A stretch of 64,000 nt of DNA from an uncultured Pseudomonadota bacterium (GCA_963770835.1 CAVYRH010000004.1:256001-320000); one strand, 5' to 3'. Shown: positions 1 through 64,000, numbered from the stretch's first letter. Numbers and translations are program-made. The notes: generated by a model not told the origin, from the sequence alone.

Positions 1-1
1 C

Positions 2-265
2 ACCTATTCCTTTTCCTTCCGTGTCAGCGGAATGGAACCGCCCCGGCGGCTTTACCTGGAATATATCGAAAAGCCGCTCCAGGGCCGGGGGGCGATTGAA
101 ATCAACCCTGAAGCTGGCGGCTGTCGGGTGGAATTTCATTGGATGCGAGTGGAACCGGCGGGCTTTTTGTCCAAGCTTTATTTCGCCCTGGGGTTGGGCA
201 TGAGGGCCCACCGGAAGAGGACCCTGGAAACCCTTCGGATGCTAAAGAACCACCTGGAAAGATAG
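2..265 (+). CDS. Partial (5'-truncated) SRPBCC/START-like family protein
   Basis: Frame is open from the window start (TYSFSFRVSGMEPPRRL...). Ends in an amphipathic helix (LETLRMLKNHLE) typical of SRPBCC folds. Confidence 0.55.
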   Translation, partial: TYSFSFRVSGMEPPRRLYLEYIEKPLQGRGAIEINPEAGGCRVEFHWMRVEPAGFLSKLYFALGLGMRAHRKRTLETLRMLKNHLER

Positions 266-326
266 GTCTTTATTGATTCGGCCTTCTTGCCCTCTTATCA
301 TACCCTTCCTAAATTAAAGCCCACGG

Positions 327-355
327 GTAGGGGCGGGTCTGAGATCCCCTCCTCC
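327..355 (+). repeat. Degenerate GTAG-type REP-like palindrome
   Basis: GTAGGGGCGGGTCTGAGATCCCCTCCTCC: GTAG tag followed by an imperfect GC-rich hairpin in an intergenic gap. Confidence 0.35.
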
Positions 356-377
356 ATTCGTCATTCGGAGAAATAAA

Positions 378-1538
378 ATGAACCTCAGCCAAGACCAGAT
401 CAAGCGCTACACCCGTCATATCCTGCTGCCTGAAGTGGGCGTCACCGGTCAGAAAAAGTTATTGGAGGCTAAGGTGCTGGTGGTGGGGGCGGGCGGCCTA
501 GGCTGCCCCATTTCCCTTTACCTGGCCGCCGCCGGCGTGGGCACCATCGGCCTGGTGGATTTCGACACCGTGGACGCCTCGAACCTCCAGCGCCAGGTGC
601 TTTTCACCACCGAGGACGTGGGCAAGCCCAAGGTGGAAGTGGCCGCCAAGCGGCTGAAGGCCCTCAACCCCGACGTCAAGGTCAATACCTACCAGGTGGC
701 CCTCAAGAGCGACAACATCATGGACATCCTGAAGGACTACGACATGATCATCGACGGGACGGACAATTTCCCGACCCGCTACCTGACCAACGACGCCGCC
801 GTGCTCCAGAAGAAGCCCAACATCTACGGTTCCATCTTCCGGTTCGACGGCCAAGTGACGGTCTTCAAGACGCCCGAGGGCCCCTGCTACCGCTGCCTTT
901 ACCCCGAACCGCCACCGCCGGGCGAAGTGCCTTCCTGCGCGGAGGGCGGCGTCATGGGCGCCATGGTGGGAACGATCGGGGCCATCCAGGCCACGGAAGC
1001 CATCAAGATCATCACGGGCATCGGCAAGCCCGCCATCGGCAAGTTCGTCATCTACAACTCGCTGGACATGCAGTTCCGTAACCTGAAACTGCACAAGGAC
1101 CCCGCCTGCCCCATCTGCGGCACCAATCCCACCATCCACCAGCTGATCGATTATGAGCAGTTCTGCGGGATGAAAGTGGAGGAAACCCAGACCAAGGAGA
1201 TCAAGGTGAGCGGGAAAGAGGAAATCACGCCGTTGGAATTAAAGGTCAAGATGGATGAGAAACAGGATTTCGTTCTGATCGACGTGCGCGAACCCAACGA
1301 ATACGAGATCGCCCACATTGAGGGCTCAACGCTTTTGCCGCTCTCCCAGCTGCCTAACCGCTTTCACGAACTGGACAAGTTCAAAGGAAAAGAAATTGTT
1401 GTGCATTGTAAGAGCGGCGTGCGCAGCGGGAAGGCCATCAACTTCCTCAAACAACAGGGTTACACCAACCTGGTCAATGTGGCGGGGGGCATCCTCGGCT
1501 GGAGCGACCAAGTGGATTCGTCAGTCCCGAAATACTGA
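378..1538 (+). CDS. moeB: Molybdopterin-synthase adenylyltransferase with C-terminal rhodanese domain (MoeB/MoeZ)
   Basis: RYTRH, GAGGLG, SNLQRQ, CYRC, VPSCAEGGV, CPIC; rhodanese DVRE...HCKSGVRS; SD GGAG. Confidence 0.93.
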   Translation: MNLSQDQIKRYTRHILLPEVGVTGQKKLLEAKVLVVGAGGLGCPISLYLAAAGVGTIGLVDFDTVDASNLQRQVLFTTEDVGKPKVEVAAKRLKALNPDVKVNTYQVALKSDNIMDILKDYDMIIDGTDNFPTRYLTNDAAVLQKKPNIYGSIFRFDGQVTVFKTPEGPCYRCLYPEPPPPGEVPSCAEGGVMGAMVGTIGAIQATEAIKIITGIGKPAIGKFVIYNSLDMQFRNLKLHKDPACPICGTNPTIHQLIDYEQFCGMKVEETQTKEIKVSGKEEITPLELKVKMDEKQDFVLIDVREPNEYEIAHIEGSTLLPLSQLPNRFHELDKFKGKEIVVHCKSGVRSGKAINFLKQQGYTNLVNVAGGILGWSDQVDSSVPKY

Positions 1539-1562
1539 TTTTAATCGGGGCGAAGGAACCCT

Positions 1563-1862
1563 TTAGCTAACGGTTTCGGCAGCTTCTGCTGCTTCGGCTT
1601 CTTTTTTCACTTTGCGGGAAAAGCCCTGTTTGACTTTCTTGTTCTTGGAGCGGGCCCTCTTATTGAGGTCAGGTTGGTCCTGGTCCGCGGCCAGGCTTAA
1701 AGGGTTCTCGGACCGGAAATATTTCTTCGCGGTTCTTTCCCCGGCGTCGCGAAAGAGAATGTAGGCGAAACGGTTCTCGACCTTGCTGATGATGCCCAAG
1801 CCCCACTCGGGCCTAACGGGCAGTTGGACGATTTTCCCCAGGTCGTTGTCATTGATTTCCAT
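1563..1862 (-). CDS. DUF3553-like small SH3-fold protein
   Basis: IVQLPVRPEWGLGII motif, basic tail, SD GGAGG upstream. Confidence 0.65.
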   Translation of the reverse strand: MEINDNDLGKIVQLPVRPEWGLGIISKVENRFAYILFRDAGERTAKKYFRSENPLSLAADQDQPDLNKRARSKNKKVKQGFSRKVKKEAEAAEAAETVS

Positions 1863-2167
1863 GCGGCACTTCCTCCATTAAGTATTTGTTCCCTTTCAGC
1901 ATACGCCTTTGGGCCCGGGAATGGGGTTTATCCGCTGAAATAAAACGCCCCAAAAGGGCCTGGATGGGGGATGGACCACCATATTTGGGGACTCGTCCGG
2001 GTTTGGGAGGCGGTTTTCAGTTCTCCCGCCCCATTCGACCGGAATAAGGTTTCCAATGCACAGCCAGGTTTTTTTATTTCCGCCTCTTCTTTTTCCCGGA
2101 ACGCAACTGAATTCTTTTCCGTTGGGAGTCCGGCGACAACATAAACCACACCTTTTCACGGTGCAAA

Positions 2168-2176
2168 TGCTACGAT
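2168..2176 (+). promoter_or_regulatory. Putative extended -10 promoter for the micro-ORF
   Basis: TGcTACGAT about 30 nt upstream of the ATG at 2207; no clear -35. Confidence 0.4.
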
Positions 2177-2206
2177 AAATCAATGTTCGCTTCGAAGGAG
2201 GTTCCC

Positions 2207-2251
2207 ATGGCGAAGAAAGTCAAGAAGGCCGCTAAGAAAAAAAAGAGGTAA
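2207..2251 (+). CDS. 14-aa Lys/Ala-rich micropeptide MAKKVKKAAKKKKR (not in ORF track)
   Basis: SD AAGGAGGT (2195-2202), ATG, TAA, then an intrinsic terminator. Confidence 0.6.
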   Translation: MAKKVKKAAKKKKR

Positions 2252-2257
2252 CCCACC

Positions 2258-2277
2258 GGCGCGCAAGCGCCTTTTTT
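2258..2277 (+). terminator. Intrinsic terminator
   Basis: GGCGC-GCAA-GCGCC followed by T6. Confidence 0.75.
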
Positions 2278-2290
2278 GTGGCCGCAGATC

Positions 2291-2321
2291 AAGCCCGGAC
2301 GGAAACGAACGGGCTTTTTTT
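2291..2321 (+). terminator. Second hairpin/terminator between convergent small ORFs
   Basis: AAGCCCG...CGGGCTT followed by a T run. Confidence 0.6.
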
Positions 2322-2342
2322 ATGGGCGACCGACCGTTGTTT

Positions 2343-2486
2343 TTAGGCTGGTTGTTTTTTAGCCGCTGCGATCTTCGCCATGGCTTCCACCAGCGCCGAA
2401 CCCGTCAAATGGCGGGTCTTCTTCCGTTCGATACGCTTCACCGAAAATTCCGTCTTGGGCTTCTTGGGCCCTTTCATTTTGGTCAT
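2343..2486 (-). CDS. 47-aa basic hypothetical protein (not in ORF track)
   Basis: MTKMKGPKKPKTEFSVKRIERKKTRHLTGSALVEAMAKIAAAKKQPA; purine-rich AAGGGGA upstream. Confidence 0.5.
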   Translation of the reverse strand: MTKMKGPKKPKTEFSVKRIERKKTRHLTGSALVEAMAKIAAAKKQPA

Positions 2487-2682
2487 TCCCGTCCCCTTTT
2501 AATCAGTTTCATCAACGGTCCATCCTAGGTTGTTTCCCCCCCAATAGATACCCTTTAGGGAAATAGAGCGGGCCCGGAACTCAGGGGAAGGTCTGAAAAG
2601 GGAAGAAAGGAACGAAGAATCACCTTACCTACGGGGAAAAGAGAATCCCTGGGCCTTTGCGGATCATGGCAAGCGCGGCGGC

Positions 2683-3372
2683 TTATTTGGGGGGAAGACG
2701 CTTAGCGGGTGGGGGCTCGGTTTTTCCGGTCAATAGTCCCGCCGGTTTCGGGGGGACCCGTTCCATTTGACCTGTTGTCCCGGCCAGCAGATCCGTCTTT
2801 TCCCCGTCCTCTTCCTCCGGCAAGCCCATTCGGATCAAGCTTAATTCGTCGAGGCGGGCCTGGATCGACCGGGAAAGGGGCTCGTCCGATTTCGAAGCCA
2901 CGGATTCCCGATAGGCTTCCGACAAGGGGCTCTCGGCCTCCATTTTTTGGAAGAATTTTTCCGATTCCCCCGGGCCCAGGCCGATGGCGATCCCCTGGAT
3001 GGCCTTGCGCTGCCAATGGCTGATCTTGGAGTAAAAATCCTTCTCCCCCGCGTGTTGGAACAACTGGTGGCCTTCCTTTATCAGGAAATCCAGGTAGGCT
3101 TTGAAGAAATTCACAGAGGTCAGGTCGAACCTTTTCTTCCGTTCAACCGAATAGTCGAGGGTGGAATACCAGAAGACGGCCAGCCATCCGATGACCCAAC
3201 CGTACCAGGGCATTCGGGTCAGCCAATTCAGGAAAGGGGCGAAGAATCCGGGCGGGTGGAAAAACCCCAGGGCCACGGCCGCCGCCTGGAAAAACCCGAT
3301 GGCCAGGATGGGCAGGGGATGCCTCAGGGAAAGCCGGAAAATATCCCAACGATCATTCAGCCATTGGATCAT
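2683..3372 (-). CDS. Hypothetical membrane protein (2 N-terminal TM segments)
   Basis: 229-aa ORF with two hydrophobic segments and a helical soluble region. Confidence 0.7.
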   Translation of the reverse strand: MIQWLNDRWDIFRLSLRHPLPILAIGFFQAAAVALGFFHPPGFFAPFLNWLTRMPWYGWVIGWLAVFWYSTLDYSVERKKRFDLTSVNFFKAYLDFLIKEGHQLFQHAGEKDFYSKISHWQRKAIQGIAIGLGPGESEKFFQKMEAESPLSEAYRESVASKSDEPLSRSIQARLDELSLIRMGLPEEEDGEKTDLLAGTTGQMERVPPKPAGLLTGKTEPPPAKRLPPK

Positions 3373-3514
3373 GGAAAAATTTTAACAAACCGCCCTTCCG
3401 CCGGGTATTCAATTCCCTTGGGTTTCCTTTATCCATGTTTTTAAAAAGCCACCCTTCCACTCCAAAGGGCCGGACCTTATCATGCTTCCAAACCAGCACC
3501 CAAGGAAACCCGGC

Positions 3515-4138
3515 ATGGAAAGCGGCAAAAAGGAGATCGGGAAGGCCCAGGTCGCCTTCGCGGGCAAGTTCCAGGCTTTCGTGGATTACCAAAGCCCCGA
3601 AGCCGACGCCCTGGCGCGGGAGCGGGATAACATTCAGCTTTTTGCCCTGACCCTGGTGAGGGTCCTCTTCCTTTTGGGGGAGAACAAGCAGGCGCCCATG
3701 CTGCTGGAATACCTCCAAACCGCCATGGGGGACACGGTTACTCCCAAGGGCCTGAACCGGCCCACCATCCTGGGGCAGGGACAGGTTTTGGTGGACGTTT
3801 CGCCGGAAAAACCCGAGCGGTTGATGGTTTTAAGGCTTATCCAGGAAGAGGAAAGCCGGCTGGCCGAAATCACCCTTCCCCTGGGCGACGAAGCGCATTA
3901 TTACCCCGCAACGGTCATCTTTTATTTCCAATACCTCCTGCGAACCCTTGTTGAGCCTTCCCTCTTTTTCCTGATGCTGGTGCTGGGGGGCTTGATGGAA
4001 TATTACGAGAAGATCGGCAAAACCAACGACCTAAAGGCCCTGACGGACGGCCCCGCTTATGGTTTTTCAACCGCCATCCGGTACATCAACGAGGAACGGC
4101 GCCGGAACCCCCCCGCGCCCGGGCCGGGGGCCAACTAA
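3515..4138 (+). CDS. Hypothetical protein, co-transcribed with galK
   Basis: Long ORF with host-like codon use whose stop is 1 nt before the galK ATG; start uncertain (3482 or 3515). Confidence 0.7.
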   Translation: MESGKKEIGKAQVAFAGKFQAFVDYQSPEADALARERDNIQLFALTLVRVLFLLGENKQAPMLLEYLQTAMGDTVTPKGLNRPTILGQGQVLVDVSPEKPERLMVLRLIQEEESRLAEITLPLGDEAHYYPATVIFYFQYLLRTLVEPSLFFLMLVLGGLMEYYEKIGKTNDLKALTDGPAYGFSTAIRYINEERRRNPPAPGPGAN

Positions 4139-4139
4139 G

Positions 4140-5312
4140 ATGGCCTTCTCCCTCAGAGAACAAACCGGGGATCTTTTTTTAAAGACCTTCGCGGCCAAGC
4201 CCGAAATAACGGTGATGGCACCGGGCAGGGTCAACCTGATCGGGGAGCACACCGATTACAACGAGGGCTATGTCCTGCCCATGGCGGTGGACCGGGGCAT
4301 CGCCATCGCGGGCCGCAAACGCAACGACCTCAAGATCACCCTTTATTCCGCCGATTACCAGGAACAGGACGAGTTTTCCGTGAACGCCATCCGGCACGAT
4401 ATCAGCCGGCCCTGGGCCAATTACTTCAAGGGAGTGGCCCTGCTGTTGAAGCAAAACGGAATCCCATTAGGCGGCTGTGAGGCCGTCCTCAAGGGCGACC
4501 TGCCGCAAGGCGGGGGCTTGAGTTCCTCCGCGGCGCTGGAAGTGGCCTCGGCGGTTTTCCTGAAAAAGCTCTTCGGCGTGGACATGGAAGACCTGGATTT
4601 GGTCCGTCTCGCCCAAAAAGCGGAGAATGAATTCGTGGGCGTGCAATGCGGGATCATGGACCAGTTCGCCTCCCACATGGGAGGCAAGGACCACGCCCTT
4701 TTCATCGATTGCCGCAGCCTGGAGCACGACTGGGTCCCCCTGGGAACGGGCTTGAAAGTGGTGGTTTTCAACACGGGCATCAAACGGGAGCTGGCCTCCT
4801 CCGATTACAATGAGAGGCGGCGCCAGTGCGAGGAGGGGGTCCGCGAGTTCTTGAAGTTCCTGCCGGGCATCCAGTCCTTAAGGGACGTTTCCCTCTGCGA
4901 CTTCGAGAAATACCAGGCCCAGCTGGAACCGGTGATCATGAAACGCTGCAGGCACGTGATTTCCGAAAACCAAAGGGTATTGGATACCGTGGAAGCCCTG
5001 AAGGCCAAGAACCTTGAAAGGGTGAAAGTGCTCTTCCGTGAATCCCACGAGAGCCTCCGGGACGATTATGAAGTCAGCTGCCACGAGCTGGACACGCTGG
5101 TGGAATTGGGCCAGGAACATCCGCTTCAGAAGGGCTCCCGCATGACGGGCGCGGGTTTCGGGGGCTGCACCGTGCACTTGGTGCCCGCCGAGGAACAGGT
5201 CGTGGAAAACTTCATCTCTTTCGTTTCGGAAGGCTACCAAAGGCGGATCGGCCGGAAGCCGGAATATTACGTTTTCACGGCCTCGCCGGGAGCGAAGTTC
5301 CTTAACGGCTAA
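4140..5312 (+). CDS. galK: Galactokinase
   Basis: APGRVNLIGEHTDYN, GLSSSAALE, CGIMDQF, SRMTGAGFGGC. Confidence 0.93.
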   Translation: MAFSLREQTGDLFLKTFAAKPEITVMAPGRVNLIGEHTDYNEGYVLPMAVDRGIAIAGRKRNDLKITLYSADYQEQDEFSVNAIRHDISRPWANYFKGVALLLKQNGIPLGGCEAVLKGDLPQGGGLSSSAALEVASAVFLKKLFGVDMEDLDLVRLAQKAENEFVGVQCGIMDQFASHMGGKDHALFIDCRSLEHDWVPLGTGLKVVVFNTGIKRELASSDYNERRRQCEEGVREFLKFLPGIQSLRDVSLCDFEKYQAQLEPVIMKRCRHVISENQRVLDTVEALKAKNLERVKVLFRESHESLRDDYEVSCHELDTLVELGQEHPLQKGSRMTGAGFGGCTVHLVPAEEQVVENFISFVSEGYQRRIGRKPEYYVFTASPGAKFLNG

Positions 5313-5318
5313 GATTGA

Positions 5319-5416
5319 ACCACAGAGTACACAGAGGACACGGAGTAAGGCCTGAAATATAAATATCATCCTTAATTGTTTAAGACTTACTTTGTGTACT
5401 CTGTGACCTCTGTGGT
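5319..5416. repeat. Periodic inverted-repeat element (9-nt unit ACACAGAG)
   Basis: Left arm ACCACAGAG-TACACAGAG-GACACGGAG, AT-rich spacer, right arm CTTTGTGTA-CTCTGTGAC-CTCTGTGGT. Confidence 0.9.
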
Positions 5417-5456
5417 GATAGTTTTTTGCCGGAAATCTTTTATTTAGGAACCATCA

Positions 5457-6362
5457 ATGAAACCCACACTCCTCATCATGGCCGCCGGCATGGGAAGCCG
5501 CTACGGGGGCCTCAAGCAAATGGAAGCCATGGGCCCCGAGGGCGCCACGCTGCTGGATTATTCCATTTACGACGCCATCCGCGCGGGGTTCGGGAAAGTG
5601 GTTTTCGTCATCCGCCATGACATCGAAGCGAATTTCAAGAAACTGGTGGGGAAGAAGTGGGAACCCCAAATCCCAGTCCGCTACGTCTTCCAGGAATTGG
5701 GCATGATCCCGGAGGGGTTCAAAGTCCGGGAGGGCCGCCAAAAGCCCTGGGGAACGGGCCACGCCGTTTGGGTGGCCCAGGGCGCCATCCAAGAGCCCTT
5801 CGCGGTCATCAATGCTGACGATTTTTACGGGCGGAATTCCTTCAAGGCGCTGGCCGGTTTCCTGAAAAAAATCCGCCAGAACGAGGCGGCAGCCTATGCC
5901 ATGGTGGGTTTTCCCCTTTCGAAGACCCTTTCCGAACACGGGACCGTGGCCCGGGGAATCTGCCGGATCGGGCCGGGGAAGAAACTCAAGGAAGTGGTGG
6001 AACGCCTCCAGATCGGCAAGGAAGGCCGGAAGATTTATTACCTGGACGAGTCGGGGCGGAAGCACCCTTTGAAAGGGACGGCCACGGCCTCCATGAATAT
6101 CTGGGGCTTTACACCCCGTCTTTTCGAACAGCTCAACCGGGGCTTCATGGAATTTTTAAAGCAAAAGGGCGGTGATTTGAAGGCCGAGTTCCTCCTGCCC
6201 CGCGCGGTGGATGACGCCATCGCCAAACGGAAGGCCACCGTCCAGGTGCTTTCCACCAAGGACCCCTGGTTCGGGGTGACCTACCCGAACGACAAGGAAA
6301 AGGTCCGGGCCAAGATGGAAGAACAGGTTAAAAGACACCTTTACCCCGTCCGGCTTCATTAA
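5457..6362 (+). CDS. Sugar-phosphate nucleotidyltransferase (NTP transferase family)
   Basis: MAAGMGSRYGGLKQ, KPWGTGHA, VINADDFYG, WFGVTY. Confidence 0.88.
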   Translation: MKPTLLIMAAGMGSRYGGLKQMEAMGPEGATLLDYSIYDAIRAGFGKVVFVIRHDIEANFKKLVGKKWEPQIPVRYVFQELGMIPEGFKVREGRQKPWGTGHAVWVAQGAIQEPFAVINADDFYGRNSFKALAGFLKKIRQNEAAAYAMVGFPLSKTLSEHGTVARGICRIGPGKKLKEVVERLQIGKEGRKIYYLDESGRKHPLKGTATASMNIWGFTPRLFEQLNRGFMEFLKQKGGDLKAEFLLPRAVDDAIAKRKATVQVLSTKDPWFGVTYPNDKEKVRAKMEEQVKRHLYPVRLH

Positions 6363-6534
6363 TCCATTCGAACCGGTTGTTTTCTTCCTCGATGAACCCG
6401 CCCTGAAACTTTTTTCACCCTCCCCCTGAACTATCAAAGAAGGGATTCAGGAGAAGGCTGAAATAAAAAGTAAAGTGATCGACGTTTTTACAACATCTCA
6501 ATTTTCGGATCTGGAGGGTGGAGAGGCATGCACG

Positions 6535-6554
6535 TATAATGGTTAACCGTTAAC
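6535..6554 (+). promoter_or_regulatory. -10 box TATAAT with adjacent operator-like palindrome
   Basis: TATAAT (6535-6540) followed by GTTAAC-C-GTTAAC (6542-6554) over the expected +1. Confidence 0.65.
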
Positions 6555-6663
6555 TTTATTTTGACCTGTGGAATTCGTGCCGCACCCCTTTTTTTCTGAA
6601 TCGAATCATGATTAGTTTGTTAGACTGGCCTTCAAGAGCGATCGAAAGGGAGCCCCACCACCG

Positions 6664-7419
6664 TTGAAAACGATCCCGATCTTAACTAGTTCCCTGGCGG
6701 TTTTGCTTTTGGCCGGCTGTGGAGCGGTTTTCGTGAACAAGGGTTCGGTCCAGGAACCCTTAAGCGACGGCCTGGTCAACCCGGACCAGAATCGCCCCAA
6801 GATCACCGTACCCCATGACCAGGAAGTCATCGGCAATTTCGATGACGGCTCCACCAATATGAACCCCCAGCTTTACAAAGCCCCCAACGGCACCTGGTCC
6901 GCCTATTCCTACGCGGGTAACACCGTGAATTATCCCTTCGTCGTCGCGGGCGGCGCGAACGGCACCAAGATGGCCGCCCACGTTTCCGGGACACTCGCCA
7001 ACAAGGGAGACGCCACCTATCCGGCCTTCCTCTTGTCGGGCAAGTTCACGCCCGCCGGTTACTATGACGCCGGCGCCTTCTCGGGCATCCGTTTCTACTA
7101 CAAATGCCCCAACGACCAGGCCTCAAACCGGCGTTTCAACATCGCCACCGCCCCCACCACGCCCCCCTCCGCAGGCGGGACCTGCGCCAGCAACTGCTAC
7201 GACCATTTTGGCCAGGACCTGTCCCAGGCGAACGACTGGACCCTGGTGACAGTCTCCTTCAAGGACGCGAAACGCATCGGGTGGGGCAGCCCCGTCGCGC
7301 CCCCGGATTTCACCGACCACTTAAACCAGATCATCGATATCGAATGGACCCACAATACGCAGAATACGCCGGGCAAGGTCACGATCGACTATTGGGTGGA
7401 TGAGGTGGAGTTTTACTAA
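6664..7419 (+). CDS. Lipoprotein with CBM11/CIA30-like beta-sandwich domain
   Basis: Lipobox LAGC; IGNFDDG, YYDAGAFSGIRFYYK, WTLVTVSF, C-terminal WVDEVEFY. Confidence 0.75.
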   Translation: MKTIPILTSSLAVLLLAGCGAVFVNKGSVQEPLSDGLVNPDQNRPKITVPHDQEVIGNFDDGSTNMNPQLYKAPNGTWSAYSYAGNTVNYPFVVAGGANGTKMAAHVSGTLANKGDATYPAFLLSGKFTPAGYYDAGAFSGIRFYYKCPNDQASNRRFNIATAPTTPPSAGGTCASNCYDHFGQDLSQANDWTLVTVSFKDAKRIGWGSPVAPPDFTDHLNQIIDIEWTHNTQNTPGKVTIDYWVDEVEFY

Positions 7420-7445
7420 GTCAAATTCGGTTCATTGAGGGCACT

Positions 7446-9893
7446 TTGCCGCCACGGTTTAAAACATTTTTAACCAGCGTCTTCTTCCTCCTGCTCATTG
7501 TGGGAACTGGAACCGGTTCCGTTTGGGCCCATCCCTTGGATAACGTCACCTCCGACGAGTCCCTCTACCAACGCGTGCAAAAACTGGCCGACGCCGGCCT
7601 TTTGGACCCCGCGGACCGGCAGGTGCTGGACCAGGGAAGAGTGGTGACGCGCCTGGAACTGGCTTTTTATGTCGAGAAGGCCCAATCCCACCTGCAAATG
7701 GCGGCCGCCACAAGAATTTCCACCGAAAAATCCACAGCCTCTTCCCCCTCGCCCGAGGCGGCAACCGGCCTGGAGCGGGAGATCCTGGACCTGTTGAAGG
7801 AACTGGAGGAGGAGTCTTCCTACTTGCGCACCCGGTTGGCCTTGGACGACGAAAGGATCCACCAACAGGAAGCCGAACTGGACCAGCTGATTTCGGACCA
7901 GGACAAGGTCGAGTCCGCTTTCAACACGGCCAACAAGGCCAGCGGAACGCCCCATTTCACTTCCATCTCCGACGAGAAGGTTGAGAACATCAATGTCTCG
8001 GGCCTTTACCGGGCGGGCGCCACCCGGTTGACCAACGAGGTCAATCTGGGCGTCTGGAGTGACCTGGGCGGCAAGGGTTCCGTCAACCTGGGGCTGGGCG
8101 GCTACGTCTTCGGTTCCAACGCCTCCGCCAGCCCGGTTTCCGTCTATCTTTTCTCTCCCTCGGTCAACTACAACCTGGATGGGAAACTTGGCCACTGGAG
8201 CTTCACCGTGGCGCAGGAAGACTATACCTACGACACGGACCTGGGCAATTTCACCCGCGGCTTGCAGCCCGGCACACTGCGCTTCGAGAACCCTTTCGAC
8301 GTGAAACGCTACTCCAGCGACAAGGACATGAAGAACTGGGATGACTACATGACCAACCTGGGCTACGTGCCCAGCTCCGAAGCTTGGGTGAACCAAAACA
8401 GCACGGTCAAGGTCTTTGACGGTTTCTACGGCGTGGGCACCCAGCTTCCCCTGGTCAGTTCGGACGCCCGGGCTACCTTACTCTTCGGACCCAACAACAA
8501 CGCCATCTTCCCCAACCAATGGGAGGAAGGGCTCAAATACAGCCAGCCCTGGCTGGGAGGGAAACTCCTGACCGCATTTTCCACCGAGTGGGTGAACGAC
8601 AATTACGGGATCACGCCGCCCGGCAGCCCCTCCATGGACATGAAAGATTACGAGGCTAATTTCGGGATCGACCTCTATCCGGTCTTTATCAGCCTCGACG
8701 CCGGATTCTCGAGTTTTTACACCGGCATCGACACCCGCAACCCCTCGGACCCGCAAGCCCTGGTCGCCCCGGCGGGCCTGGCCTCCCTTTCCATCTACCC
8801 GCTGACCCTCTACTACACGGCCGTCAGCGACGGTTACGCCGACATGCAAAGCAAGGTGGTGCTGGCCGGGTTCAACCCGACCCGCTACGGGGAACCCTAC
8901 CTCATCAACGCCAGCAGCGGGAGCAACATCGGGTCCAGCAACGCCAGTTTTTTCGAGAACCCGGGCTATATCGGCATGGTGGACGACCTGGTCAGCAACC
9001 GTTACGGCTGGCGCGCCAACCTGGGATGGAAGGGACGGCAGGAAAGCTGGACCAAGGACCTGCCCTCCTTCCTGGACGATATCGTGATCAATTTCGACAT
9101 GGCCCAAAAGACCGAGTACACGGTCCAGACGGACGAGGCGGGGTACAACGCGGTCCAGGTGAACGACCTGATCACCGTCTTCTATCCCGAGGACACGGGC
9201 ATCTGGGGGAACACCCTTTGGGGCGGATATAACGGAGCCGGGCCCATGGCCACGGCTTACGACGCCAATATCGCTTCCCTGCGGAATAATGGAGTGACCG
9301 AAACCTACACATTGTTGGGGAACGGCTATTACCAAAGGATTCCCTTCATCCTGCCGGTTTATTCCGCCGCAGGCACCATCCAGACTTCCGGGGGCGCCAA
9401 CGTTTATACGCAGTTGGACCATATCAAGACCTACAACTACGTCACCCTTACCACCAAGTTCCAGTTCAATAAGATGTTCGGCCTGCCCACCCCCCTTTAC
9501 GGAAGTTTCTTCTTCACGGACAACGGCGTTTCCGGCTTCAGCAACAACCCGGCGATCGCCAATATGCCCGACCCCTACCGGCCGGGGCAGACCTTGCAGT
9601 CCATTCCCAACCTCTTCGACCAGACGGTTTACGACGCGGCCCTCATGTACCAGGTGGTGCGCAACGTGAACCTGATGGCCGACTACGGCCTGGAATTTTG
9701 GAAGTCGGATTACACCTATCCCCTCGTGGATGAGAGGACCGATTCCTTCGGCCTGGGGATGGCCTATGACCTGCCCTGGGGCGGCGGCAAGTTGGAAACG
9801 CGCTACAAGCACCTGATTTTCCAGGACACCTACGTCCCGGCCAATAATTACCAGGCGGACCAGGTTTACGTTTATTTGCTGTTCCAGTTTTAA
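7446..9893 (+). CDS. Outer-membrane protein 1: signal peptide, SLH-like domain, coiled coil, large beta-barrel
   Basis: LYQRVQKLADAGLL...VTRLELA (SLH-like), heptad region, C-terminal beta-signal VYVYLLFQF. Confidence 0.75.
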   Translation: MPPRFKTFLTSVFFLLLIVGTGTGSVWAHPLDNVTSDESLYQRVQKLADAGLLDPADRQVLDQGRVVTRLELAFYVEKAQSHLQMAAATRISTEKSTASSPSPEAATGLEREILDLLKELEEESSYLRTRLALDDERIHQQEAELDQLISDQDKVESAFNTANKASGTPHFTSISDEKVENINVSGLYRAGATRLTNEVNLGVWSDLGGKGSVNLGLGGYVFGSNASASPVSVYLFSPSVNYNLDGKLGHWSFTVAQEDYTYDTDLGNFTRGLQPGTLRFENPFDVKRYSSDKDMKNWDDYMTNLGYVPSSEAWVNQNSTVKVFDGFYGVGTQLPLVSSDARATLLFGPNNNAIFPNQWEEGLKYSQPWLGGKLLTAFSTEWVNDNYGITPPGSPSMDMKDYEANFGIDLYPVFISLDAGFSSFYTGIDTRNPSDPQALVAPAGLASLSIYPLTLYYTAVSDGYADMQSKVVLAGFNPTRYGEPYLINASSGSNIGSSNASFFENPGYIGMVDDLVSNRYGWRANLGWKGRQESWTKDLPSFLDDIVINFDMAQKTEYTVQTDEAGYNAVQVNDLITVFYPEDTGIWGNTLWGGYNGAGPMATAYDANIASLRNNGVTETYTLLGNGYYQRIPFILPVYSAAGTIQTSGGANVYTQLDHIKTYNYVTLTTKFQFNKMFGLPTPLYGSFFFTDNGVSGFSNNPAIANMPDPYRPGQTLQSIPNLFDQTVYDAALMYQVVRNVNLMADYGLEFWKSDYTYPLVDERTDSFGLGMAYDLPWGGGKLETRYKHLIFQDTYVPANNYQADQVYVYLLFQF

Positions 9894-9944
9894 GTGATGA
9901 AGAAAAGTGAAAAGGATGAAGGACCAAAAGTGGAAATGACGAGA

Positions 9945-12119
9945 ATGAAAACAAAACCCTTCCTGCCGCTCCTGGCGGCTTTGGCCTTAACGGCCCTGCC
10001 GGCTTTTGCCGACCACGGCCCCACTGCGTCTACCCAAAGGGACCCCTGGATCGATTCGAGCCTGGAGGACCTGGTCCAGGCCGGACTGGTGGATTCCTTC
10101 GGCCGACCGGTGAGCCAGATGACCAACCTAGAAGTGGCCCAGGCCACGGCCGCCGCGGCGAAAAAACTGCAATCGCCGGATGAAACGGCATCCCAACCCC
10201 TTCCGGCCCAAACCAAGGCCGATGAAAGCCTGGGGAAACTGGTGGAGGAGTTCAAAAGCGAACTGGCCCTGATGGACGTGGACGTGGTCAAGGTGGAGGA
10301 CCGAATCCATGAGGAAGAGAGGCGCAACGGGGAATTCGCCGCCCTGCAGCAGGAATACCTGAAGCGCACGGGGACCCAGGTTTCGGGCTATGCCCGGGGC
10401 TACTTCGACACTTACCGGGGTTTCGGCCCCAACGCGGCCTTTTCGTCCATGAGCTACAACGACGTCATGTTCGCCGACATTCTCCTCAAGAGCGTGCCTG
10501 TGCCTTTCGTGCTTTTCGACGCGGACTTGCGCCTGATCCGCACCATCGGTTTTTCCTACGCTGACCCCATTCTGCCCGAATACAACCTGCGCTGGCTTTC
10601 CCTAACCAACGTGAACGAGGTGGCCAACCTGACCGCCGGGGACTTTTACCAGCACTACACTCCCCTGACCCTTTGGAACTCGGAGATACCCGTCTATACC
10701 CTCACCGAGCCTTCCTCCTATGAGCGGGTGCGCAAGGACGTTGAGGAACTGGTCTACCTGGACCACGGCCCGGACTGGCACATGCGGGGCTTCGAGCTCT
10801 CCTCGGATCAGGCCCTGTCGGATACCTCCATCCCCTTGAGTTCCTTCCACGGCCAGGCCATGGCGGGCGAGCTCCAGTCCGCGGCCCAGTACAGCTTTGC
10901 CCAGGACTACGCCGGGGGCGAAGCAGGCCTGGACTTTTTCAACGACAAGGTGGAGATCAAGGCCACCGGCCTTTCACTTTGGGACCAAAGCCAGTATTCG
11001 GACGTGCCCTATATCCCGGGCCTCTTCTCCACTTACTCGCAGCAGTACCAGATTGGAAGCCTGCTGGCCTCCGGCAACTTTTCCCTCCAGGATGACGCCA
11101 ATATCATCGCTTCGGTCGAAGTGGCTGGGTCCCGCTACCAGGAAGACGCCACCAACCCCCAAAGCGTGCTGGAGGATTCGGCTGTCCGGGGTGTGGGCAC
11201 GTTGAACCTCTCTACCTTGCACGTGACCGCCAAGTACCTTTACAACGGGCCCTACTTTTATTCCCCTGGGGCCCAGACCAACCGCTACACGCCCTACCCC
11301 GGCACTGCCGGTTACCTGAGCACCAACCAAAACCTGGATGACGCCCTGCCCGGATACCTTAACAACTACGTCTTCCAAGGGGTCAACCGCCCGGGTTTCG
11401 CGCCTTACGACCGCATCGCGGAAAACATCCTGCCCTACGGCGACGCCTCGCCCAACCGCGAGGGGTTCGTCTTCAACGGCTCCGTGGGACTGGGGAAGGA
11501 CGGCTGGCTCGTGCCCCAAGCCCAGGCGGAGGTCGGCATGAAAGAGGTCCAACCCAACCTTATCCTTCTCTCCAGCGGCGGGACGACCTCGGTGGACGGC
11601 CTGACCGAGGGCCGCAACTTCACCGGAATCGAAACAGCCTTGACCGCCAACCTGTCCAAGGCCCTGGACGGCCTGCCTTCCACCTGTGACGTATCGTTCG
11701 ATTACAAATACCAGGAAACGGATTTGGGGCTGAGTACCCCCTTTGTGGTAAACACCTTCATCGCTTCGGCCGACGCCGGGCCCTTCCCGGACCTGCCCTT
11801 GCTGGACGGCCTGATTCTTTCCCTGGCCTATGAGGAGGCGCAGGGAAGTGGAAGCGAGTTTGTTTTGAACTCGCTGGGCAATCCCCCCACCCTGGCCCAG
11901 TATCCCGACTACCTGGATTCGAACCTGGCCGACAACAGCTATACCTACCAGACCCTGGACATCACGCGCACTTCCTGGGCCTTTGGCGCCAGGCTCCCTT
12001 TAAGCAAGAGCGCCGAGGTGCACGCGGACTACTTCATCAACCAGTACACATGGACCAGCCAGCCCAGCTACGGCCGCCAGGATCAGATATGGAGGGTGAC
12101 TTATGAACTCACCTTCTAA
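9945..12119 (+). CDS. Outer-membrane protein 2: signal peptide, SLH-like domain, coiled coil, large beta-barrel
   Basis: AFA cleavage site; WIDSSLEDLVQAGLV...MTNLEVA; LGKLVEEFKSELALM; ends RVTYELTF; start 9936 or 9945. Confidence 0.75.
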   Translation: MKTKPFLPLLAALALTALPAFADHGPTASTQRDPWIDSSLEDLVQAGLVDSFGRPVSQMTNLEVAQATAAAAKKLQSPDETASQPLPAQTKADESLGKLVEEFKSELALMDVDVVKVEDRIHEEERRNGEFAALQQEYLKRTGTQVSGYARGYFDTYRGFGPNAAFSSMSYNDVMFADILLKSVPVPFVLFDADLRLIRTIGFSYADPILPEYNLRWLSLTNVNEVANLTAGDFYQHYTPLTLWNSEIPVYTLTEPSSYERVRKDVEELVYLDHGPDWHMRGFELSSDQALSDTSIPLSSFHGQAMAGELQSAAQYSFAQDYAGGEAGLDFFNDKVEIKATGLSLWDQSQYSDVPYIPGLFSTYSQQYQIGSLLASGNFSLQDDANIIASVEVAGSRYQEDATNPQSVLEDSAVRGVGTLNLSTLHVTAKYLYNGPYFYSPGAQTNRYTPYPGTAGYLSTNQNLDDALPGYLNNYVFQGVNRPGFAPYDRIAENILPYGDASPNREGFVFNGSVGLGKDGWLVPQAQAEVGMKEVQPNLILLSSGGTTSVDGLTEGRNFTGIETALTANLSKALDGLPSTCDVSFDYKYQETDLGLSTPFVVNTFIASADAGPFPDLPLLDGLILSLAYEEAQGSGSEFVLNSLGNPPTLAQYPDYLDSNLADNSYTYQTLDITRTSWAFGARLPLSKSAEVHADYFINQYTWTSQPSYGRQDQIWRVTYELTF

Positions 12120-14445
12120 CGTAAAAACTTTTCACCACAGGCCGCCTTCGGCGGCGCACAGAGTTCACGGAGTAAATCTTTTGGGATTAAAACTTGTAGT
12201 AGCTTTCCTGCTGGCCCTCGCGGCCGCTGGCGGGGCCGCCGCCAACGCCATCTTCGACCAAGTACCGGCGGGCGACCCAACTTATGCCAGCCTGGAAAAG
12301 CTTGAAAATGCGGGGTTGCTGCCCGCAGGGGCCGCCCAACCTCCCCTGTCCCGCTATGATGTTGCGTTGGACATCTCGAAAGCCCGCGGCAAGTATGACC
12401 AAATAGTCTTAGCCCAGGCTGGCGACGAAATCCCCCCACCCCCGAGCGATCTGTCGACCATCAACAGTACCCCGACTCCCACACCCAAACCCACACCCGT
12501 ACCATTAACTGATTTGGCCAAGACCCTCACTAGCCTGGAAGAGGCCTACCAATACGAATTGAAAGCGGTCAAGGCAAGCCTCCAGTCGATCCAAAGCGAG
12601 GCGGATGAAGTGGACGCCAAACAATACGAACTTCGCAAGAGAATCATGGGCATCACCGAATACCCCAGCCTGTCGGTGCACGGTTTGGGCCGGGCCTTCG
12701 GTTTCTCCCAACAATATGTGGGCCCCACACCTCCCTATGTGATCCAACCCGGTGTCCAGCAGTCCTTTGGCTACCTGGACCTGGAACCCGAAGGGGTGGT
12801 CAGCAAGCAGGTGAGCTGGAACGCCATCCTGCGCCTGGAAACGTCCTTTCAGCCCAACGCGGCCCCGGTCATCACTTTCCGGCGCGCCTCGATGGATTTC
12901 AGCCCCGAATGGTTCTCGGCGGACCTGGGGGATTTCGACGAGGCCTACACGCCCTTCACCCTTTGGAACCGCGACACGTTGGACCTCAAGTACGTGCCCG
13001 AAATGATCGCCCGGGAGGACGATACCGCCAAATACGAAAGCTTTTTAAACAATGAGCCCGAATGGCCCTTCCGGGGGGTGAGGATCGGCACCAAGCTCCT
13101 GTGGCCCAACTCGGACGTGTTGGACGAATTCCACGTTTCCACCTTCGCCGACATGATCCACAACAACGCGGCGGATTACGGTGTTTTCATCACTCCCCCC
13201 CAATATATCGACTGGCTTTTCGGGGGAACGGCCGGGATCAAGTCCAAGAAGTGGAAATGGGACGGGACCACTTGGCAGGCGGACATCGAGACTTACGGCA
13301 TCATCATGGACCAGCCCCTAGATACCACCCCCGGAGTAGCACCCTATAATCCCCTGGATGTGACGACCTGGGCGCACCAATACCTGATCGGGAGCGTCAA
13401 ACCGGGACTCAAGGTGGACTTGGGTGACGGCACCACGGTGGGCGGCTCGGTGGAATACGCCACTTCCAGCTACCAAGATGACAAGCTGGACTCCAACCGG
13501 GTCATCGTGGACAACGCTCTTTTTGGAAGTTTGTTCGTCCAAGAAGGGGCCTCGACGGTTTCCTTCAACTACCTTTACGTGGGGCCTTACTATTACTCCC
13601 CCATGGCCCAGACCCGGCAGGACGCGGTCACGAACCTTTCCAATCCCGCCGGGCTTTCCTATTTAAATTCCCCGGACCTTTTCTCGGCACCCCTGCGCGG
13701 GCAGGACTTTTTGACCGCTATACCACGGGCCGGGGGAATCTTCGGTTTTTACGACCGCACCCAGGACAACACCTTCCCCTACGGCTTGGCTACCCCGAAC
13801 CGCAAGGGGATCGGGATCGACGCAGACATCGAGGCCCTGGACCATAAGGCCCTGAAGATTCTGGGGTCGGCTTATTTTGTGCAGGAAATCCAGGACGACC
13901 TGGTGAACAACTTACCCGATACGGCCCTGGTGCCAGTGGACGCGTCCGTGGGGACGTCCTCGGTAGCACTGCGGAATTTCACCTACATCAACGCCGGGCC
14001 TTCCCTGAACGTGGGGCCCCTGCTGGGGCTGGGACGGGACGTGGAACTAGGGACCAACGTGCGGATGGAACAAACCACCAGCTGGGTCGGAACCCTGACC
14101 AGCACCTGGATCATCGGCGGCGTTCGGGTGGAGATCCTGCCGGTTTGGGAGGTCTCAGCCGCCTTTAGCAACCAAGAGTCCAAGGGTACGGAAGAAGGCT
14201 TTAACGGGACCCTTTGGGCCCAGTATCCCTACTTGTTCGACAACTCGGACCTGGGGTCTTATGCGCCGTTCACCGTCAACGGCAGCAACCAGAGCTGGCG
14301 GTTCTCGAACCTGTTCAAGGTCAACCCCAATTCCACCATCTACCTGGACGCGGATTGGACCAGCGGCAACCTGATGCCCGTCAGCGCTTCCAACCCCACC
14401 CTGATCAACCAGTTTTACGAGGTGACTTATGAAGTACGGTTCTAA
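12103..14445 (+). CDS. Outer-membrane protein 3: signal peptide, SLH-like domain, PT linker, coiled coil, large beta-barrel
   Basis: FDQVPAGDPTYASLEKLENAGLL...LSRYDVA; ends EVTYEVRF; shares YTPxTLWN, YLYxGPYxYSP and PYGxAxPNR with OMP2. Confidence 0.75.
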   Translation: MNSPSNVKTFHHRPPSAAHRVHGVNLLGLKLVVAFLLALAAAGGAAANAIFDQVPAGDPTYASLEKLENAGLLPAGAAQPPLSRYDVALDISKARGKYDQIVLAQAGDEIPPPPSDLSTINSTPTPTPKPTPVPLTDLAKTLTSLEEAYQYELKAVKASLQSIQSEADEVDAKQYELRKRIMGITEYPSLSVHGLGRAFGFSQQYVGPTPPYVIQPGVQQSFGYLDLEPEGVVSKQVSWNAILRLETSFQPNAAPVITFRRASMDFSPEWFSADLGDFDEAYTPFTLWNRDTLDLKYVPEMIAREDDTAKYESFLNNEPEWPFRGVRIGTKLLWPNSDVLDEFHVSTFADMIHNNAADYGVFITPPQYIDWLFGGTAGIKSKKWKWDGTTWQADIETYGIIMDQPLDTTPGVAPYNPLDVTTWAHQYLIGSVKPGLKVDLGDGTTVGGSVEYATSSYQDDKLDSNRVIVDNALFGSLFVQEGASTVSFNYLYVGPYYYSPMAQTRQDAVTNLSNPAGLSYLNSPDLFSAPLRGQDFLTAIPRAGGIFGFYDRTQDNTFPYGLATPNRKGIGIDADIEALDHKALKILGSAYFVQEIQDDLVNNLPDTALVPVDASVGTSSVALRNFTYINAGPSLNVGPLLGLGRDVELGTNVRMEQTTSWVGTLTSTWIIGGVRVEILPVWEVSAAFSNQESKGTEEGFNGTLWAQYPYLFDNSDLGSYAPFTVNGSNQSWRFSNLFKVNPNSTIYLDADWTSGNLMPVSASNPTLINQFYEVTYEVRF
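12131..12165 (+). repeat. Left arm of the 9-nt-unit repeat, interrupted by a mini-hairpin
   Basis: TTCACCACAG-[GCCGCC-TTC-GGCGGC]-GCACAGAG-TTCACGGAG; no right arm seen. Confidence 0.65.
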
Positions 14446-15151
14446 ACTCTTCGCTCTTTTGGCCGTGACGACCCTGATGGGCTGGGGCTGCCAATCCATG
14501 GCTCCCACAAGTTCGGTCGGGGGATCGGCGGCCAACTCGCCCAATGAGGTCATCAACTTCGAGGGTTCACCGGCCACAGTGGTTAATTCGCATTTGGCCG
14601 AAGCTGGGGTTCCGGGAAACACCGTGCAAGTCCCGGGTACCATTAGCGTGGATGTGCCCGGTGGGGTGACCTTTGAGGGCATCGTGTCGCCCGGGGCCAA
14701 CGGAACGGCCCATGCCTACCAGATGTCCGGGCCCGTGACCGGTTCCATATGCCAAATGATCATCAAGCTGGATACGGGCTCCGCTTCAGGCTATTACAAC
14801 GCCAGCCTCTTCAAGGGCGTCCAGTTTTACATGAGGGTCATGCCCGACGACACTTGCACCTCAAGACAATTTTCCATTCCTATCGCCCAAACCATGCCGG
14901 TGACCAACGGGGGAACCTGCTTGAGCGGTTGTTACGACCATTTCGGCTATACCTACCAGGGCACGGGTGGCAACTGGCAGTTATACGCCCTGAATTTTTC
15001 GTCCCTCACGCGCAGTAGTTACGGAAGCGCCGTCAACCCACCCACCCTGACCGGCTCCAACCTGGCGCAGTTTGTCCAGTTGCAGTGGCAGCAAAACGGC
15101 GGCGGTTCCAGCAACGCCGATTTCGGCATAGATGAGGTACAATTTTATTAA
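14429..15151 (+). CDS. Lipoprotein with CBM11/CIA30-like domain (paralog of 6664..7419)
   Basis: Lipobox-like GWGC; GANGT, GYYNASLFKGVQFY, GGTCLSGCYDHFG, DEVQFY. Confidence 0.75.
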   Translation: MKYGSKLFALLAVTTLMGWGCQSMAPTSSVGGSAANSPNEVINFEGSPATVVNSHLAEAGVPGNTVQVPGTISVDVPGGVTFEGIVSPGANGTAHAYQMSGPVTGSICQMIIKLDTGSASGYYNASLFKGVQFYMRVMPDDTCTSRQFSIPIAQTMPVTNGGTCLSGCYDHFGYTYQGTGGNWQLYALNFSSLTRSSYGSAVNPPTLTGSNLAQFVQLQWQQNGGGSSNADFGIDEVQFY

Positions 15152-15261
15152 TTCAAACCCAGGGTTTACGGGGGACTATCCGCCCATCGGGCCCAGTACC
15201 AAGGGCACGGGATGTTCTCCCGCTTGAAGGTTTGAGCTGCTGAGAGTTGAGGAGGTTTGAC

Positions 15262-16488
15262 ATGAAGATAAAATGGTTTGCATTCCTATTCCTGACCGTG
15301 GCCCTGGCTTTTACCCTTTGGCTGACCCAAGGCTGCAACAAGAATGTCCCCACGCTGGCGACCATGGCTGTTCCAACGGTAACGCCTTCCACCAGCTGGT
15401 ATTTTGAGACCAGTTCCGCCATCGGGTCGGGGAAGAACCAGTGGAATGACACCGGTTTTAACGACTATGCCGGCACTCCTGTCCCCGGCACGACAAGCTG
15501 GAGCCAGCCGGGGTACAACGGCTCGGTCGGCTGTTTAAACGATGCTATTACTTTCACCGCTTCGAAGCAGTCGGATACGGTGCAGTACACCCCTTCCACG
15601 GGCCTTAATTTTATACAGCTGGGCGTCAACAGCATCAGTTTTGAAGTCTGGGTCGATGGTTCCCTCAACAGCACGACCGTGCAAATTTATTTTCAAAGTG
15701 GATCGGGCACCTGGGAGTGGAGCAACCAAATGTCCGTGACCGCAGGTGGTTGGAATAATGTTACTTTCACCCCCACTTGGGTGAAGAGCGGTGAAAGCCC
15801 CACCAACGTGCAATCTTTCTGGATCACGCTCATCTCCGGAGGCGCGGGAACCGGCAATTTTAAATTGGATAATATCATGCTCAACCCTGGAACCATTGTC
15901 CCCACCCCGACTCCTCCACCCGTCGCATCTCCAACGGCTACCTTCACACCGGTGTCGGCTTACAGCTGGTATTTCGATAGCAGCACCATGGGCGCAGGAG
16001 GAAACGACATCGGTACGGCGGCAAACCAATCAGGAACCTGGTATGACCAAGGGGGGCAGGGGGTAACCGGCGTCGTGAGTTGGGCCACCCCTGGTTATAA
16101 CGGTTCCACGGGTTGTTTTCAGAGCTTCGTCACCTTTACAACGACAGGACAATCGGACCAGATTCAGTACAATTTGCCAAGCCCGATGAACTGGACCTCA
16201 ATGGGAGTTATCGGTATCCGCGCAGAAGTTTGGGTCGACAATACCCTGGATAACACGACCCCCGTGGCTCAACAATTCACCTCAAGCGGCTCGGGTTCCG
16301 TTTGGGAATATGGCGGTTATACCAGCTTGACGGCCAACGCATGGACATTTACCAGTTTTGTCCCCCCTTTCAGCACTACCGGAACCGATCCAACCAACGT
16401 CAAAAGTTTCTGGTTCAGGATTACGACGAACGGCGGCACGTCGTTTGGCAGTGGAAACGTCAAACTAGACAATATCGAGCTTTATTAG
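15262..16488 (+). CDS. Lipoprotein with two tandem CBM-like beta-sandwich domains and a Pro/Thr linker
   Basis: SD GGAGG; lipobox-like TQGC; duplicated SWYF...SWxxPGYNGSxGC...EVWVD...WE...GNxKLDNI; linker PTPTPPPVASPTATFTP. Confidence 0.75.
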   Translation: MKIKWFAFLFLTVALAFTLWLTQGCNKNVPTLATMAVPTVTPSTSWYFETSSAIGSGKNQWNDTGFNDYAGTPVPGTTSWSQPGYNGSVGCLNDAITFTASKQSDTVQYTPSTGLNFIQLGVNSISFEVWVDGSLNSTTVQIYFQSGSGTWEWSNQMSVTAGGWNNVTFTPTWVKSGESPTNVQSFWITLISGGAGTGNFKLDNIMLNPGTIVPTPTPPPVASPTATFTPVSAYSWYFDSSTMGAGGNDIGTAANQSGTWYDQGGQGVTGVVSWATPGYNGSTGCFQSFVTFTTTGQSDQIQYNLPSPMNWTSMGVIGIRAEVWVDNTLDNTTPVAQQFTSSGSGSVWEYGGYTSLTANAWTFTSFVPPFSTTGTDPTNVKSFWFRITTNGGTSFGSGNVKLDNIELY

Positions 16489-16500
16489 CCCCGTGCCGGG

Positions 16501-17424
16501 CTAGGGGCCTGTCCCCGCCTTGCGCGGGCTTCCCAAAAAGTTCTTCGCTACTTCCACGCAATCGGGATATTGGTTCATCTTGACGACCTTCCGGTAGTAG
16601 ATCCGGGCTTCCCTCTGTTTGCCCATCCGGGCCAAGGTGTTTCCCATGTTGAAAACATAAAGGCTCTCCTGCGGATTTTTCTGGCTGGCGATGAGGAGGT
16701 ATTTGAAGGTGTGGGCCCAATCCTCCTTGGTGGAGTAATAGGCGGCCAGTGAATTGTAGGCGAAGGAGTCATTGGGAAAATAAGTGAGAGCCAGGCGGCA
16801 CAGCCGATGGGCGTGATCCCAATTGTCCGGGCCACCCTGGCCCAGGTAATAAGCGATTGGCTGGTGGATCAAGGGTTTGATGAAATGGGAACGGGGTTGG
16901 GGCAGTTCCTGGTCGCCCGCCCATCTGAGCTTTTCCTTGTTCTTGCGTTTATCCGCGTATTGGAGGGCGTGAATCAACACGTTATATTGGGAATTGAAGT
17001 CGCCCATGTCCTGATAGAGGCGGGCCAGGTTGAAGGAAATGTCCAGGCGCCAGGGGCGGGAAGCGATGGCAGCCTGCCAGCAAGTGACGGACTGGGACAT
17101 CAAGGCCCGGTCAAAATAGGAAGGGTCCCTGGCGGGAGGATCGGTCCCTGGTACGGACGGCGGGCACCAAACCACTGGTGTTTCCACCACCGCCGGCTTG
17201 GAAAGAGGGGGCGCTTTGCTTTCGGCCTTCAAGAAAAAATAATTTCCCGCGGCCACGAACCATTCGGCGTCGTCCGGATTGGTTTGACGCCAATCCTGGA
17301 GGGTTTTTTCCATCGTGCCAAAATCACTTTTTTGGAATTGCGCGTCGAATTGCTCCGGATAGCCCGCGAAAGCCCGTGAAAAAAAACTCGCCACCAGCAG
17401 GAGGGCGGGCACAAAGTTCCGCAT
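16501..17424 (-). CDS. Exported tetratricopeptide-repeat protein
   Basis: Signal peptide (AFA); TPR-like helices FNLARLYQDMG, AYNSLAAYY, FNMGNTLARMG. Confidence 0.75.
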   Translation of the reverse strand: MRNFVPALLLVASFFSRAFAGYPEQFDAQFQKSDFGTMEKTLQDWRQTNPDDAEWFVAAGNYFFLKAESKAPPLSKPAVVETPVVWCPPSVPGTDPPARDPSYFDRALMSQSVTCWQAAIASRPWRLDISFNLARLYQDMGDFNSQYNVLIHALQYADKRKNKEKLRWAGDQELPQPRSHFIKPLIHQPIAYYLGQGGPDNWDHAHRLCRLALTYFPNDSFAYNSLAAYYSTKEDWAHTFKYLLIASQKNPQESLYVFNMGNTLARMGKQREARIYYRKVVKMNQYPDCVEVAKNFLGSPRKAGTGP

Positions 17425-17560
17425 GGATGATCCTTTCGCGCACAGGATAAGGGACGAAAGAACGCAGTTCCATTTTTGTTTTGGAAGATCTAGGGGGCGG
17501 GGCTATTTCAAAAGGTTGGGTGAGTGGGTTAAATTCGAAGAAAAATAAGGAAAACTATTG

Positions 17561-17652
17561 AACCACAGAGTACACAGAGGTCGCAGAGTGAAATCCTTAT
17601 GGCTTAACAAATTCTTGTGCGTTCCTCTGTATACTCCGTGAACTCTGTGGTT
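17561..17652. repeat. Periodic inverted-repeat element (9-nt unit), same family as 5319..5416
   Basis: ATTGAACCACAGAGTACACAGAGG is identical at 5314 and 17557; right arm CTCTGTATA-CTCCGTGAA-CTCTGTGGTT. Confidence 0.9.
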
Positions 17653-17664
17653 TTAGAAGTTTTT

Positions 17665-17865
17665 TTAAGAAAAAAGCTGGCTGTTGGAGGGGCCCAGGTC
17701 TTTTAAAAGATGCCGGTAATAATGGTTGACCCAGTCATTGAAGGTGTTCTCCTTCGTGCCACCCTTGATCTCCCATTCGGCGTCAAGGTCGTCCAGGAAC
17801 TTTTCGTAGGCGTCTACTGTATCCAGAAAAACCCAGCTTTTTTTGCGGAGAATGCCTTTTTTCAT
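17665..17865 (-). CDS. 66-aa hypothetical protein
   Basis: SD GGAG before MKKGILRKKSWVFLDT...; the upstream extension in the ORF track looks non-coding. Confidence 0.55.
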   Translation of the reverse strand: MKKGILRKKSWVFLDTVDAYEKFLDDLDAEWEIKGGTKENTFNDWVNHYYRHLLKDLGPSNSQLFS

Positions 17866-18074
17866 GATGCACTCCGTGTGGCTGTGATAGATCCGGTTAA
17901 AATTATTGCATAATAAGTGCCACAAAGTTTTTCCGGATAACGTGAAAGAAAGGCTTAAACCATTAGTTTTATCCCTTAACAATCGTGAAGGAGCAACATT
18001 TATTGGTGATTTTAGGCGGGCATTTTTAGGAATGAGAAGATTTTTAGGAATGATTTTTAGAACCATGTCAAATC

Positions 18075-18103
18075 TTCAAGGAATTTGTCAGATATTCCTT
18101 GAA
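18075..18103. promoter_or_regulatory. Operator-like inverted repeat upstream of the OYE gene
   Basis: TTCAAGGAAT-N9-ATTCCTTGAA, perfect 10-bp arms. Confidence 0.5.
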
Positions 18104-18137
18104 AACCACAACTAAGCGTCGGAACAAGGAGACCCAA

Positions 18138-19193
18138 ATGCTATTTGAACCTTTTCGCTTAAGGGATATCACATTGAGAAACCGTATCGTGGTCTCGCCC
18201 ATGTGCCAGTATTCCTACGAGGACGGGTTCTCCAACGACTGGCAGCTGGTGCACCTGGGCAGCCGCGCCGCCGGAGGGGCGGGATTGGTTTTCGCCGAGG
18301 CCACGGCGGTGGAGGAAAGGGGCCGCATCAGCCCCGGCGACCTGGGGATTTGGAAGGACGCTCATATCGAGCCCTTGGCCCGGGTGGCCCATTTCGTGGC
18401 CTCCATGGGGGCAGCGCCGGGCATCCAACTGGCCCATGCGGGCCGAAAGGCTTCCACCGGCGTTCCATGGGTCACGGACAAGCCCCTGAGGGAAAAAGAA
18501 GGCGGCTGGAAAACCGTCGGTCCCAGCGCCGTCCCCTTTTCCGAGGGCTACTCAACGCCTGAAGCCCTGGATAAGGCCGGAATCACCCAAGTCGTGAAGG
18601 CTTTCCAGGCGGCGGCCCGGCGGGCGAAGCAGGCGGGGTTCCAGGTTTTGGAAATCCACGCGGCCCATGGGTACCTGATCAACGAATTCCTTTCACCCCT
18701 TTCCAACAAGAGGGAAGACGAATATGGGGGTTCCTTCGAGAACCGCGCCCGGCTTTTAAGGGAAGTGGTGAAAGCAGTGCGGGAAGAATGGCCCGAAAAA
18801 TACCCGCTTTTTTCCCGGTTTTCCGCCACCGAGTGGACGGAGGGGGGATGGGCGGTGGAGGATTCGGTGGAACTGGCCAAGGTTTTAAAGAAAGAGGGCG
18901 TGGACTTGATTGACTGTTCCAGCGGCGGCAACATGCCGGGGGTGAAGATCAACGTTGTGCCCGGCTACCAGGTTCCCCTCGCCGAGCGGATCCGCAAAGA
19001 CGCCGGAATCGCGACGGGGGCCGTGGGCTTTATCACCGGTGCGGCACAGGCGGAGGAAATCGTCCAAAGCGGCAAGGCGGACTTGGTGTTCCTGGCCCGG
19101 CAGATGCTGCGGGACCCTTACTTTCCCTTGCATGCCGCCAAGGAACTAGGGGTGGAAGTGAAATGGCCGAACCAATACTCAAGGGCCCGATAA
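18138..19193 (+). CDS. namA: NADH:flavin oxidoreductase / Old Yellow Enzyme (NamA/YqjM type)
   Basis: NRIVVSPMCQYS, QLAHAGRK, EIHAAHGYL, C-terminal QYSRA; SD AAGGAG. Confidence 0.88.
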   Translation: MLFEPFRLRDITLRNRIVVSPMCQYSYEDGFSNDWQLVHLGSRAAGGAGLVFAEATAVEERGRISPGDLGIWKDAHIEPLARVAHFVASMGAAPGIQLAHAGRKASTGVPWVTDKPLREKEGGWKTVGPSAVPFSEGYSTPEALDKAGITQVVKAFQAAARRAKQAGFQVLEIHAAHGYLINEFLSPLSNKREDEYGGSFENRARLLREVVKAVREEWPEKYPLFSRFSATEWTEGGWAVEDSVELAKVLKKEGVDLIDCSSGGNMPGVKINVVPGYQVPLAERIRKDAGIATGAVGFITGAAQAEEIVQSGKADLVFLARQMLRDPYFPLHAAKELGVEVKWPNQYSRAR

Positions 19194-19202
19194 CGACAGA
19201 TA

Positions 19203-19272
19203 TTGGCTATTAGCATTTAGCTTGTAGTAAGCTTTTCTTGGCTAAAGGCCAACATCTAACCCGCTAATGGCT
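19203..19272. repeat. 7-nt-period degenerate inverted repeat
   Basis: TTGGCTA-TTAGCAT-TTAGCTT-GTAG ... GCTAAAG-GCCAACA-TCTAACC-CGCTAATG between convergent genes. Confidence 0.6.
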
Positions 19273-19275
19273 GCC

Positions 19276-19518
19276 TTAGAGTGTTTTGTGCGTGCCGTCG
19301 CAATAGGGCTTGCCGTTCGAATGCTTGCACTGGCACAAGAAGGCGGTCTTGGTTTCCTCGGCCTTGAAAACCAAAGGAGAGAAACCGGGATAGGCTTTAT
19401 GGGACCCGTCGCAAAAAGGCTGGTTTTGAGAATGGCCGCAGGCGCACCAGGCGTAAGTCTTTCCCACCTCCATTTCCACCTTGGCGGGGAATTTGTGGGC
19501 GATATTGGGTTCTAACAT
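19276..19518 (-). CDS. CDGSH iron-sulfur domain protein (two CDGSH motifs)
   Basis: WCACGHSQNQPFCDGSH and LCQCKHSNGKPYCDGTH. Confidence 0.92.
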   Translation of the reverse strand: MLEPNIAHKFPAKVEMEVGKTYAWCACGHSQNQPFCDGSHKAYPGFSPLVFKAEETKTAFLCQCKHSNGKPYCDGTHKTL

Positions 19519-19692
19519 GAATCCTCCTTAAAGAATCGGTACAGCAGACCCCATACTAAAAAAGGCCGGCTCAAAAAGAAATCCCTTGGGACTTTATAAG
19601 GTTACATAAAAGTGACTCATATACCGGTGAAAAACAGGTTCTCCACCCCTTATGATGAGCCCCGATTGAAAGTTTTTACAGCGAGGTGATTC

Positions 19693-20835
19693 ATGAAAGC
19701 CATTGCCGTATTCCCTTCCCAAAAAAAAGTGGATTTGATTGACGCCCCCGAACCCGCCCTGAAGGGCCCCTTCGACGTCAAACTCAAGATGCTGGATATC
19801 GGGGTCTGCGGCACGGACAAGGAAATCTGTTCCTTCGAATATGGCAATCCTCCGGCGGGTTCGGACTACCTCATCCTTGGCCACGAGTCCCTGGGTCGGG
19901 TGACGGAAGTCGGGCCGCAAGTGAAAACCCTCAAGCCCGGCGATTTGGCGGTGATGATCGTGCGACGCCCCTGTGGGGATCCCTCTTGCATACCCTGCAG
20001 CGTGATGCGGCAGGACTTCTGCGTTACCGGGGGGTTCAAGGAGAGGGGAATCAACGGCCTCCACGGTTTCATGACCGAAACGGTGGTGGACGAGGAAAAA
20101 TACATGAACTTAGTCCCGGCGGACCTGAGGGACGTGGGCGTGCTGACCGAGCCGCTGACCATCGCGGAAAAATCCCTGTTCCAGGTCTGGGACATCCAGG
20201 CCCGCCTGCCCTGGGCCTGCCGCCACGACCAACACCCCCACCGCAAGGGCGAGAAGATTCCGCAGGCCGAAATAGGCTACCCCCACAACGCGGTGGTTTT
20301 GGGCGCGGGGCCCGTGGGGCTCTTGGGCGCCATGCTTCTTTGCGCCAACGGCTTCAAGACCTTCGTTTATTCCAGGGAACCCGTGGGGAGCCCCAAAGCC
20401 AACCTAACCCAGCAGATAGGGGCCTCTTACGTTTCTGGGGCTTCCACCCCCCTGGACCAGCTGGTGAAACAGGTCGAGAATGTGGATTTGGTTTATGAGG
20501 CCACCGGCGCCTCGCGCCTGGCCTTTGAGATGCTAAAGTACCTGGGCACCAACGGCGTCTTCGTCTTCACAGGGGTGCCGGGGCGCAAGGGTCCCATCGA
20601 GGTGGATACAGACCTCTTGATGCGCGACATTGTCCTGAAGAACCAGGTGGTGGTGGGGTCGGTCAACGCGGGCAAGAACGCCTATGTGAAAGCCATCGAG
20701 GACTTGGCGACATTTAAGGCCCGCTGGCCCAACGCGGTGAAGGCCCTCATCACAGGCCGCTTCGCGCCGGAAAAGCACAAAGATTTACTTCTCGGCGATC
20801 CGGGGGGGATTAAGAACATCATTAGTTTTGAATGA
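19693..20835 (+). CDS. Zn-dependent glucose 1-dehydrogenase (MDR family)
   Basis: GVCGTD, LGHESLG, VRRPC, ERGI, GAGPVG, GSVNA. Confidence 0.85.
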   Translation: MKAIAVFPSQKKVDLIDAPEPALKGPFDVKLKMLDIGVCGTDKEICSFEYGNPPAGSDYLILGHESLGRVTEVGPQVKTLKPGDLAVMIVRRPCGDPSCIPCSVMRQDFCVTGGFKERGINGLHGFMTETVVDEEKYMNLVPADLRDVGVLTEPLTIAEKSLFQVWDIQARLPWACRHDQHPHRKGEKIPQAEIGYPHNAVVLGAGPVGLLGAMLLCANGFKTFVYSREPVGSPKANLTQQIGASYVSGASTPLDQLVKQVENVDLVYEATGASRLAFEMLKYLGTNGVFVFTGVPGRKGPIEVDTDLLMRDIVLKNQVVVGSVNAGKNAYVKAIEDLATFKARWPNAVKALITGRFAPEKHKDLLLGDPGGIKNIISFE

Positions 20836-20881
20836 AGAAGCCTTATCCTTTTCTTTTGTGGCAAAATTCAGAAGTTCTTTA

Positions 20882-20902
20882 CTTTGTGCCTGTGCGGTTA
20901 AA
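20882..20902. repeat. Possible solo right arm of an 8-nt-unit repeat
   Basis: CTTTGTGC-CTGTGCGG-TTAAA resembles the right-arm ends of the other elements. Confidence 0.35.
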
Positions 20903-20917
20903 ATGCCTTGAGGTTTT

Positions 20918-22846
20918 ATGACCCTACCTATCAATCGAGATGCCGAGTGGCTGGAGACGGACGGGCTGGGCGGTTTCGCCTGCGGGACCACCAACGGCAT
21001 CCGCACCCGGCGCTACCATTCCTTCCTTTTGACCGCCACCACGCCCCCCACGGGCCGCATGGCCCTCGTCAAAAGCCTGGACGCCTGGGTGGAAATGGAC
21101 GGCAGCCTCTTCCACTTGAATTCCCACATGTATTTCCCCGGGGTCCTGTCGCCCAACGGGGCCGAATCCATCGAATCCTTCCAAAGGGACCCCTGGCCCA
21201 AGTGGACCTACCGCCTTCCCCGGGGCATGACGCTGGAAAGGGAAGTCTTCATGCCCCACGGCCACCCGGCGGTGGTGGTCTCCTGGAAACTCTTCAACGC
21301 CAAGGAGCCCGTACGGCTCTCGGTTCGGCCCCTTTTTTCCTTCAAGGACTACCACTCCCTCCAGCACGAGGACAAGAACTTCCGTTTTGACGCCGATGTT
21401 TTCGAGAAGAACGTCTTCTGGAAACCCTATCCCAATACCCCCCAATTGGCGGCGCTGCACAACGGACATTATTTCCATCAGCCCGACTGGTACCGGCAGT
21501 TCCTTTACGAGCAGGAACAGCAAAGGGGCCTGGACTGCGTGGAGGACCTGGCCACGCCCGGTCTTTTCCAGTGGACCTTCTTCAAAACCCGTGCGATCCT
21601 CATTTTGACCACAGGGATCGAGAAGCCGGCCTCGCCGGACCAGATACAGGCCGTGGAGGAGCTTTACGACCGTTACCGCACCCACGAGGAGGAACGCCGG
21701 AAGTCCTTTGCCTCCCCCCTGGCCCAATCGGCGGACCATTATTTCGTGAAAAGGGACCACGGGGAGACCCTGATCGCGGGCTATCCCTGGTTCACCGACT
21801 GGGGGCGGGACACCTTCGTGGCCATCCGGGGCCTGGGGCTGGCCACGGGCCGCCAGACCGAGACCCGCAAGATCCTCCTGGAATGGGCCAAGTCCATTTC
21901 CGAGGGCATGGTGCCCAACCGCTTCCCCGACTCCGGCGAGGCCCCCGAATACCATTCGGTGGACGCCTCCCTGTGGTACATCATCGCGGTTTACGATTAT
22001 TTAAAGGCCGCCCACGCGGGCGAAATTTCCCGGAAGAACTGGAGCGAGTTCCAGACGCCCGTGGAAAAAATCCTCAAGGGTTATTCCCAAGGCACCCGGT
22101 GGGGTATTAAGGCGGATGCCGACGGGCTTTTGTGGTCCGGCGAGGGGGACGACTCCCTCACCTGGATGGACGCGCGGGTCAACGGAAAGGCGGTCACGCC
22201 CCGGGTGGGCAAGCCCGTGGAAGTCGAGGCCCTGTGGCTGAACGCCCTTTGGGTGGGCGGCCATTTTTCGGAAGCCTGGGAAACCCTCTTTAAGAAGGCC
22301 CTCACCTCCTTCCAGAACCGGTTCTGGAACGGCGCGGGGGGCTGCCTTTACGACGTGGTGGATGTGAACCGCCAGCCGGGGACGGGCGACGGCTCCTTTC
22401 GCCCCAACCAGGTCCTGGCCGTTGGCGGCCTGCCGCTTACCCTGATCGACGAGGAGAAGGCCAAGCTCATGATGAAAGCGGTGCAGGAGAAGCTTTTAAC
22501 GCCCCTGGGGCTGCGTTCCCTAGCCCCCGGCGAGCCGGGCTACCGGCGGCGCTACCAGGGCGGCGTAGTGGAAAGGGACAGCGCCTACCACCAGGGTACG
22601 GTCTGGCCCTGGCTAATGGGGCCCTTTGTGGAAGCCTGGGTGCGGGTGCGGGGGAACACGGCGGCGGCCAAACAGGAAGCCCGGGAAAAGTTCCTGGAGC
22701 CCCTCTTGGCGCAGATGAACCAGGGCGGCCTGGGCCACCTGCCCGAACTGGCCGAGCCGGATAACCCCTTCTATCCGAGGGGCTGCCCCTTCCAGGCCTG
22801 GTCGCTGGGCGAAGCCATCCGCTTGGACCAGGTCGTCCTCAAGTAG
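20918..22846 (+). CDS. Amylo-alpha-1,6-glucosidase (glycogen debranching enzyme family)
   Basis: EWLETDGLGGFA, TRRYH, IAGYPWFTDWGRDT, TWMDA, AYHQGTVWPW, GCPFQAWS. Confidence 0.9.
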   Translation: MTLPINRDAEWLETDGLGGFACGTTNGIRTRRYHSFLLTATTPPTGRMALVKSLDAWVEMDGSLFHLNSHMYFPGVLSPNGAESIESFQRDPWPKWTYRLPRGMTLEREVFMPHGHPAVVVSWKLFNAKEPVRLSVRPLFSFKDYHSLQHEDKNFRFDADVFEKNVFWKPYPNTPQLAALHNGHYFHQPDWYRQFLYEQEQQRGLDCVEDLATPGLFQWTFFKTRAILILTTGIEKPASPDQIQAVEELYDRYRTHEEERRKSFASPLAQSADHYFVKRDHGETLIAGYPWFTDWGRDTFVAIRGLGLATGRQTETRKILLEWAKSISEGMVPNRFPDSGEAPEYHSVDASLWYIIAVYDYLKAAHAGEISRKNWSEFQTPVEKILKGYSQGTRWGIKADADGLLWSGEGDDSLTWMDARVNGKAVTPRVGKPVEVEALWLNALWVGGHFSEAWETLFKKALTSFQNRFWNGAGGCLYDVVDVNRQPGTGDGSFRPNQVLAVGGLPLTLIDEEKAKLMMKAVQEKLLTPLGLRSLAPGEPGYRRRYQGGVVERDSAYHQGTVWPWLMGPFVEAWVRVRGNTAAAKQEAREKFLEPLLAQMNQGGLGHLPELAEPDNPFYPRGCPFQAWSLGEAIRLDQVVLK

Positions 22847-22881
22847 AACCGGGAAGTCGCCTAGGGCGGGAGCCGTCTAAG

Positions 22882-23730
22882 ATGAAAGATCCAATCCGGG
22901 ATTTCGCCGAAAAACTTGCCACAGCCTATTCGACGATCCCCCAAGTCAAAGCAGTGGCACTTGCGGGTTCACGCACAGGTTCCTCGGAACCGGATGCTAG
23001 CTCGGACATCGACCTGTATGTCTATCAGGACGGTGAGATTCCTATTTCAGCCCGGCAACAAATCGCCTCCGAAAACTCGGCCGAAACCGAGATAGGAAAC
23101 CGGTTTTGGGAAGAAGGGGATGAATGGCTTGCCCGCAAGCCGCCCGTTAAAGTGGACGTCATGTTCCGCCATACCGGCTGGATCGAGGAGGAGGTGGCGC
23201 GCGTGTTCGACCGGCACGAGGCCAGGCTCGGTTATTCCACTTGCTTCCTCTACAATGTTCAAACCTGCATCGTGCTTTACGACCGTGAGGGCTGGCTCGA
23301 CGGCCTAAAAACCCGGGTCTCCCGGGCCTACCCGGATGCCTTGCGGGACGCCATCCTGGCGAAAAACCATCCCGTCCTGAGGAACTCCCACAGCGCCTAT
23401 TTCCGCCAAATAGAAGTCGCGGCTGGCCGCGGCGATCTCGTGAGCCTTAACCACCGGGTGGCCGCGCTCCTGGCGAGCTACTTCGACATTATCATCGCGG
23501 TGAACCGGACGGCCCATCCGGGAGAGAAAAGGCTGGTGCGGTTTGTACAGGAAAGATGCGCCCTTAAACCTGAAAGTTTCGCGGAAAATGTGGGTTCCCT
23601 ACTAGTGGCCGTTCCACAGGGGGAAAGGGTGGTTGTCGAAAAGACGAGCGCCCTCTTGGGAGCCCTTGACGGTTGGCTCCTGGGGCTTGGTTTGCTTCCC
23701 GCCTGGCCCTGTCCATCGGATAAGTCATGA
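22882..23730 (+). CDS. Pol-beta-superfamily nucleotidyltransferase (DUF4037-like)
   Basis: ALAGSR...SDIDLYVY, HPGEKRL. Confidence 0.8.
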   Translation: MKDPIRDFAEKLATAYSTIPQVKAVALAGSRTGSSEPDASSDIDLYVYQDGEIPISARQQIASENSAETEIGNRFWEEGDEWLARKPPVKVDVMFRHTGWIEEEVARVFDRHEARLGYSTCFLYNVQTCIVLYDREGWLDGLKTRVSRAYPDALRDAILAKNHPVLRNSHSAYFRQIEVAAGRGDLVSLNHRVAALLASYFDIIIAVNRTAHPGEKRLVRFVQERCALKPESFAENVGSLLVAVPQGERVVVEKTSALLGALDGWLLGLGLLPAWPCPSDKS

Positions 23731-23900
23731 AGGCTGGGGTGTAGGATGGAAAAGCTTTCCTTGAAAAGACGTTCTTCGCTTAACGGAGGAGGAAAGGGAC
23801 TAATTTAGCCCTTTTTCTTCGCACAATTGTAAAATGCCCCGACCTAGGAAGGTGCAATGCGGCCGAGGCCCGGCGAGTTCGTCTCATTCGGAGCGTGGCG

Positions 23901-25271
23901 ATGAAACCCTCACGTGAAATACCCAAGGCGCTGCTGGCCCATCTGAAGGACCCCGCCGTCAAAAAGGTGAAGGTGGCCGTCACCGACATCGACGGCATCC
24001 TCCGGGGCAAGTATCTCCACAAAGCCAAGTTCCTCTCGGCGGCGGAAAAGGGCTTCGGCTTCTGCAACGTGGTTTTCGGCTGGGATTCCTCCGACGCCTG
24101 TTACGACAACTCCCAATACACCGGCTGGCACACGGGCTACCCGGACGCCCAGGCCAAAATCGACTTTTCCACCTACCGCCATGTGCCCTGGGACGACAAC
24201 GTCCCCTTCTTCCTGGGGGATTTCGAGGACGGTCACGGTAAACCCCTGGACGTCTGTCCGCGCCAACTGTTGAAGAAGGTGGTTTCCCGTTGCGATAAAG
24301 CGGGCTACCAGCCCATCGCGGCCATGGAATATGAGTGGTTCAACTTCAAGGAAACGCCCCAGTCCCTCGTTGATAAAAATTTCACGAACCTCCAGCCCTT
24401 AAGCCCCGGCATGTTCGGCTATTCCATATTGCGTTCCAGCCTCAATCAGCCCTTCTTCAAGGCCCTCATGGAGGAGATGCCGGCCTTTGCCGTTCCCCTG
24501 GAGGGGCTTCACACCGAAACGGGGCCGGGGGTTTTCGAGGCCGCCATCCTTTACTCCGGGGCCCTAGAGGCGGGGGACCGGGGCGTGCTTTTCAAGACCG
24601 CCGCCAAGGAGATCGGCTACCGCTTCGGCATCCTTCCCACCTTCATCGCTAAATGGAACACGGCGCTCCCCGGCTGCGGAGGGCATTCTCACCAGAGCCT
24701 TTGGAACACGAAGGGGGATAAGAACCTCTTCGATAACGAAAAAGACCCGCACCGCATGAGCCCGATTTTCAAGAGCTACCTGGCGGGCCAGATCCGATGC
24801 CTGCCCGAGATTTTGCCATTCTTCGCCCCCAACGTGAACAGCTACAAGCGCCTGGTGGACGGCTATTGGGCGCCCACCAAGCCCCTTTGGGGCGTTGACA
24901 ACCGCACGGTGGCCTTCCGCGTCATCCCGGGCGGCCCGAAAGCCACGCGCGTGGAAACCCGCGTGGGAGGCTCGGACACCAACGCCTACCTGGTGCTGGC
25001 GGCTTGTTTCGCCAGCGGGCTTTACGGTATCCAGAAGAACCTCTCACTCAAGGAAGCCGCCGTCGAGGGCAGCGGCTACAAGTCCCCCGCCCCGCGCCTG
25101 CCCCGCAACCTGCACGAGGCCACGGAGAAGATGGCGGAATCCAAGATCGCCCGGGAGCTCTTCGGCGAGGCCTTCGTGGACCATTTCGTACGCACCCGCC
25201 AATGGGAATGGCGCCAGTTCCAGGACGCCGTGACTGATTGGGAACTCAAGCGGTATTTTGAAATAGTCTGA
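23901..25271 (+). CDS. Glutamine synthetase-family gamma-glutamylamide ligase (PuuA-like)
   Basis: DIDGILRGK, EYEWF, HTETGPGVFE, GGHSHQSL, NSYKRL, RVETR; operon includes a PuuD-like hydrolase. Confidence 0.85.
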   Translation: MKPSREIPKALLAHLKDPAVKKVKVAVTDIDGILRGKYLHKAKFLSAAEKGFGFCNVVFGWDSSDACYDNSQYTGWHTGYPDAQAKIDFSTYRHVPWDDNVPFFLGDFEDGHGKPLDVCPRQLLKKVVSRCDKAGYQPIAAMEYEWFNFKETPQSLVDKNFTNLQPLSPGMFGYSILRSSLNQPFFKALMEEMPAFAVPLEGLHTETGPGVFEAAILYSGALEAGDRGVLFKTAAKEIGYRFGILPTFIAKWNTALPGCGGHSHQSLWNTKGDKNLFDNEKDPHRMSPIFKSYLAGQIRCLPEILPFFAPNVNSYKRLVDGYWAPTKPLWGVDNRTVAFRVIPGGPKATRVETRVGGSDTNAYLVLAACFASGLYGIQKNLSLKEAAVEGSGYKSPAPRLPRNLHEATEKMAESKIARELFGEAFVDHFVRTRQWEWRQFQDAVTDWELKRYFEIV

Positions 25272-25290
25272 TTGAACCAAGACCTATTAA

Positions 25291-25398
25291 CTACCAAGAC
25301 ACCAAGGGCACCAAGAAAAGCGAAAGATTAAATCGTGAAAAAGTTTTGAATATTAATCTTATGGTTTGCCTAACTTGGTGTCCTTGGTGTCTTGGTGG
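25291..25398. repeat. Periodic inverted-repeat element (CACCAAG unit)
   Basis: CTACCAAGACACCAAGGGCACCAAG / AT-rich spacer / CTTGGTGTCCTTGGTGTCTTGGTGG. Confidence 0.9.
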
Positions 25399-25425
25399 TG
25401 AAAATTTCTCTTTTGAGGTGTTTTG

Positions 25426-26574
25426 ATGCCTTCTGGACGTTTCAGTTTTCCCACCCTCATCCACTTCGGCCCCGGGGTCCGGGCCAAGGTCGCGGGTTTC
25501 TTGAAGGACCACAGCCTCAAGCGCCCTTTACTGGTCAGCGACAAGGGGCTGGCCGCCCTGCCGGTCTTTACCGAAGTTTTCCAATCTCTCAAGACGGGCA
25601 GTTTGGAGCCCGGGGCTTTTTCGGGTATCTGGGGAAACCCGACTAAAACCCAGGTTTTGACGGGGTTGGAGGCTTATCGGGCCCATAAAGCCGACTGCCT
25701 GGTGGGCTTGGGCGGTGGCGCGGCCCTGGATGTCTGCAAGGCTATCGCCTTGATGGTGAACCATCAGGGGGACCTGTTTGATTACGAGGACGAGAAACCC
25801 GGCGCCCTGCCCTTTAAGTATGAAATACCTTTTTGGGTGGCCCTGCCCACTACCTCGGGTACGGGCAGCGAGGTGGGCCGCAGTTCGGTCATATCCGACG
25901 ACCAAACCCACCTTAAAAAGATCATCTTCGACCCCAAACTGCTGGCCCGGGTGGTCTTCGCCGACCCCGAGCTGACCCTGGGGCTTCCGGCGCCGGTCAC
26001 GGCCGCCACCGGCATGGACGCCCTCACCCACTGCGTCGAATCCTACCTGGCCAAGGACTACCACCCCATCTGCGACGGCGTGGCGCTGGAGGGCCTGCGC
26101 TTGGCCTCCCAAAGCCTGGCCCAGTGCGTGGAGAAGCCGGGAGATATCGAGGCCCGGGGATCCATGATGATGGCCTCCATGATGGGGGCGGTGGCCTTCC
26201 AGAAAGGCCTGGGGCTGGTGCATTCCTGCGCCCACGCCCTTTCCACGTTCAAGGACCTGCACCACGGCCTGGCCAACGGCATCATGATCGACCATGCCCT
26301 GCCTTTTAACGTGAGCGCCGTCCCGGAACGGTTCCGCCTGATGGCCCAAATCGCGGGCCTCAAGGATGAAACCCCGGAGGCTTTCCTGGCCTGGCTGACC
26401 GCCCTTAAAAGGCGCATCGGCATACCGGCCGGCCTTTCGGAAAAAGGAATCCAAGCCGGGGACGCCAAGCGGCTTTCGGAGCTCGCCTTCCATGACTCCT
26501 GCCACCTGAATAACCCCCGCCCCGTCACCCAAGCCGATTTCGAGGCGATCTTTTCGGAAGCATTAAGAATATGA
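25426..26574 (+). CDS. Iron-containing alcohol dehydrogenase
   Basis: GGGAALD, PTTSGTGSE, GMDALTH, HSCAH, HHG. Confidence 0.9.
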   Translation: MPSGRFSFPTLIHFGPGVRAKVAGFLKDHSLKRPLLVSDKGLAALPVFTEVFQSLKTGSLEPGAFSGIWGNPTKTQVLTGLEAYRAHKADCLVGLGGGAALDVCKAIALMVNHQGDLFDYEDEKPGALPFKYEIPFWVALPTTSGTGSEVGRSSVISDDQTHLKKIIFDPKLLARVVFADPELTLGLPAPVTAATGMDALTHCVESYLAKDYHPICDGVALEGLRLASQSLAQCVEKPGDIEARGSMMMASMMGAVAFQKGLGLVHSCAHALSTFKDLHHGLANGIMIDHALPFNVSAVPERFRLMAQIAGLKDETPEAFLAWLTALKRRIGIPAGLSEKGIQAGDAKRLSELAFHDSCHLNNPRPVTQADFEAIFSEALRI

Positions 26575-26580
26575 AACGCT

Positions 26581-26686
26581 TTTCACCGCCAAGACGCCAA
26601 GTTCGCCAAGAACAACTAAAGCCATAGTGTTAAACCAAATCTTTTGCTTTGCTTTTCTTAGCGGACTTGGCGTCTTGGCGGTGAAA
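26581..26686. repeat. Periodic inverted-repeat element (CGCCAAG unit)
   Basis: TTTCACCGCCAAGACGCCAAGTTCGCCAAG ... CTTAGCGGACTTGGCGTCTTGGCGGTGAAA; at least the outer 21 bp pair perfectly. Confidence 0.92.
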
Positions 26687-26711
26687 TAAGTTTTGGAGGA
26701 TGGGGTTTAGT

Positions 26712-27428
26712 ATGAAACTCAAAATTGGCCTTTCGGCTTGTTTCTTCCACGCCGATCCCAAGCGGCCCATCTTCAAGGGCAAGACCCTTCAATACATCGA
26801 GCAATCACTTGCCCGCTGGGTCATGGCCGAAGGCGCCTTGGCTTATATGATCCCCTCGCCCGCCCCGGATTCTCCCGTGACCTTAGCGGACCTAGTGACT
26901 CCACTCGAAGGCCTTGTCCTTCAGGGCGGTTCGGATGTCTCCCCCAAAAGCTATGGGGAACAGGCCTTGAAGCCGGAGTGGGAAGGGGACTACATCCGCG
27001 ACCAGTATGAAATCGCCCTGGTCAACGAGTTCCGGGCCCAAGGCAAGCCGGTTTTAGGCATCTGCCGGGGGGCCCAGCTTCTCAACGTGGCTTTCGGCGG
27101 CACGCTCAACCAGGACATCAAGACACAGGTTCCCGGCGCTTTGGAGCACCGCAATTGGGACATTTACGACCAGAATTTCCATGGCTTGAAACTGATAAGC
27201 GGGGAAGTAACCCGGGTCAACAGCGTGCATCACCAGGCGGTCAGGGACCTGGGAAAGGGACTGAGAGCCGAGGCTTGGTCCCAACCCGACGGCTTAGTGG
27301 AAGCCATCCGCGCGGAGAAGGGCCCTTATTGTTTCGCGGTCCAATGGCATCCCGAGTTCCAGGACCCGAAAGATGCTTCTCTTTTTGACGGCAGGATTTT
27401 TTTGAGGGAATTTTTGAGAGCGACCTAG
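26712..27428 (+). CDS. Gamma-glutamyl-gamma-aminobutyrate hydrolase family (peptidase C26, PuuD-like)
   Basis: LQGGSDV, LGICRGAQ, VNSVHHQ, VQWHPE. Confidence 0.88.
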   Translation: MKLKIGLSACFFHADPKRPIFKGKTLQYIEQSLARWVMAEGALAYMIPSPAPDSPVTLADLVTPLEGLVLQGGSDVSPKSYGEQALKPEWEGDYIRDQYEIALVNEFRAQGKPVLGICRGAQLLNVAFGGTLNQDIKTQVPGALEHRNWDIYDQNFHGLKLISGEVTRVNSVHHQAVRDLGKGLRAEAWSQPDGLVEAIRAEKGPYCFAVQWHPEFQDPKDASLFDGRIFLREFLRAT

Positions 27429-27433
27429 AAAAA

Positions 27434-27910
27434 ATGAACTATTCAGAAATAGTTAAAGAATATTTCAAAAAGAATTCTTCTGAAATATATTCATTCGCTT
27501 CGAAGTATGGACTGAACGTTGAGGAATTTCCTCAATATTCCGAATCGTGGAGTTTGGGATTTAAACACCCGAAGGGTGGGCATGGATATATCTCTATCAT
27601 GATATTGCCGGATGATATCGTAAATATTAATAGTCAGTGGTTGGTTTGTGTTTTTGAGACGTTCAGTATGTATTCAAAAAACAAGAATTTTAGAGTTCCT
27701 GATTCCTCGGAAGTTGATTTTTTAAAGAAAATGTTTGAAACGGCGCTTCAAGAAATACTTTCATGGGATTCGGCCGAGTTGGAAATAGCAGGAGGGAAGG
27801 AAGGGGCGCTCAAGGATTCTTGGGCGAGTTTTAAAACAAAAGAAGATTGGGAAAAATCTTTTGAATGGCTGCCAAAAAACCTTCCAAAGGGTTACGAACC
27901 CTCAAAATAA
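27434..27910 (+). CDS. AT-rich hypothetical protein inside the operon
   Basis: 158-aa ORF, visibly lower GC than its neighbours; no motif recognised. Confidence 0.65.
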   Translation: MNYSEIVKEYFKKNSSEIYSFASKYGLNVEEFPQYSESWSLGFKHPKGGHGYISIMILPDDIVNINSQWLVCVFETFSMYSKNKNFRVPDSSEVDFLKKMFETALQEILSWDSAELEIAGGKEGALKDSWASFKTKEDWEKSFEWLPKNLPKGYEPSK

Positions 27911-27976
27911 AATGGAAAAAAAAGAATAAACGCCGATTGACGAATTGTTTTCGTCTTTGCGTTGAGGTGAAAAAAA

Positions 27977-29347
27977 GTGCTTAAGATATTCAACCCCGCC
28001 AATGGGACACTCATAAGAGAAGTGCCAGAAGACGGCCCGGCCGAGATCGCCCAAAAGGCGAAGGCCGCCCAGAAGGCGCAACCTGTTTGGGCTGCAAGGC
28101 CCCTTTCGGAACGGTTGGCCATCCTCAAAAAATTCAGGGACTTGGTTGTTTCCAAGATCGAAGACTTGGCCCTGACCCTGACGGATGAAGTAGGCAAGCC
28201 CATCACCCAATCGCGCAATGAATTGAAGGGCCTGTTGGCGAGACTGGATTTTTTCCTGGAAAACACGAGGAAAGAACTGTCCGAGGAGACTGTCTTTTCC
28301 GACAAAGGAATGACCGAAAAGATCCTCCATGAGCCCTTGGGGGTGGTGGCTAATATCTCCGCCTGGAACTATCCCTATTTCGTGGGTTCCAACGTCTTCG
28401 TGCCTGCTCTGCTCGCTGGCAACGCGGTGCTCTACAAACCCTCCGAATTCGCCGCTTTGACCGGCATGAATATCGCGGACCTCCTCTATGAGGCCGGTGT
28501 TCCCAAGGAAATATTCGGTCTGATCGTAGGGGGTGGAGCCACGGGTGCTACCCTGCTGGAACAGGACATCGACGGAGTCTTTTTCACAGGTTCCCACGCC
28601 ACGGGCCTCAAGGTGGCTGCGGCCGCCTCCAAGCGCCTGATCAAACTCCAACTCGAACTAGGCGGCAAGGACCCGGCTTATGTTTGCGAGGACGTCGACA
28701 TTCAAAACGCGGCTATCGGCCTGGCCGATGGCGCTTTTTACAACACCGGGCAAAGCTGTTGTTCGGTCGAGCGTATCTACGTAAATTCCAAAATCTTCGA
28801 GCCTTTCCTGGAAGCCTTTGTGGCCGAAGTGAAGAGCTATATTCCCGGCGATCCCCGCGATGAAAAGACATACCTGGGCGCCATCACCCGGCCGGCCCAG
28901 CTTCAAGTTCTCAAACGCCAGGTGGACGACGCAGTGGCCAAGGGAGCCAAGCTTCATTGCGGGGGAAAAATCCTGCCGGGGCCCGGTAACTTTTTCGAGG
29001 CCACGGTTCTCTCCAACGTGAACCATCAAATGGAGCTGATGCGGGAAGAGAGTTTTGGGCCCGTGATCGGCATCCAAAAAGTCCCGGGGGACGAAGTGGC
29101 CGTAGCGTTGATGAACGACACGGTTTACGGATTGACCGCCGGGGTTTACACCCAGGATCAGGCCCGGGCCGAACGCCTGCTTGCCCAAGTGGACGCCGGA
29201 TCAGCCTATTGGAACTGCTGTGACCGGGTCAGCCCCCGACTGCCCTGGTCTGGAAGAAAGCACTCCGGGCTCGGCACGGTTCTTTCCCATTACGGGATTC
29301 AAACCTTCACCCGCCCCAAGGCCCTGCACCTTCGCCAGCCTGGATGA
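27977..29347 (+). CDS. Aldehyde dehydrogenase
   Basis: AWNYP, FTGS, LELGGKDP, GQSCC, EESFGP; GTG start with SD GAGGTG. Confidence 0.92.
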   Translation: MLKIFNPANGTLIREVPEDGPAEIAQKAKAAQKAQPVWAARPLSERLAILKKFRDLVVSKIEDLALTLTDEVGKPITQSRNELKGLLARLDFFLENTRKELSEETVFSDKGMTEKILHEPLGVVANISAWNYPYFVGSNVFVPALLAGNAVLYKPSEFAALTGMNIADLLYEAGVPKEIFGLIVGGGATGATLLEQDIDGVFFTGSHATGLKVAAAASKRLIKLQLELGGKDPAYVCEDVDIQNAAIGLADGAFYNTGQSCCSVERIYVNSKIFEPFLEAFVAEVKSYIPGDPRDEKTYLGAITRPAQLQVLKRQVDDAVAKGAKLHCGGKILPGPGNFFEATVLSNVNHQMELMREESFGPVIGIQKVPGDEVAVALMNDTVYGLTAGVYTQDQARAERLLAQVDAGSAYWNCCDRVSPRLPWSGRKHSGLGTVLSHYGIQTFTRPKALHLRQPG

Positions 29348-29356
29348 GTTTTATTG

Positions 29357-29415
29357 AAACTGAGGTTGCTTCGTCATAAACGCCAGCCTATTCTGCTGGC
29401 ATTCCTCGCAATGAC
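29357..29415. repeat. Half copy of a CGTC/GTCA-type REP element
   Basis: AAACTGAGGTTGCTTCGTC...CCTCGCAATGAC, shared with 60547..60605. Confidence 0.8.
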
Positions 29416-29436
29416 AGCAATGGAGTTTTGATATCT

Positions 29437-32061
29437 ATGGATCCCGAATCCGAGCGGCTTGCTCTTTTCATCAACGGCAATCACCCCTGGAAGAAATGGG
29501 GCTCCTATCTCTCCGAGCGGCAATGGGGAACGGTACGGGAGGATTATTCCCCCAACGGCACCTGCTGGGACTACCTCCCCCACGACCACGCGCGCAGCCG
29601 GGCCTACCGCTGGGGTGAGGACGGCCTATTGGGATTGTGCGACACCAAGGGCTTGGTTTGCTTCGCCGCCGCCCTTTGGAACGGCAAGGACCCCATCCTC
29701 AAGGAGCGGCTTTTCGGCTTGAACGGCGACGAGGGCAACCACGGGGAGGACGTGAAGGAGAGTTACTACTACCTTTCCTCTTCGCCCAGCCATGCTTATA
29801 TGAAGGCTCTCTATAAATATCCCCAAGCCGAGTATCCCTACGCCAGGCTGGTGGAAGAGAACCGCAAGCGGGGCAAGGAAAGCCCTGAGTTCGAACTGGC
29901 CGACACCGGAATCTTCAACGACAACCGCTACTTCGACTTCTTCGTGGAATACGCCAAGGCGGACCCCGAAGACATCCTGATCCGCTTGACCGCCGTCAAC
30001 CGGGGGCCCGATGCCGCGCCGCTGACCGTGCTTCCCACCCTCTGGCTCAAGAACACTTGGAGCTGGGGCCGGGAGGGGGAGCATTATTGGCCCAAGTTCC
30101 CCATCGTCCGCAAGGACAAGGGTTTGATGCTGGACCACCCGGCCATCGGCAAGTATTTCCTCAAGGCCGAGGGGTCGCCGCAGATCCTGTTCACCGAAAA
30201 CGAGACCAACTTTGAGAGGCTTTATAACACTCCGAGCGGGTCACCTTACGTGAAAGACGCTTTCCACGACTATGTGGTGAAGGACCGTCACGAGGCCGTG
30301 AACTTGGAGGAGGGCACGAAGACTGCCTTTCTCTACAAGCTCCAAATCCCCGCCGGGGGACAACAGGTTTTGCGTTTAAGGTTCTCCAACCGCGACTTGC
30401 CCGAAGCCTTCGGGGCGGATTTCGACAAGGTTTTCGCGGACCGGGCCAAAGAAACCAAGGACTATTACGATTTGAAAATTCCAGCCACCCTTACAAAGGA
30501 CGAAAGGGTGGTTGCCGAACAGGCCTATGCGGGGCTTTTGTGGAGTAAGCAATACTATCTTTACCAAGTGAAGGAATGGCTGGAGGGCGACCCCAGCCAA
30601 CCGCCGGTGGATCCGGGCCGCAAGATGGGCCGCAACTACGACTGGTGCCACTTTGGGGCTGAAGACGTGCTTTCCATGCCCGACAACTGGGAATACCCCT
30701 GGTTCGCTTCCTGGGACCTGGCTTTCCATACGATCCTCTTCGCGCACATCGACCCCTTTTTCGCCAAGCACCAGCTGGTGCTGCTCTTGCGCGAATGGTA
30801 CATGCACCCCAATGGGCAGATCCCGGCCTATGAGTTCGCTTTCTCCGACGTGAACCCGCCACTGCACGCTTGGGCCGCATGGCGCACCTACAAAATCAGC
30901 GCGGCTAAGGGGGAAAGGGACCGGGTGTTCCTTTCGCGCGTGTTCCAGAAGTTGCTGCTCAATTTCACCTGGTGGGTCAACCGCAAGGATGCCAAGGGCA
31001 ACAACCTTTTTTCGGGGGGGTTCCTGGGCCTGGACAACATCGGGGTCTTCGACCGGGGGCAGATGGCCCCGGGGGCCCTGCTGGAGCAGGCCGACGGCAC
31101 GGCCTGGATGGCCTTTTATTGCGGAACCCTTCTTTCCATGGCCCTGGAGCTTTCCGTGGAAAACCCCGCCACCGAGGACATGGCCACCAAGTTCTTCGAG
31201 CATTATTTAAGCATCGTCCAGGCCATGAACACTCTGGGCGGCACGGGCCTGTGGGATGAGGCCGACGGCTTTTACTATGACCAGCTCCAGCAGGAGGGTT
31301 CGGTGATCCCCCTCAAGATCCGCTCCGTGGTGGGCATCATCCCCCTTTTCGCGGTGGACATCCTGAAGGAAGAAACCCTCGAAAAACTCCCGGAGTTTTA
31401 TAAGCGCATGAAATGGTTCCTCCGGTATAGGCCCGAGGAGGCGAAGGCTATCCTGCGCCGGGATGAGGGCAAGGTGGGGAAGGGCTGCTACCTTTTAGCC
31501 GTGCCCTCCAAGGAAAGGCTGGTGCGGGTGCTGAAGTACGTGTTGGACGAGAACGAATTCTTGTCCCCCTACGGCATCCGGGCCGTGTCGAAGTTCCACA
31601 AGGACCACCCCTATGTCTGCGACGTGATGGGGCAGCGCAACGAGATCGATTACGAACCGGCGGAGTCCCGGACCTCGCTTTTTGGGGGCAATTCCAACTG
31701 GCGCGGACCGGTGTGGATGCCGATCAACTTCCTTTTGATCGAGACCTTGGAGCGGTACCACCACTTTTATGGGGACGACCTCAAGGTGGAATGCCCGACG
31801 GGTTCGGGCCAATGGATGAACCTGAAGGAAGTGGCGCAATTTCTCGGGAAGCGCTTAAGCCAATTGTTCCTGCCGGACAGCGGGGGCAACCGCCCCTGCC
31901 ACGGGGGCGACCCGCGTTACGCGAAGGACCCGGCCTGGAAAGACCTAGTGCTGTTTTACGAGTATTTCCACGGGGACAATGGAAAGGGCCTGGGCGCCAG
32001 CCACCAGACCGGCTGGACCGCCCTGGTGGCAAAGCTGTTAGAAAGTTATTCGAATCCGTAA
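29437..32061 (+). CDS. GH63/MGH1-like glucosidase
   Basis: ERQWGTVREDYS, GNHGEDVKE, SMPDNWEYPWFASWDL, GGNSNWRGPVW, GASHQTGWT. Confidence 0.85.
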   Translation: MDPESERLALFINGNHPWKKWGSYLSERQWGTVREDYSPNGTCWDYLPHDHARSRAYRWGEDGLLGLCDTKGLVCFAAALWNGKDPILKERLFGLNGDEGNHGEDVKESYYYLSSSPSHAYMKALYKYPQAEYPYARLVEENRKRGKESPEFELADTGIFNDNRYFDFFVEYAKADPEDILIRLTAVNRGPDAAPLTVLPTLWLKNTWSWGREGEHYWPKFPIVRKDKGLMLDHPAIGKYFLKAEGSPQILFTENETNFERLYNTPSGSPYVKDAFHDYVVKDRHEAVNLEEGTKTAFLYKLQIPAGGQQVLRLRFSNRDLPEAFGADFDKVFADRAKETKDYYDLKIPATLTKDERVVAEQAYAGLLWSKQYYLYQVKEWLEGDPSQPPVDPGRKMGRNYDWCHFGAEDVLSMPDNWEYPWFASWDLAFHTILFAHIDPFFAKHQLVLLLREWYMHPNGQIPAYEFAFSDVNPPLHAWAAWRTYKISAAKGERDRVFLSRVFQKLLLNFTWWVNRKDAKGNNLFSGGFLGLDNIGVFDRGQMAPGALLEQADGTAWMAFYCGTLLSMALELSVENPATEDMATKFFEHYLSIVQAMNTLGGTGLWDEADGFYYDQLQQEGSVIPLKIRSVVGIIPLFAVDILKEETLEKLPEFYKRMKWFLRYRPEEAKAILRRDEGKVGKGCYLLAVPSKERLVRVLKYVLDENEFLSPYGIRAVSKFHKDHPYVCDVMGQRNEIDYEPAESRTSLFGGNSNWRGPVWMPINFLLIETLERYHHFYGDDLKVECPTGSGQWMNLKEVAQFLGKRLSQLFLPDSGGNRPCHGGDPRYAKDPAWKDLVLFYEYFHGDNGKGLGASHQTGWTALVAKLLESYSNP

Positions 32062-32945
32062 AAGGAGTAGGGGACTCCTTTCGAATCCCTCACCGTGCTG
32101 TTGACATAAACCCTCCCCAAGGCACTGTCGTACAGCCATCCCGAGCCGCTTTCAGTGGGCACTTGGCCTTTTTGCGCCAGAGCGACCGTGTCTCCGACGG
32201 GGCTTTTCCCGTTGGCCACAAAGGCACCGGTGGCCTTGACCGGTGGAATGGCGGCCAGGTATTTGGGAACCAGGTCCTTTTCCAAGTCCGCCGGCCATTG
32301 TCCTTGATGGTCCCCGTAATAGATGGCCATGGCCGCTTCGATGGACCCCAGATTCCCCTTGGTCGCCCCCTCCTTTGATTTTTCCAACATCTGGGCGAAA
32401 CGTGGGATGGCGATGGCGGCCACCACGCCTAAAAAGAAAACGCCGACAAAAGGAATCAAACAGAGAACCAGGATCAAGGCCACTTGGTTGGAAGGGCCGA
32501 CCTGGACCACCTGGGATCCGCAAACCATGTCATGCAGGGCCCGCTTGTCCTTTTGAAAGGCCGGGAAAAGGAAACCCAGGCCCAAGGGGATCGCGGAGAT
32601 AAAGTAGCAAATCCACCGCAGGAAGGAGCGCAAGACGGAAACAGGCATGCCATCGGTTTGAACTACTTTTAAATTGAAGAGCATCTTACCCAGGGTTTGG
32701 CCCTTGAAGGCCGTCATGAGAGTGTAATAAAGGCAGGGAATCCCCAGGAAACTGCCGAGAAAGATGGAAACCGCCATGATCCGGCCCGCCCCTTCCGACA
32801 TGTGCTTGGCGATTTGGGGGATCGCAATGGCCGCCACGATGCCCACTACCGGCAGACATCCATAAAACAGAAGGGAGTCGATCGCCAGGGCCGCCGCCCT
32901 CACCCAAAATCCGGCCGGGGTTTCCACGACTTGGTCTTTTTTCAT
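32046..32945 (-). CDS. RDD-family membrane protein fused to a pseudopilin-like domain
   Basis: AGFWVRAAALAID, GQTLGK, RALHD; then AAIAIPRF...ATKGNLGSIEAAMAIYYGD..GQWP. Confidence 0.8.
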   Translation of the reverse strand: MKKDQVVETPAGFWVRAAALAIDSLLFYGCLPVVGIVAAIAIPQIAKHMSEGAGRIMAVSIFLGSFLGIPCLYYTLMTAFKGQTLGKMLFNLKVVQTDGMPVSVLRSFLRWICYFISAIPLGLGFLFPAFQKDKRALHDMVCGSQVVQVGPSNQVALILVLCLIPFVGVFFLGVVAAIAIPRFAQMLEKSKEGATKGNLGSIEAAMAIYYGDHQGQWPADLEKDLVPKYLAAIPPVKATGAFVANGKSPVGDTVALAQKGQVPTESGSGWLYDSALGRVYVNSTVRDSKGVPYSFYGFE

Positions 32946-33070
32946 ACAGTTCCTCCTTCATAGTTTGGGCTAGTGTAACCGAAGCTTTTAGGGCCACGTA
33001 GTTTAATTGGGTGTCCAATCCTTCATGCTGATAGAATCGGATGAATTTGAAACGAATTAAAAGGAAGTTT

Positions 33071-33745
33071 GTGAAATCAAAGGCTCCCAAAACCAACGAC
33101 TGGTGGAAGCCGGTTGTCCTCCTAACCGTCATCCTGGTCCTTTTAATCGCGGCCAATTTGTTCCACCTGGGCAACCAATTGGATGCCTTGCAGGTTTGGA
33201 TCAAGTCCCTCGGCCCCTGGGGGCCCGCGGTCTATGTGCTCATCTATATCGCGGCGGTGGTGGCGGCCCTGCCCGCGACGCTTTTCACTTTCCTGGCCGG
33301 CGTGCTTTTCGGGACGGTGACCGGGGTGATTGTGGTCAACATCGGGGCCACCATCGGCGCCTGCCTGGCTTTTTTGGTGGGCCGTTATTTCGCCCGGGGC
33401 GCGGTGGAGAAGATAGTGGGGAAACACAAGAATTTCCGGAAACTGGACGAATGGACCGCCTCGAAAGGCGTCTGGATCGTCATCATCACGCGGCTGGTCC
33501 CCTTGCTCCCCTTCAACCTGCTCAATTACGCCTTCGGCCTGACCCGCATCCGATTCTGGCCCTATGCCTTCTGGACCTGGCTTTGCATGATCCCCGCCAC
33601 TATTGTTTACGTTGGCGGGGCTGACGCTGTGCACCAGGGATTGGCCAAGGGGCAGGTGCCTTGGACTTTGGTGGGGATCATCGTGGGGTTAGTGGTCCTG
33701 CTGGCGGTGCTGGGGCCGGGGCTTAAGAGAAAAGTAAAGTTATGA
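33071..33745 (+). CDS. TVP38/TMEM64 (VTT/DedA superfamily) membrane protein
   Basis: GATIGACLAFLVGRY, RLVPLLPFNLLNYAFG; start 33041 or 33071. Confidence 0.88.
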   Translation: MKSKAPKTNDWWKPVVLLTVILVLLIAANLFHLGNQLDALQVWIKSLGPWGPAVYVLIYIAAVVAALPATLFTFLAGVLFGTVTGVIVVNIGATIGACLAFLVGRYFARGAVEKIVGKHKNFRKLDEWTASKGVWIVIITRLVPLLPFNLLNYAFGLTRIRFWPYAFWTWLCMIPATIVYVGGADAVHQGLAKGQVPWTLVGIIVGLVVLLAVLGPGLKRKVKL

Positions 33746-33782
33746 GTTTTAAGTTTTTAATTTTAAATTTTGGAAGTTTTCG
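33743..33782. repeat. Left arm of a 7-nt-period inverted repeat interrupted by IS30
   Basis: TGAGTTT-TAAGTTT-TTAATTT-TAAATTT, then AAGTTTTCG. Confidence 0.7.
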
Positions 33783-33787
33783 CAAAA

Positions 33788-34842
33788 CCCGAGTTCCATA
33801 AGTAAGTGCAACACTTAGTGCCTGAAGAAGGCCGCCTCCATAGGATAGGCGGCCATGAAAAAGAACTACAAGCATTTAAGCGTTGAAGAAAGAGATCATT
33901 TAGCCGTTTTAAAGGGGAAAGGTCATGGGGTCCGGGATATCGCCCGGATCCTCAAGCGGTCCCCCTCCTCCATCTCCCGTGAACTTAAGCGCAACGCCCC
34001 ACCTATCCGCACAGGCTATTACTTAGCCCACCGTGCCCACCAACGATATGTCCTTCGCAACCAGCAACGAGCCCGTCGTCTACGCCTCAAAACAAAACGC
34101 ATTCGTGCCTACGTCTGCCGTCAATTGAAACGAGGATGGTCTCCTGAGCTCATTTCTGGCCGCTGGAGCCACCTACATCCCAAGCAAACCATCGGCCCCG
34201 AGGCCATCTACCAGTGGATTTATACTGAGGCCACTTATCTGATTACTTGCCTGGTCCGACACCACCGGCGGCGACTTTCATTCGGCCACAGCCGCAAGCA
34301 CGCCAAAAACCATATCCCAGGCCGCGTTTCAATCGATCAACGCCCCAAGGTCGTCAACCATCGCAAGCAATTCGGCCATTGGGAAACCGACACGATGGTC
34401 TCTCGTCAAAGCAAGGTCGCAATGCGGGCTCTCGTCGAACGCCAAAGCCGATTTTCCAAATTGGGAAAACTAAAACGAAAGACCGCTTCCCAAATGAGTC
34501 ACAGTCTCAATCGCACTTTATGCCGCTTCCCTCAAGAAGTCCGTCGAAGCCTGACCTATGACAACGGAACGGAAAATACCAACCACCTGGAGACCAACCG
34601 TGTTCTTGGTACAAAGTCCTTCTTTTGCGCACCTTTCCACAGTTGGGAAAAAGGCACTGTAGAAAATACCATCGGTCTTGTCCGTCGCCATTTGCCCAAA
34701 AAGACCGACCTTGCTAAAGTATCTCTCGAGGAGATTAAGGCCATTGAAAGATGGCTCAACAACAGGCCCAGGAAGTGTTTGGGCTTTCAAACTCCGGCGG
34801 AAGTCTTCCGGCGAAGTGTTGCACTTACTCCGTGAATTCGGC
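33788..34842 (+). mobile_element. Complete IS30-family insertion sequence
   Basis: Terminal IRs CCGAGTTCCATAAGTAAGTGCAACACTT (33789-33816) and AAGTGTTGCACTTACTCCGTGAATTCGG (34814-34841), 23/28 match; AAA on both flanks as a likely 3-bp target duplication. Confidence 0.9.
33855..34835 (+). CDS. IS30-family transposase
   Basis: HTH YKHLSVEER...SISRELKRN, WSPELI; DDE residues in GHWETDT, TYDNGTE, EKGTVEN; LNNRPRKCLG. Confidence 0.95.
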   Translation: MKKNYKHLSVEERDHLAVLKGKGHGVRDIARILKRSPSSISRELKRNAPPIRTGYYLAHRAHQRYVLRNQQRARRLRLKTKRIRAYVCRQLKRGWSPELISGRWSHLHPKQTIGPEAIYQWIYTEATYLITCLVRHHRRRLSFGHSRKHAKNHIPGRVSIDQRPKVVNHRKQFGHWETDTMVSRQSKVAMRALVERQSRFSKLGKLKRKTASQMSHSLNRTLCRFPQEVRRSLTYDNGTENTNHLETNRVLGTKSFFCAPFHSWEKGTVENTIGLVRRHLPKKTDLAKVSLEEIKAIERWLNNRPRKCLGFQTPAEVFRRSVALTP

Positions 34843-34845
34843 AAA

Positions 34846-34892
34846 CGAAAACTTTCTTTTACTCAAAACTAAGAACTCAACACTTAAAACTT
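34846..34892. repeat. Right arm of the 7-nt-period inverted repeat
   Basis: CGAAAACTT, then ACTCAAA-ACTAAGA-ACTCAAC-ACTTAAA-ACTT. Confidence 0.7.
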
Positions 34893-34905
34893 GGAGGAAT
34901 AAAGA

Positions 34906-36420
34906 GTGCTTTTTGACGTTTTGCCCCCGGATGAATACAACCAAAAGCTCCTCTCCCAGGTCCATCCGGCCGATTGGGTGAACCCGACGCCTTCGGGCCG
35001 CTACAACCTGGTGGTCCTCGGTGCCGGCACCGCCGGGCTTGTCTGCGCGGCCGGGGCCGCCGGCCTGGGGGCGAAGGTCGCTCTGATCGAGCGGCACCTG
35101 ATGGGCGGGGACTGCCTGAACGTGGGCTGCGTGCCTTCCAAGGCCCTTATCGCCTCCTCCCGGCTGATGGGGGAGTTTCTCAAGGCCGAATCCCTGGGGT
35201 GGAAAGTCACCGCCAAACCCGAGCCCGACTTCCCCAAGGTCATGGAGCGACTGCGGCGCATCCGCGCGGGGCTCAGCCCGAGTGATTCGGCCCAGCGGTT
35301 CAAGGAACTGGGGGTGGATGTCTTTATCGGGGAAGGCCGGTTCCTGGACTCCGAGACCATCGAAGTGGACGGAAAAAAGCTCAAGTTCAAGAAAGCCGTC
35401 ATTGCCACGGGCGCCAGGGCGGTTAAACCCAATATTGATGGGTTGGAAGAAGCAGGCTATCTGACCAATGAAACGGTCTTCAACCTCACGGTTTTGCCCA
35501 AAAAACTGGCGGTGATCGGAGGGGGGCCCATCGGATGTGAACTAGCCCAAGCTTTACGGCGGTTCGGAAGCGAAGTGACGATCCTGGACCACGGGCCCCG
35601 GTTCCTTCACCGGGAAGACCCGGACGCGGCGGTAATACTGAGGAAGGTCTTCGAAAGGGAGGGCATCAAGATCGTTTTGAACGTGGAGATTGAAAGGGTT
35701 GGTAAGACCACCAACGGAAAAGTCATCCATTACAAGACCAACGGCGCCCCCGGCTATGTGGCCGCCGATGAAATCCTGGCCGGGGTGGGGCGGGCCCCCA
35801 ACGTGGAGGGGCTCAACTTGGACTTGGTCGGCGTGCGGTACGACGAGTGGAAGGGTGTGGAGGTAGACGACCATCTTCGCACCTCCAATCCCCGTATCTT
35901 CGCGGGGGGCGATATCTGCTCGGAGTACAAATTCACCCACGCCGCCGACGCCATGGCACGGATCGTCCTGCGAAACGCCTTGTTTAAAGGAAGGGCCGCC
36001 CTCAGCGGACTCGTCGTTCCCCGGTGCACTTACACCGACCCAGAAATCGCCGGGGTGGGGTTGCATGGCCAGACGGCCTTGGAGATGAACATTCCCGCGG
36101 ATACCTATACCCAGTCCTTCGATCATGTTGACCGCGCCGTCGCCGAAGGGGAAGAGGAAGGTTTTGTCCGTATTCACCTGAAAAAAGGAACCGATCAAAT
36201 TGTAGCGGCCACCATCGTGGCTTCCCACGCGGGCGAAATGATCAGCGAGATCACCACCGCCATGGTTGGGAAAGTCGGGTTGGGAAAAATGGCCCAGGTC
36301 ATCCACCCTTATCCAACGCAGGCGGAGGCCATCAAGAAAATCGCGGACGCCTATAACCGGACCCGCCTCACCCCGCGCGTAAAAAAATTATTTCAGCGAT
36401 GGATGGAGTGGACGCGATAA
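34906..36420 (+). CDS. Pyridine nucleotide-disulfide oxidoreductase (lipoamide dehydrogenase/mercuric reductase-like)
   Basis: GAGTAG, GGDCLNVGCVPSK, GGGPIG, HPYPTQAE; no C-terminal Cys-Cys pair. Confidence 0.88.
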   Translation: MLFDVLPPDEYNQKLLSQVHPADWVNPTPSGRYNLVVLGAGTAGLVCAAGAAGLGAKVALIERHLMGGDCLNVGCVPSKALIASSRLMGEFLKAESLGWKVTAKPEPDFPKVMERLRRIRAGLSPSDSAQRFKELGVDVFIGEGRFLDSETIEVDGKKLKFKKAVIATGARAVKPNIDGLEEAGYLTNETVFNLTVLPKKLAVIGGGPIGCELAQALRRFGSEVTILDHGPRFLHREDPDAAVILRKVFEREGIKIVLNVEIERVGKTTNGKVIHYKTNGAPGYVAADEILAGVGRAPNVEGLNLDLVGVRYDEWKGVEVDDHLRTSNPRIFAGGDICSEYKFTHAADAMARIVLRNALFKGRAALSGLVVPRCTYTDPEIAGVGLHGQTALEMNIPADTYTQSFDHVDRAVAEGEEEGFVRIHLKKGTDQIVAATIVASHAGEMISEITTAMVGKVGLGKMAQVIHPYPTQAEAIKKIADAYNRTRLTPRVKKLFQRWMEWTR

Positions 36421-36504
36421 CGGCAGTTATCAGGTTTCATCTGCAAGTTATTAGTGAAAGGTGAAAACAACTGACACCTAATTGCTGACACCTGACGCCC
36501 GCCG
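36421..36504. repeat. 7-nt-period degenerate inverted repeat
   Basis: CAGTTAT-CAGGTTT ... CTGACAC-CTAATTG-CTGACAC-CTGACGC. Confidence 0.65.
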
Positions 36505-36513
36505 TTCTATAAT
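36485..36513 (+). promoter_or_regulatory. Sigma70-type promoter
   Basis: CTGACA-N17-TATAAT, 15 nt before the ATG at 36529. Confidence 0.65.
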
Positions 36514-36528
36514 GCGCCGTTCCAAAAA

Positions 36529-37167
36529 ATGAAAACCACCAACCTTTTCTTGAAATTCTCCTTCGCTTTGTCCTTCGGCCTGTTCGCGGCCGGTTCTTCC
36601 TGGTCCCAGGAAGATATCGCCTTCCATGCCTTGCGGGTCAAAGGCGAAGTTACGGCCTACCACAACGAAAACGACGAGACCGCCCGCCTTTACACCAATC
36701 AAACGGTGGATGACGGCGACAAGGTGACCACAGCGGGGGACAGCGAGGCGGTCCTTCGGATCAAGGACAAGACTTATCTTTACCTGGCCCCCCACACGAA
36801 GATCCACATCACGCGGCTGCGCCAAGGGGACAAGGGCCTCGAATGCCAGATCAACCTGGTGACCGGACGGATGCTCTGCCAGATGGACCAGGCTCCACCG
36901 GGGGCTTTTGAAGTGTCGGCGGGCAGCGTCCTTTTCCGCGAACACGGCACCCTTTTCGAGGTTTCGCGCCGGGAGGATGAGCTGACGGTCGTTTCCTTCG
37001 AGGGGGCGGTGGTGGCCAGTTTCCACGGAAAGACCAAGATGGCGAAGGACAACGAGGTCTTAAAACTGGACCACGGCAAATTCCGGAACAAGACCCACCA
37101 CCTGCAAAGGGACGAGCAGGATGACGTAAACGCCTGGCAGGCCCTTTTGGCCCAAATTTCCAAGTAA
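36529..37167 (+). CDS. Exported FecR-domain protein
   Basis: Signal peptide; GDKVTTAGDSEAVL, HGTLFEV, VVSFEGAV. Confidence 0.75.
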   Translation: MKTTNLFLKFSFALSFGLFAAGSSWSQEDIAFHALRVKGEVTAYHNENDETARLYTNQTVDDGDKVTTAGDSEAVLRIKDKTYLYLAPHTKIHITRLRQGDKGLECQINLVTGRMLCQMDQAPPGAFEVSAGSVLFREHGTLFEVSRREDELTVVSFEGAVVASFHGKTKMAKDNEVLKLDHGKFRNKTHHLQRDEQDDVNAWQALLAQISK

Positions 37168-37296
37168 AACCTGAGCCCTACTCCCGATCGCACGATTTAA
37201 CACCGCTATCAGCCGAAATCGCCTATACTTCCTTCATCCAAAAAATGACAAGTAACCCCTGAACAGGTGTTGCGGGTCTTTCGCAAGGGGTTTTTC

Positions 37297-38358
37297 ATGG
37301 CTTTTCTAAATCGGGTCCTTGACCCTCCATCTTACGGGTATCTCCGCGACGAGAAACTTTACGTTCCTACTTCCGCCGAAATTTTCCGCGAGTTTTTCAC
37401 AAGGCTGAACCTACTCAAATCCCGCAAGAATTGGCTCCCCTTTTTCGGTTGGGCCATCATTTTGTGTTTGGCCCCCTTTTTCTTCCTCTTCCTTTTCCGC
37501 TATTTCACCTGGCCCCTTTTCATCATTGGTTTTATTTACAGCATGGTCATCCTGGGAACCCATGGAACTATTTACCTCCACCGCTACTCCACCCACCACG
37601 CCTTCACTGTCCGCAACCGCTTCTGGCTTTTTATCCTCCGCAACTTGGTCGTTAAGCTTATCCCAGAGGAGACTTACGTTGTGTCGCACCATGTGCACCA
37701 CTATATTTCGGAAAAGCCGGGCGACCCCTACAACGTCCACGGGGGCTGGCTTTACTGCTTCCTGGCTGACGTGACCCACCAGTCCATCGCCAAGGATTTC
37801 TCAAGGGAAGATTACACCAAGACGGCGGCCTTGGTTGGCCATACGGGCATAGGCTTGAACAGCTATGAAAAGTACCAAAAATGGGGTTCCATCGCCCACC
37901 CGGCGAGGACCCTCCTGCAATTCCTCGGCAATTGGATATTCTGGTTCGGGGCCTTTTACCTGATGGGCGGCATGCCACTAGCGGTGACAATTTTCGGATG
38001 GTCGGCTGTTTGGGCCGTGGGGGTCCGGACCTTCAATTACGACGGCCATGGGGGCGGCAAGGACAAGCGCAAGGAAGGCATCGATTTCAACCGCAGCGAC
38101 CTTTCCATCAACCAGGCTTGGCCTGGCCTGGTAACCGGGGAATGGCATAACAACCACCATCTCTATCCCAACGGCATCCGGGCCGGGTTCCTGCCCTACC
38201 AATGGGATTACGCCTGGCTTTTTATTTGTTTCTACCGCTGGATCGGGGCTATCGACTCCACCCGGGATTATAAAAACCAGTTCATGGCCAATTACTACGA
38301 GCCTTATTTACACCAAAAAGGACTTGCCAAGGCCGTTGAAAGCCCCACCCGCTCCTAG
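37297..38358 (+). CDS. Membrane fatty acid desaturase
   Basis: His boxes HRYSTH, HHVHH, HNNHH; TM segments. Confidence 0.88.
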   Translation: MAFLNRVLDPPSYGYLRDEKLYVPTSAEIFREFFTRLNLLKSRKNWLPFFGWAIILCLAPFFFLFLFRYFTWPLFIIGFIYSMVILGTHGTIYLHRYSTHHAFTVRNRFWLFILRNLVVKLIPEETYVVSHHVHHYISEKPGDPYNVHGGWLYCFLADVTHQSIAKDFSREDYTKTAALVGHTGIGLNSYEKYQKWGSIAHPARTLLQFLGNWIFWFGAFYLMGGMPLAVTIFGWSAVWAVGVRTFNYDGHGGGKDKRKEGIDFNRSDLSINQAWPGLVTGEWHNNHHLYPNGIRAGFLPYQWDYAWLFICFYRWIGAIDSTRDYKNQFMANYYEPYLHQKGLAKAVESPTRS

Positions 38359-38379
38359 TTTCAGGCCATTCAATCCTTC

Positions 38380-38408
38380 TTGACTCTCCCTTTAAATCAT
38401 CCGACAAT
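38380..38408 (+). promoter_or_regulatory. Sigma70-type promoter of the ABC-F gene
   Basis: TTGACT-N17-GACAAT. Confidence 0.55.
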
Positions 38409-38419
38409 TGCGCCCCTAA

Positions 38420-38454
38420 CGGCAGTCGCCCGTCCTCCGTCGGCGGTCGGCAGC
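38420..38454 (+). repeat. 7-nt tandem array in a 5' leader
   Basis: CGGCAGT-CGCCCGT-CCTCCGT-CGGCGGT-CGGCAGC. Confidence 0.55.
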
Positions 38455-38481
38455 CCAACCTAAACTACTAAGGCAGCAAAG

Positions 38482-40152
38482 ATGATTTCGGCGAAAGAAG
38501 TCACCCTCAAGTTCGGCAAAAAAGTCCTTTTCGACAAGGTGACGGTTAAATTCAACCCCGGCTACTGCTATGGCCTCATCGGGGCCAACGGCGCGGGCAA
38601 ATCCACCTTTATGAAAATCCTGGCCGGCCAGATCAAGCCCGACGACGGCGAGATCGCGGTGGACCGCGGCGTCAAAGTGGCCATGCTCAAGCAAGACCAA
38701 TACGCCTTCGACGAGTACAGTGTCCTGGACACGGTCCTCATGGGCCGGGAAGACCTCTGGAAGATCCAGCAGGAAAAAGACGCCCTTTACGCCAAGCCCC
38801 ACATGACCCATGACGAGGGCATCCGGGTGGCCGAATTGGAGTCCCAGTTCGGGGATATGGACGGCTACGCCATGACTGCCGGGGCCGGGGAACTGCTGGA
38901 AGGCCTGGGGGTGGAGACCGGTAAGCACGACTGGAAAATGAAACAGCTGACGGGGGGCTGGAAAGTCCGGGTGCTTTTGGCCCAGGTGCTTTACGCCAAG
39001 CCCGATGTGCTGCTTTTGGACGAACCCACCAACAACCTGGATATCCGCACCATCGACTGGCTGGAAGACTACCTGAACGGCTACGACGGCACCATCATCG
39101 TCATCTCCCATGACCGGCACTTCCTGAACCACATCTGCACCCATATCGCCGACGTGGACCGGGAGAAGGTGACGGTTTACAGCGGCAATTACGATTTCTT
39201 CACCCAGGCTTCCAAGCAGGCCCTGGACAGCAAGATGACGGAAAACTCACGCAAGGAAAAACAAATCGCCGAGTTGAAGGCCTTCGTGGCCCGGTTCTCG
39301 GCCAACGCCAGCAAGAGCGCCCAGGCCACCAGCCGGGCCCGGCTACTGGAAAAAATCGAGCTGGAAACCATCATTCCCTCCACCCGGCAGTACCCCCGGC
39401 TTTTTTTCAAGGAAAAGCAGCCGGCGGGCAAAGACATCCTAAACGTGAAAAGCATCAGCAAGGCCTATGGCGACCTGAAGGTCTTGAAGAAGGTCAGTTT
39501 CATCGTGGGCAACGGCGACAAGGTCGCCATCATCGGGCCCAACGGCGTGGGAAAAACCACTCTCATTAAATGTTTGGTAGGGTCTTATCATGCCGAAGGT
39601 TCCACCCTGGCCCAATGGGGCGTGAAGGTGGACGAGGGACAAGCGGTTTGGGGAAGCACGGTGAAGCTTTCCTCCATGCCCCAGGACGTGAAAGAGGAAT
39701 TGACCCGTGACATGACGGCCTTGGAGTGGCTCCGCCAGTTCGACACTCTGGCCGAGGGCCAGGTGATCCGCGGCATGTTGGGAAGGATGCTTTTTTCCGG
39801 CGAGGAACAGGACAAGAACGTGAAGGTGCTTTCCGGGGGCGAGTGCCAGCGCATGGTGCTGTCGCGGCTTATGCTGGAGGGGGGCAACGTGCTGATCCTG
39901 GACGAACCCACCAACCACATGGACCTGGAATCCATCGAATCCCTCAGCACGGCGCTTTCCGAATACACCGGGACGGTTGTTTTTTCCTCCCACGACCAGG
40001 ACTTGATCGGCAAGGTGGCCACCCGCATCCTGGAACTGAAAATGGACGGAACCTACACCGACTTCAAGGGAAGCTATGCCGAGTACGAGGAATGGACAGC
40101 GGCGGAAGCCAAGCGCGCCAAGGAAGCGGCCAAGAGCGGATCCAAGAAATAA
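38482..40152 (+). CDS. ABC-F family ATP-binding protein (YbiT-like)
   Basis: Two ABC domains (GANGAGKST, LDEPTNNLD; GPNGVGKTT, LSGGE, LDEPTNH); RFSANASK linker; no TM segments. Confidence 0.9.
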   Translation: MISAKEVTLKFGKKVLFDKVTVKFNPGYCYGLIGANGAGKSTFMKILAGQIKPDDGEIAVDRGVKVAMLKQDQYAFDEYSVLDTVLMGREDLWKIQQEKDALYAKPHMTHDEGIRVAELESQFGDMDGYAMTAGAGELLEGLGVETGKHDWKMKQLTGGWKVRVLLAQVLYAKPDVLLLDEPTNNLDIRTIDWLEDYLNGYDGTIIVISHDRHFLNHICTHIADVDREKVTVYSGNYDFFTQASKQALDSKMTENSRKEKQIAELKAFVARFSANASKSAQATSRARLLEKIELETIIPSTRQYPRLFFKEKQPAGKDILNVKSISKAYGDLKVLKKVSFIVGNGDKVAIIGPNGVGKTTLIKCLVGSYHAEGSTLAQWGVKVDEGQAVWGSTVKLSSMPQDVKEELTRDMTALEWLRQFDTLAEGQVIRGMLGRMLFSGEEQDKNVKVLSGGECQRMVLSRLMLEGGNVLILDEPTNHMDLESIESLSTALSEYTGTVVFSSHDQDLIGKVATRILELKMDGTYTDFKGSYAEYEEWTAAEAKRAKEAAKSGSKK

Positions 40153-40193
40153 AAAGTGGGACCACCGCTGTTTCTCCGGGACACTCCCTAAAC

Positions 40194-40652
40194 CTATGAT
40201 TGCTTCTTGATGCGGGATTTGCGGGCCATTTGGGCGCGGATTTCCTCGGCGATCCAGGGGTTGGCCATCAGGATCCCCTTAAAATCCGCCTTGTGCAGGA
40301 AGAACAGCTCACAAGCGGTTTCGGCCTTGACGGTGGCCGATCGCGGCGCGTCGCTGATGAGGGCGGTTTCCCCGAAATAATCGAGGGGTTGGAGTTCGGT
40401 CGCCTTTTTTTCCACAAAGCCTTTGCGGACCCAGAAGGAAAGGCGGCCCTTGGACACAATGAAAAAGGTATCGCCCGGGTCCCCCTGTTTAAAGACGGTG
40501 AAGCCGGCGGGGACCGTCAGCTTTTTCATGGCCGACATGAGCTTTTCCAGCTCCGGCATCTTCAGCCGGTCCAGGAAAAAGGTCCCCTGCAGGCAATCCC
40601 TCAAGCGACGGATATCCTCCAAGGCTTTCTTTGTCGCATCCTCCGCAGACAT
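40194..40652 (-). CDS. Cyclic nucleotide-binding domain protein
   Basis: VFKQGDPGDTFFIV, YFGETAL, PRSATV; SD AGGGAGG before MSAED. Confidence 0.85.
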   Translation of the reverse strand: MSAEDATKKALEDIRRLRDCLQGTFFLDRLKMPELEKLMSAMKKLTVPAGFTVFKQGDPGDTFFIVSKGRLSFWVRKGFVEKKATELQPLDYFGETALISDAPRSATVKAETACELFFLHKADFKGILMANPWIAEEIRAQMARKSRIKKQS

Positions 40653-40770
40653 GGTTCCTCCCTGTAAAGTTATTGAGCAAGAAATATACCAGCACGGGCA
40701 GAAGCAATCGAGTGGGATGTTTTTAAGGGCAAAATCCGTATAATAGCAGCACTTTGAATTGGGAGGATTT

Positions 40771-41085
40771 ATGGCGGAGAACGATTGGCAGTCAAGGTTG
40801 AAAACCGGGCGCAACGACGAGTGCCCTTGCGGTTCGGGAAAGAAATACAAAAAGTGCCACCTGCAGGCCGACGAAAAGGCCCAAAGCGCGGCTTTGACAA
40901 AAGTCAACGATGAGGCAGCCAAGAAGGCCAAGGCCGAAGAACACGACCATGACCACGATCACCATGGCCATTACCACCCCCACGAACACGGGCACAAGCA
41001 CGACTACGGAAGCCATATCCCCAAACCGGGCTCCCCGGTGGTGCACCAGGTCAGCGCGCCCCGCAAGGCCGGCGGGGGATCTTAA
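40771..41085 (+). CDS. SEC-C motif protein with a His-rich tract
   Basis: [46 protein letters not shown]. Confidence 0.85.
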
Positions 41086-41089
41086 GACC

Positions 41090-41120
41090 AATTAGGAATT
41101 TAAATTCCTAATTCCTAACT
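41090..41120. repeat. Perfect 24-bp palindrome built on a TTCCTAA 7-mer
   Basis: AATTAGGAATTTAAATTCCTAATT followed by CCTAACT. Confidence 0.6.
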
Positions 41121-41163
41121 GTGTGAAAGCGGCGAAAAACTCCAATTATCCAAGGAGCTTCAA

Positions 41164-41553
41164 ATGTCTAAACGGGAAAATATAAGTACTGGCTCCAAGT
41201 GGGAGCCTATCTTGGGTTATTCCCGCGCCGTGAAGGTGGGCAATTACGTCCATGTCTCCGGTACCACGGGCAGCGGACCCGACGGCAAGATCGTTGGCGT
41301 AGGCGATCCTTACGCGCAAACCGTGCAAGCCGTGAAAAACCTCCAAGCCGGCTTGCAGAAGGCGGGGGCCGACTTGAAAAACGTGGTGCGTACCCGCCTT
41401 TTTGTGACCAAAATCAGCGAGTGGGAAAAATTCGGGAAGGCCCATGGCGAATTCTTCGGGGACATCCGGCCGGCCATGACCATCGTGGAGGTGGCCAAGC
41501 TGATCGACTCCGAGATGATGATCGAGATCGAAGCCGATGCTTATCTTGGGTAA
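41164..41553 (+). CDS. RidA/YjgF family protein
   Basis: [27 protein letters not shown]. Confidence 0.9.
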
Positions 41554-41618
41554 AAATATTTTTTAAACGCGGACATAGAATCGAAAAATATTTAAGTTGC
41601 GTATAAAGGTGGAGATCC

Positions 41619-42767
41619 ATGAGCTCCTGCCCCAACTGTAAACAAGCCTTAATCCGGAAACAAAGCGCCTACGGCATTTTCTGGGCCTGCGAGGAATGCA
41701 ACCGCTGGTTGATCGGCCTCCCCATCCTCCGGCGCACGATCGAAACGGCTTTCTTCGGGCGCCTTTGGCAGGAAGTTCGCCGCAGCGGCGAAGGTTTGGG
41801 ACCTCCCTGTTTGATGTGCTCCAAACCCATGAACCGGGTCTTCTTGGAAAATTCTAACACCCCCCTCACTCCGCTGATTTGCAAGGTCTGCAATGTGGCC
41901 TGGCTGAGCCCCGAGGAAAGGGTCCTTTTACCCGTCCAGGCGGCCCCCGAACCAGCCCAACCCGAACCGGAAAAGACAGAACCGGCCTTGCCCCCGGAAG
42001 CCGCCCGGTTGCTCGCCCTTCACCAGGTGGAAGTGATCGCGGAAAACGCCAAGCGCGAAAACCAGTTCGACGCCTCGCACCTTCCCATGTGGCAGAAATT
42101 TCTGGCCGCCTTGGGGTTCCCCGTGGAGGACAGCTGGGAGGAATCCCACGCCTTTCCCTGGGTGACCGCCTTGGTGGTCCTGCTCACCAGCGCAACCAGC
42201 CTCTATTTTTTCACCGACTTCAAGGCCTCGGTGGACGCCTATGGGTTTATCCCCACCGAGTTCGACCGGATGAACTACCTCACCTTCCTCACCTGTTTTT
42301 TCGTCCACGGTAATTGGCTGCACTTGGTCGGCAACATGTACTTTCTATTCACCTTCGGCCGCGGCGTGGAGGCCAAGATCGGCGGCTTGGGCATCCTGGC
42401 CCTCCTGATCCTGGCCACCATCGGTGGCTGCCTTTTCACACTCTGCTTCAACCCCGATTCCGATATCCCCAATATCGGCGCCAGCGGGGGGATTGCCGGT
42501 GTCCTCCTTTTTTACGGTTTTGCCTTTCCCCACCGGCGGCTGGTTTTTAGGATGGGGACACCTATGATCGGTAATGGGCAACTGATCCGCCTGCCCGCCG
42601 TTGCGGTTTTGGCGATTTGGGTCGGCCTTCAGGTTTTGGGTATATTTAACCAGCATGGTAGCGGGGTGGCTTATTCAGGCCACTTGGGAGGCCTGCTGGC
42701 GGGGCTGGCTTTCTGGCTTTTGTGGCGTTGGAAAAACAGCGGTGGGTTGATCAAGGTTCAGGAATAA
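41619..42767 (+). CDS. Rhomboid intramembrane serine protease with N-terminal zinc ribbons
   Basis: HLVGNM, GASG, HLGG; CPNC, CEEC, CLMC, CKVC. Confidence 0.88.
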   Translation: MSSCPNCKQALIRKQSAYGIFWACEECNRWLIGLPILRRTIETAFFGRLWQEVRRSGEGLGPPCLMCSKPMNRVFLENSNTPLTPLICKVCNVAWLSPEERVLLPVQAAPEPAQPEPEKTEPALPPEAARLLALHQVEVIAENAKRENQFDASHLPMWQKFLAALGFPVEDSWEESHAFPWVTALVVLLTSATSLYFFTDFKASVDAYGFIPTEFDRMNYLTFLTCFFVHGNWLHLVGNMYFLFTFGRGVEAKIGGLGILALLILATIGGCLFTLCFNPDSDIPNIGASGGIAGVLLFYGFAFPHRRLVFRMGTPMIGNGQLIRLPAVAVLAIWVGLQVLGIFNQHGSGVAYSGHLGGLLAGLAFWLLWRWKNSGGLIKVQE

Positions 42768-42785
42768 TTCTTCAAGGGAGGGAAT

Positions 42786-43178
42786 ATGAAAAGTGTTTTA
42801 CTGGTGGCGGTTCTCGTCTTACCTTGGCTGGCGATCGGGTGTGGGGATTCCCATTCCAACATGGGGCCGGACCCCAGTTTAGAGACAGCCTATGGCCTGG
42901 CGCTGAAGGGCAAATATGACGAAACAGCTGATTTTTTCAGCGATGATGTCCTTAATTACATGAAACTTCACCCGGAAATGACCCTGCAAACCCTTTGGGC
43001 CGACCGCTTGAACAACGGTTCGGTGAAAGGCATCAAGATCATTGAGCACACCCTCGGCGAGAAGGATTGTGACTTCAAGTTCATGTTATTCACCAACGAG
43101 GGGATGGCCGACGGGGAGGACGACATGGTATTCGAGAAAGGGATGTGGAAGTTCAACACGATGAAGCGGATACGGTAA
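42786..43178 (+). CDS. Putative lipoprotein (possibly NTF2-like)
   Basis: Lipobox-like AIGC; C-terminal MVFEKGMWK; SD GGGAGG. Confidence 0.65.
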   Translation: MKSVLLVAVLVLPWLAIGCGDSHSNMGPDPSLETAYGLALKGKYDETADFFSDDVLNYMKLHPEMTLQTLWADRLNNGSVKGIKIIEHTLGEKDCDFKFMLFTNEGMADGEDDMVFEKGMWKFNTMKRIR

Positions 43179-43226
43179 AGGCGGCCGGCCGTCGAAAGCT
43201 GACAGCGACGGACAGCAACGGCCGGG

Positions 43227-44009
43227 TCAGGGCAAATTCGCGGCCAACGTCCCGGTCTTTCCTTTGGCCAGCTTAGGGGTGGACTTCTGAAGAAGGTTGG
43301 CAATAAGGGGAACCACCGCGATATCGGGTTTCTTCATCTCGCGGCGAAGATTCTCAAAGGTCGTCTCCGGCCATCCTTGTTGGAAGAAATTCACCAGCCA
43401 TTTTGGGACGCCGCCCTTGGGGTCGCAATGGACTTCGGCGTCCACGTAGGTTTGGCCCGGTAGGGACATGGGTACCATCTTGAACACGCAGGTCATCACG
43501 CCCCGCGTGTATTTCCTCAGGACCGGAGCCTGGTCGTCCTCGGCGGGAAGGTAGCTGACGGTCAGGTGCTGGGAGGAGGGATCGTAATCCACCGTCACAT
43601 GGGAGACGAAATCCCGGTCCGACATGACAGTGTCGAACGGGAAGGGGATGCCCACGTGGTCGTACTCAATGAACTCAGTGGACGTAAGGTTGCGAACGAC
43701 TTTGGAAGACACCAGACTGTCGATCCATTCGGTTCCCCGGGTGGTATCCACGATGACCGAAGCCACTTTATCTATCGGTTCGTCCACGATGCCGTCGCCC
43801 TTGAAGGCGATGACCTGGCTTCCCTCTACTTTGGACCAGTAAATGGTCAGCCCGTCGGTTTCACAGGATTTTTGCCAGTGGAAGTCCGTATCCTTGTGCG
43901 CGACCAACAAAGGGTCGACGATCGAAGTAACGCCCGCCGAAGTTTCCGCCCAACCGCTTCCAGCGGCCAGGGAGCCCACCAGCAATCCGAAGATAAGATG
44001 TTTTTTCAT
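43227..44009 (-). CDS. Exported START-domain lipid-binding protein
   Basis: Signal peptide; PFP...SDRDFV, DPKGGVPKWLVN. Confidence 0.85.
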   Translation of the reverse strand: MKKHLIFGLLVGSLAAGSGWAETSAGVTSIVDPLLVAHKDTDFHWQKSCETDGLTIYWSKVEGSQVIAFKGDGIVDEPIDKVASVIVDTTRGTEWIDSLVSSKVVRNLTSTEFIEYDHVGIPFPFDTVMSDRDFVSHVTVDYDPSSQHLTVSYLPAEDDQAPVLRKYTRGVMTCVFKMVPMSLPGQTYVDAEVHCDPKGGVPKWLVNFFQQGWPETTFENLRREMKKPDIAVVPLIANLLQKSTPKLAKGKTGTLAANLP

Positions 44010-44125
44010 GGGGGACCTCGATAATTGAAATCGGCAAATAATAACGCGCGGGCCGGCGAAATTCCAAGTTATTTAGGTATCAAGAAGGCGGTTGACCGTG
44101 TTAGGGGATGATAACCGGGAGAGAC

Positions 44126-45841
44126 TTACAGGTAGCTGACTTTGCTCTTGGGAGGGGCGGCGAATTCGTCCTTTTTGCCCTTCTTCCGGCGACGGCTGGA
44201 TTTGGCGCTGGATTTTTGCCTGTAATGCAGGAACAGGAATATTCCTCCTACCAGCAGGTACATCAAGCCGAAGCTAGGTGCCCAGGAACTCCCGAACCCG
44301 TTCAAAACGCCCGTGTCGGTCAAGATATAGGTATGGATGAGGCCGGTGAAGGAAAAGAAGGAGGCCGCGAAGGTCCAATAGGCGGCCCTGTCGAATTTCC
44401 GGTCGATGAGGAATACCATGACCGCGGCGAAAATCATCGAGACCAGGAGAGACCCCTGGTCCAGCCGCAGGATGCCCCGGATGAAGAAATTGTCGTTGGT
44501 GAGCTTGTTGGCCATGTCCAAATTGATGACCACCCCACCGACCCTTAGGGCATGCTCAATGAGGTAATAACAATAGGCCGCGAAGGCGGGAATCAGGCCG
44601 AAGGCCACCGCCAGGGAATGCTCCTTGGGGATTTCCATGAAGGCCTGGGCCGTGATAATGATGGCGATCCAAAGAAGGATCCCGAAAATGCATTCGCGGG
44701 GCACGAACCTCAAAAACAGGGTCACGCCCCCGGTCAGGCACACCAGGGTGATCAGCGCTCCGTTCAGGATCGAGTAGCCGTGACGGGCCCCCATGGACTT
44801 CCATCCCGGGTGGCCGATGTAGATGGTGGTGGGGAAGGGGCTGCCCAGGAAGCAGGCCAGCAGCGTCGCAATGCCGTTCCACAAGAGGGAAGGCCTGGTC
44901 TCGAAGCGGTCGCCCCCCGCCTCGGCCGATTCCAGGTTCTGAAGGGAGCCGATGACGTTGAAAAGCCCCATAGGAAAGATGACCGCCAAGTACTTCCATC
45001 CCGAACTCACCAGGAAGGGCCACAGGTCGCCGAAGATGGGCCGGGGCGGGTAGAAGGACAAGGCGATGGGGTCGGTGGACAGGGCCGAGGCGATGTTGGT
45101 CGGGTTGAGGGCATGGAAAGCCCAGAAAAGGATTGTCCCTATTACCACCGCCAGGAAACCGCCCGGCAGGGAAAAGGGCCATTTGATCCGTGAGGCGTAG
45201 GAAACGAGGATCAGGAAGGTGGGAAGGAGGCCGACCATGGGGTTGGCGAAGATCTGGAAGATGAAGTCCATGGCGATGAAGGTAATGGCTACCCCCGCCA
45301 GGGCGCAGAGCAACGCGGCGCGGGGCGTGTGTTTTCTCAGCCAGTCGCCCACGTAGGCCCCGCCGATTTCCATCAGGCCGTTCAAGAAGCAGGCCAAAAG
45401 ACCCGCCTGCCAGGCCAGACGAAAGTTCCCGGTTTCCCGGTAGACCGGGGCGATGACCAGAACGATGAAGGCGATCAGGCTGGGAGTGTTGATGCCGAAG
45501 GGCAGGGCCGTCACGTCGTTGCGTTTTGTTTTCAGGGCCAGCTGGCGGGCCTGCCAGGCGTAGAAGAGGTTTCCTAATAGGATGGAAAGGGCGGCGCCCG
45601 GTAGGATTTGTGAGGTGATAAAATCCGTCGGGAAACCGCACATGCTCTTGCAGAGATAGCCGATGAGCATGAGTTGGAGCAGGTTGTCGATGAAAAGGCC
45701 GAAAAAGCCGTCCAGGTCGCCCCGGGTGAACCAGGGCAGGGGCTCGGGCTTCAATTGCTTCACATGGACCAGGAACCTTAGAAAAGTAGGGGTTTTGAAG
45801 GAAGCCAGCCGCGCCTGGAGGAAAGCCAGTACCTTTTGCAT
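44126..45841 (-). CDS. NCS2/AzgA-like nucleobase permease
   Basis: GDLDGFFGLFIDN, TALPFGINTPS, PTTIYIGHPGWK; many TM segments. Confidence 0.8.
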   Translation of the reverse strand: MQKVLAFLQARLASFKTPTFLRFLVHVKQLKPEPLPWFTRGDLDGFFGLFIDNLLQLMLIGYLCKSMCGFPTDFITSQILPGAALSILLGNLFYAWQARQLALKTKRNDVTALPFGINTPSLIAFIVLVIAPVYRETGNFRLAWQAGLLACFLNGLMEIGGAYVGDWLRKHTPRAALLCALAGVAITFIAMDFIFQIFANPMVGLLPTFLILVSYASRIKWPFSLPGGFLAVVIGTILFWAFHALNPTNIASALSTDPIALSFYPPRPIFGDLWPFLVSSGWKYLAVIFPMGLFNVIGSLQNLESAEAGGDRFETRPSLLWNGIATLLACFLGSPFPTTIYIGHPGWKSMGARHGYSILNGALITLVCLTGGVTLFLRFVPRECIFGILLWIAIIITAQAFMEIPKEHSLAVAFGLIPAFAAYCYYLIEHALRVGGVVINLDMANKLTNDNFFIRGILRLDQGSLLVSMIFAAVMVFLIDRKFDRAAYWTFAASFFSFTGLIHTYILTDTGVLNGFGSSWAPSFGLMYLLVGGIFLFLHYRQKSSAKSSRRRKKGKKDEFAAPPKSKVSYL

Positions 45842-45972
45842 GGGAAAAGCCTAATCGCCCCCAGGGAACCGGTCAAGGGATTTCATCCATTGGAACGGTT
45901 CAAAAGGCTAGGTTCTTTGAAGTAAATGGTTAGGGGGAGGGTGGAGTTGGGTGGAAAGTCCCAAAAATGAAT

Positions 45973-46229
45973 TTATTTTTTTGATCCTGGTATGAAAAAT
46001 TCAACTGTTGCTAAAACTAACGACTTCAAAAGTTGAAAAAATCTAGTCACTGTCATAAATGAAAACCCAAGAAAAAAACCGGTGCCAGATAAAACAAAAA
46101 ACACACAGATAAAAAATCCAACGTATTGCATCCATTTTTGATTTATCGAATTACCTATCCAATCAATCACAAAGCCCACAATTCCACCAAAAACACTTTT
46201 AACCTTTGATTTTTTACATTTTCAAACAT
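45973..46229 (-). pseudogene. AT-rich small membrane-protein ORF, possibly frameshifted
   Basis: Hydrophobic ORF 45973..46179. An upstream ATG (46229, MFENVKNQRLKVF) lies in another frame across homopolymer runs. Confidence 0.3.
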
Positions 46230-46300
46230 AAAATCTCTGCAATCATTTTGAGCAGTTATTGTAGTTGTGACAAGGGCTTTCCGAAATTTGGTGTCCCAGC

Positions 46301-47401
46301 TTAAAAGGAACCTGAATCCGGCCCTTTCACTGGGAATCGCAAAGCCACTTTAACCCCTTGGCCCGGTTCGCTTTGAAGGGTGATCTCCCCGCTGTGGGCC
46401 AGCATGATTTCCCGGCAAAGGCTCAAGCCCAGCCCGTAGCCGCCGGTTTCCTTGGTGCGGGACTTGTCCACACGGTAAAAGGGCTCGAAGATTTTTTCCT
46501 GCTCCTCCGGGGGGATGCCGGGCCCGAAATCCTGGATTGTCACCAAGGCATTGTCGGTGTCCGATTCCAGGCTGATTTCCACCGCTTTCTTCTGGCCGCT
46601 TGAGTATTTCAAGGCGTTTTCCAACACGTTCTGGAGCACGGTTTTCACGCGGGCGGGGTCCGCCGTCACTTCCCGTTTTTCTTCCGGCCCCAAGAGTCTC
46701 AAACCCGGTTTGCGGTCCTTGTACTTTTCCGTCATTTCGCCGGCCAAGGCAGTAAGGTCCACCGTCCCCAGGGAAAGTTTCCCGTTGCCGTTCTTGAGCC
46801 GTTCGGTTTCCAGGATTTCAGTGAGCATGGTTTCCATTTCATGGATGTCGCTCATCATGGAATCCCTCATTTTGCTCTTGGGGGTCATTTCCAGCGCCAC
46901 CTTCAAGCGCGTCAGGGGGCTGCGCAGCTCGTGGCTGACATCCAAAAGCAACTGGTCCTTGGAATGGATCATTTCCTTGATATGGTTCACCATCTGGTTG
47001 AACTGGTCCGCCAGGTACCCAATTTCACCGTGACGCCCATGGGTGGGGAACTGGAAATCCAAATTGCCGTTGGAAATCTCCTGGACCCCCCGCATCAGGA
47101 AGCGCAGGGGTCCGAACATCCGCCGCAGGATGAAAGAACCCACCAGCATGACCAGGAAGACGATGGCAAAGATGTGAAGGACCCGGTGGGTGGTGAGGCT
47201 GCCGAAAGCGAAGAAGGAAATCGTCAGGATCACGCAGACCCAGAAGAAGAACATTAGGATTTTCATGAAGAACCAGTGGCGGGGAGGGTGGTTCCAGGGG
47301 CCCCCGCCCCAGTGGGCGTGGGAGTGGCGATGGCGTGGTCCCCAGGGGCACCGGGTGGCCTGGTCTGGGCTGGTTGGGCCGGAGGTTTTTTCAGTTTCCA
47401 T
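46301..47401 (-). CDS. HAMP-domain sensor histidine kinase (two closely spaced TMs)
   Basis: DVSHELRSPL, NVLENALKY, DFGPG, FEPFYR, GYGLGL; overlaps the response-regulator stop. Confidence 0.92.
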   Translation of the reverse strand: METEKTSGPTSPDQATRCPWGPRHRHSHAHWGGGPWNHPPRHWFFMKILMFFFWVCVILTISFFAFGSLTTHRVLHIFAIVFLVMLVGSFILRRMFGPLRFLMRGVQEISNGNLDFQFPTHGRHGEIGYLADQFNQMVNHIKEMIHSKDQLLLDVSHELRSPLTRLKVALEMTPKSKMRDSMMSDIHEMETMLTEILETERLKNGNGKLSLGTVDLTALAGEMTEKYKDRKPGLRLLGPEEKREVTADPARVKTVLQNVLENALKYSSGQKKAVEISLESDTDNALVTIQDFGPGIPPEEQEKIFEPFYRVDKSRTKETGGYGLGLSLCREIMLAHSGEITLQSEPGQGVKVALRFPVKGPDSGSF

Positions 47402-48104
47402 GGCGCCGGACCTTTCCGATAAAAAGATAACCTTCGCCCCAGACGGTCTTGAAAAACCTGGGGTTTTCTGCGCTGTCCTTGAGTTTCTTGCGCAGGCGGC
47501 TGACGGCGATGTCGATGGAGCGGTTGAAGGCCTCGCACTCAATGCCCTTCAGGTGCTCCATGATGCGGTCGCGGCTCAAGACCGCGCCGGGGTTTCCCAG
47601 GAAAAAAAGCAGGATTTCGAATTCGGTGGTGGTGAGGCCCAGTTCTTTCTGTTTCAGGGAGGCGGTGCGCTTGGCCAGGTCAACGGTGAGGTCGTCGGAG
47701 CGCAAAAAGCCGCCGGCGGATGGGGCTGGTGAAGGCGCAAAACGCCGCAGGACGGTCTGGATGCGCGCTACTAGTTCCCGGGGTTCGAAGGGCTTGGCTA
47801 GGTAGTCGTCGGCCCCAATCTCCAGGCCCACCACGCGGTCGGTCACGTCGCCCCGGGCGGTGAGCATGATGATGGGCACTTTGGAGGATTTGCGGATTTC
47901 CTTGCAGACTTCGAAGCCGTCTTTCCCGGGTAGCATCACGTCCAGGATCACCAGGTCGGGCCCGCGTTTTTTCAGGAGATTCAGGCCTTCCTCCGGGTTC
48001 ACGGCGGCCATCACGCGCATATCGAACTTCAATAGATAGCTTTTCAGGAGCTCGTTGAGCTTCTGGTCGTCGTCAATGATGAGGATTTGTTTTTTAGCGG
48101 CCAT
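47391..48104 (-). CDS. OmpR/CpxR-family response regulator
   Basis: IIDDD, LDVMLP, GADDYLAKPF; winged helix RSIDIAVSRLRKKL, TVWGEGY. Confidence 0.93.
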   Translation of the reverse strand: MAAKKQILIIDDDQKLNELLKSYLLKFDMRVMAAVNPEEGLNLLKKRGPDLVILDVMLPGKDGFEVCKEIRKSSKVPIIMLTARGDVTDRVVGLEIGADDYLAKPFEPRELVARIQTVLRRFAPSPAPSAGGFLRSDDLTVDLAKRTASLKQKELGLTTTEFEILLFFLGNPGAVLSRDRIMEHLKGIECEAFNRSIDIAVSRLRKKLKDSAENPRFFKTVWGEGYLFIGKVRRHGN

Positions 48105-48180
48105 CTTTAATATCCAAATGCAACACGATGTTTTTTCATACTCTAAATATTAGCATGGGCGGCTTGTTTAACCTCCCGTT

Positions 48181-48206
48181 GTTACCTTTTGTTACAAAGT
48201 GGTACA
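48181..48206. promoter_or_regulatory. Direct-repeat regulator site 1
   Basis: GTTAC-CTTTT-GTTAC-AAAGT-GGTACA, 10-nt period. Confidence 0.75.
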
Positions 48207-48415
48207 AGATGAAAAAGTTTCCCCAACTTGTAGCTTTTAACCCCTTCTATTCGTCGTTTTAGTGGAAGGGAAAGGATGTTTTAGGGGACCCTGCTGGTTA
48301 TCCTGGATTGCCAGCGCGAAAGTTGGCGAGGAATTTAGCCCCAAGCCCGCCATTTTCCATAGACAAAAGTCACCCTCAATGGATCCATCTTCATGAGAAA
48401 GGTTTGAACCGGGCC

Positions 48416-48928
48416 ATGAAAGACTTTCAACAAGCGGAAGTTTTCCAGGCCTTCATTGGGGAAAACCGGCGTCTCTGGGTGAAATTAGCCTACCGGGTCC
48501 TGGGAAGCCGCGAGGAAGCGGAAGATGTGGTCCAGGAAACACTGGCGCATTTGTGGGAAAAACGGGCTTTTTTAAAGGTCGACAATCCGGGCGCTTACGT
48601 GGCCCGGGCGGTTTGGTTAAATTCGATCAAACGGCGGACAAGGGGAAGGGTCCATCTTCCCTTGGAGGAAATAGCTGAACCGGCTTCCGGGGAACGGGAA
48701 CTGGAGGCGGGGGCCGAAACCGCCGATCCTGCCCGATTGGAACAGGCCCTCCAAAGCCTGCCGGAAGCCCAGCGGACGGTGATCCGCATGAAATATTACA
48801 TGGGGTTGTCGTTCAGGGAAATCGGGGAAGCCCTCCAGATTTCCCTGAACACCGCGGGAAGCCGGTGCCGTTACGCCCTGCAGGCCTTGCAGAAGATTTT
48901 GGTAGTGCGCCGTCCGCCGGGCCATTAG
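48416..48928 (+). CDS. ECF sigma factor
   Basis: AYRVLGSREEAEDVVQE (region 2); LPEAQRTVIRMKYYMGLSFREIG (region 4). Confidence 0.88.
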   Translation: MKDFQQAEVFQAFIGENRRLWVKLAYRVLGSREEAEDVVQETLAHLWEKRAFLKVDNPGAYVARAVWLNSIKRRTRGRVHLPLEEIAEPASGERELEAGAETADPARLEQALQSLPEAQRTVIRMKYYMGLSFREIGEALQISLNTAGSRCRYALQALQKILVVRRPPGH

Positions 48929-48953
48929 CAATAAGAGGAACCAAGGAGGATCT

Positions 48954-49352
48954 ATGAGTGAAGAACCGAAGAACCATGAAAAGGGGCATACGAACGTTTT
49001 GTTCGGCGGCGGTACCGCTATCGCGGTGATTGGTGTCCTAGGCGGCGTTGGGATCGCCCTGGGATTTCCCTGGATCATATTGGCCTATGGACAGGCCCTG
49101 GGCCCGAAACTTTTGATGATTTTCGTGATCACGGGCCTTGTCATCGGAGGGCTGCTGGCCTTGACTTCGGCCTTTTTCGGCCTAGTCATGCCGAGGGCCA
49201 TGGCCGACGCCCCGCCTTGGCATCAGGATGACTGGAAAGAATGGGCTGAATACGCGGATTTGGCCGACCTCGATTACAAAAATTGGACCCTGAAGGATTG
49301 GAAAGCCTGGGGCGAGAAGATGAGAAAAAAACGAATGCAGAAGGAACGATAG
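48954..49352 (+). CDS. Two-TM membrane protein with a Trp-rich tail, downstream of the ECF sigma
   Basis: SD AAGGAGG; two hydrophobic segments; DWKEW/NWTL/DWKAW. Confidence 0.7.
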   Translation: MSEEPKNHEKGHTNVLFGGGTAIAVIGVLGGVGIALGFPWIILAYGQALGPKLLMIFVITGLVIGGLLALTSAFFGLVMPRAMADAPPWHQDDWKEWAEYADLADLDYKNWTLKDWKAWGEKMRKKRMQKER

Positions 49353-49395
49353 GGCTTTTGCAAATTACGGGAGAGATATTGACGCCGGTTCGAGC

Positions 49396-49421
49396 GTTAC
49401 AAACGGTTACAAAGTGAAACA
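49396..49421. promoter_or_regulatory. Direct-repeat regulator site 2
   Basis: GTTAC-AAACG-GTTAC-AAAGT-GAAACA. Confidence 0.75.
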
Positions 49422-49570
49422 AAGCTGAAAATCATTATAAAAAGGTATTGTTTATTGTCGGGTCCATCGGAGAAAATCGGTGCCCCACCCTCCGCCGCAA
49501 GCTGGAAACCCAAGGGAAAGGACGCGCCGAAATGCCCCGAAAAAAATCAACCTCTCAAGCGAGGACCAAG

Positions 49571-50275
49571 ATGGCTGAAATTGTCTCCATTCGGAATGTC
49601 GTGAAGGAATATCATCTCGATAAGGTGGTGGTGCCGGCCCTGCAAGGCGTCAGCCTCACGGTCGCCCAAGGAGACTTCCTCTCCATCGTCGGCCCCTCAG
49701 GGTCGGGCAAGACCACCCTTTTGAACCTCATCGGCTGCGTGGACACCGCCACCCGCGGCACGGTGCTGGTGGACGGCCAGGACACCAAAAACTTGAACGA
49801 CCGCCAATTAACTAACCTACGCCTGAACACCCTAGGCTTCATCTTCCAAAGCTTCAACCTAGTGCCAGTCCTTTCCGTGGCCCAGAACGTCGAATTCCCC
49901 CTCCTGCTCCAGCGCAAGTTCACGCCGGAAGAAAGGGCTAAGCGGGTGGATGAGCTTCTGGAAAAGGTGGGGCTGGACAAACACTCGAAGCACCGGCCCA
50001 GCGAGCTTTCCGGGGGCCAGCGGCAAAGGGTGGCCATCGCCCGGGCCCTGGTGACGCGCCCCAAGATCGTCCTGGCTGACGAGCCCACCGCCAACTTGGA
50101 TTCGGTGACGGGTGAAAACATCATCGACCTGATGAAGGAAATGAACCGCGTAGAGAAGACAACCTTCATTTTCTCCACCCACGACGCCAAGGTCATGGGC
50201 CACGCCAATTCGGTCATCCGACTGGCTGACGGCCGCATCGCCAAGGGGAAGGCCACCGCCGCGGGGAGACATTAA
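49571..50275 (+). CDS. ABC transporter ATP-binding protein (LolD/MacB-like)
   Basis: GPSGSGKTT, GFIFQSFNL, LSGGQRQR, LADEPTANLD. Confidence 0.92.
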   Translation: MAEIVSIRNVVKEYHLDKVVVPALQGVSLTVAQGDFLSIVGPSGSGKTTLLNLIGCVDTATRGTVLVDGQDTKNLNDRQLTNLRLNTLGFIFQSFNLVPVLSVAQNVEFPLLLQRKFTPEERAKRVDELLEKVGLDKHSKHRPSELSGGQRQRVAIARALVTRPKIVLADEPTANLDSVTGENIIDLMKEMNRVEKTTFIFSTHDAKVMGHANSVIRLADGRIAKGKATAAGRH

Positions 50276-52353
50276 TGAGCTGGTTCCTCCTCCTTCTTCG
50301 CATCGCATTCCGAAACATTTTCTCCAGCTTCCTCAACGTGGTAGTAGGCCTCATCATCCTGGCGGGCACTTTCTTTTTCGTGGTCGGAGGCTGCCTGGTC
50401 AACAGCATGGACAAGACCATGAGCAAGAGCATCATCGACTCGGTGGCCGGCCACATCCAGGTTTACGAGGCTTCCTCCAAGGACAAACCCGCGCTTTTCG
50501 ACAACTGGCAGATCCCGGACCTGGACCCCATCCCGGACTTCTCCGCGATCAAGGGGCCCCTCCTGTCCGATCCCAACGTCAAGGCCGTGGTGCCCGAGGG
50601 CGTCAATACCGCCATCGTGGTCTACGGCAACACCATCGACCAGATCCTGGAGAAGCTCCGCAAGGCCGAGTCGCCCGGCACAAGGCAACCCAAGGCCGTG
50701 ATTGATAGCTTGAAGGCCCACGTGCTGCAGATGGTCTCCGTCATCCAAACCGACATGGGAAAGCACAACAAGATCGGAGCGGCGGGTTCAGTGGACCCCC
50801 AATCGATCATTGACCTGCAGCGCGCGGCCTCACCGGCCTTTTGGGCCGGGTTCGACGCCGATCCCCTCAACCACCTGGAGTTCCTGGAAAACAAGATCGC
50901 CTACCTGGTGCCGGATTCGGACCAGATCTTCCTTTCCTACGTGGGCACGGATCTGGACGCCTTTGCCAAGTCCTTCGACCGCCTCCAGATCGTGGATGGC
51001 CAGAGGGTCCCCCCGGGCCACCGGGGCATGCTGCTGTCCAAGTACGTCTATGAAACCATGTTCAAGCTCAAGTCCGCCTACCGCCTGGACCAAATCCATC
51101 AGGCGGTCACGGAAAAGCGGCAGACCATCGCCAAAAACCCCGACCTGCAGGATTTGGTACGGCAGAACCGCCAACAAACCCGCGAAATTGTCCTTCAATT
51201 GGACCCCCTTTCCAGCCAGAAAGCCGTCTCCATCCTCCAAGCCACCCTGGGCTCGAAGGAGACGGACCTGCCCCCATTGCTTTCCGCCTTCTTCGACATG
51301 GACGACTCCAACTTCGAAGCTCGCTACAAGGTCTTTTACGACCAGATCGCCCCTTTGGTGGAACTCTATCGCCTGAAGCCGGGCGATACCCTGACCATCA
51401 AGACCTACACCAAATCGGGTTACGTTGAAGCCGTGAACGTGAAGATCTACGGCACCTTCCAGTTCAAGGGCCTGGAGAAATCCAGCATGGCCGGATCCCT
51501 GAGCCTGATGGACCTGATGAGCTTCCGGGACCTTTACGGCTACGTGACGCCAGAAAAGATCGCCGAAACAAAATCACTGGAGAAGGCCGCGGGCGTCAAG
51601 TTCGTCCCGCGGGACCAGGCCGAGGCCGACCTCTTCGGCGGCTCCTCCACCACCGTGGAAAAGGCCAAACAAAAGCCCATCAACGACGCGGCCGAGCTGG
51701 GCGGTGCCAAGGTGAAGCGGGTGGACCTGGCCAGCCAAACCTACAGCCAGGACGAGATCGAGAAGGGCGTAGTCATGGGGGCCGCCGTCATCCTGAAGGA
51801 CCCGGCCCAGTTGAAACAAACCATGAAGGAACTCCAGGTGATCTCGGATAAGAACAGCCTGGGCCTGAAGGTGATCGACTGGCAGATGTCCACGGGCTTC
51901 GTCGGGCAGTTCGTGAACATCACCAAACTTGTCCTTTTCCTGGCCAGCTTCATCATCTTCGTGGTGATGCTGGTCATCATCAACAACGCGGTGGTCATGG
52001 CCACCCTCCAGCGCATCCGGGAGATCGGCACCATGCGCGCCATCGGGGCCCGCCGCCTTTTTGTTCTGTTTATGGTCCTGATCGAGACCCTGGTCCTGGG
52101 ACTGTTCTTCGGGACCCTCGGATCGGCGCTGGGCAGCGCCCTGGTGGTCCTCCTCGGGCACTTCGGGATCACCGCGCCCAACGACTGGTTTTATTTCTTT
52201 TTCTCCGGGCCCAAGCTTTTCCCCTGGCTGAACGCGGGAAGCCTCATCGGTGCCTTCATCGTGGTGGTGATCGTTACCTGCATCTCGGCGCTTTATCCCG
52301 CCTGGATGGCGACGAGGGTGTCGCCAATCCAGGCCATCGCGGCGGAGGACTAA
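50275..52353 (+). CDS. FtsX/MacB-like ABC permease with an enlarged periplasmic domain
   Basis: IAFRN, GHIQV, RIREIGTMRAIG, YPAWMATRVSPIQAI. Confidence 0.88.
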   Translation: MSWFLLLLRIAFRNIFSSFLNVVVGLIILAGTFFFVVGGCLVNSMDKTMSKSIIDSVAGHIQVYEASSKDKPALFDNWQIPDLDPIPDFSAIKGPLLSDPNVKAVVPEGVNTAIVVYGNTIDQILEKLRKAESPGTRQPKAVIDSLKAHVLQMVSVIQTDMGKHNKIGAAGSVDPQSIIDLQRAASPAFWAGFDADPLNHLEFLENKIAYLVPDSDQIFLSYVGTDLDAFAKSFDRLQIVDGQRVPPGHRGMLLSKYVYETMFKLKSAYRLDQIHQAVTEKRQTIAKNPDLQDLVRQNRQQTREIVLQLDPLSSQKAVSILQATLGSKETDLPPLLSAFFDMDDSNFEARYKVFYDQIAPLVELYRLKPGDTLTIKTYTKSGYVEAVNVKIYGTFQFKGLEKSSMAGSLSLMDLMSFRDLYGYVTPEKIAETKSLEKAAGVKFVPRDQAEADLFGGSSTTVEKAKQKPINDAAELGGAKVKRVDLASQTYSQDEIEKGVVMGAAVILKDPAQLKQTMKELQVISDKNSLGLKVIDWQMSTGFVGQFVNITKLVLFLASFIIFVVMLVIINNAVVMATLQRIREIGTMRAIGARRLFVLFMVLIETLVLGLFFGTLGSALGSALVVLLGHFGITAPNDWFYFFFSGPKLFPWLNAGSLIGAFIVVVIVTCISALYPAWMATRVSPIQAIAAED

Positions 52354-52354
52354 A

Positions 52355-53680
52355 ATGAGACATTGGTTCGAAGGTTTTTCCCAATTGTTCCTGATCGCCT
52401 TCCGCAATCTTTTGACCCACAGCCGGCGCAGCCTGCTCCTGGGCGGCGCCATCGCGGGCGTGACCACCCTGCTGGTCTTCCTGGGCTGCCTTTCCTCGGG
52501 GGTGAAAGCCACCATGCTCGAGTCGGCCACCACGGTGGCCACCGGGCACCTGAATATTGGCGGCTTTTACAAGGTGACGGCCGGGCAAAGCGCGCCGTTG
52601 GTGACGGACTACCAGAAGATCGAGGACATCGTCGCCAAGACCCTGCCGGACCTGGATTACCTGACAGCCCGGGGCCGGGGCTGGGCCCGGCTGGTTTCGG
52701 CGGATACCAGCGCCCAGGTGGGAATCGCGGGCGTGGACATTGCCCACGAACCCCGCCTGCCCAAGGTCATTAAAATGGAGGAGGGAAAGGTGGAGGACCT
52801 GGCCAAACCCGGCTCCCTCCTCCTGTTTGAAACCCTGGCCAAAAAACTCAAGGTGAAGACCGGCGACAGCCTGGTCTTTTCCGTGCTCACCGACCGGGGC
52901 GTCAACAACACGGTGGACGTGCGGGTTTGCGGCGTGGCCAAGGACATGGGCCTGATGACGGCCTGGAACGTCTTCGTGCCGGAACAAACCCTCAATCAGC
53001 TCTACCAGATCAACGATTCGGCCACGGGCGCCATCCTCGTCTATCTGAAGAACATGAACCAAATCCCCCGGGACATGGACCTGTTGCGCAAGGCCCTTTC
53101 GGCCGCGGGCTATACGGTCATGGACCGGGAGGCCAACAAGGTCTTCTGGCAGAAGTTCGACGAGCTCAACCGCGAGGAATGGACCGGGCAGAAACTGGAT
53201 ATCACCACCTGGGAGGACGAGATCAGCTACATCATTTGGGCCCTGGCTGCCATCGACGGATTGAGCCTCCTTTTGACCACTATCCTTCTAATCATCATCG
53301 CCGTGGGGATCATGAATTCCCTTTGGATCGCCATCCGGGAGCGCACCCGCGAGATCGGGACGCTGCGCGCCATCGGCATGCGGCGCCGGGCCGTGATGGG
53401 CATGTTCGTGATGGAGGCCTTCTGCTTGGGGGCCCTCGGCACGGCCGCCGGAGCCCTCCTGGGAAGCCTTTTGGCGGTTTTCCTCGACGCCCTGCACCTG
53501 CCGGTGCCGCCGGGCGCGGAATTCTTCATCATGTCCTCCACCTTCCACTTCGCGCTGGACCCGGAGCGCATCTTCAAGGGGGCGGCCATCATCACCCTTT
53601 GCTGCACGCTGATTTCGCTGATCCCTTCGTTCAGGGCGGCCCGGATGAAACCCATCACGGCCATGTCCCATGTCGGATGA
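52355..53680 (+). CDS. FtsX/LolC/E-like ABC permease
   Basis: IAFRNL, ERTREIGTLRAIG, PSFRAARMKPITAM. Confidence 0.88.
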   Translation: MRHWFEGFSQLFLIAFRNLLTHSRRSLLLGGAIAGVTTLLVFLGCLSSGVKATMLESATTVATGHLNIGGFYKVTAGQSAPLVTDYQKIEDIVAKTLPDLDYLTARGRGWARLVSADTSAQVGIAGVDIAHEPRLPKVIKMEEGKVEDLAKPGSLLLFETLAKKLKVKTGDSLVFSVLTDRGVNNTVDVRVCGVAKDMGLMTAWNVFVPEQTLNQLYQINDSATGAILVYLKNMNQIPRDMDLLRKALSAAGYTVMDREANKVFWQKFDELNREEWTGQKLDITTWEDEISYIIWALAAIDGLSLLLTTILLIIIAVGIMNSLWIAIRERTREIGTLRAIGMRRRAVMGMFVMEAFCLGALGTAAGALLGSLLAVFLDALHLPVPPGAEFFIMSSTFHFALDPERIFKGAAIITLCCTLISLIPSFRAARMKPITAMSHVG

Positions 53681-53685
53681 AAAAC

Positions 53686-53720
53686 CAGTTTACAGTTGGC
53701 AGTTCGCAATCGACAGTTGA
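53686..53720 (+). repeat. 7-nt tandem array (solo arm)
   Basis: CAGTTTA-CAGTTGG-CAGTTCG-CAATCGA-CAGTTGA. Confidence 0.65.
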
Positions 53721-53743
53721 AGACTAAAGAAAAGGATTCTCTT

Positions 53744-54520
53744 ATGAAGACCCGGTTATTGTTTTTATCAGCGGTGTTGTTGGCGCCGGGGATACTGTTC
53801 GCCCAGGGGTTGAGCCAGGAAAAGATGATTGAAATCCTCAAGGGCATCGACCTGCGCATCCGAAGCGGCGGCGACTACAAGGCCCTGGTCTACCTGGAAC
53901 AGCACCAGAAGGACAAGCCCGACATCGCCCAGGAGGCCCTGGTGTACCGCAGGGACGTCGACCAGAAGCTCATGATTCTCTTCACCAAGCCCAAGACCGA
54001 CGCGGGTAAGGGCTACCTGCGGGTGGACCGGAACCTCTGGTACTACGACCCCACGGTGGGCAAGTGGGAGCGCCGTACGGACCGCGAGCGCATCGGCGGC
54101 ACGGACTCGAACCGCGAGGACTTCGACCAGTCGGACCTGGCCAACCAGTACGACCCCCAGTTCGTGGGCGAGGAAAAGTTGGGCAGCTTCACCGTCTGGC
54201 ACCTGAAATTAACCGTCAAGCCGGGCATCGACGTGGCCTACCCGATCGTGGAGTTCTGGGTGGACGAGGCCACGGGCAACTACCTCAAGCGGCAGGACTT
54301 CGCCCTGTCGGGGCGGCTCATGCGCACCAGCTACGACCCTAAGTGGGACAAGCTCTACAGCGACGCCAAGAAGGATTACCAGTGGTTCCCGCACGAGATC
54401 CACATCTACGACGAGATCGACAAGGGCAATTCCACCCTGGTCATCATCCAGTCGGTGGACCTGTCGCCCCTGCCGGAAAACATGTTCACGAAAGCGTGGC
54501 TGGAAACGAAGAGCCGGTAA
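53744..54520 (+). CDS. LolA-like outer-membrane lipoprotein-sorting family protein
   Basis: Signal peptide; ILFTKPKTDAGKGYL, LWYYDP, IGGTD...EDF, LPENMFTKAWL. Confidence 0.8.
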   Translation: MKTRLLFLSAVLLAPGILFAQGLSQEKMIEILKGIDLRIRSGGDYKALVYLEQHQKDKPDIAQEALVYRRDVDQKLMILFTKPKTDAGKGYLRVDRNLWYYDPTVGKWERRTDRERIGGTDSNREDFDQSDLANQYDPQFVGEEKLGSFTVWHLKLTVKPGIDVAYPIVEFWVDEATGNYLKRQDFALSGRLMRTSYDPKWDKLYSDAKKDYQWFPHEIHIYDEIDKGNSTLVIIQSVDLSPLPENMFTKAWLETKSR

Positions 54521-54539
54521 CCTAAGCAAAAAATTCATG

Positions 54540-54640
54540 GCCACGGATGCACACGGATTAACACGGGTAAGATTTACAATTTCAACAAAAGCTTTTGGAT
54601 TCTTTTTATTCATCTGTGTTCATCCGTGTGCATCCGTGGC
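54540..54640. repeat. Periodic inverted-repeat element (10-nt unit ACACGGAT)
   Basis: GCCACGGATGCACACGGATTAACACGGGT / AT-rich spacer / ATCTGTGTTCATCCGTGTGCATCCGTGGC. Confidence 0.9.
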
Positions 54641-54679
54641 AAAATTGCCTTTCGTCGTTTTTGCTTAAAGGGGTTCGAA

Positions 54680-55948
54680 ATGAAAAGGTTCCTTATCTTG
54701 GCTGCTGTTCTTTTGGTGGCGTCACCGCTCTTGGCCGACGACCGGCCTTCCGAAAGCGAAATGTTCGGCGGAACCTCCACCACGGCCACCCCAGGGCCCA
54801 CGCCAGCCGCCTCCAACCCGGATACCATGGCCGGCAAACCCAACAACCTTTTAACCTCCGCCGAAGAGAACACCCAAATCGGCGGCACCCTTTCCACCGA
54901 GGCGGATTATTACCTCCAGAAGGGAACTTCCCTGAACCAGGACGTCATCAGCAATCCCAACATCCTCTTCCTCTACCTGGACTCCAAGCTGGAGAACGAC
55001 AACCGGGTTTTCGTCCGCCTTCGCACCTTCTACGATCCCACCGGGGTCTCCAGCGGCAGTGTCACCGCCAGTAGTTACGTTAACCCCTACGGCTTCGGCC
55101 AACAAAACAGCGACAACCTCTCGGTGCAGCTGCAGGAACTGCGCATCTCAGCCAACCTCGCCCACGAGATCTTCCTCACCATTGGCCGCCAGAAAGTGAA
55201 GTACGGGGCGGCCAAGTTCTTCAACCCCACCGACTTCCTCAACTCCCAGCCCTACGACTTTTTCCTGCCCTCGGACGAGCGCACGGGCGTGGACATGGTT
55301 ATGGCCCAGATTCCATCTGGCACGGCCAACCTCTACCTGACCGGGCTTCCCGGCAACCCCACCAACGGCAACCCCGCCGGGGGCTATTTCCGGGGGGAAG
55401 TGGGCTACGACAGCTTCGGCTTCCTGGAGAGCGGTGAGATCTCGCTTTCGGGCTATCTGCCCAAGGGCCAGTCGGGCCGGGGTGGGTTCGACATCTCCCA
55501 GGGCATCGGCGATCTGGACGCCTATTTCGAGGGGGCCGCGGGGCAGAATTCCAGCGGCAACTGGGAAGGCGCCTTCAGCACGGGCGCCAGCTGGGAAGTC
55601 CGCTACGCCGACGAACAGACCCAAACCGTGACCCTGGAGGCGGAATACGCTAGTTACCCCACCTTGAGCGCGGGATCGAGCTTCGAGAGCTATTCCTCCA
55701 CGCAGTTCGGCATCTTCGCCCTGGACCTGGCCAGCCCCTTCAAGTGGACGGACATGACCTTCGCTGAAACCAACCTTTATGACTTCAACGGCCAGAGCGG
55801 CTATTCCCGGCTGGACGTCATCTGCCAGTTCACGAACCGCATCGACGGCCGGGTCTATGCGTCGGCTCCCTGGGGCAACACGGGCGGCACCTTCGACCAG
55901 GGCAACCTCCTGGCGCAGACCGGAGCCCGGATGGACGTGAACTTCTAG
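54680..55948 (+). CDS. Putative outer-membrane beta-barrel protein
   Basis: Signal peptide; TIGRQKVKYG..KFFNPTDFL; C-terminal GARMDVNF. Confidence 0.75.
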   Translation: MKRFLILAAVLLVASPLLADDRPSESEMFGGTSTTATPGPTPAASNPDTMAGKPNNLLTSAEENTQIGGTLSTEADYYLQKGTSLNQDVISNPNILFLYLDSKLENDNRVFVRLRTFYDPTGVSSGSVTASSYVNPYGFGQQNSDNLSVQLQELRISANLAHEIFLTIGRQKVKYGAAKFFNPTDFLNSQPYDFFLPSDERTGVDMVMAQIPSGTANLYLTGLPGNPTNGNPAGGYFRGEVGYDSFGFLESGEISLSGYLPKGQSGRGGFDISQGIGDLDAYFEGAAGQNSSGNWEGAFSTGASWEVRYADEQTQTVTLEAEYASYPTLSAGSSFESYSSTQFGIFALDLASPFKWTDMTFAETNLYDFNGQSGYSRLDVICQFTNRIDGRVYASAPWGNTGGTFDQGNLLAQTGARMDVNF

Positions 55949-55967
55949 GGCGGATGGGGGGATCCTC

Positions 55968-56225
55968 GTGGAATTCAAACGGAAAATCACCAAGCGCTAC
56001 CCCAACGGGGAAATTACCGTCATCTGGCAGCCGCATCTCTGCATCCATTCGGGAATCTGCGCGGCGGGGCTTCCCAAGGTTTTCGATCCCTCCCGGCGGC
56101 CCTGGGTGGACCCCCACGCGGCCGGGACCATCGAGATCCGCAACCAAGTCATCATGTGCCCCTCGGGCGCCCTGACGCTGGATCCGCCTCCCAAACTTGA
56201 GGATTTGAAGCCGCCTACGACGTAA
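55968..56225 (+). CDS. Divergent 4Fe-4S mono-cluster protein (YjdI-like)
   Basis: CIHSGIC..GLPKVFD...RPWV...CPSGAL. Confidence 0.85.
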   Translation: MEFKRKITKRYPNGEITVIWQPHLCIHSGICAAGLPKVFDPSRRPWVDPHAAGTIEIRNQVIMCPSGALTLDPPPKLEDLKPPTT

Positions 56226-56260
56226 ACGGCCAACCCCAAACAAAAATCTAAAGTCGATTC

Positions 56261-56356
56261 GGCCACGGATGAACACGGATTCACGCGGATAAATTAAACT
56301 CCAAACAGAATTTTGAGACTTTATCCTTTTTTATCCATCCGTGTGCATCCGTGGCC
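56261..56356. repeat. Periodic inverted-repeat element (10-nt unit), same family as 54540..54640
   Basis: GGCCACGGATGAACACGGATTCACGCGGAT ... ATCCGTGTGCATCCGTGGCC. Confidence 0.9.
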
Positions 56357-56375
56357 ATTCGGCTTTTGTTTCCGC

Positions 56376-56401
56376 GTTACACCTTGTTACAAAGTGAAAC
56401 A
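56376..56401. promoter_or_regulatory. Direct-repeat regulator site 3
   Basis: GTTAC-ACCTT-GTTAC-AAAGT-GAAACA; the last 16 nt are identical to site 2. Confidence 0.75.
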
Positions 56402-56489
56402 GCCCCGAAAAGCTTTCCTCCCCTTCCCACCTTATCTTGAAATCACGGGGAAGTTTTCAAGCCCCGATTTCAACTGAAGGAGAAGCAAA

Positions 56490-56807
56490 ATGGAACTCAA
56501 CGAACAAGATAAGGACCGCATCATCGCCGAAGAAAAACTCCGCATGGAAACCCGAAAGGAATTTTTCAAGGAGCATTTCGGCGGCATGCATGGCATGGGC
56601 CGCTGGGGCGGGGGCTGGCACGGCTACGGCTGCCACGGCTACCGCTACGGGGAATTCGGGTTGTTCAAGGTCCTCATCCTGGCCGCGGTCATCTTCGGCC
56701 TTTTCCACCTGTGGCACAGGCCCTATTGCGGCTATCCGGGTTATTACGGCTACCCCTATCCGGCGCCCCAATCGGCTCCGGCCCCTCAACCGCCCGTTAA
56801 GAACTAA
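56490..56807 (+). CDS. Small single-TM Gly/His/Tyr-rich protein
   Basis: SD AAGGAG; HFGGMHGMGRWGGGWHGYGCHGY, one TM segment, Pro/Tyr-rich tail. Confidence 0.75.
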   Translation: MELNEQDKDRIIAEEKLRMETRKEFFKEHFGGMHGMGRWGGGWHGYGCHGYRYGEFGLFKVLILAAVIFGLFHLWHRPYCGYPGYYGYPYPAPQSAPAPQPPVKN

Positions 56808-56978
56808 AAAGCTTGGCATCCAATGCCTCAAATCGATTGAAAGGCGGGGAGGGCGCCGAAAAGCGTCTTCCCCGGCCCTTAACTAAGGGTTAACCCCTGG
56901 TCCCCCCCGGCCCCGACACGCCAAAATTGTCGCGAGCAGGTTCTTTCGTTACGAAAAAGAAAAATTTAAAAAAGGGTA

Positions 56979-57016
56979 TTGACACTGTTCCTGATAATCA
57001 GTACTACTGATCATCA
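56979..57016 (+). promoter_or_regulatory. Promoter with overlapping MarR-type operator
   Basis: TTGACA (56979-56984); palindrome TGATAATCAGTA-C-TACTGATCATCA (56992-57016, 1 mismatch) over the -10 region. Confidence 0.75.
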
Positions 57017-57047
57017 CTGGCAGTGAACGAAAGGCGCAAGGCGTGTC

Positions 57048-57563
57048 ATGATCCTCAAGAAAGTCGAAAAAAGGCCCGAAGAAACCCAGGAGGGCGAACT
57101 GGGCCTTTCCGAGTGCCTTCTGGGCCGCACCGGGTTTCTCCTGAACAAATCGGCCTACCGTTTTAAGGAGGCCTATGAGGAACGCCTCGGCCCCCTGGGG
57201 CTGGCCGCCAAGCATTACGGCACCCTCTCGGTCCTGGAAGAAAGGGGCTCCATCACCCAACAGGAGATCGGGAAGTGCATTTATGTGGACCGGACCACCA
57301 TGGTCGGCATCCTGGATGATTTGGAAAAATCAGGTTTCGTGGAACGCAAGGAGCATCCCACCGACCGGCGGTCCCATGCCGTTTACCTGACGGCCAAGGG
57401 CAAGGAGGTCCTCTCCAAGGCCCACCACTTGGCCGCGGCGGTGGAAAAGCAGTTTTTGGAATGTCTTTCGGCGAAGGAGCAAAAAGAGCTCCGGGGGCTT
57501 TTGAGGAAATTGGTCGTTACGCATTATTCGTCAACCAAGGCTAAGGAAAGAGGGGAAGGATGA
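57048..57563 (+). CDS. MarR-family transcriptional regulator
   Basis: VDRTTMVGILDDLEKSGFVER...DRRSHAVYLTAKG. Confidence 0.92.
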   Translation: MILKKVEKRPEETQEGELGLSECLLGRTGFLLNKSAYRFKEAYEERLGPLGLAAKHYGTLSVLEERGSITQQEIGKCIYVDRTTMVGILDDLEKSGFVERKEHPTDRRSHAVYLTAKGKEVLSKAHHLAAAVEKQFLECLSAKEQKELRGLLRKLVVTHYSSTKAKERGEG

Positions 57564-58924
57564 AAAGAACGGCAAGGTTGCTCTTCATGCTGGCGGTTTC
57601 GGCGGCTTCCCTTGCGGGGGCCCAGGACAACGCGGCCCCGGTTTCCACCGGGTCCCTGACCCTGGAGCAGGCCCAGAAGGAAGCCCTGCAAAATTCACCG
57701 GACTACCGCTCGGCCCAGGACGCGGAAAAAGAGGCGGGTTGGGAGCAACTGGAGGCGATCTCCAAGGGGTTTCTTCCCAGCGTGACGGTCAGCGGCAAGC
57801 AATTCTTCGCGACTAAGTACGCGCAGGAAGGCGTTAATTTCCTGGGGCCCAACGAGTTCAGCCCCTTCCCTGAGAACTTCCCCAACACCACCCTCGCGTT
57901 AGACGCGAACTTCGACCTCTTCGACGGCTTTAAGAACATCCATCAATTGGACGCAGCTAACAACGGCCACGAGGCGAAAAAGGTCCTTTCCGATTACGCC
58001 CTGATTCATCTCCAGGAGGACGTGCGATTCAAGTTTTACGCCTCCCTCGCCACCAAGCTGCTCTCGGACATGGCGGATGAGAATGTGAAGACCCTTGAAA
58101 GCCATTTGAACATTGTGGAAGACCAACTGGCCAACGGCCAGGCCACCAAGTACGACCAACTACGTGTGGACGTGCAGTTGTCCGAGGCCAAGTCCGAGGC
58201 CGTTTCCTACCATGACAATGTGGCCTTGGCCCGGGAGGCCCTGACTCGCTCCATGGGGCTCAAGGACGATTCGCGGGCCCTGACCGGCGAGATGCCCGTG
58301 TTGGACCTGGACGCCTTGATTCAGGACGTGACCGCCATCGACATCACCCAAAGCCCCCAACTGCAGGCCACGAAGCTTCAGTCCTTGGCCGCGGCCGACC
58401 AAAGCGCCGCCGCCGGCGCGGCGCTTTGGGTGCCGAAGATCTCCCTGATCGGCGAGTACCAGTGGTACAACAGCCAGGATTACAACTTCTCCGCCAACCA
58501 AATCAATAACACGGGCGACTACCTTAACTCCTACTTCTTCGGCGCCTCCGCCACCTGGAACATCCTGGACGGTGGGGAATCGGTGGCCAAGGCCAACGAG
58601 GCGGACGAACAAGCCAAACAAGCCAAGGATAATTACGAAGCCGCCCAACTCCAGACCCCCTACGATTTTGACCAATGGAAGAGGCGGCTGGCTTCCAGCG
58701 TGGCCCTTTACAAGACCCAGTTGAAGAACGTGGACGAGGCCAAGGAAAGCGCACGGCTGGCCTTGGTGAGTTATAAGGCCGGCACGCGCACTACCACTGA
58801 CGTTTTGGATGCGGAATCGGAAGAGTACAGGGCTTCCGCCGAACTGGTGCAGGCCCAATTGGGAGCCTTGGAGGCCCTCATTAATCTGGAACTTTTAACA
58901 GGAAAGAGGTTGAGCCATGACTAA
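57560..58924 (+). CDS. TolC-family outer-membrane efflux protein
   Basis: Signal peptide; LTLEQA...ALQNSP, FDLFDG, YKAGTRTTTDVLDA. Confidence 0.88.
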   Translation: MKRTARLLFMLAVSAASLAGAQDNAAPVSTGSLTLEQAQKEALQNSPDYRSAQDAEKEAGWEQLEAISKGFLPSVTVSGKQFFATKYAQEGVNFLGPNEFSPFPENFPNTTLALDANFDLFDGFKNIHQLDAANNGHEAKKVLSDYALIHLQEDVRFKFYASLATKLLSDMADENVKTLESHLNIVEDQLANGQATKYDQLRVDVQLSEAKSEAVSYHDNVALAREALTRSMGLKDDSRALTGEMPVLDLDALIQDVTAIDITQSPQLQATKLQSLAAADQSAAAGAALWVPKISLIGEYQWYNSQDYNFSANQINNTGDYLNSYFFGASATWNILDGGESVAKANEADEQAKQAKDNYEAAQLQTPYDFDQWKRRLASSVALYKTQLKNVDEAKESARLALVSYKAGTRTTTDVLDAESEEYRASAELVQAQLGALEALINLELLTGKRLSHD

Positions 58925-59804
58925 GACAATACCCTCGCCCGCGGCGGCGCCCGACAACGGGAAAAGAAAAAATATCCTGCGGATCGTGGCCGTTGTGGCG
59001 GTTGTGATCGCCGGTTACTTCATCGTGAAGAATTACTACTACGAGGGCACGGATGACGCCTATGTAGAGGCCCACGCCCTCATGCTGGCCCCGCGCATCA
59101 GCGGCACGGTGACCCAGGTGAATGTGGTGGAAAACCAGGCGGTGACCATGGGCCAGGTGCTGGCCCAACTGGATGACCATGACTATTCGCAAGCCATGAC
59201 CCAGGCTCTGGGCGACCAAAACTCCGTCCAGGCGGATCTCGACCAGGCCTACAAGGACCTGGGACGCATTAAGAAGCTCCTTGACGACCAGGCGGTTTCT
59301 AAATCCGACTACGACGCCGCCGTGGCCAAATATGGCAACCTGAGTAACCGCTTGAAGGCCGACCAGGCCAAGGTGGCCCAGGCCAACCTCAACTTGGACT
59401 ATACCAAGATCGTCGCGCCCACCGACGGCACCATTGCCAAGAAGTCGGTGGAGGTGGGAATGGTGGTTCCGCAAGGCCAGGCGTTGTTCGGCTTCGTCTC
59501 CTCCAATGAGCGTTGGGTGGAGGCCAATTTCAAGGAAACCCAGCTCTCCCGCATCAAGCCCGGCCAGAACGTGAACGTGGAAGTGGACGCCATTTCCGGA
59601 AAGAACTTCCACGGCGTAGTGGACAGTATCGGCTCGGCCACCGGATCGACCTTCACCCTTTTGCCACCGGATAATTCCACGGGCAACTTCACCAAGGTGG
59701 TCCAGCGCGTTCCGGTGAAGATCGACCTGCCCAATCTCTCGAAGGACGAAATAGACCGCCTGGCGGCGGGGTTGTCCGCTGTTGTGAATATAAAAGTTCA
59801 CTGA
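58917..59804 (+). CDS. EmrA/HlyD-family membrane fusion protein
   Basis: TDDAYV, APRISG, WVEANFKETQL, LLPPDNSTGNFTKVVQRVPV. Confidence 0.92.
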   Translation: MTKTIPSPAAAPDNGKRKNILRIVAVVAVVIAGYFIVKNYYYEGTDDAYVEAHALMLAPRISGTVTQVNVVENQAVTMGQVLAQLDDHDYSQAMTQALGDQNSVQADLDQAYKDLGRIKKLLDDQAVSKSDYDAAVAKYGNLSNRLKADQAKVAQANLNLDYTKIVAPTDGTIAKKSVEVGMVVPQGQALFGFVSSNERWVEANFKETQLSRIKPGQNVNVEVDAISGKNFHGVVDSIGSATGSTFTLLPPDNSTGNFTKVVQRVPVKIDLPNLSKDEIDRLAAGLSAVVNIKVH

Positions 59805-59818
59805 AAAGAGGTTTTGGG

Positions 59819-60445
59819 ATGGTTGAGTATAAAGGCACCACCGGCTTCCAGGGATCCTGGGAGGAAACCTACCGCCAAACGCCCCCGGAGGAACTTCCCT
59901 GGAACGCCGGCATGGCGGACGGAGACCTAAAGGACTTGTTGGACGGCGTCCAAGCGACGCCGGATAAGGCCTACGACCTGGGCTGTGGGCCGGGCAATGA
60001 CGCGGTCTTCCTGGCTAGCCAGGGGTGGAAAGTGATCGCCGTGGACATTTCCCCCACGGCCGTGAAGCTGGCGAAAGAAGCCGCCGCCAAGTTCGGCGTG
60101 GAAGGGAAGATCCAATTCGTGGCTGCCGATGTCCTGGCTCTCAAGGGCCGGGGGGACGCGTCGTTGGTGAATGACCGGGGCTGTTTTCACACCCTGCCTT
60201 CCGATACTTGGGCGGATTACGCCCGAATGGTGGCGGGCCTCCTGAAGAAGAACGGCCTGCTGGCGCTTAAGGTTTTCAGTTTCAAGGAACCCAAGCTGAC
60301 CACCGGGTCCGGGCCTTTCCGCTTCACGGAAGAACAACTGGAAGACGTCTTCGTGGACGCTTTTGAGATGGTGATGATCAAGGAGGGCATTTTCCACGGC
60401 CCCCGTAAACCCTATTCATTTTTCGGGGTATTTAGGAAAAGATAG
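59819..60445 (+). CDS. Class I SAM-dependent methyltransferase (TPMT-like)
   Basis: LPW, DLGCGPG, VDIS, DRGCFH. Confidence 0.88.
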   Translation: MVEYKGTTGFQGSWEETYRQTPPEELPWNAGMADGDLKDLLDGVQATPDKAYDLGCGPGNDAVFLASQGWKVIAVDISPTAVKLAKEAAAKFGVEGKIQFVAADVLALKGRGDASLVNDRGCFHTLPSDTWADYARMVAGLLKKNGLLALKVFSFKEPKLTTGSGPFRFTEEQLEDVFVDAFEMVMIKEGIFHGPRKPYSFFGVFRKR

Positions 60446-60465
60446 ATCATAAAGAGTTAGCCGCG

Positions 60466-60605
60466 GTCATTGCGAGGAATGACCGCCGAATAGGCGGTCG
60501 AACATGACGAAGCAAACTCAGTTGCAGGATGCTTTGAGTTTTTTTCAAACTGAGGTTGCTTCGTCGTAACCGGCCCACTATTCGCGGACCACTCCTCGCA
60601 ATGAC
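60466..60605. repeat. CGTC/GTCA-type REP doublet
   Basis: Outer IR GTCATTGCGAGGA...TCCTCGCAATGAC; inner IR GACGAAGCAAACTCAGTT / AACTGAGGTTGCTTCGTC. Confidence 0.85.
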
Positions 60606-60631
60606 GGCAAACTGTTTTCAGAGGTTCATCA

Positions 60632-62254
60632 ATGAGCGCCGCAACCGCAACCATCACAAAAACCGAAGCCGCGTCGGCGCCCCCCATCAACCGGGCGGCC
60701 ATCCTGGTGGTCATTACCGCCGGCCTGGCGTCCCTCCTGGAGATCGTGGACACTTCCATCGTCAACGTGGCCATCCCCACCATGATGGGCAACCTGGGAG
60801 CCACCCTGGACGAGATCGGCTGGGTGGTGACGGGCTACATCATTTCCAACGCCATCGTGCTGCCCATTTCAGGATGGCTGGGCAACCGCTTCGGCCGGCG
60901 CAAGTACTACATCACCTGTATCCTCCTTTTCGTGCTCACCTCAGTGGCCTGCGGTATGGCACCCAATCTCTGGACGCTAGTGCTCTTCCGCATTATCCAA
61001 GGAGCGGCGGGCGGGGCGCTTTTACCCACTTCCCAGGCCCTCATCCAGGAAATGTTCCCGGGAAAGCGCTCGGGCATCGGCAGCGCCCTCTACGGCATGG
61101 TGGTTATCATCGGCCCCACCATCGGCCCGCCCTTGGGCGGCTACCTGACCGACCATTTCGGCTGGCGCATGATCTTCAACATCAACCTGCCCCTGGGCCT
61201 TTTGGCGGCCTTCCTAGCTACTCTCTATATCAAGGACCATGCCGAGGATGGGGAGCACGCCGAGGCCAACGCAAAAATGAAGGCGGCCCCCGTGGATACG
61301 GTGGGGCTGATGCTTTTGGTCGTGGGGGTCGGCTGCCTGCAGTTCGTCCTGGAGCGGGGCCGGGCCGACGACTGGTTTTCCTCCAAGCTCATCCTGGCCT
61401 TCACCATCGTGGCGGGACTCTGCATTCCCTTTTTCATTTGGTGGGAGGTCACGCGGGAACACCCCATTGTGGACCTGAAACTCTTCAAGAACCCGGGGCT
61501 CATCAACGGCACCATCATGATGGGCTGCGTGGGCGGAATGCTTTACGGGCTCATCTTTTTCATCCCCATCTTCGCCTCCAACATCCTCAACCTGGACGCG
61601 GGGCAGACCGGGAACCTCTTCACACCCGGCGCCCTGGTCTCGGGCATGATGATGCCCATCATCGGGTTCCAGCTCCAAAAGCGGGACCCGCGCCTCTTCA
61701 TGGCCTGGGGCATCGGCATCACGGACGTGGCGCTTTTCATGATCGCCCATTTCACGCCCCAGTCCACCTATTGGAACCTCTTCTGGCCCCTCATGATCCG
61801 CGGGCTGGGCATGGCCGCGCTTTTCATTCCCATCAACGCCATGGTACTAGGGGGCTTCAAGGGCCCGGCCCTAGGCCAGGCCGCCGGCATCATGAACCTC
61901 TCGCGCCAGCTGGGGGGCAGCCTGGGCATCGCGCTTCTTTCCACCATGTTCGGCAACGCCAACGACGCGGCCTATGACCACTTGCGGCAGTACATCAGTC
62001 CCCTGACCATGGGCTTCAGCCAGTGGGCCCGCGGGGCCCAGGCCATGGCCTACCATTTTTCCGACCAGATGGGCCTTTATAACCCCGACACCCTGATGGT
62101 CAAGGAAGCTTATTTCCGCGTGAAGAAGCAGGCCTTCGTCATGGCCTTCGACCAGATGGCCTGGGTGATGGTGGTCGGCTTCGCCGTGGCGGGCATCCCG
62201 ATCCTGTTTATGAAAAAGGCCGAGCACCTGGGCAACCCCGCGGACGCGCATTAA
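60632..62254 (+). CDS. DHA2-family MFS efflux permease (EmrB-like)
   Basis: VDTSIVNVAIP, WVVTGY, GPTIGPPLGGYL, WRMIFNINLPLG, NLSRQLGGS. Confidence 0.92.
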   Translation: MSAATATITKTEAASAPPINRAAILVVITAGLASLLEIVDTSIVNVAIPTMMGNLGATLDEIGWVVTGYIISNAIVLPISGWLGNRFGRRKYYITCILLFVLTSVACGMAPNLWTLVLFRIIQGAAGGALLPTSQALIQEMFPGKRSGIGSALYGMVVIIGPTIGPPLGGYLTDHFGWRMIFNINLPLGLLAAFLATLYIKDHAEDGEHAEANAKMKAAPVDTVGLMLLVVGVGCLQFVLERGRADDWFSSKLILAFTIVAGLCIPFFIWWEVTREHPIVDLKLFKNPGLINGTIMMGCVGGMLYGLIFFIPIFASNILNLDAGQTGNLFTPGALVSGMMMPIIGFQLQKRDPRLFMAWGIGITDVALFMIAHFTPQSTYWNLFWPLMIRGLGMAALFIPINAMVLGGFKGPALGQAAGIMNLSRQLGGSLGIALLSTMFGNANDAAYDHLRQYISPLTMGFSQWARGAQAMAYHFSDQMGLYNPDTLMVKEAYFRVKKQAFVMAFDQMAWVMVVGFAVAGIPILFMKKAEHLGNPADAH

Positions 62255-62257
62255 CCG

Positions 62258-62289
62258 CAGTCGACAGGCGGCGGCTGTCAGTCGTCAGG
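62258..62289 (+). repeat. 7-nt tandem array
   Basis: CAGTCGA-CAGGCGG-CGGCTGT-CAGTCGT-CAGG. Confidence 0.5.
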
Positions 62290-62345
62290 AAAAGCGGGAA
62301 GCAGAAACAAGAATCCATCATTCCTAAAATTAGGAGAGAGAGTTG

Positions 62346-62375
62346 GGGGCGGTACCCTGAGCCGCCCCTCTTTTT
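62346..62375 (+). terminator. Intrinsic terminator of the efflux operon
   Basis: GGGGCGG...CCGCCCC followed by TCTTTTT. Confidence 0.6.
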
Positions 62376-62617
62376 ACGCAATCCCCCTTCCCCTTGGAAA
62401 GCTCATTCAAGACAGCCTTCGTCCCAAGAAAAAGAGATAACCGCCAGTAAACCCAAGAATTTCAAAGTTTTTTTGCCAAAAGACTTACCCTTTTTTTACC
62501 CAGTCCCTCCACCCCGGGGACCTATAATCTCCCCTCAAAACCCATTCCAAAACTCTCTTTAAGAAAAGAACCGGCTGGCCCTTGCAGGGTCCGGCGCAAC
62601 AATAAAAGGTGTCCGTC

Positions 62618-64000
62618 GTGCGTAGATTATGGATCATTTGGGGCCTGACCGCCCTTTCCATTGGGGTTGGAAACCCAGCCGGGGCGGCGGGGCGCCAGCA
62701 GCTCCACGGCCACGTGCCGGCCGAAACAGCGTCCCTACCTTTCGTGGGGCCCGTGGACGACAGCGCCCACTTGACCCTCGTCCTCACCCTACCCCTGCGG
62801 AATTCCATCCAGCTTGGGGAATTCTTGAAACAGGTTGGCGATCCGAAAAGCCCCCTCTACCGGCATTACCTTACCCCCGGGCAGTTCGCCCAAACCTATG
62901 GCCCCAGCGAGGCCGACTACCTGGCGGTCCAAGCCTTCGCACGGTCGAAAAACCTGACGGTGATTTCCATCTCCCCCAACCGGGTCATGCTCGAAGTCGG
63001 GGGGAAAGCGGTGGACGTCCAGAAGGCCTTCTATGTCAGCTTGGGCCGGTACCGGCGGCCCGACGGATCGGAGGTCTTCGCGCCCCAAAACGAACCCTCC
63101 CTGGACCTGGACGTTCCCATCCTCCACATCAGCGGATTGGATAACCTTCACAAACCCCAACCTATGGTTCACATCAAAAATTCCACCACCGTTCGCCGAT
63201 CGGCCCCGGCTTCCGGGCCCCAGCCGGCGGCGCTACGCCACACGCCCACCCCCACGCCCACGCCGGGAACGGGCTCGGCCCCCGGCGGGCTTTTCTGGGG
63301 TAATGACTTCCGTAATGCTTATGTTCCCGGCGTCTGCCTGACGGGCAGCGGGCAGTCGGTGGCGCTGGTGGAGTTCGAGGGTTACTACGCCTCCGACATC
63401 ACGGGCTACGAGAGCCTCGCGGGCCTGCCCAACGTCACCCTCACCAACGTGCCGGTGGACGGGTTTACACTTACCACCTCCGACTCCAACGGCATCGTCG
63501 AGTGCTCCCTGGACATCGAGATGGCCATCGATATGGCGCCGGGCCTGTCGCAGGTTTTGGTTTATGAGGCGCCAAACGGCGCCTCCAACACCCCCTCGGA
63601 CCTGCTCTTGAACCAAATCGCCACTGACGACAAGGCTTCGCAGATCAGTTGTTCCTGGACGGGATTCGGGGACGCCGCCACCACGGTCACCTTCCAGCAG
63701 TTCGCGGCCCAGGGGCAGTCCTTCTTCCAGGCCGCAGGGGACTACGGGGCCTACGTGTCCGGCGACCCCACGCCCACAGTTCCTCCGCCCATCAACCTCT
63801 ACAACTCCATCCAAATGACGGTGGTGGGGGGCACGCAGTTGACGATGCAGGGCGGGGCCTATAAATCCGAAACCACTTGGAACGCGCCGTTGAGCGGCAC
63901 CACCTACGCGGGAGGCGGGGGCGTTTGTTCCCTGGTTTCCATTCCCAGCTATCAACAGGGCTTGAACATGACCGCCAACGGGGGCTCGACCGTCCAGCGC
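62618..64000 (+). CDS. S53 (sedolisin/kumamolisin) family peptidase, 3'-truncated by the window end; not in ORF track
   Basis: Manual translation from GTG: signal peptide MRRLWIIWGLTALSIG...; prodomain LPLRN...DPKSPLYRHYLTPGQF; ECSLDIE, ISCSW, AAGDYG, VGGT. Confidence 0.9.
   Translation, partial: MRRLWIIWGLTALSIGVGNPAGAAGRQQLHGHVPAETASLPFVGPVDDSAHLTLVLTLPLRNSIQLGEFLKQVGDPKSPLYRHYLTPGQFAQTYGPSEADYLAVQAFARSKNLTVISISPNRVMLEVGGKAVDVQKAFYVSLGRYRRPDGSEVFAPQNEPSLDLDVPILHISGLDNLHKPQPMVHIKNSTTVRRSAPASGPQPAALRHTPTPTPTPGTGSAPGGLFWGNDFRNAYVPGVCLTGSGQSVALVEFEGYYASDITGYESLAGLPNVTLTNVPVDGFTLTTSDSNGIVECSLDIEMAIDMAPGLSQVLVYEAPNGASNTPSDLLLNQIATDDKASQISCSWTGFGDAATTVTFQQFAAQGQSFFQAAGDYGAYVSGDPTPTVPPPINLYNSIQMTVVGGTQLTMQGGAYKSETTWNAPLSGTTYAGGGGVCSLVSIPSYQQGLNMTANGGSTVQR

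What the first reader, a model, noticed from the sequence alone, without database searches (positions are those of the whole stretch)
6535..16488. Candidate undescribed glycan-capture system: three SLH-tethered beta-barrels plus three CBM-like lipoproteins
Seen: one co-oriented block (lipoprotein, OMP1, OMP2, OMP3, lipoprotein, lipoprotein) with short or overlapping junctions. Each ~725-815 aa OMP has a signal peptide, a degenerate SLH motif, a coiled coil and a C-terminal Phe beta-signal. OMP2 and OMP3 share GDFxxxYTPxTLWN, YLYxGPYxYSPxAQT and YDRxxxNxxPYGxAxPNRxG; OMP1 is more divergent. Lipoproteins 1 and 2 share GANGT, GYYxA..FxGxxFY and GGTC..xCYDHFG. Known: SLH-stalk-barrel is the OmpM/SomA porin architecture, which trimerises and tethers the outer membrane to peptidoglycan; SusCD systems pair TonB-dependent barrels with glycan-binding lipoproteins. 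Inference: a SusCD-analogous but TonB-independent uptake machine, possibly a heterotrimeric porin with lipoprotein lids. No glycoside hydrolase or TonB gene lies in the block.
Basis: partly seen in the sequence, partly recalled or inferred. Interest (0 to 1): 0.88.

Follow-up and report, generated by a model that had tools for sequence, protein, structure and literature searches.

The report
Stalked three-barrel glycan-uptake cassette
An uncultured soil and peat bacterium (candidate division FCPU426) carries a strictly conserved operon of three stalked outer-membrane barrel proteins and lipoproteins with a predicted sugar-binding fold, which likely forms a little-known, TonB-independent way of capturing and importing plant glycans while also pinning the outer membrane to the cell wall.

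Summary
In detail: six co-oriented ORFs (Lp1, OMP1, OMP2, OMP3, Lp2, Lp3) with abutting or overlapping junctions. None matches Pfam or NCBIfam.

- **Conservation:** the Lp1-OMP1-OMP2-OMP3 core is conserved in 41 of 41 and 42 of 42 testable related loci. These come from 29 assemblies, nearly all labelled candidate division FCPU426. The window's own genome has three copies.
- **N-termini:** profiles of all three OMP families match the SLH-plus-stalk part of Veillonella OmpM1, although the Pfam SLH model does not match.
- **Barrel:** an AlphaFold2 model of OMP2 (pLDDT 84) shows a helical stalk and about 22 beta-strands. Foldseek's listed matches are all outer-membrane barrels, with no specific family.
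- **Lipoproteins:** the Lp1 model (pLDDT 90) is a beta-sandwich closest to CBM11.
- **Context:** 18 of 47 loci sit beside glycoside hydrolases, sugar regulators or sugar-binding proteins, and the window's cassette falls in that clade. Another 23 sit in a housekeeping neighbourhood (lepA, signal peptidase).
- **Relatives:** Goldbacteria carry a two-barrel version.

The closest published analogue is the Cytophaga chu_1276-1280 "atypical PUL", but homology to it was not tested here. This scan has noted the same operon before in another genome.

The parts
6664..7419 (+). Lp1: lipoprotein (LLLAGC lipobox-like), predicted beta-sandwich of CBM11-like fold from about residue 55 to 250
   Evidence: ORF. 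N-terminus. AF2 model pLDDT 90.3. Foldseek top hits CBM11 6r3m E 7.2e-8 and 1v0a TMt 0.74. An Lp1-like gene lies upstream of OMP1 in 40 of 41 loci, plus a divergent one in L056.
7446..9893 (+). OMP1: signal peptide, SLH-like head and coiled coil (about residues 29-172), then a 640-residue C-terminal domain of a separate family ending in a Phe beta-signal
   Evidence: Profile A3 vs 8bys E 2.3e-5. hhalign to the OMP2/OMP3 N-termini. C-terminal domain not significantly like the OMP2/3 barrel. Terminal F in 38 of 39. No structure model was made for it.
9894..12119 (+). OMP2: signal peptide, SLH-like helices (51-62, 78-93), stalk helix (104-157), about 22-stranded beta-barrel (160-740)
   Evidence: AF2 model pLDDT 83.9, pTM 0.74. 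Foldseek: 395 hits E<=1e-3, and the rows listed are all outer-membrane barrels. Profile vs OmpM1 8bys E 1.4e-4.
11247..11456 (+). OMP2 residues 452-521: long loop without regular secondary structure, confidently modelled, carrying the family's most conserved motifs (GPYFYSPGAQT; YDR..EN.LPYGDA.PNR); inferred channel-lining or constriction element
   Evidence: DSSP string and pLDDT blocks of 76-89. Invariant columns S457 P458 G459 A460 Q461 R507 E510 N511 P514 Y515 G516 P520 R522, kept in OMP3.
12103..14445 (+). OMP3: full-length paralogue of OMP2 (SLH-like head, Pro-rich linker, coiled coil, barrel)
   Evidence: hhalign OMP2 vs OMP3 E 5.5e-68. Profile A4 vs 8bz2 E 1.3e-3. Directly downstream of OMP2 in 42 of 42 loci.
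14429..15151 (+). Lp2: lipoprotein, paralogue of Lp1 (same CBM11-like family)
   Evidence: 35% identity to Lp1. Joint alignment A2. At least one Lp1/2-like gene downstream of OMP3 in 31 of 41 loci.
15247..16488 (+). Lp3: lipoprotein with two tandem ~170-residue domains (15385-15900 and 15901-16488)
   Evidence: Halves 43% identical, E 1e-38. Atlas feature search points to CBM4_9/CBM30/galactose-binding-like clusters, score 0.92 with 167 shared features, a lead only. Not significantly like Lp1/2 by hhalign. Lp3-like gene downstream in 4 of 41 loci.
4059..6362 (+). Context: galactokinase (4059-5312) and a nucleotidyltransferase (5457-6362) directly upstream; the same two families flank related cassettes
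   Evidence: Pfam. Same families next to L027-type loci.

Best explanation
This is a conserved six-gene cassette of three outer-membrane proteins, each with an OmpM-like N-terminal head and stalk and a C-terminal beta-signal (a barrel of about 22 strands is predicted for OMP2), plus lipoproteins predicted to have a CBM11-like fold. It likely works as a TonB-independent glycan capture and uptake unit that is also tethered to the cell wall.

Shown:
- The gene order and its strict conservation.
- Profile-level homology of all three N-termini to the OmpM1 SLH/stalk.
- A confident barrel model for OMP2, and by homology for OMP3.
- A confident CBM-type beta-sandwich model for Lp1, and by homology for Lp2.
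- Placement of the window's cassette in a clade whose members sit beside glycoside hydrolases and sugar regulators.

Inferred:
- The lipoproteins bind glycan chains at the cell surface and hand them to the barrels.
- Oligosaccharides pass by diffusion through the OMP2/OMP3 barrels, whose conserved internal loop would line the channel.
- The three stalks pair into one heterotrimeric coiled coil, so that one OMP1, one OMP2 and one OMP3 form a unit anchored to peptidoglycan.
- In Goldbacteria the older two-gene form would do the same with two protein types.
For: Synteny: OMP1 is directly upstream of OMP2 in 41 of 41 loci, OMP3 directly downstream in 42 of 42, and Lp1-like upstream in 40 of 41 (on 47 loci from 29 assemblies). 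There are three full cassettes in the window's genome. In the phylum, 60 of 99 genomes are hit, with own family 30 of 30, mostly with even numbers of OMP2/3-type matches. Junctions abut or overlap, which fits coupled, equimolar expression.

Stalk: profile hits to OmpM1 8bys/8bym/8bz2. Stalk helix 104-157 in the model. The membrane-proximal coil has a fixed length in 33 of 33 cassettes for each type, and OMP2 and OMP3 head-to-barrel spans co-vary (Spearman 0.78, not corrected for kinship).

Barrel: about 22 strands, pLDDT 83.9. Foldseek lists only outer-membrane barrels. Conserved terminal Phe. No Plug or TonB-dependent-receptor match at E<=1.

Lipoproteins: CBM11 best fold match, followed by SGBP-B, CBM30, CBM29 and CBM4.

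Glycan context: GH44 directly upstream of the contig C8 cassette. 18 of 47 loci have GH, CBM, LacI, AraC, SBP or GalK neighbours. The window falls in a clade (support 99) of 14 such loci, 3 unlabelled and itself.

Ancestral pair: OMP1-like plus OMP2-like plus Lp-like genes in 5 of 5 Goldbacteria-type loci examined (names).

Lineage: FCPU426/Goldbacteria includes a cellulose-bound degrader (PMC7031533, passages).
Against: - No binding, transport or expression data exist.
- The window's own block holds no glycoside hydrolase.
- 23 of 47 loci lie beside lepA, signal peptidase, hemN-like and hrcA genes, a housekeeping setting that needs no glycan role.
- OMP1's head-to-barrel span does not co-vary with OMP2 or OMP3 (rho -0.18 for both), which gives no support for OMP1 sharing their stalk.
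- OMP1's C-terminal domain was not modelled and is not detectably related to the OMP2/3 barrel.
- The Pfam SLH and CBM_11 models do not match (0 of 57 family members hit CBM_11, 2 of 57 hit CIA30).
- Foldseek TM-scores for the barrel are low (0.22-0.36 on the query), so only the general fold class is established.
- Whether the lipoproteins face outward is unknown.
Confidence: 0.5

Rival explanations
1. General envelope tether and porin set. The three proteins would be this lineage's OmpM/SlpA-type outer-membrane anchors and general diffusion pores, with the lipoproteins as structural or assembly partners. The glycoside hydrolase neighbours would be incidental, or reflect only a need for more pores when growing on sugars.
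For: 23 of 47 loci lie in a housekeeping neighbourhood. Every genome of the own family has at least one cassette (30 of 30). No other SLH-type protein is detectable in the genome, and no Pal reaches the curated cut-off. OmpM itself has the dual tether/porin role (PMC10628300, passages).
Against: The accessory copies form their own clade tied to GH, regulator and SBP genes. The lipoproteins have a carbohydrate-binding-module fold. The genome has 5 OmpA-domain ORFs that could tether the membrane. This rival does not exclude uptake; it denies only glycan specificity.
Confidence: 0.25
2. Three separate homotrimers. Each OMP would trimerise with itself as OmpM1 does, and the operon simply co-expresses three different pores, with OMP1 being a different kind of channel.
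For: All solved OmpM-type stalks found here are homotrimers (8bys, 8bym, 8bz2: three chains per entry, or six over the two entries 8bym and 8byt, of one sequence). 'Heterotrimer' occurs 0 times in PMC10628300. OMP1's linker length does not co-vary with the others.
Against: The strict 1:1:1 gene set is kept through every duplication of the cassette. Genes are coupled by abutting or overlapping junctions. The two-gene ancestral form duplicated only its OMP2-type gene to reach three. OMP2 and OMP3 linker lengths co-vary. None of this is direct.
Confidence: 0.3
3. Surface-display or export device. The barrels would move the CBM-like lipoproteins, or neighbouring enzymes, to the cell surface and hold them there, rather than import sugars.
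For: Usher barrels (FimD, PapC) are among the top Foldseek rows. Lipoprotein genes always accompany the barrels.
Against: The usher matches have TM 0.22-0.30 and rmsd 14-20 A, no better than porins or TonB-dependent barrels. No chaperone or secretion-type gene was seen in the cassette.
Confidence: 0.1

Closest known systems
OmpM of diderm Firmicutes (Veillonella parvula OmpM1; PDB 8bys, 8bym/8byt, stalk 8bz2; PMC10628300, passages read)
   Same: Domain order is signal peptide, SLH-type head, coiled-coil stalk, C-terminal barrel with terminal Phe. There are profile-level sequence matches over the head and stalk, including the L..EF..EL...GV.V..LEDR stretch.
   Different: The Pfam SLH model is not matched. 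The barrel has about 22 strands and 580 residues, against 16 strands in OmpM1 (paper passage). There are three distinct protein types in a fixed operon instead of one. There are Pro-rich linkers of 100-270 residues, accompanying CBM-fold lipoproteins, and glycoside hydrolase neighbourhoods.
Cytophaga hutchinsonii chu_1276-chu_1280 'atypical PUL' for cellulose (PMC12016534, passages read)
   Same: The parts list is similar: two large outer-membrane proteins in tandem, CBM-like partner proteins including a bimodular one of 375 aa (Lp3 here has two tandem domains, 413 aa), a partner fold closest to CBM11 entry 6R3M (the same top hit as Lp1), an adjacent endoglucanase (GH44 next to the contig C8 copy), and no SusC/SusD.
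   Different: Here the barrels carry an OmpM-like wall-binding head and stalk, there are three barrels, and the lineage is not Bacteroidota. Sequence homology to CHU_1276/1277/1278/1279 was not tested here because I could not obtain those sequences. Earlier notes of this scan claim it for related stalked pairs.
SusC/SusD (TonB-dependent transporter plus SGBP-A) of Bacteroidota PULs
   Same: An outer-membrane barrel plus glycan-binding lipoprotein cassette that recurs beside different glycoside hydrolases and sugar regulators. The barrel is of about 22 strands.
   Different: No plug, TonB box or TonB-dependent-receptor match at E<=1; the N-terminus is a stalk instead. The lipoproteins are beta-sandwiches, not the helical SusD fold. 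The genome has 8 TonB-dependent receptor matches over the curated cut-off (two of them with an in-frame stop) plus one weak match elsewhere.
SlpA of Deinococcus/Thermus (PMC9388160, seen in the search listing and abstract only; the 30-strand figure is recalled)
   Same: SLH head, long coiled coil and an unusually large barrel.
   Different: SlpA is a single protein forming homotrimers. No SlpA chain was among the Foldseek rows listed. SlpA has no CBM lipoprotein partners.

Membership tests
OmpM / SLH-tethered porins | N-terminal SLH domain recognised by the curated SLH model (PF00395) | tested here: not met
   No SLH match for OMP1-3 at E<=1. 0 matches in the whole genome at E<=0.01, while the controls Synechococcus, Thermus, Deinococcus and Thermotoga ring.
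OmpM / SLH-tethered porins | Sequence homology of head and stalk to a solved OmpM | tested here: met
   Profiles vs PDB: OMP2 family 8bys E 1.4e-4, 8bym 4.9e-4, 8bz2 8.8e-3. OMP1 family 8bys 2.3e-5, 8bz2 1.4e-4. OMP3 family 8bz2 1.3e-3. The E-values are modest.
OmpM / SLH-tethered porins | Coiled-coil stalk followed by a C-terminal outer-membrane beta-barrel | tested here: met
   OMP2 model has helix 104-157, then about 22 strands, with outer-membrane barrel matches only among the listed rows. The strand number differs from the 16 of OmpM1.
OmpM / SLH-tethered porins | Homotrimer; binding to peptidoglycan or secondary cell-wall polymer | not testable with these tools
No biochemical data exist.
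SusC/SusD-type PUL transporter | TonB-dependent barrel with N-terminal plug | tested here: not met
   No Plug or TonB_dep_Rec match at E<=1. The modelled N-terminus is head plus stalk.
SusC/SusD-type PUL transporter | SusD-like helical lipoprotein partner | tested here: not met
   The Lp1 model is a beta-sandwich, and its best matches are CBMs.
Cytophaga chu_1276-1280 atypical PUL | Sequence homology to CHU_1276/CHU_1277 barrels and CHU_1278/1279 partners | not tested
   No tool gave me these sequences. Word-limited searches returned only FCPU426/Goldbacteria proteins and one unnamed stalk-less relative, P0180. The exhaustive profile search was still queued.
Cytophaga chu_1276-1280 atypical PUL | Tandem large OMP genes plus CBM-like (CBM11-like fold, one bimodular) partners, next to a glucanase, without SusC/SusD | tested here: met
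   compared with passages of PMC12016534. The glucanase neighbour is at the paralogous C8 cassette, not in the window.
CBM11 (CAZy family, Pfam PF03425) | Match to the CBM_11 sequence model | tested here: not met
   No match for Lp1, Lp2 or Lp3 at E<=1. 0 of 57 family members hit CBM_11 at E<=0.1. Profile vs PDB CBM11 gives E 0.35-0.41.
CBM11 (CAZy family, Pfam PF03425) | CBM11-type beta-jelly-roll fold | tested here: met
   Foldseek: 6r3m E 7.2e-8 TMt 0.72; 1v0a E 9.1e-8 TMt 0.74.

The most novel reading that the evidence does not exclude
The cassette builds a heterotrimeric, peptidoglycan-anchored three-barrel machine: one OMP1, one OMP2 and one OMP3 joined by a mixed coiled-coil stalk, with CBM-fold lipoproteins feeding it glycan chains. 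That would be the first hetero-oligomeric OmpM-type tether. It would also be a stalked branch of a SusC/SusD-independent glycan importer class shared with Cytophaga, copied and re-targeted to different polysaccharides across FCPU426 and Goldbacteria.
Probability: 0.3. Interest if true: 0.85.

Novelty: new variant of a known kind. Interest (0 to 1): 0.7.

Why it matters
Outer-membrane glycan import is understood mainly through SusC/SusD-type TonB-dependent systems and a few specific porins. The Cytophaga two-barrel system is genetically essential for cellulose use but mechanistically unsolved.

A related-looking cassette that also carries an OmpM-like wall anchor would link two questions: how the outer membrane is tethered, and how polymers get across it. 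It recurs one to four times per genome beside different glycoside hydrolases in a whole candidate phylum.

It also offers many natural variants for structural work and a marker for finding polysaccharide loci in FCPU426/Goldbacteria genomes. If the three stalks form a mixed trimer, that would be a new assembly principle for OmpM-type proteins.

Tried and rejected
- **Family libraries:** Pfam and NCBIfam scans of all six proteins gave nothing usable.
- **Lipoprotein sequence searches:** phmmer of Lp1 and Lp3 against the PDB gave nothing. The Lp family profile against the PDB gave only non-significant CBM11 hits.
- **Promoters and terminators:** the scan found no more sites than shuffled sequence.
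- **OMP1 barrel:** hhalign of the OMP1 C-terminal domain against the OMP2/3 barrel was not significant. The Atlas feature search for it pointed to unnamed clusters, DUF6029 and Porin_4. DUF6029 (PF19494) then found nothing in the genome at E<=1, so that lead was dropped.
- **Lp3:** hhalign against the Lp1/2 family was not significant.
- **Strand counting:** a crude strand count from hydrophobic alternation was uninformative.
- **Reaching Cytophaga or Bacteroidota:** two profile searches meant to do this returned only the family itself.
- **Complex prediction (three stalks, OMP1 as partner):** never accepted because the queue was full. No verdict exists on hetero- versus homotrimer.
- **S-layer reading:** rejected because the OMP2 model is a closed barrel with outer-membrane barrel matches.
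- **TonB-dependent reading:** rejected because no plug domain is found.
Full report
**What is in the window.** One search confirms six co-oriented ORFs on the + strand.

| ORF | Coordinates | Length (aa) |
|---|---|---|
| Lp1 | 6664-7419 | 251 |
| OMP1 | 7446-9893 | 815 |
| OMP2 | 9894-12119 | 741 |
| OMP3 | 12103-14445 | 780 |
| Lp2 | 14429-15151 | 240 |
| Lp3 | 15247-16488 | 413 |

The junctions are 26 nt, 0 nt, a 17-nt overlap, a 17-nt overlap and 95 nt. All six have hydrophobic N-termini. The three small proteins have a Cys at the end of that stretch. The three large ones end in an alternating hydrophobic strand with terminal Phe. Neither Pfam nor NCBIfam recognises any of the six at E<=1. 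A consensus scan for promoters and terminators gave no more sites than shuffled sequence.

**Relations between the parts.**
- OMP2 and OMP3 are full-length paralogues (hhalign E 5.5e-68, 24% identity).
- OMP1 shares only its first ~140 mature residues with them (E 8e-10 and 5e-11). Its 640-residue C-terminal domain is not detectably related to their barrel (E 0.096).
- Lp1 and Lp2 are paralogues (35% identity).
- Lp3 consists of two tandem domains that are 43% identical (E 1e-38). It is not significantly similar to Lp1/2 by profile comparison.

**The head and stalk.** The curated SLH model does not match and finds nothing in the whole genome at E<=0.01, while the control genomes ring. Family profiles nevertheless hit the solved Veillonella OmpM1 chains over the signal peptide, SLH and coiled coil:
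- OMP2 family: 8bys E 1.4e-4, 8bym 4.9e-4, 8bz2 8.8e-3.
- OMP1 family: 8bys 2.3e-5, 8bz2 1.4e-4.
- OMP3 family: 8bz2 1.3e-3.

The printed alignment shows a shared L..EF..EL...GV.V..LEDR stretch. I read this as a divergent but homologous OmpM-type head and stalk. The E-values are modest.

**The barrel.** The AlphaFold2 model of OMP2, built from 46 sequences, has mean pLDDT 83.9 and pTM 0.74. It has short helices at 51-62 and 78-93, a long helix at 104-157, and then about 22 long strands from 160 to 740. Residues 452-521 form a long loop without regular secondary structure. It has block pLDDT of 76-89 and carries the most conserved motifs of the family. I infer that it lines or constricts the channel.

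Foldseek against the PDB gave 395 matches at E<=1e-3. The rows listed are all outer-membrane barrels: FimD/PapC ushers, OprD/Occ channels, MOMP, chitoporins and the TonB-dependent receptors FemA, FpvA and ZnuD. TM-scores are only 0.22-0.36 on the query. This establishes the fold class and nothing more specific. No OmpM or SlpA chain was among the listed rows. Its barrel nature rests on the conserved terminal Phe (38 of 39) and on feature-search leads only.

**The lipoproteins.** The Lp1 model, built from 57 sequences of the Lp1/Lp2 family, has pLDDT 90.3. Its best structural matches are the family 11 carbohydrate-binding module of Clostridium thermocellum Lic26A-Cel5E (6r3m E 7.2e-8, 1v0a TMt 0.74). 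After these come CIA30, a mannanase CBM, the xyloglucan SGBP-B proteins of Bacteroides, CBM30, CBM29 and CBM4. In all, 84 matches have E<=1e-3.

At the sequence level the family is outside CBM11: 0 of 57 members hit CBM_11 and 2 of 57 hit CIA30. A conserved Cys pair (C174, C178) fits an extracytoplasmic protein. For Lp3 only a feature-search lead points to CBM4_9/CBM30-like clusters (score 0.92 with 167 shared features).

**Conservation.** A pattern scan of one genome per species returned 47 loci from 29 assemblies. Most are labelled candidate division FCPU426; the rest carry generic or differing labels (uncultured bacterium, proteobacterium, Firestonebacteria).

| Feature | Count | Loci counted |
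|---|---|---|
| OMP1 directly upstream of OMP2 | 41 of 41 | at least 2700 nt of upstream sequence |
| OMP3 directly downstream of OMP2 | 42 of 42 | at least 2500 nt downstream |
| Lp1-like gene before OMP1 | 40 of 41 | the 41st, L056, has a divergent ORF with a partial hit |
| At least one Lp1/2-like gene after OMP3 | 31 of 41 | at least 1200 nt after OMP3 |
| At least two Lp1/2-like genes after OMP3 | 20 of 41 | same |
| Lp3-like gene after OMP3 | 4 of 41 | same |

The window's genome holds three full OMP triads, on contigs C4, C8 and C26. In the GTDB phylum, 60 of 99 genomes have a match to the OMP2/3 barrel profile. All 30 other genomes of the own family have one, mostly in even numbers from 2 to 8, which corresponds to one to four cassettes.

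**An older two-barrel form.** In five loci taken from other families of the phylum, hmmsearch with my family models found an OMP1-like gene (775-860 aa) next to a single OMP2/3-like gene (700-760 aa), with Lp-family lipoproteins beside them. Named relatives of these are Candidatus Goldbacteria MAGs. The triad therefore arose by duplication of the OMP2-type gene. One far relative, P0180 (552 aa), has the OMP2-type barrel without any stalk (E 2.8e-15 to my OMP2 model). Its source is unnamed.

**Genomic context.** Clustering of flanking ORFs and Pfam scans of representatives split the loci as follows.
- 23 loci have a housekeeping neighbourhood. Upstream is a roughly 1400-aa ORF starting with TRAM and a U5 methyltransferase domain. 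Downstream are LepA, signal peptidase I, a HemN-like radical SAM gene and HrcA.
- 18 loci have sugar-related neighbours: GH44, GH2, GH31 with PA14, F5/8-type C, CBM11/CIA30, a sialate-esterase-like protein, LacI, AraC, ABC sugar-binding protein, galactokinase and nucleotidyltransferase.
- 6 loci are too short to label.

In the window's genome, the contig C8 cassette has a GH44 gene where Lp1 would be. The window's own cassette is preceded by galactokinase and a nucleotidyltransferase. On a FastTree of 46 OMP2 sequences, the window falls in a clade with support 99 that holds 14 sugar-context loci, 3 unlabelled loci and itself. Two sugar-context loci lie among the housekeeping ones. So the cassette exists as one widely kept copy and as extra copies that travel with glycan-degrading genes.

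**Mechanism.** I commit to a dual reading. The heads anchor the outer membrane to the wall as in OmpM. The barrels, served by CBM-fold lipoproteins, take up oligosaccharides without TonB.

The heterotrimer idea rests on indirect evidence:
- The 1:1:1 gene set survives every duplication.
- The genes are coupled by abutting or overlapping junctions.
- The step from two to three gene types matches a trimeric stalk.
- The membrane-proximal coil has a fixed length in 33 of 33 cassettes for each type.
- OMP2 and OMP3 head-to-barrel spans co-vary (rho 0.78, uncorrected for kinship).

Against it, OMP1's span does not co-vary with either (rho -0.18), and all solved OmpM stalks are homotrimers. Complex prediction could not be run, so this stays open.

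**Comparison with what is known.** I read passages of four papers.
- PMC10628300: OmpM1 is a 16-strand homotrimeric porin with an SLH stalk.
- The Witwinowski preprint: OmpM is typical of Terrabacteria, and Pal/OmpA of Gracilicutes.
- PMC7031533: the FCPU426 16S cluster corresponds to Goldbacteria, which includes a cellulose-bound degrader.
- PMC12016534: the Cytophaga chu_1276-1280 atypical PUL has two outer-membrane proteins, an SGBP-like protein, a bimodular CBM-like protein whose C-domain fold is closest to CBM11 6R3M, and an endoglucanase.

The last is the closest published parts list. I could not obtain the CHU sequences, so homology is untested here. This genome also has 5 OmpA-domain ORFs, no Pal above the curated cut-off, and 8 TonB-dependent receptor matches over the curated cut-off plus one weak match.

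**Novelty.** Four searches found no paper describing this cassette among the listed results:
- 'FCPU426' (134 papers, 15 listed).
- OmpM/SLH/outer membrane/heterotrimer.
- SLH/porin/PUL/CBM/lipoprotein.
- CHU_1276/CHU_1277 (5 papers).

Supplements were not examined. This scan has noted the same FCPU426 operon before in another genome (e1-760555), and stalked barrel pairs elsewhere (e1-9998287, e1-7893837). I reproduced the operon, fold and context findings independently, but not the claimed Cytophaga homology. I rate it a new variant of a known kind: an OmpM-type tether combined with a Cytophaga-like, SusC/SusD-free glycan module.

Noticed in passing
L022:1754-6100 and 21 other loci (e.g. L031:2088-6365): Directly upstream of the housekeeping-type cassettes lies a conserved ORF of about 1400 aa. 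Its first ~490 residues are TRAM plus a tRNA/rRNA U5-methyltransferase domain. The remaining ~900 residues match no Pfam family. This would be an unusual fusion if the ORF is real.
   Followed up: no
L008:14820-17402 (- strand; own genome, contig C8): An 860-aa GH44 protein occupies the position that Lp1 holds in other cassettes. Only residues 376-626 match GH44, and the flanking ~600 residues are unassigned.
   Followed up: partly
window 16501-17424 (- strand): A convergent 307-aa TPR protein with a signal-peptide-like N-terminus ends 13 nt after Lp3. A TPR protein also lies near the cassette in L010.
   Followed up: no
OMP1 profile positions 134-244: The OMP1 family profile matches PDB 10aw_A / 10dn ('50 kDa outer membrane protein', 473 aa, six chains in two entries) at E 1.9e-4 over the stalk and first barrel strands. 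I did not identify this protein or look at the alignment.
   Followed up: no
L028, L036, L025, L041, L044 (MAG loci): In some metagenome-assembled loci the OMP genes are split into two or three ORFs. These are likely frameshifts or assembly errors rather than biology.
   Followed up: no
G000:C8:184554-185519 and G000:C5:320052-321215: Two of the genome's TonB-dependent receptor matches contain an in-frame stop, one TGA and one TAG.
   Followed up: no
P0180 (552 aa, unnamed source): A stalk-less relative of the OMP2-type barrel, starting directly with barrel strands and ending in ...YYIMKF. It may belong to the stalk-less, Cytophaga-like branch.
   Followed up: partly
window 19693-22846: A glucose-dehydrogenase-like gene and a glycogen debranching enzyme (GDE_N/GDE_C) lie about 3-6 kb downstream of the cassette.
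   Followed up: no
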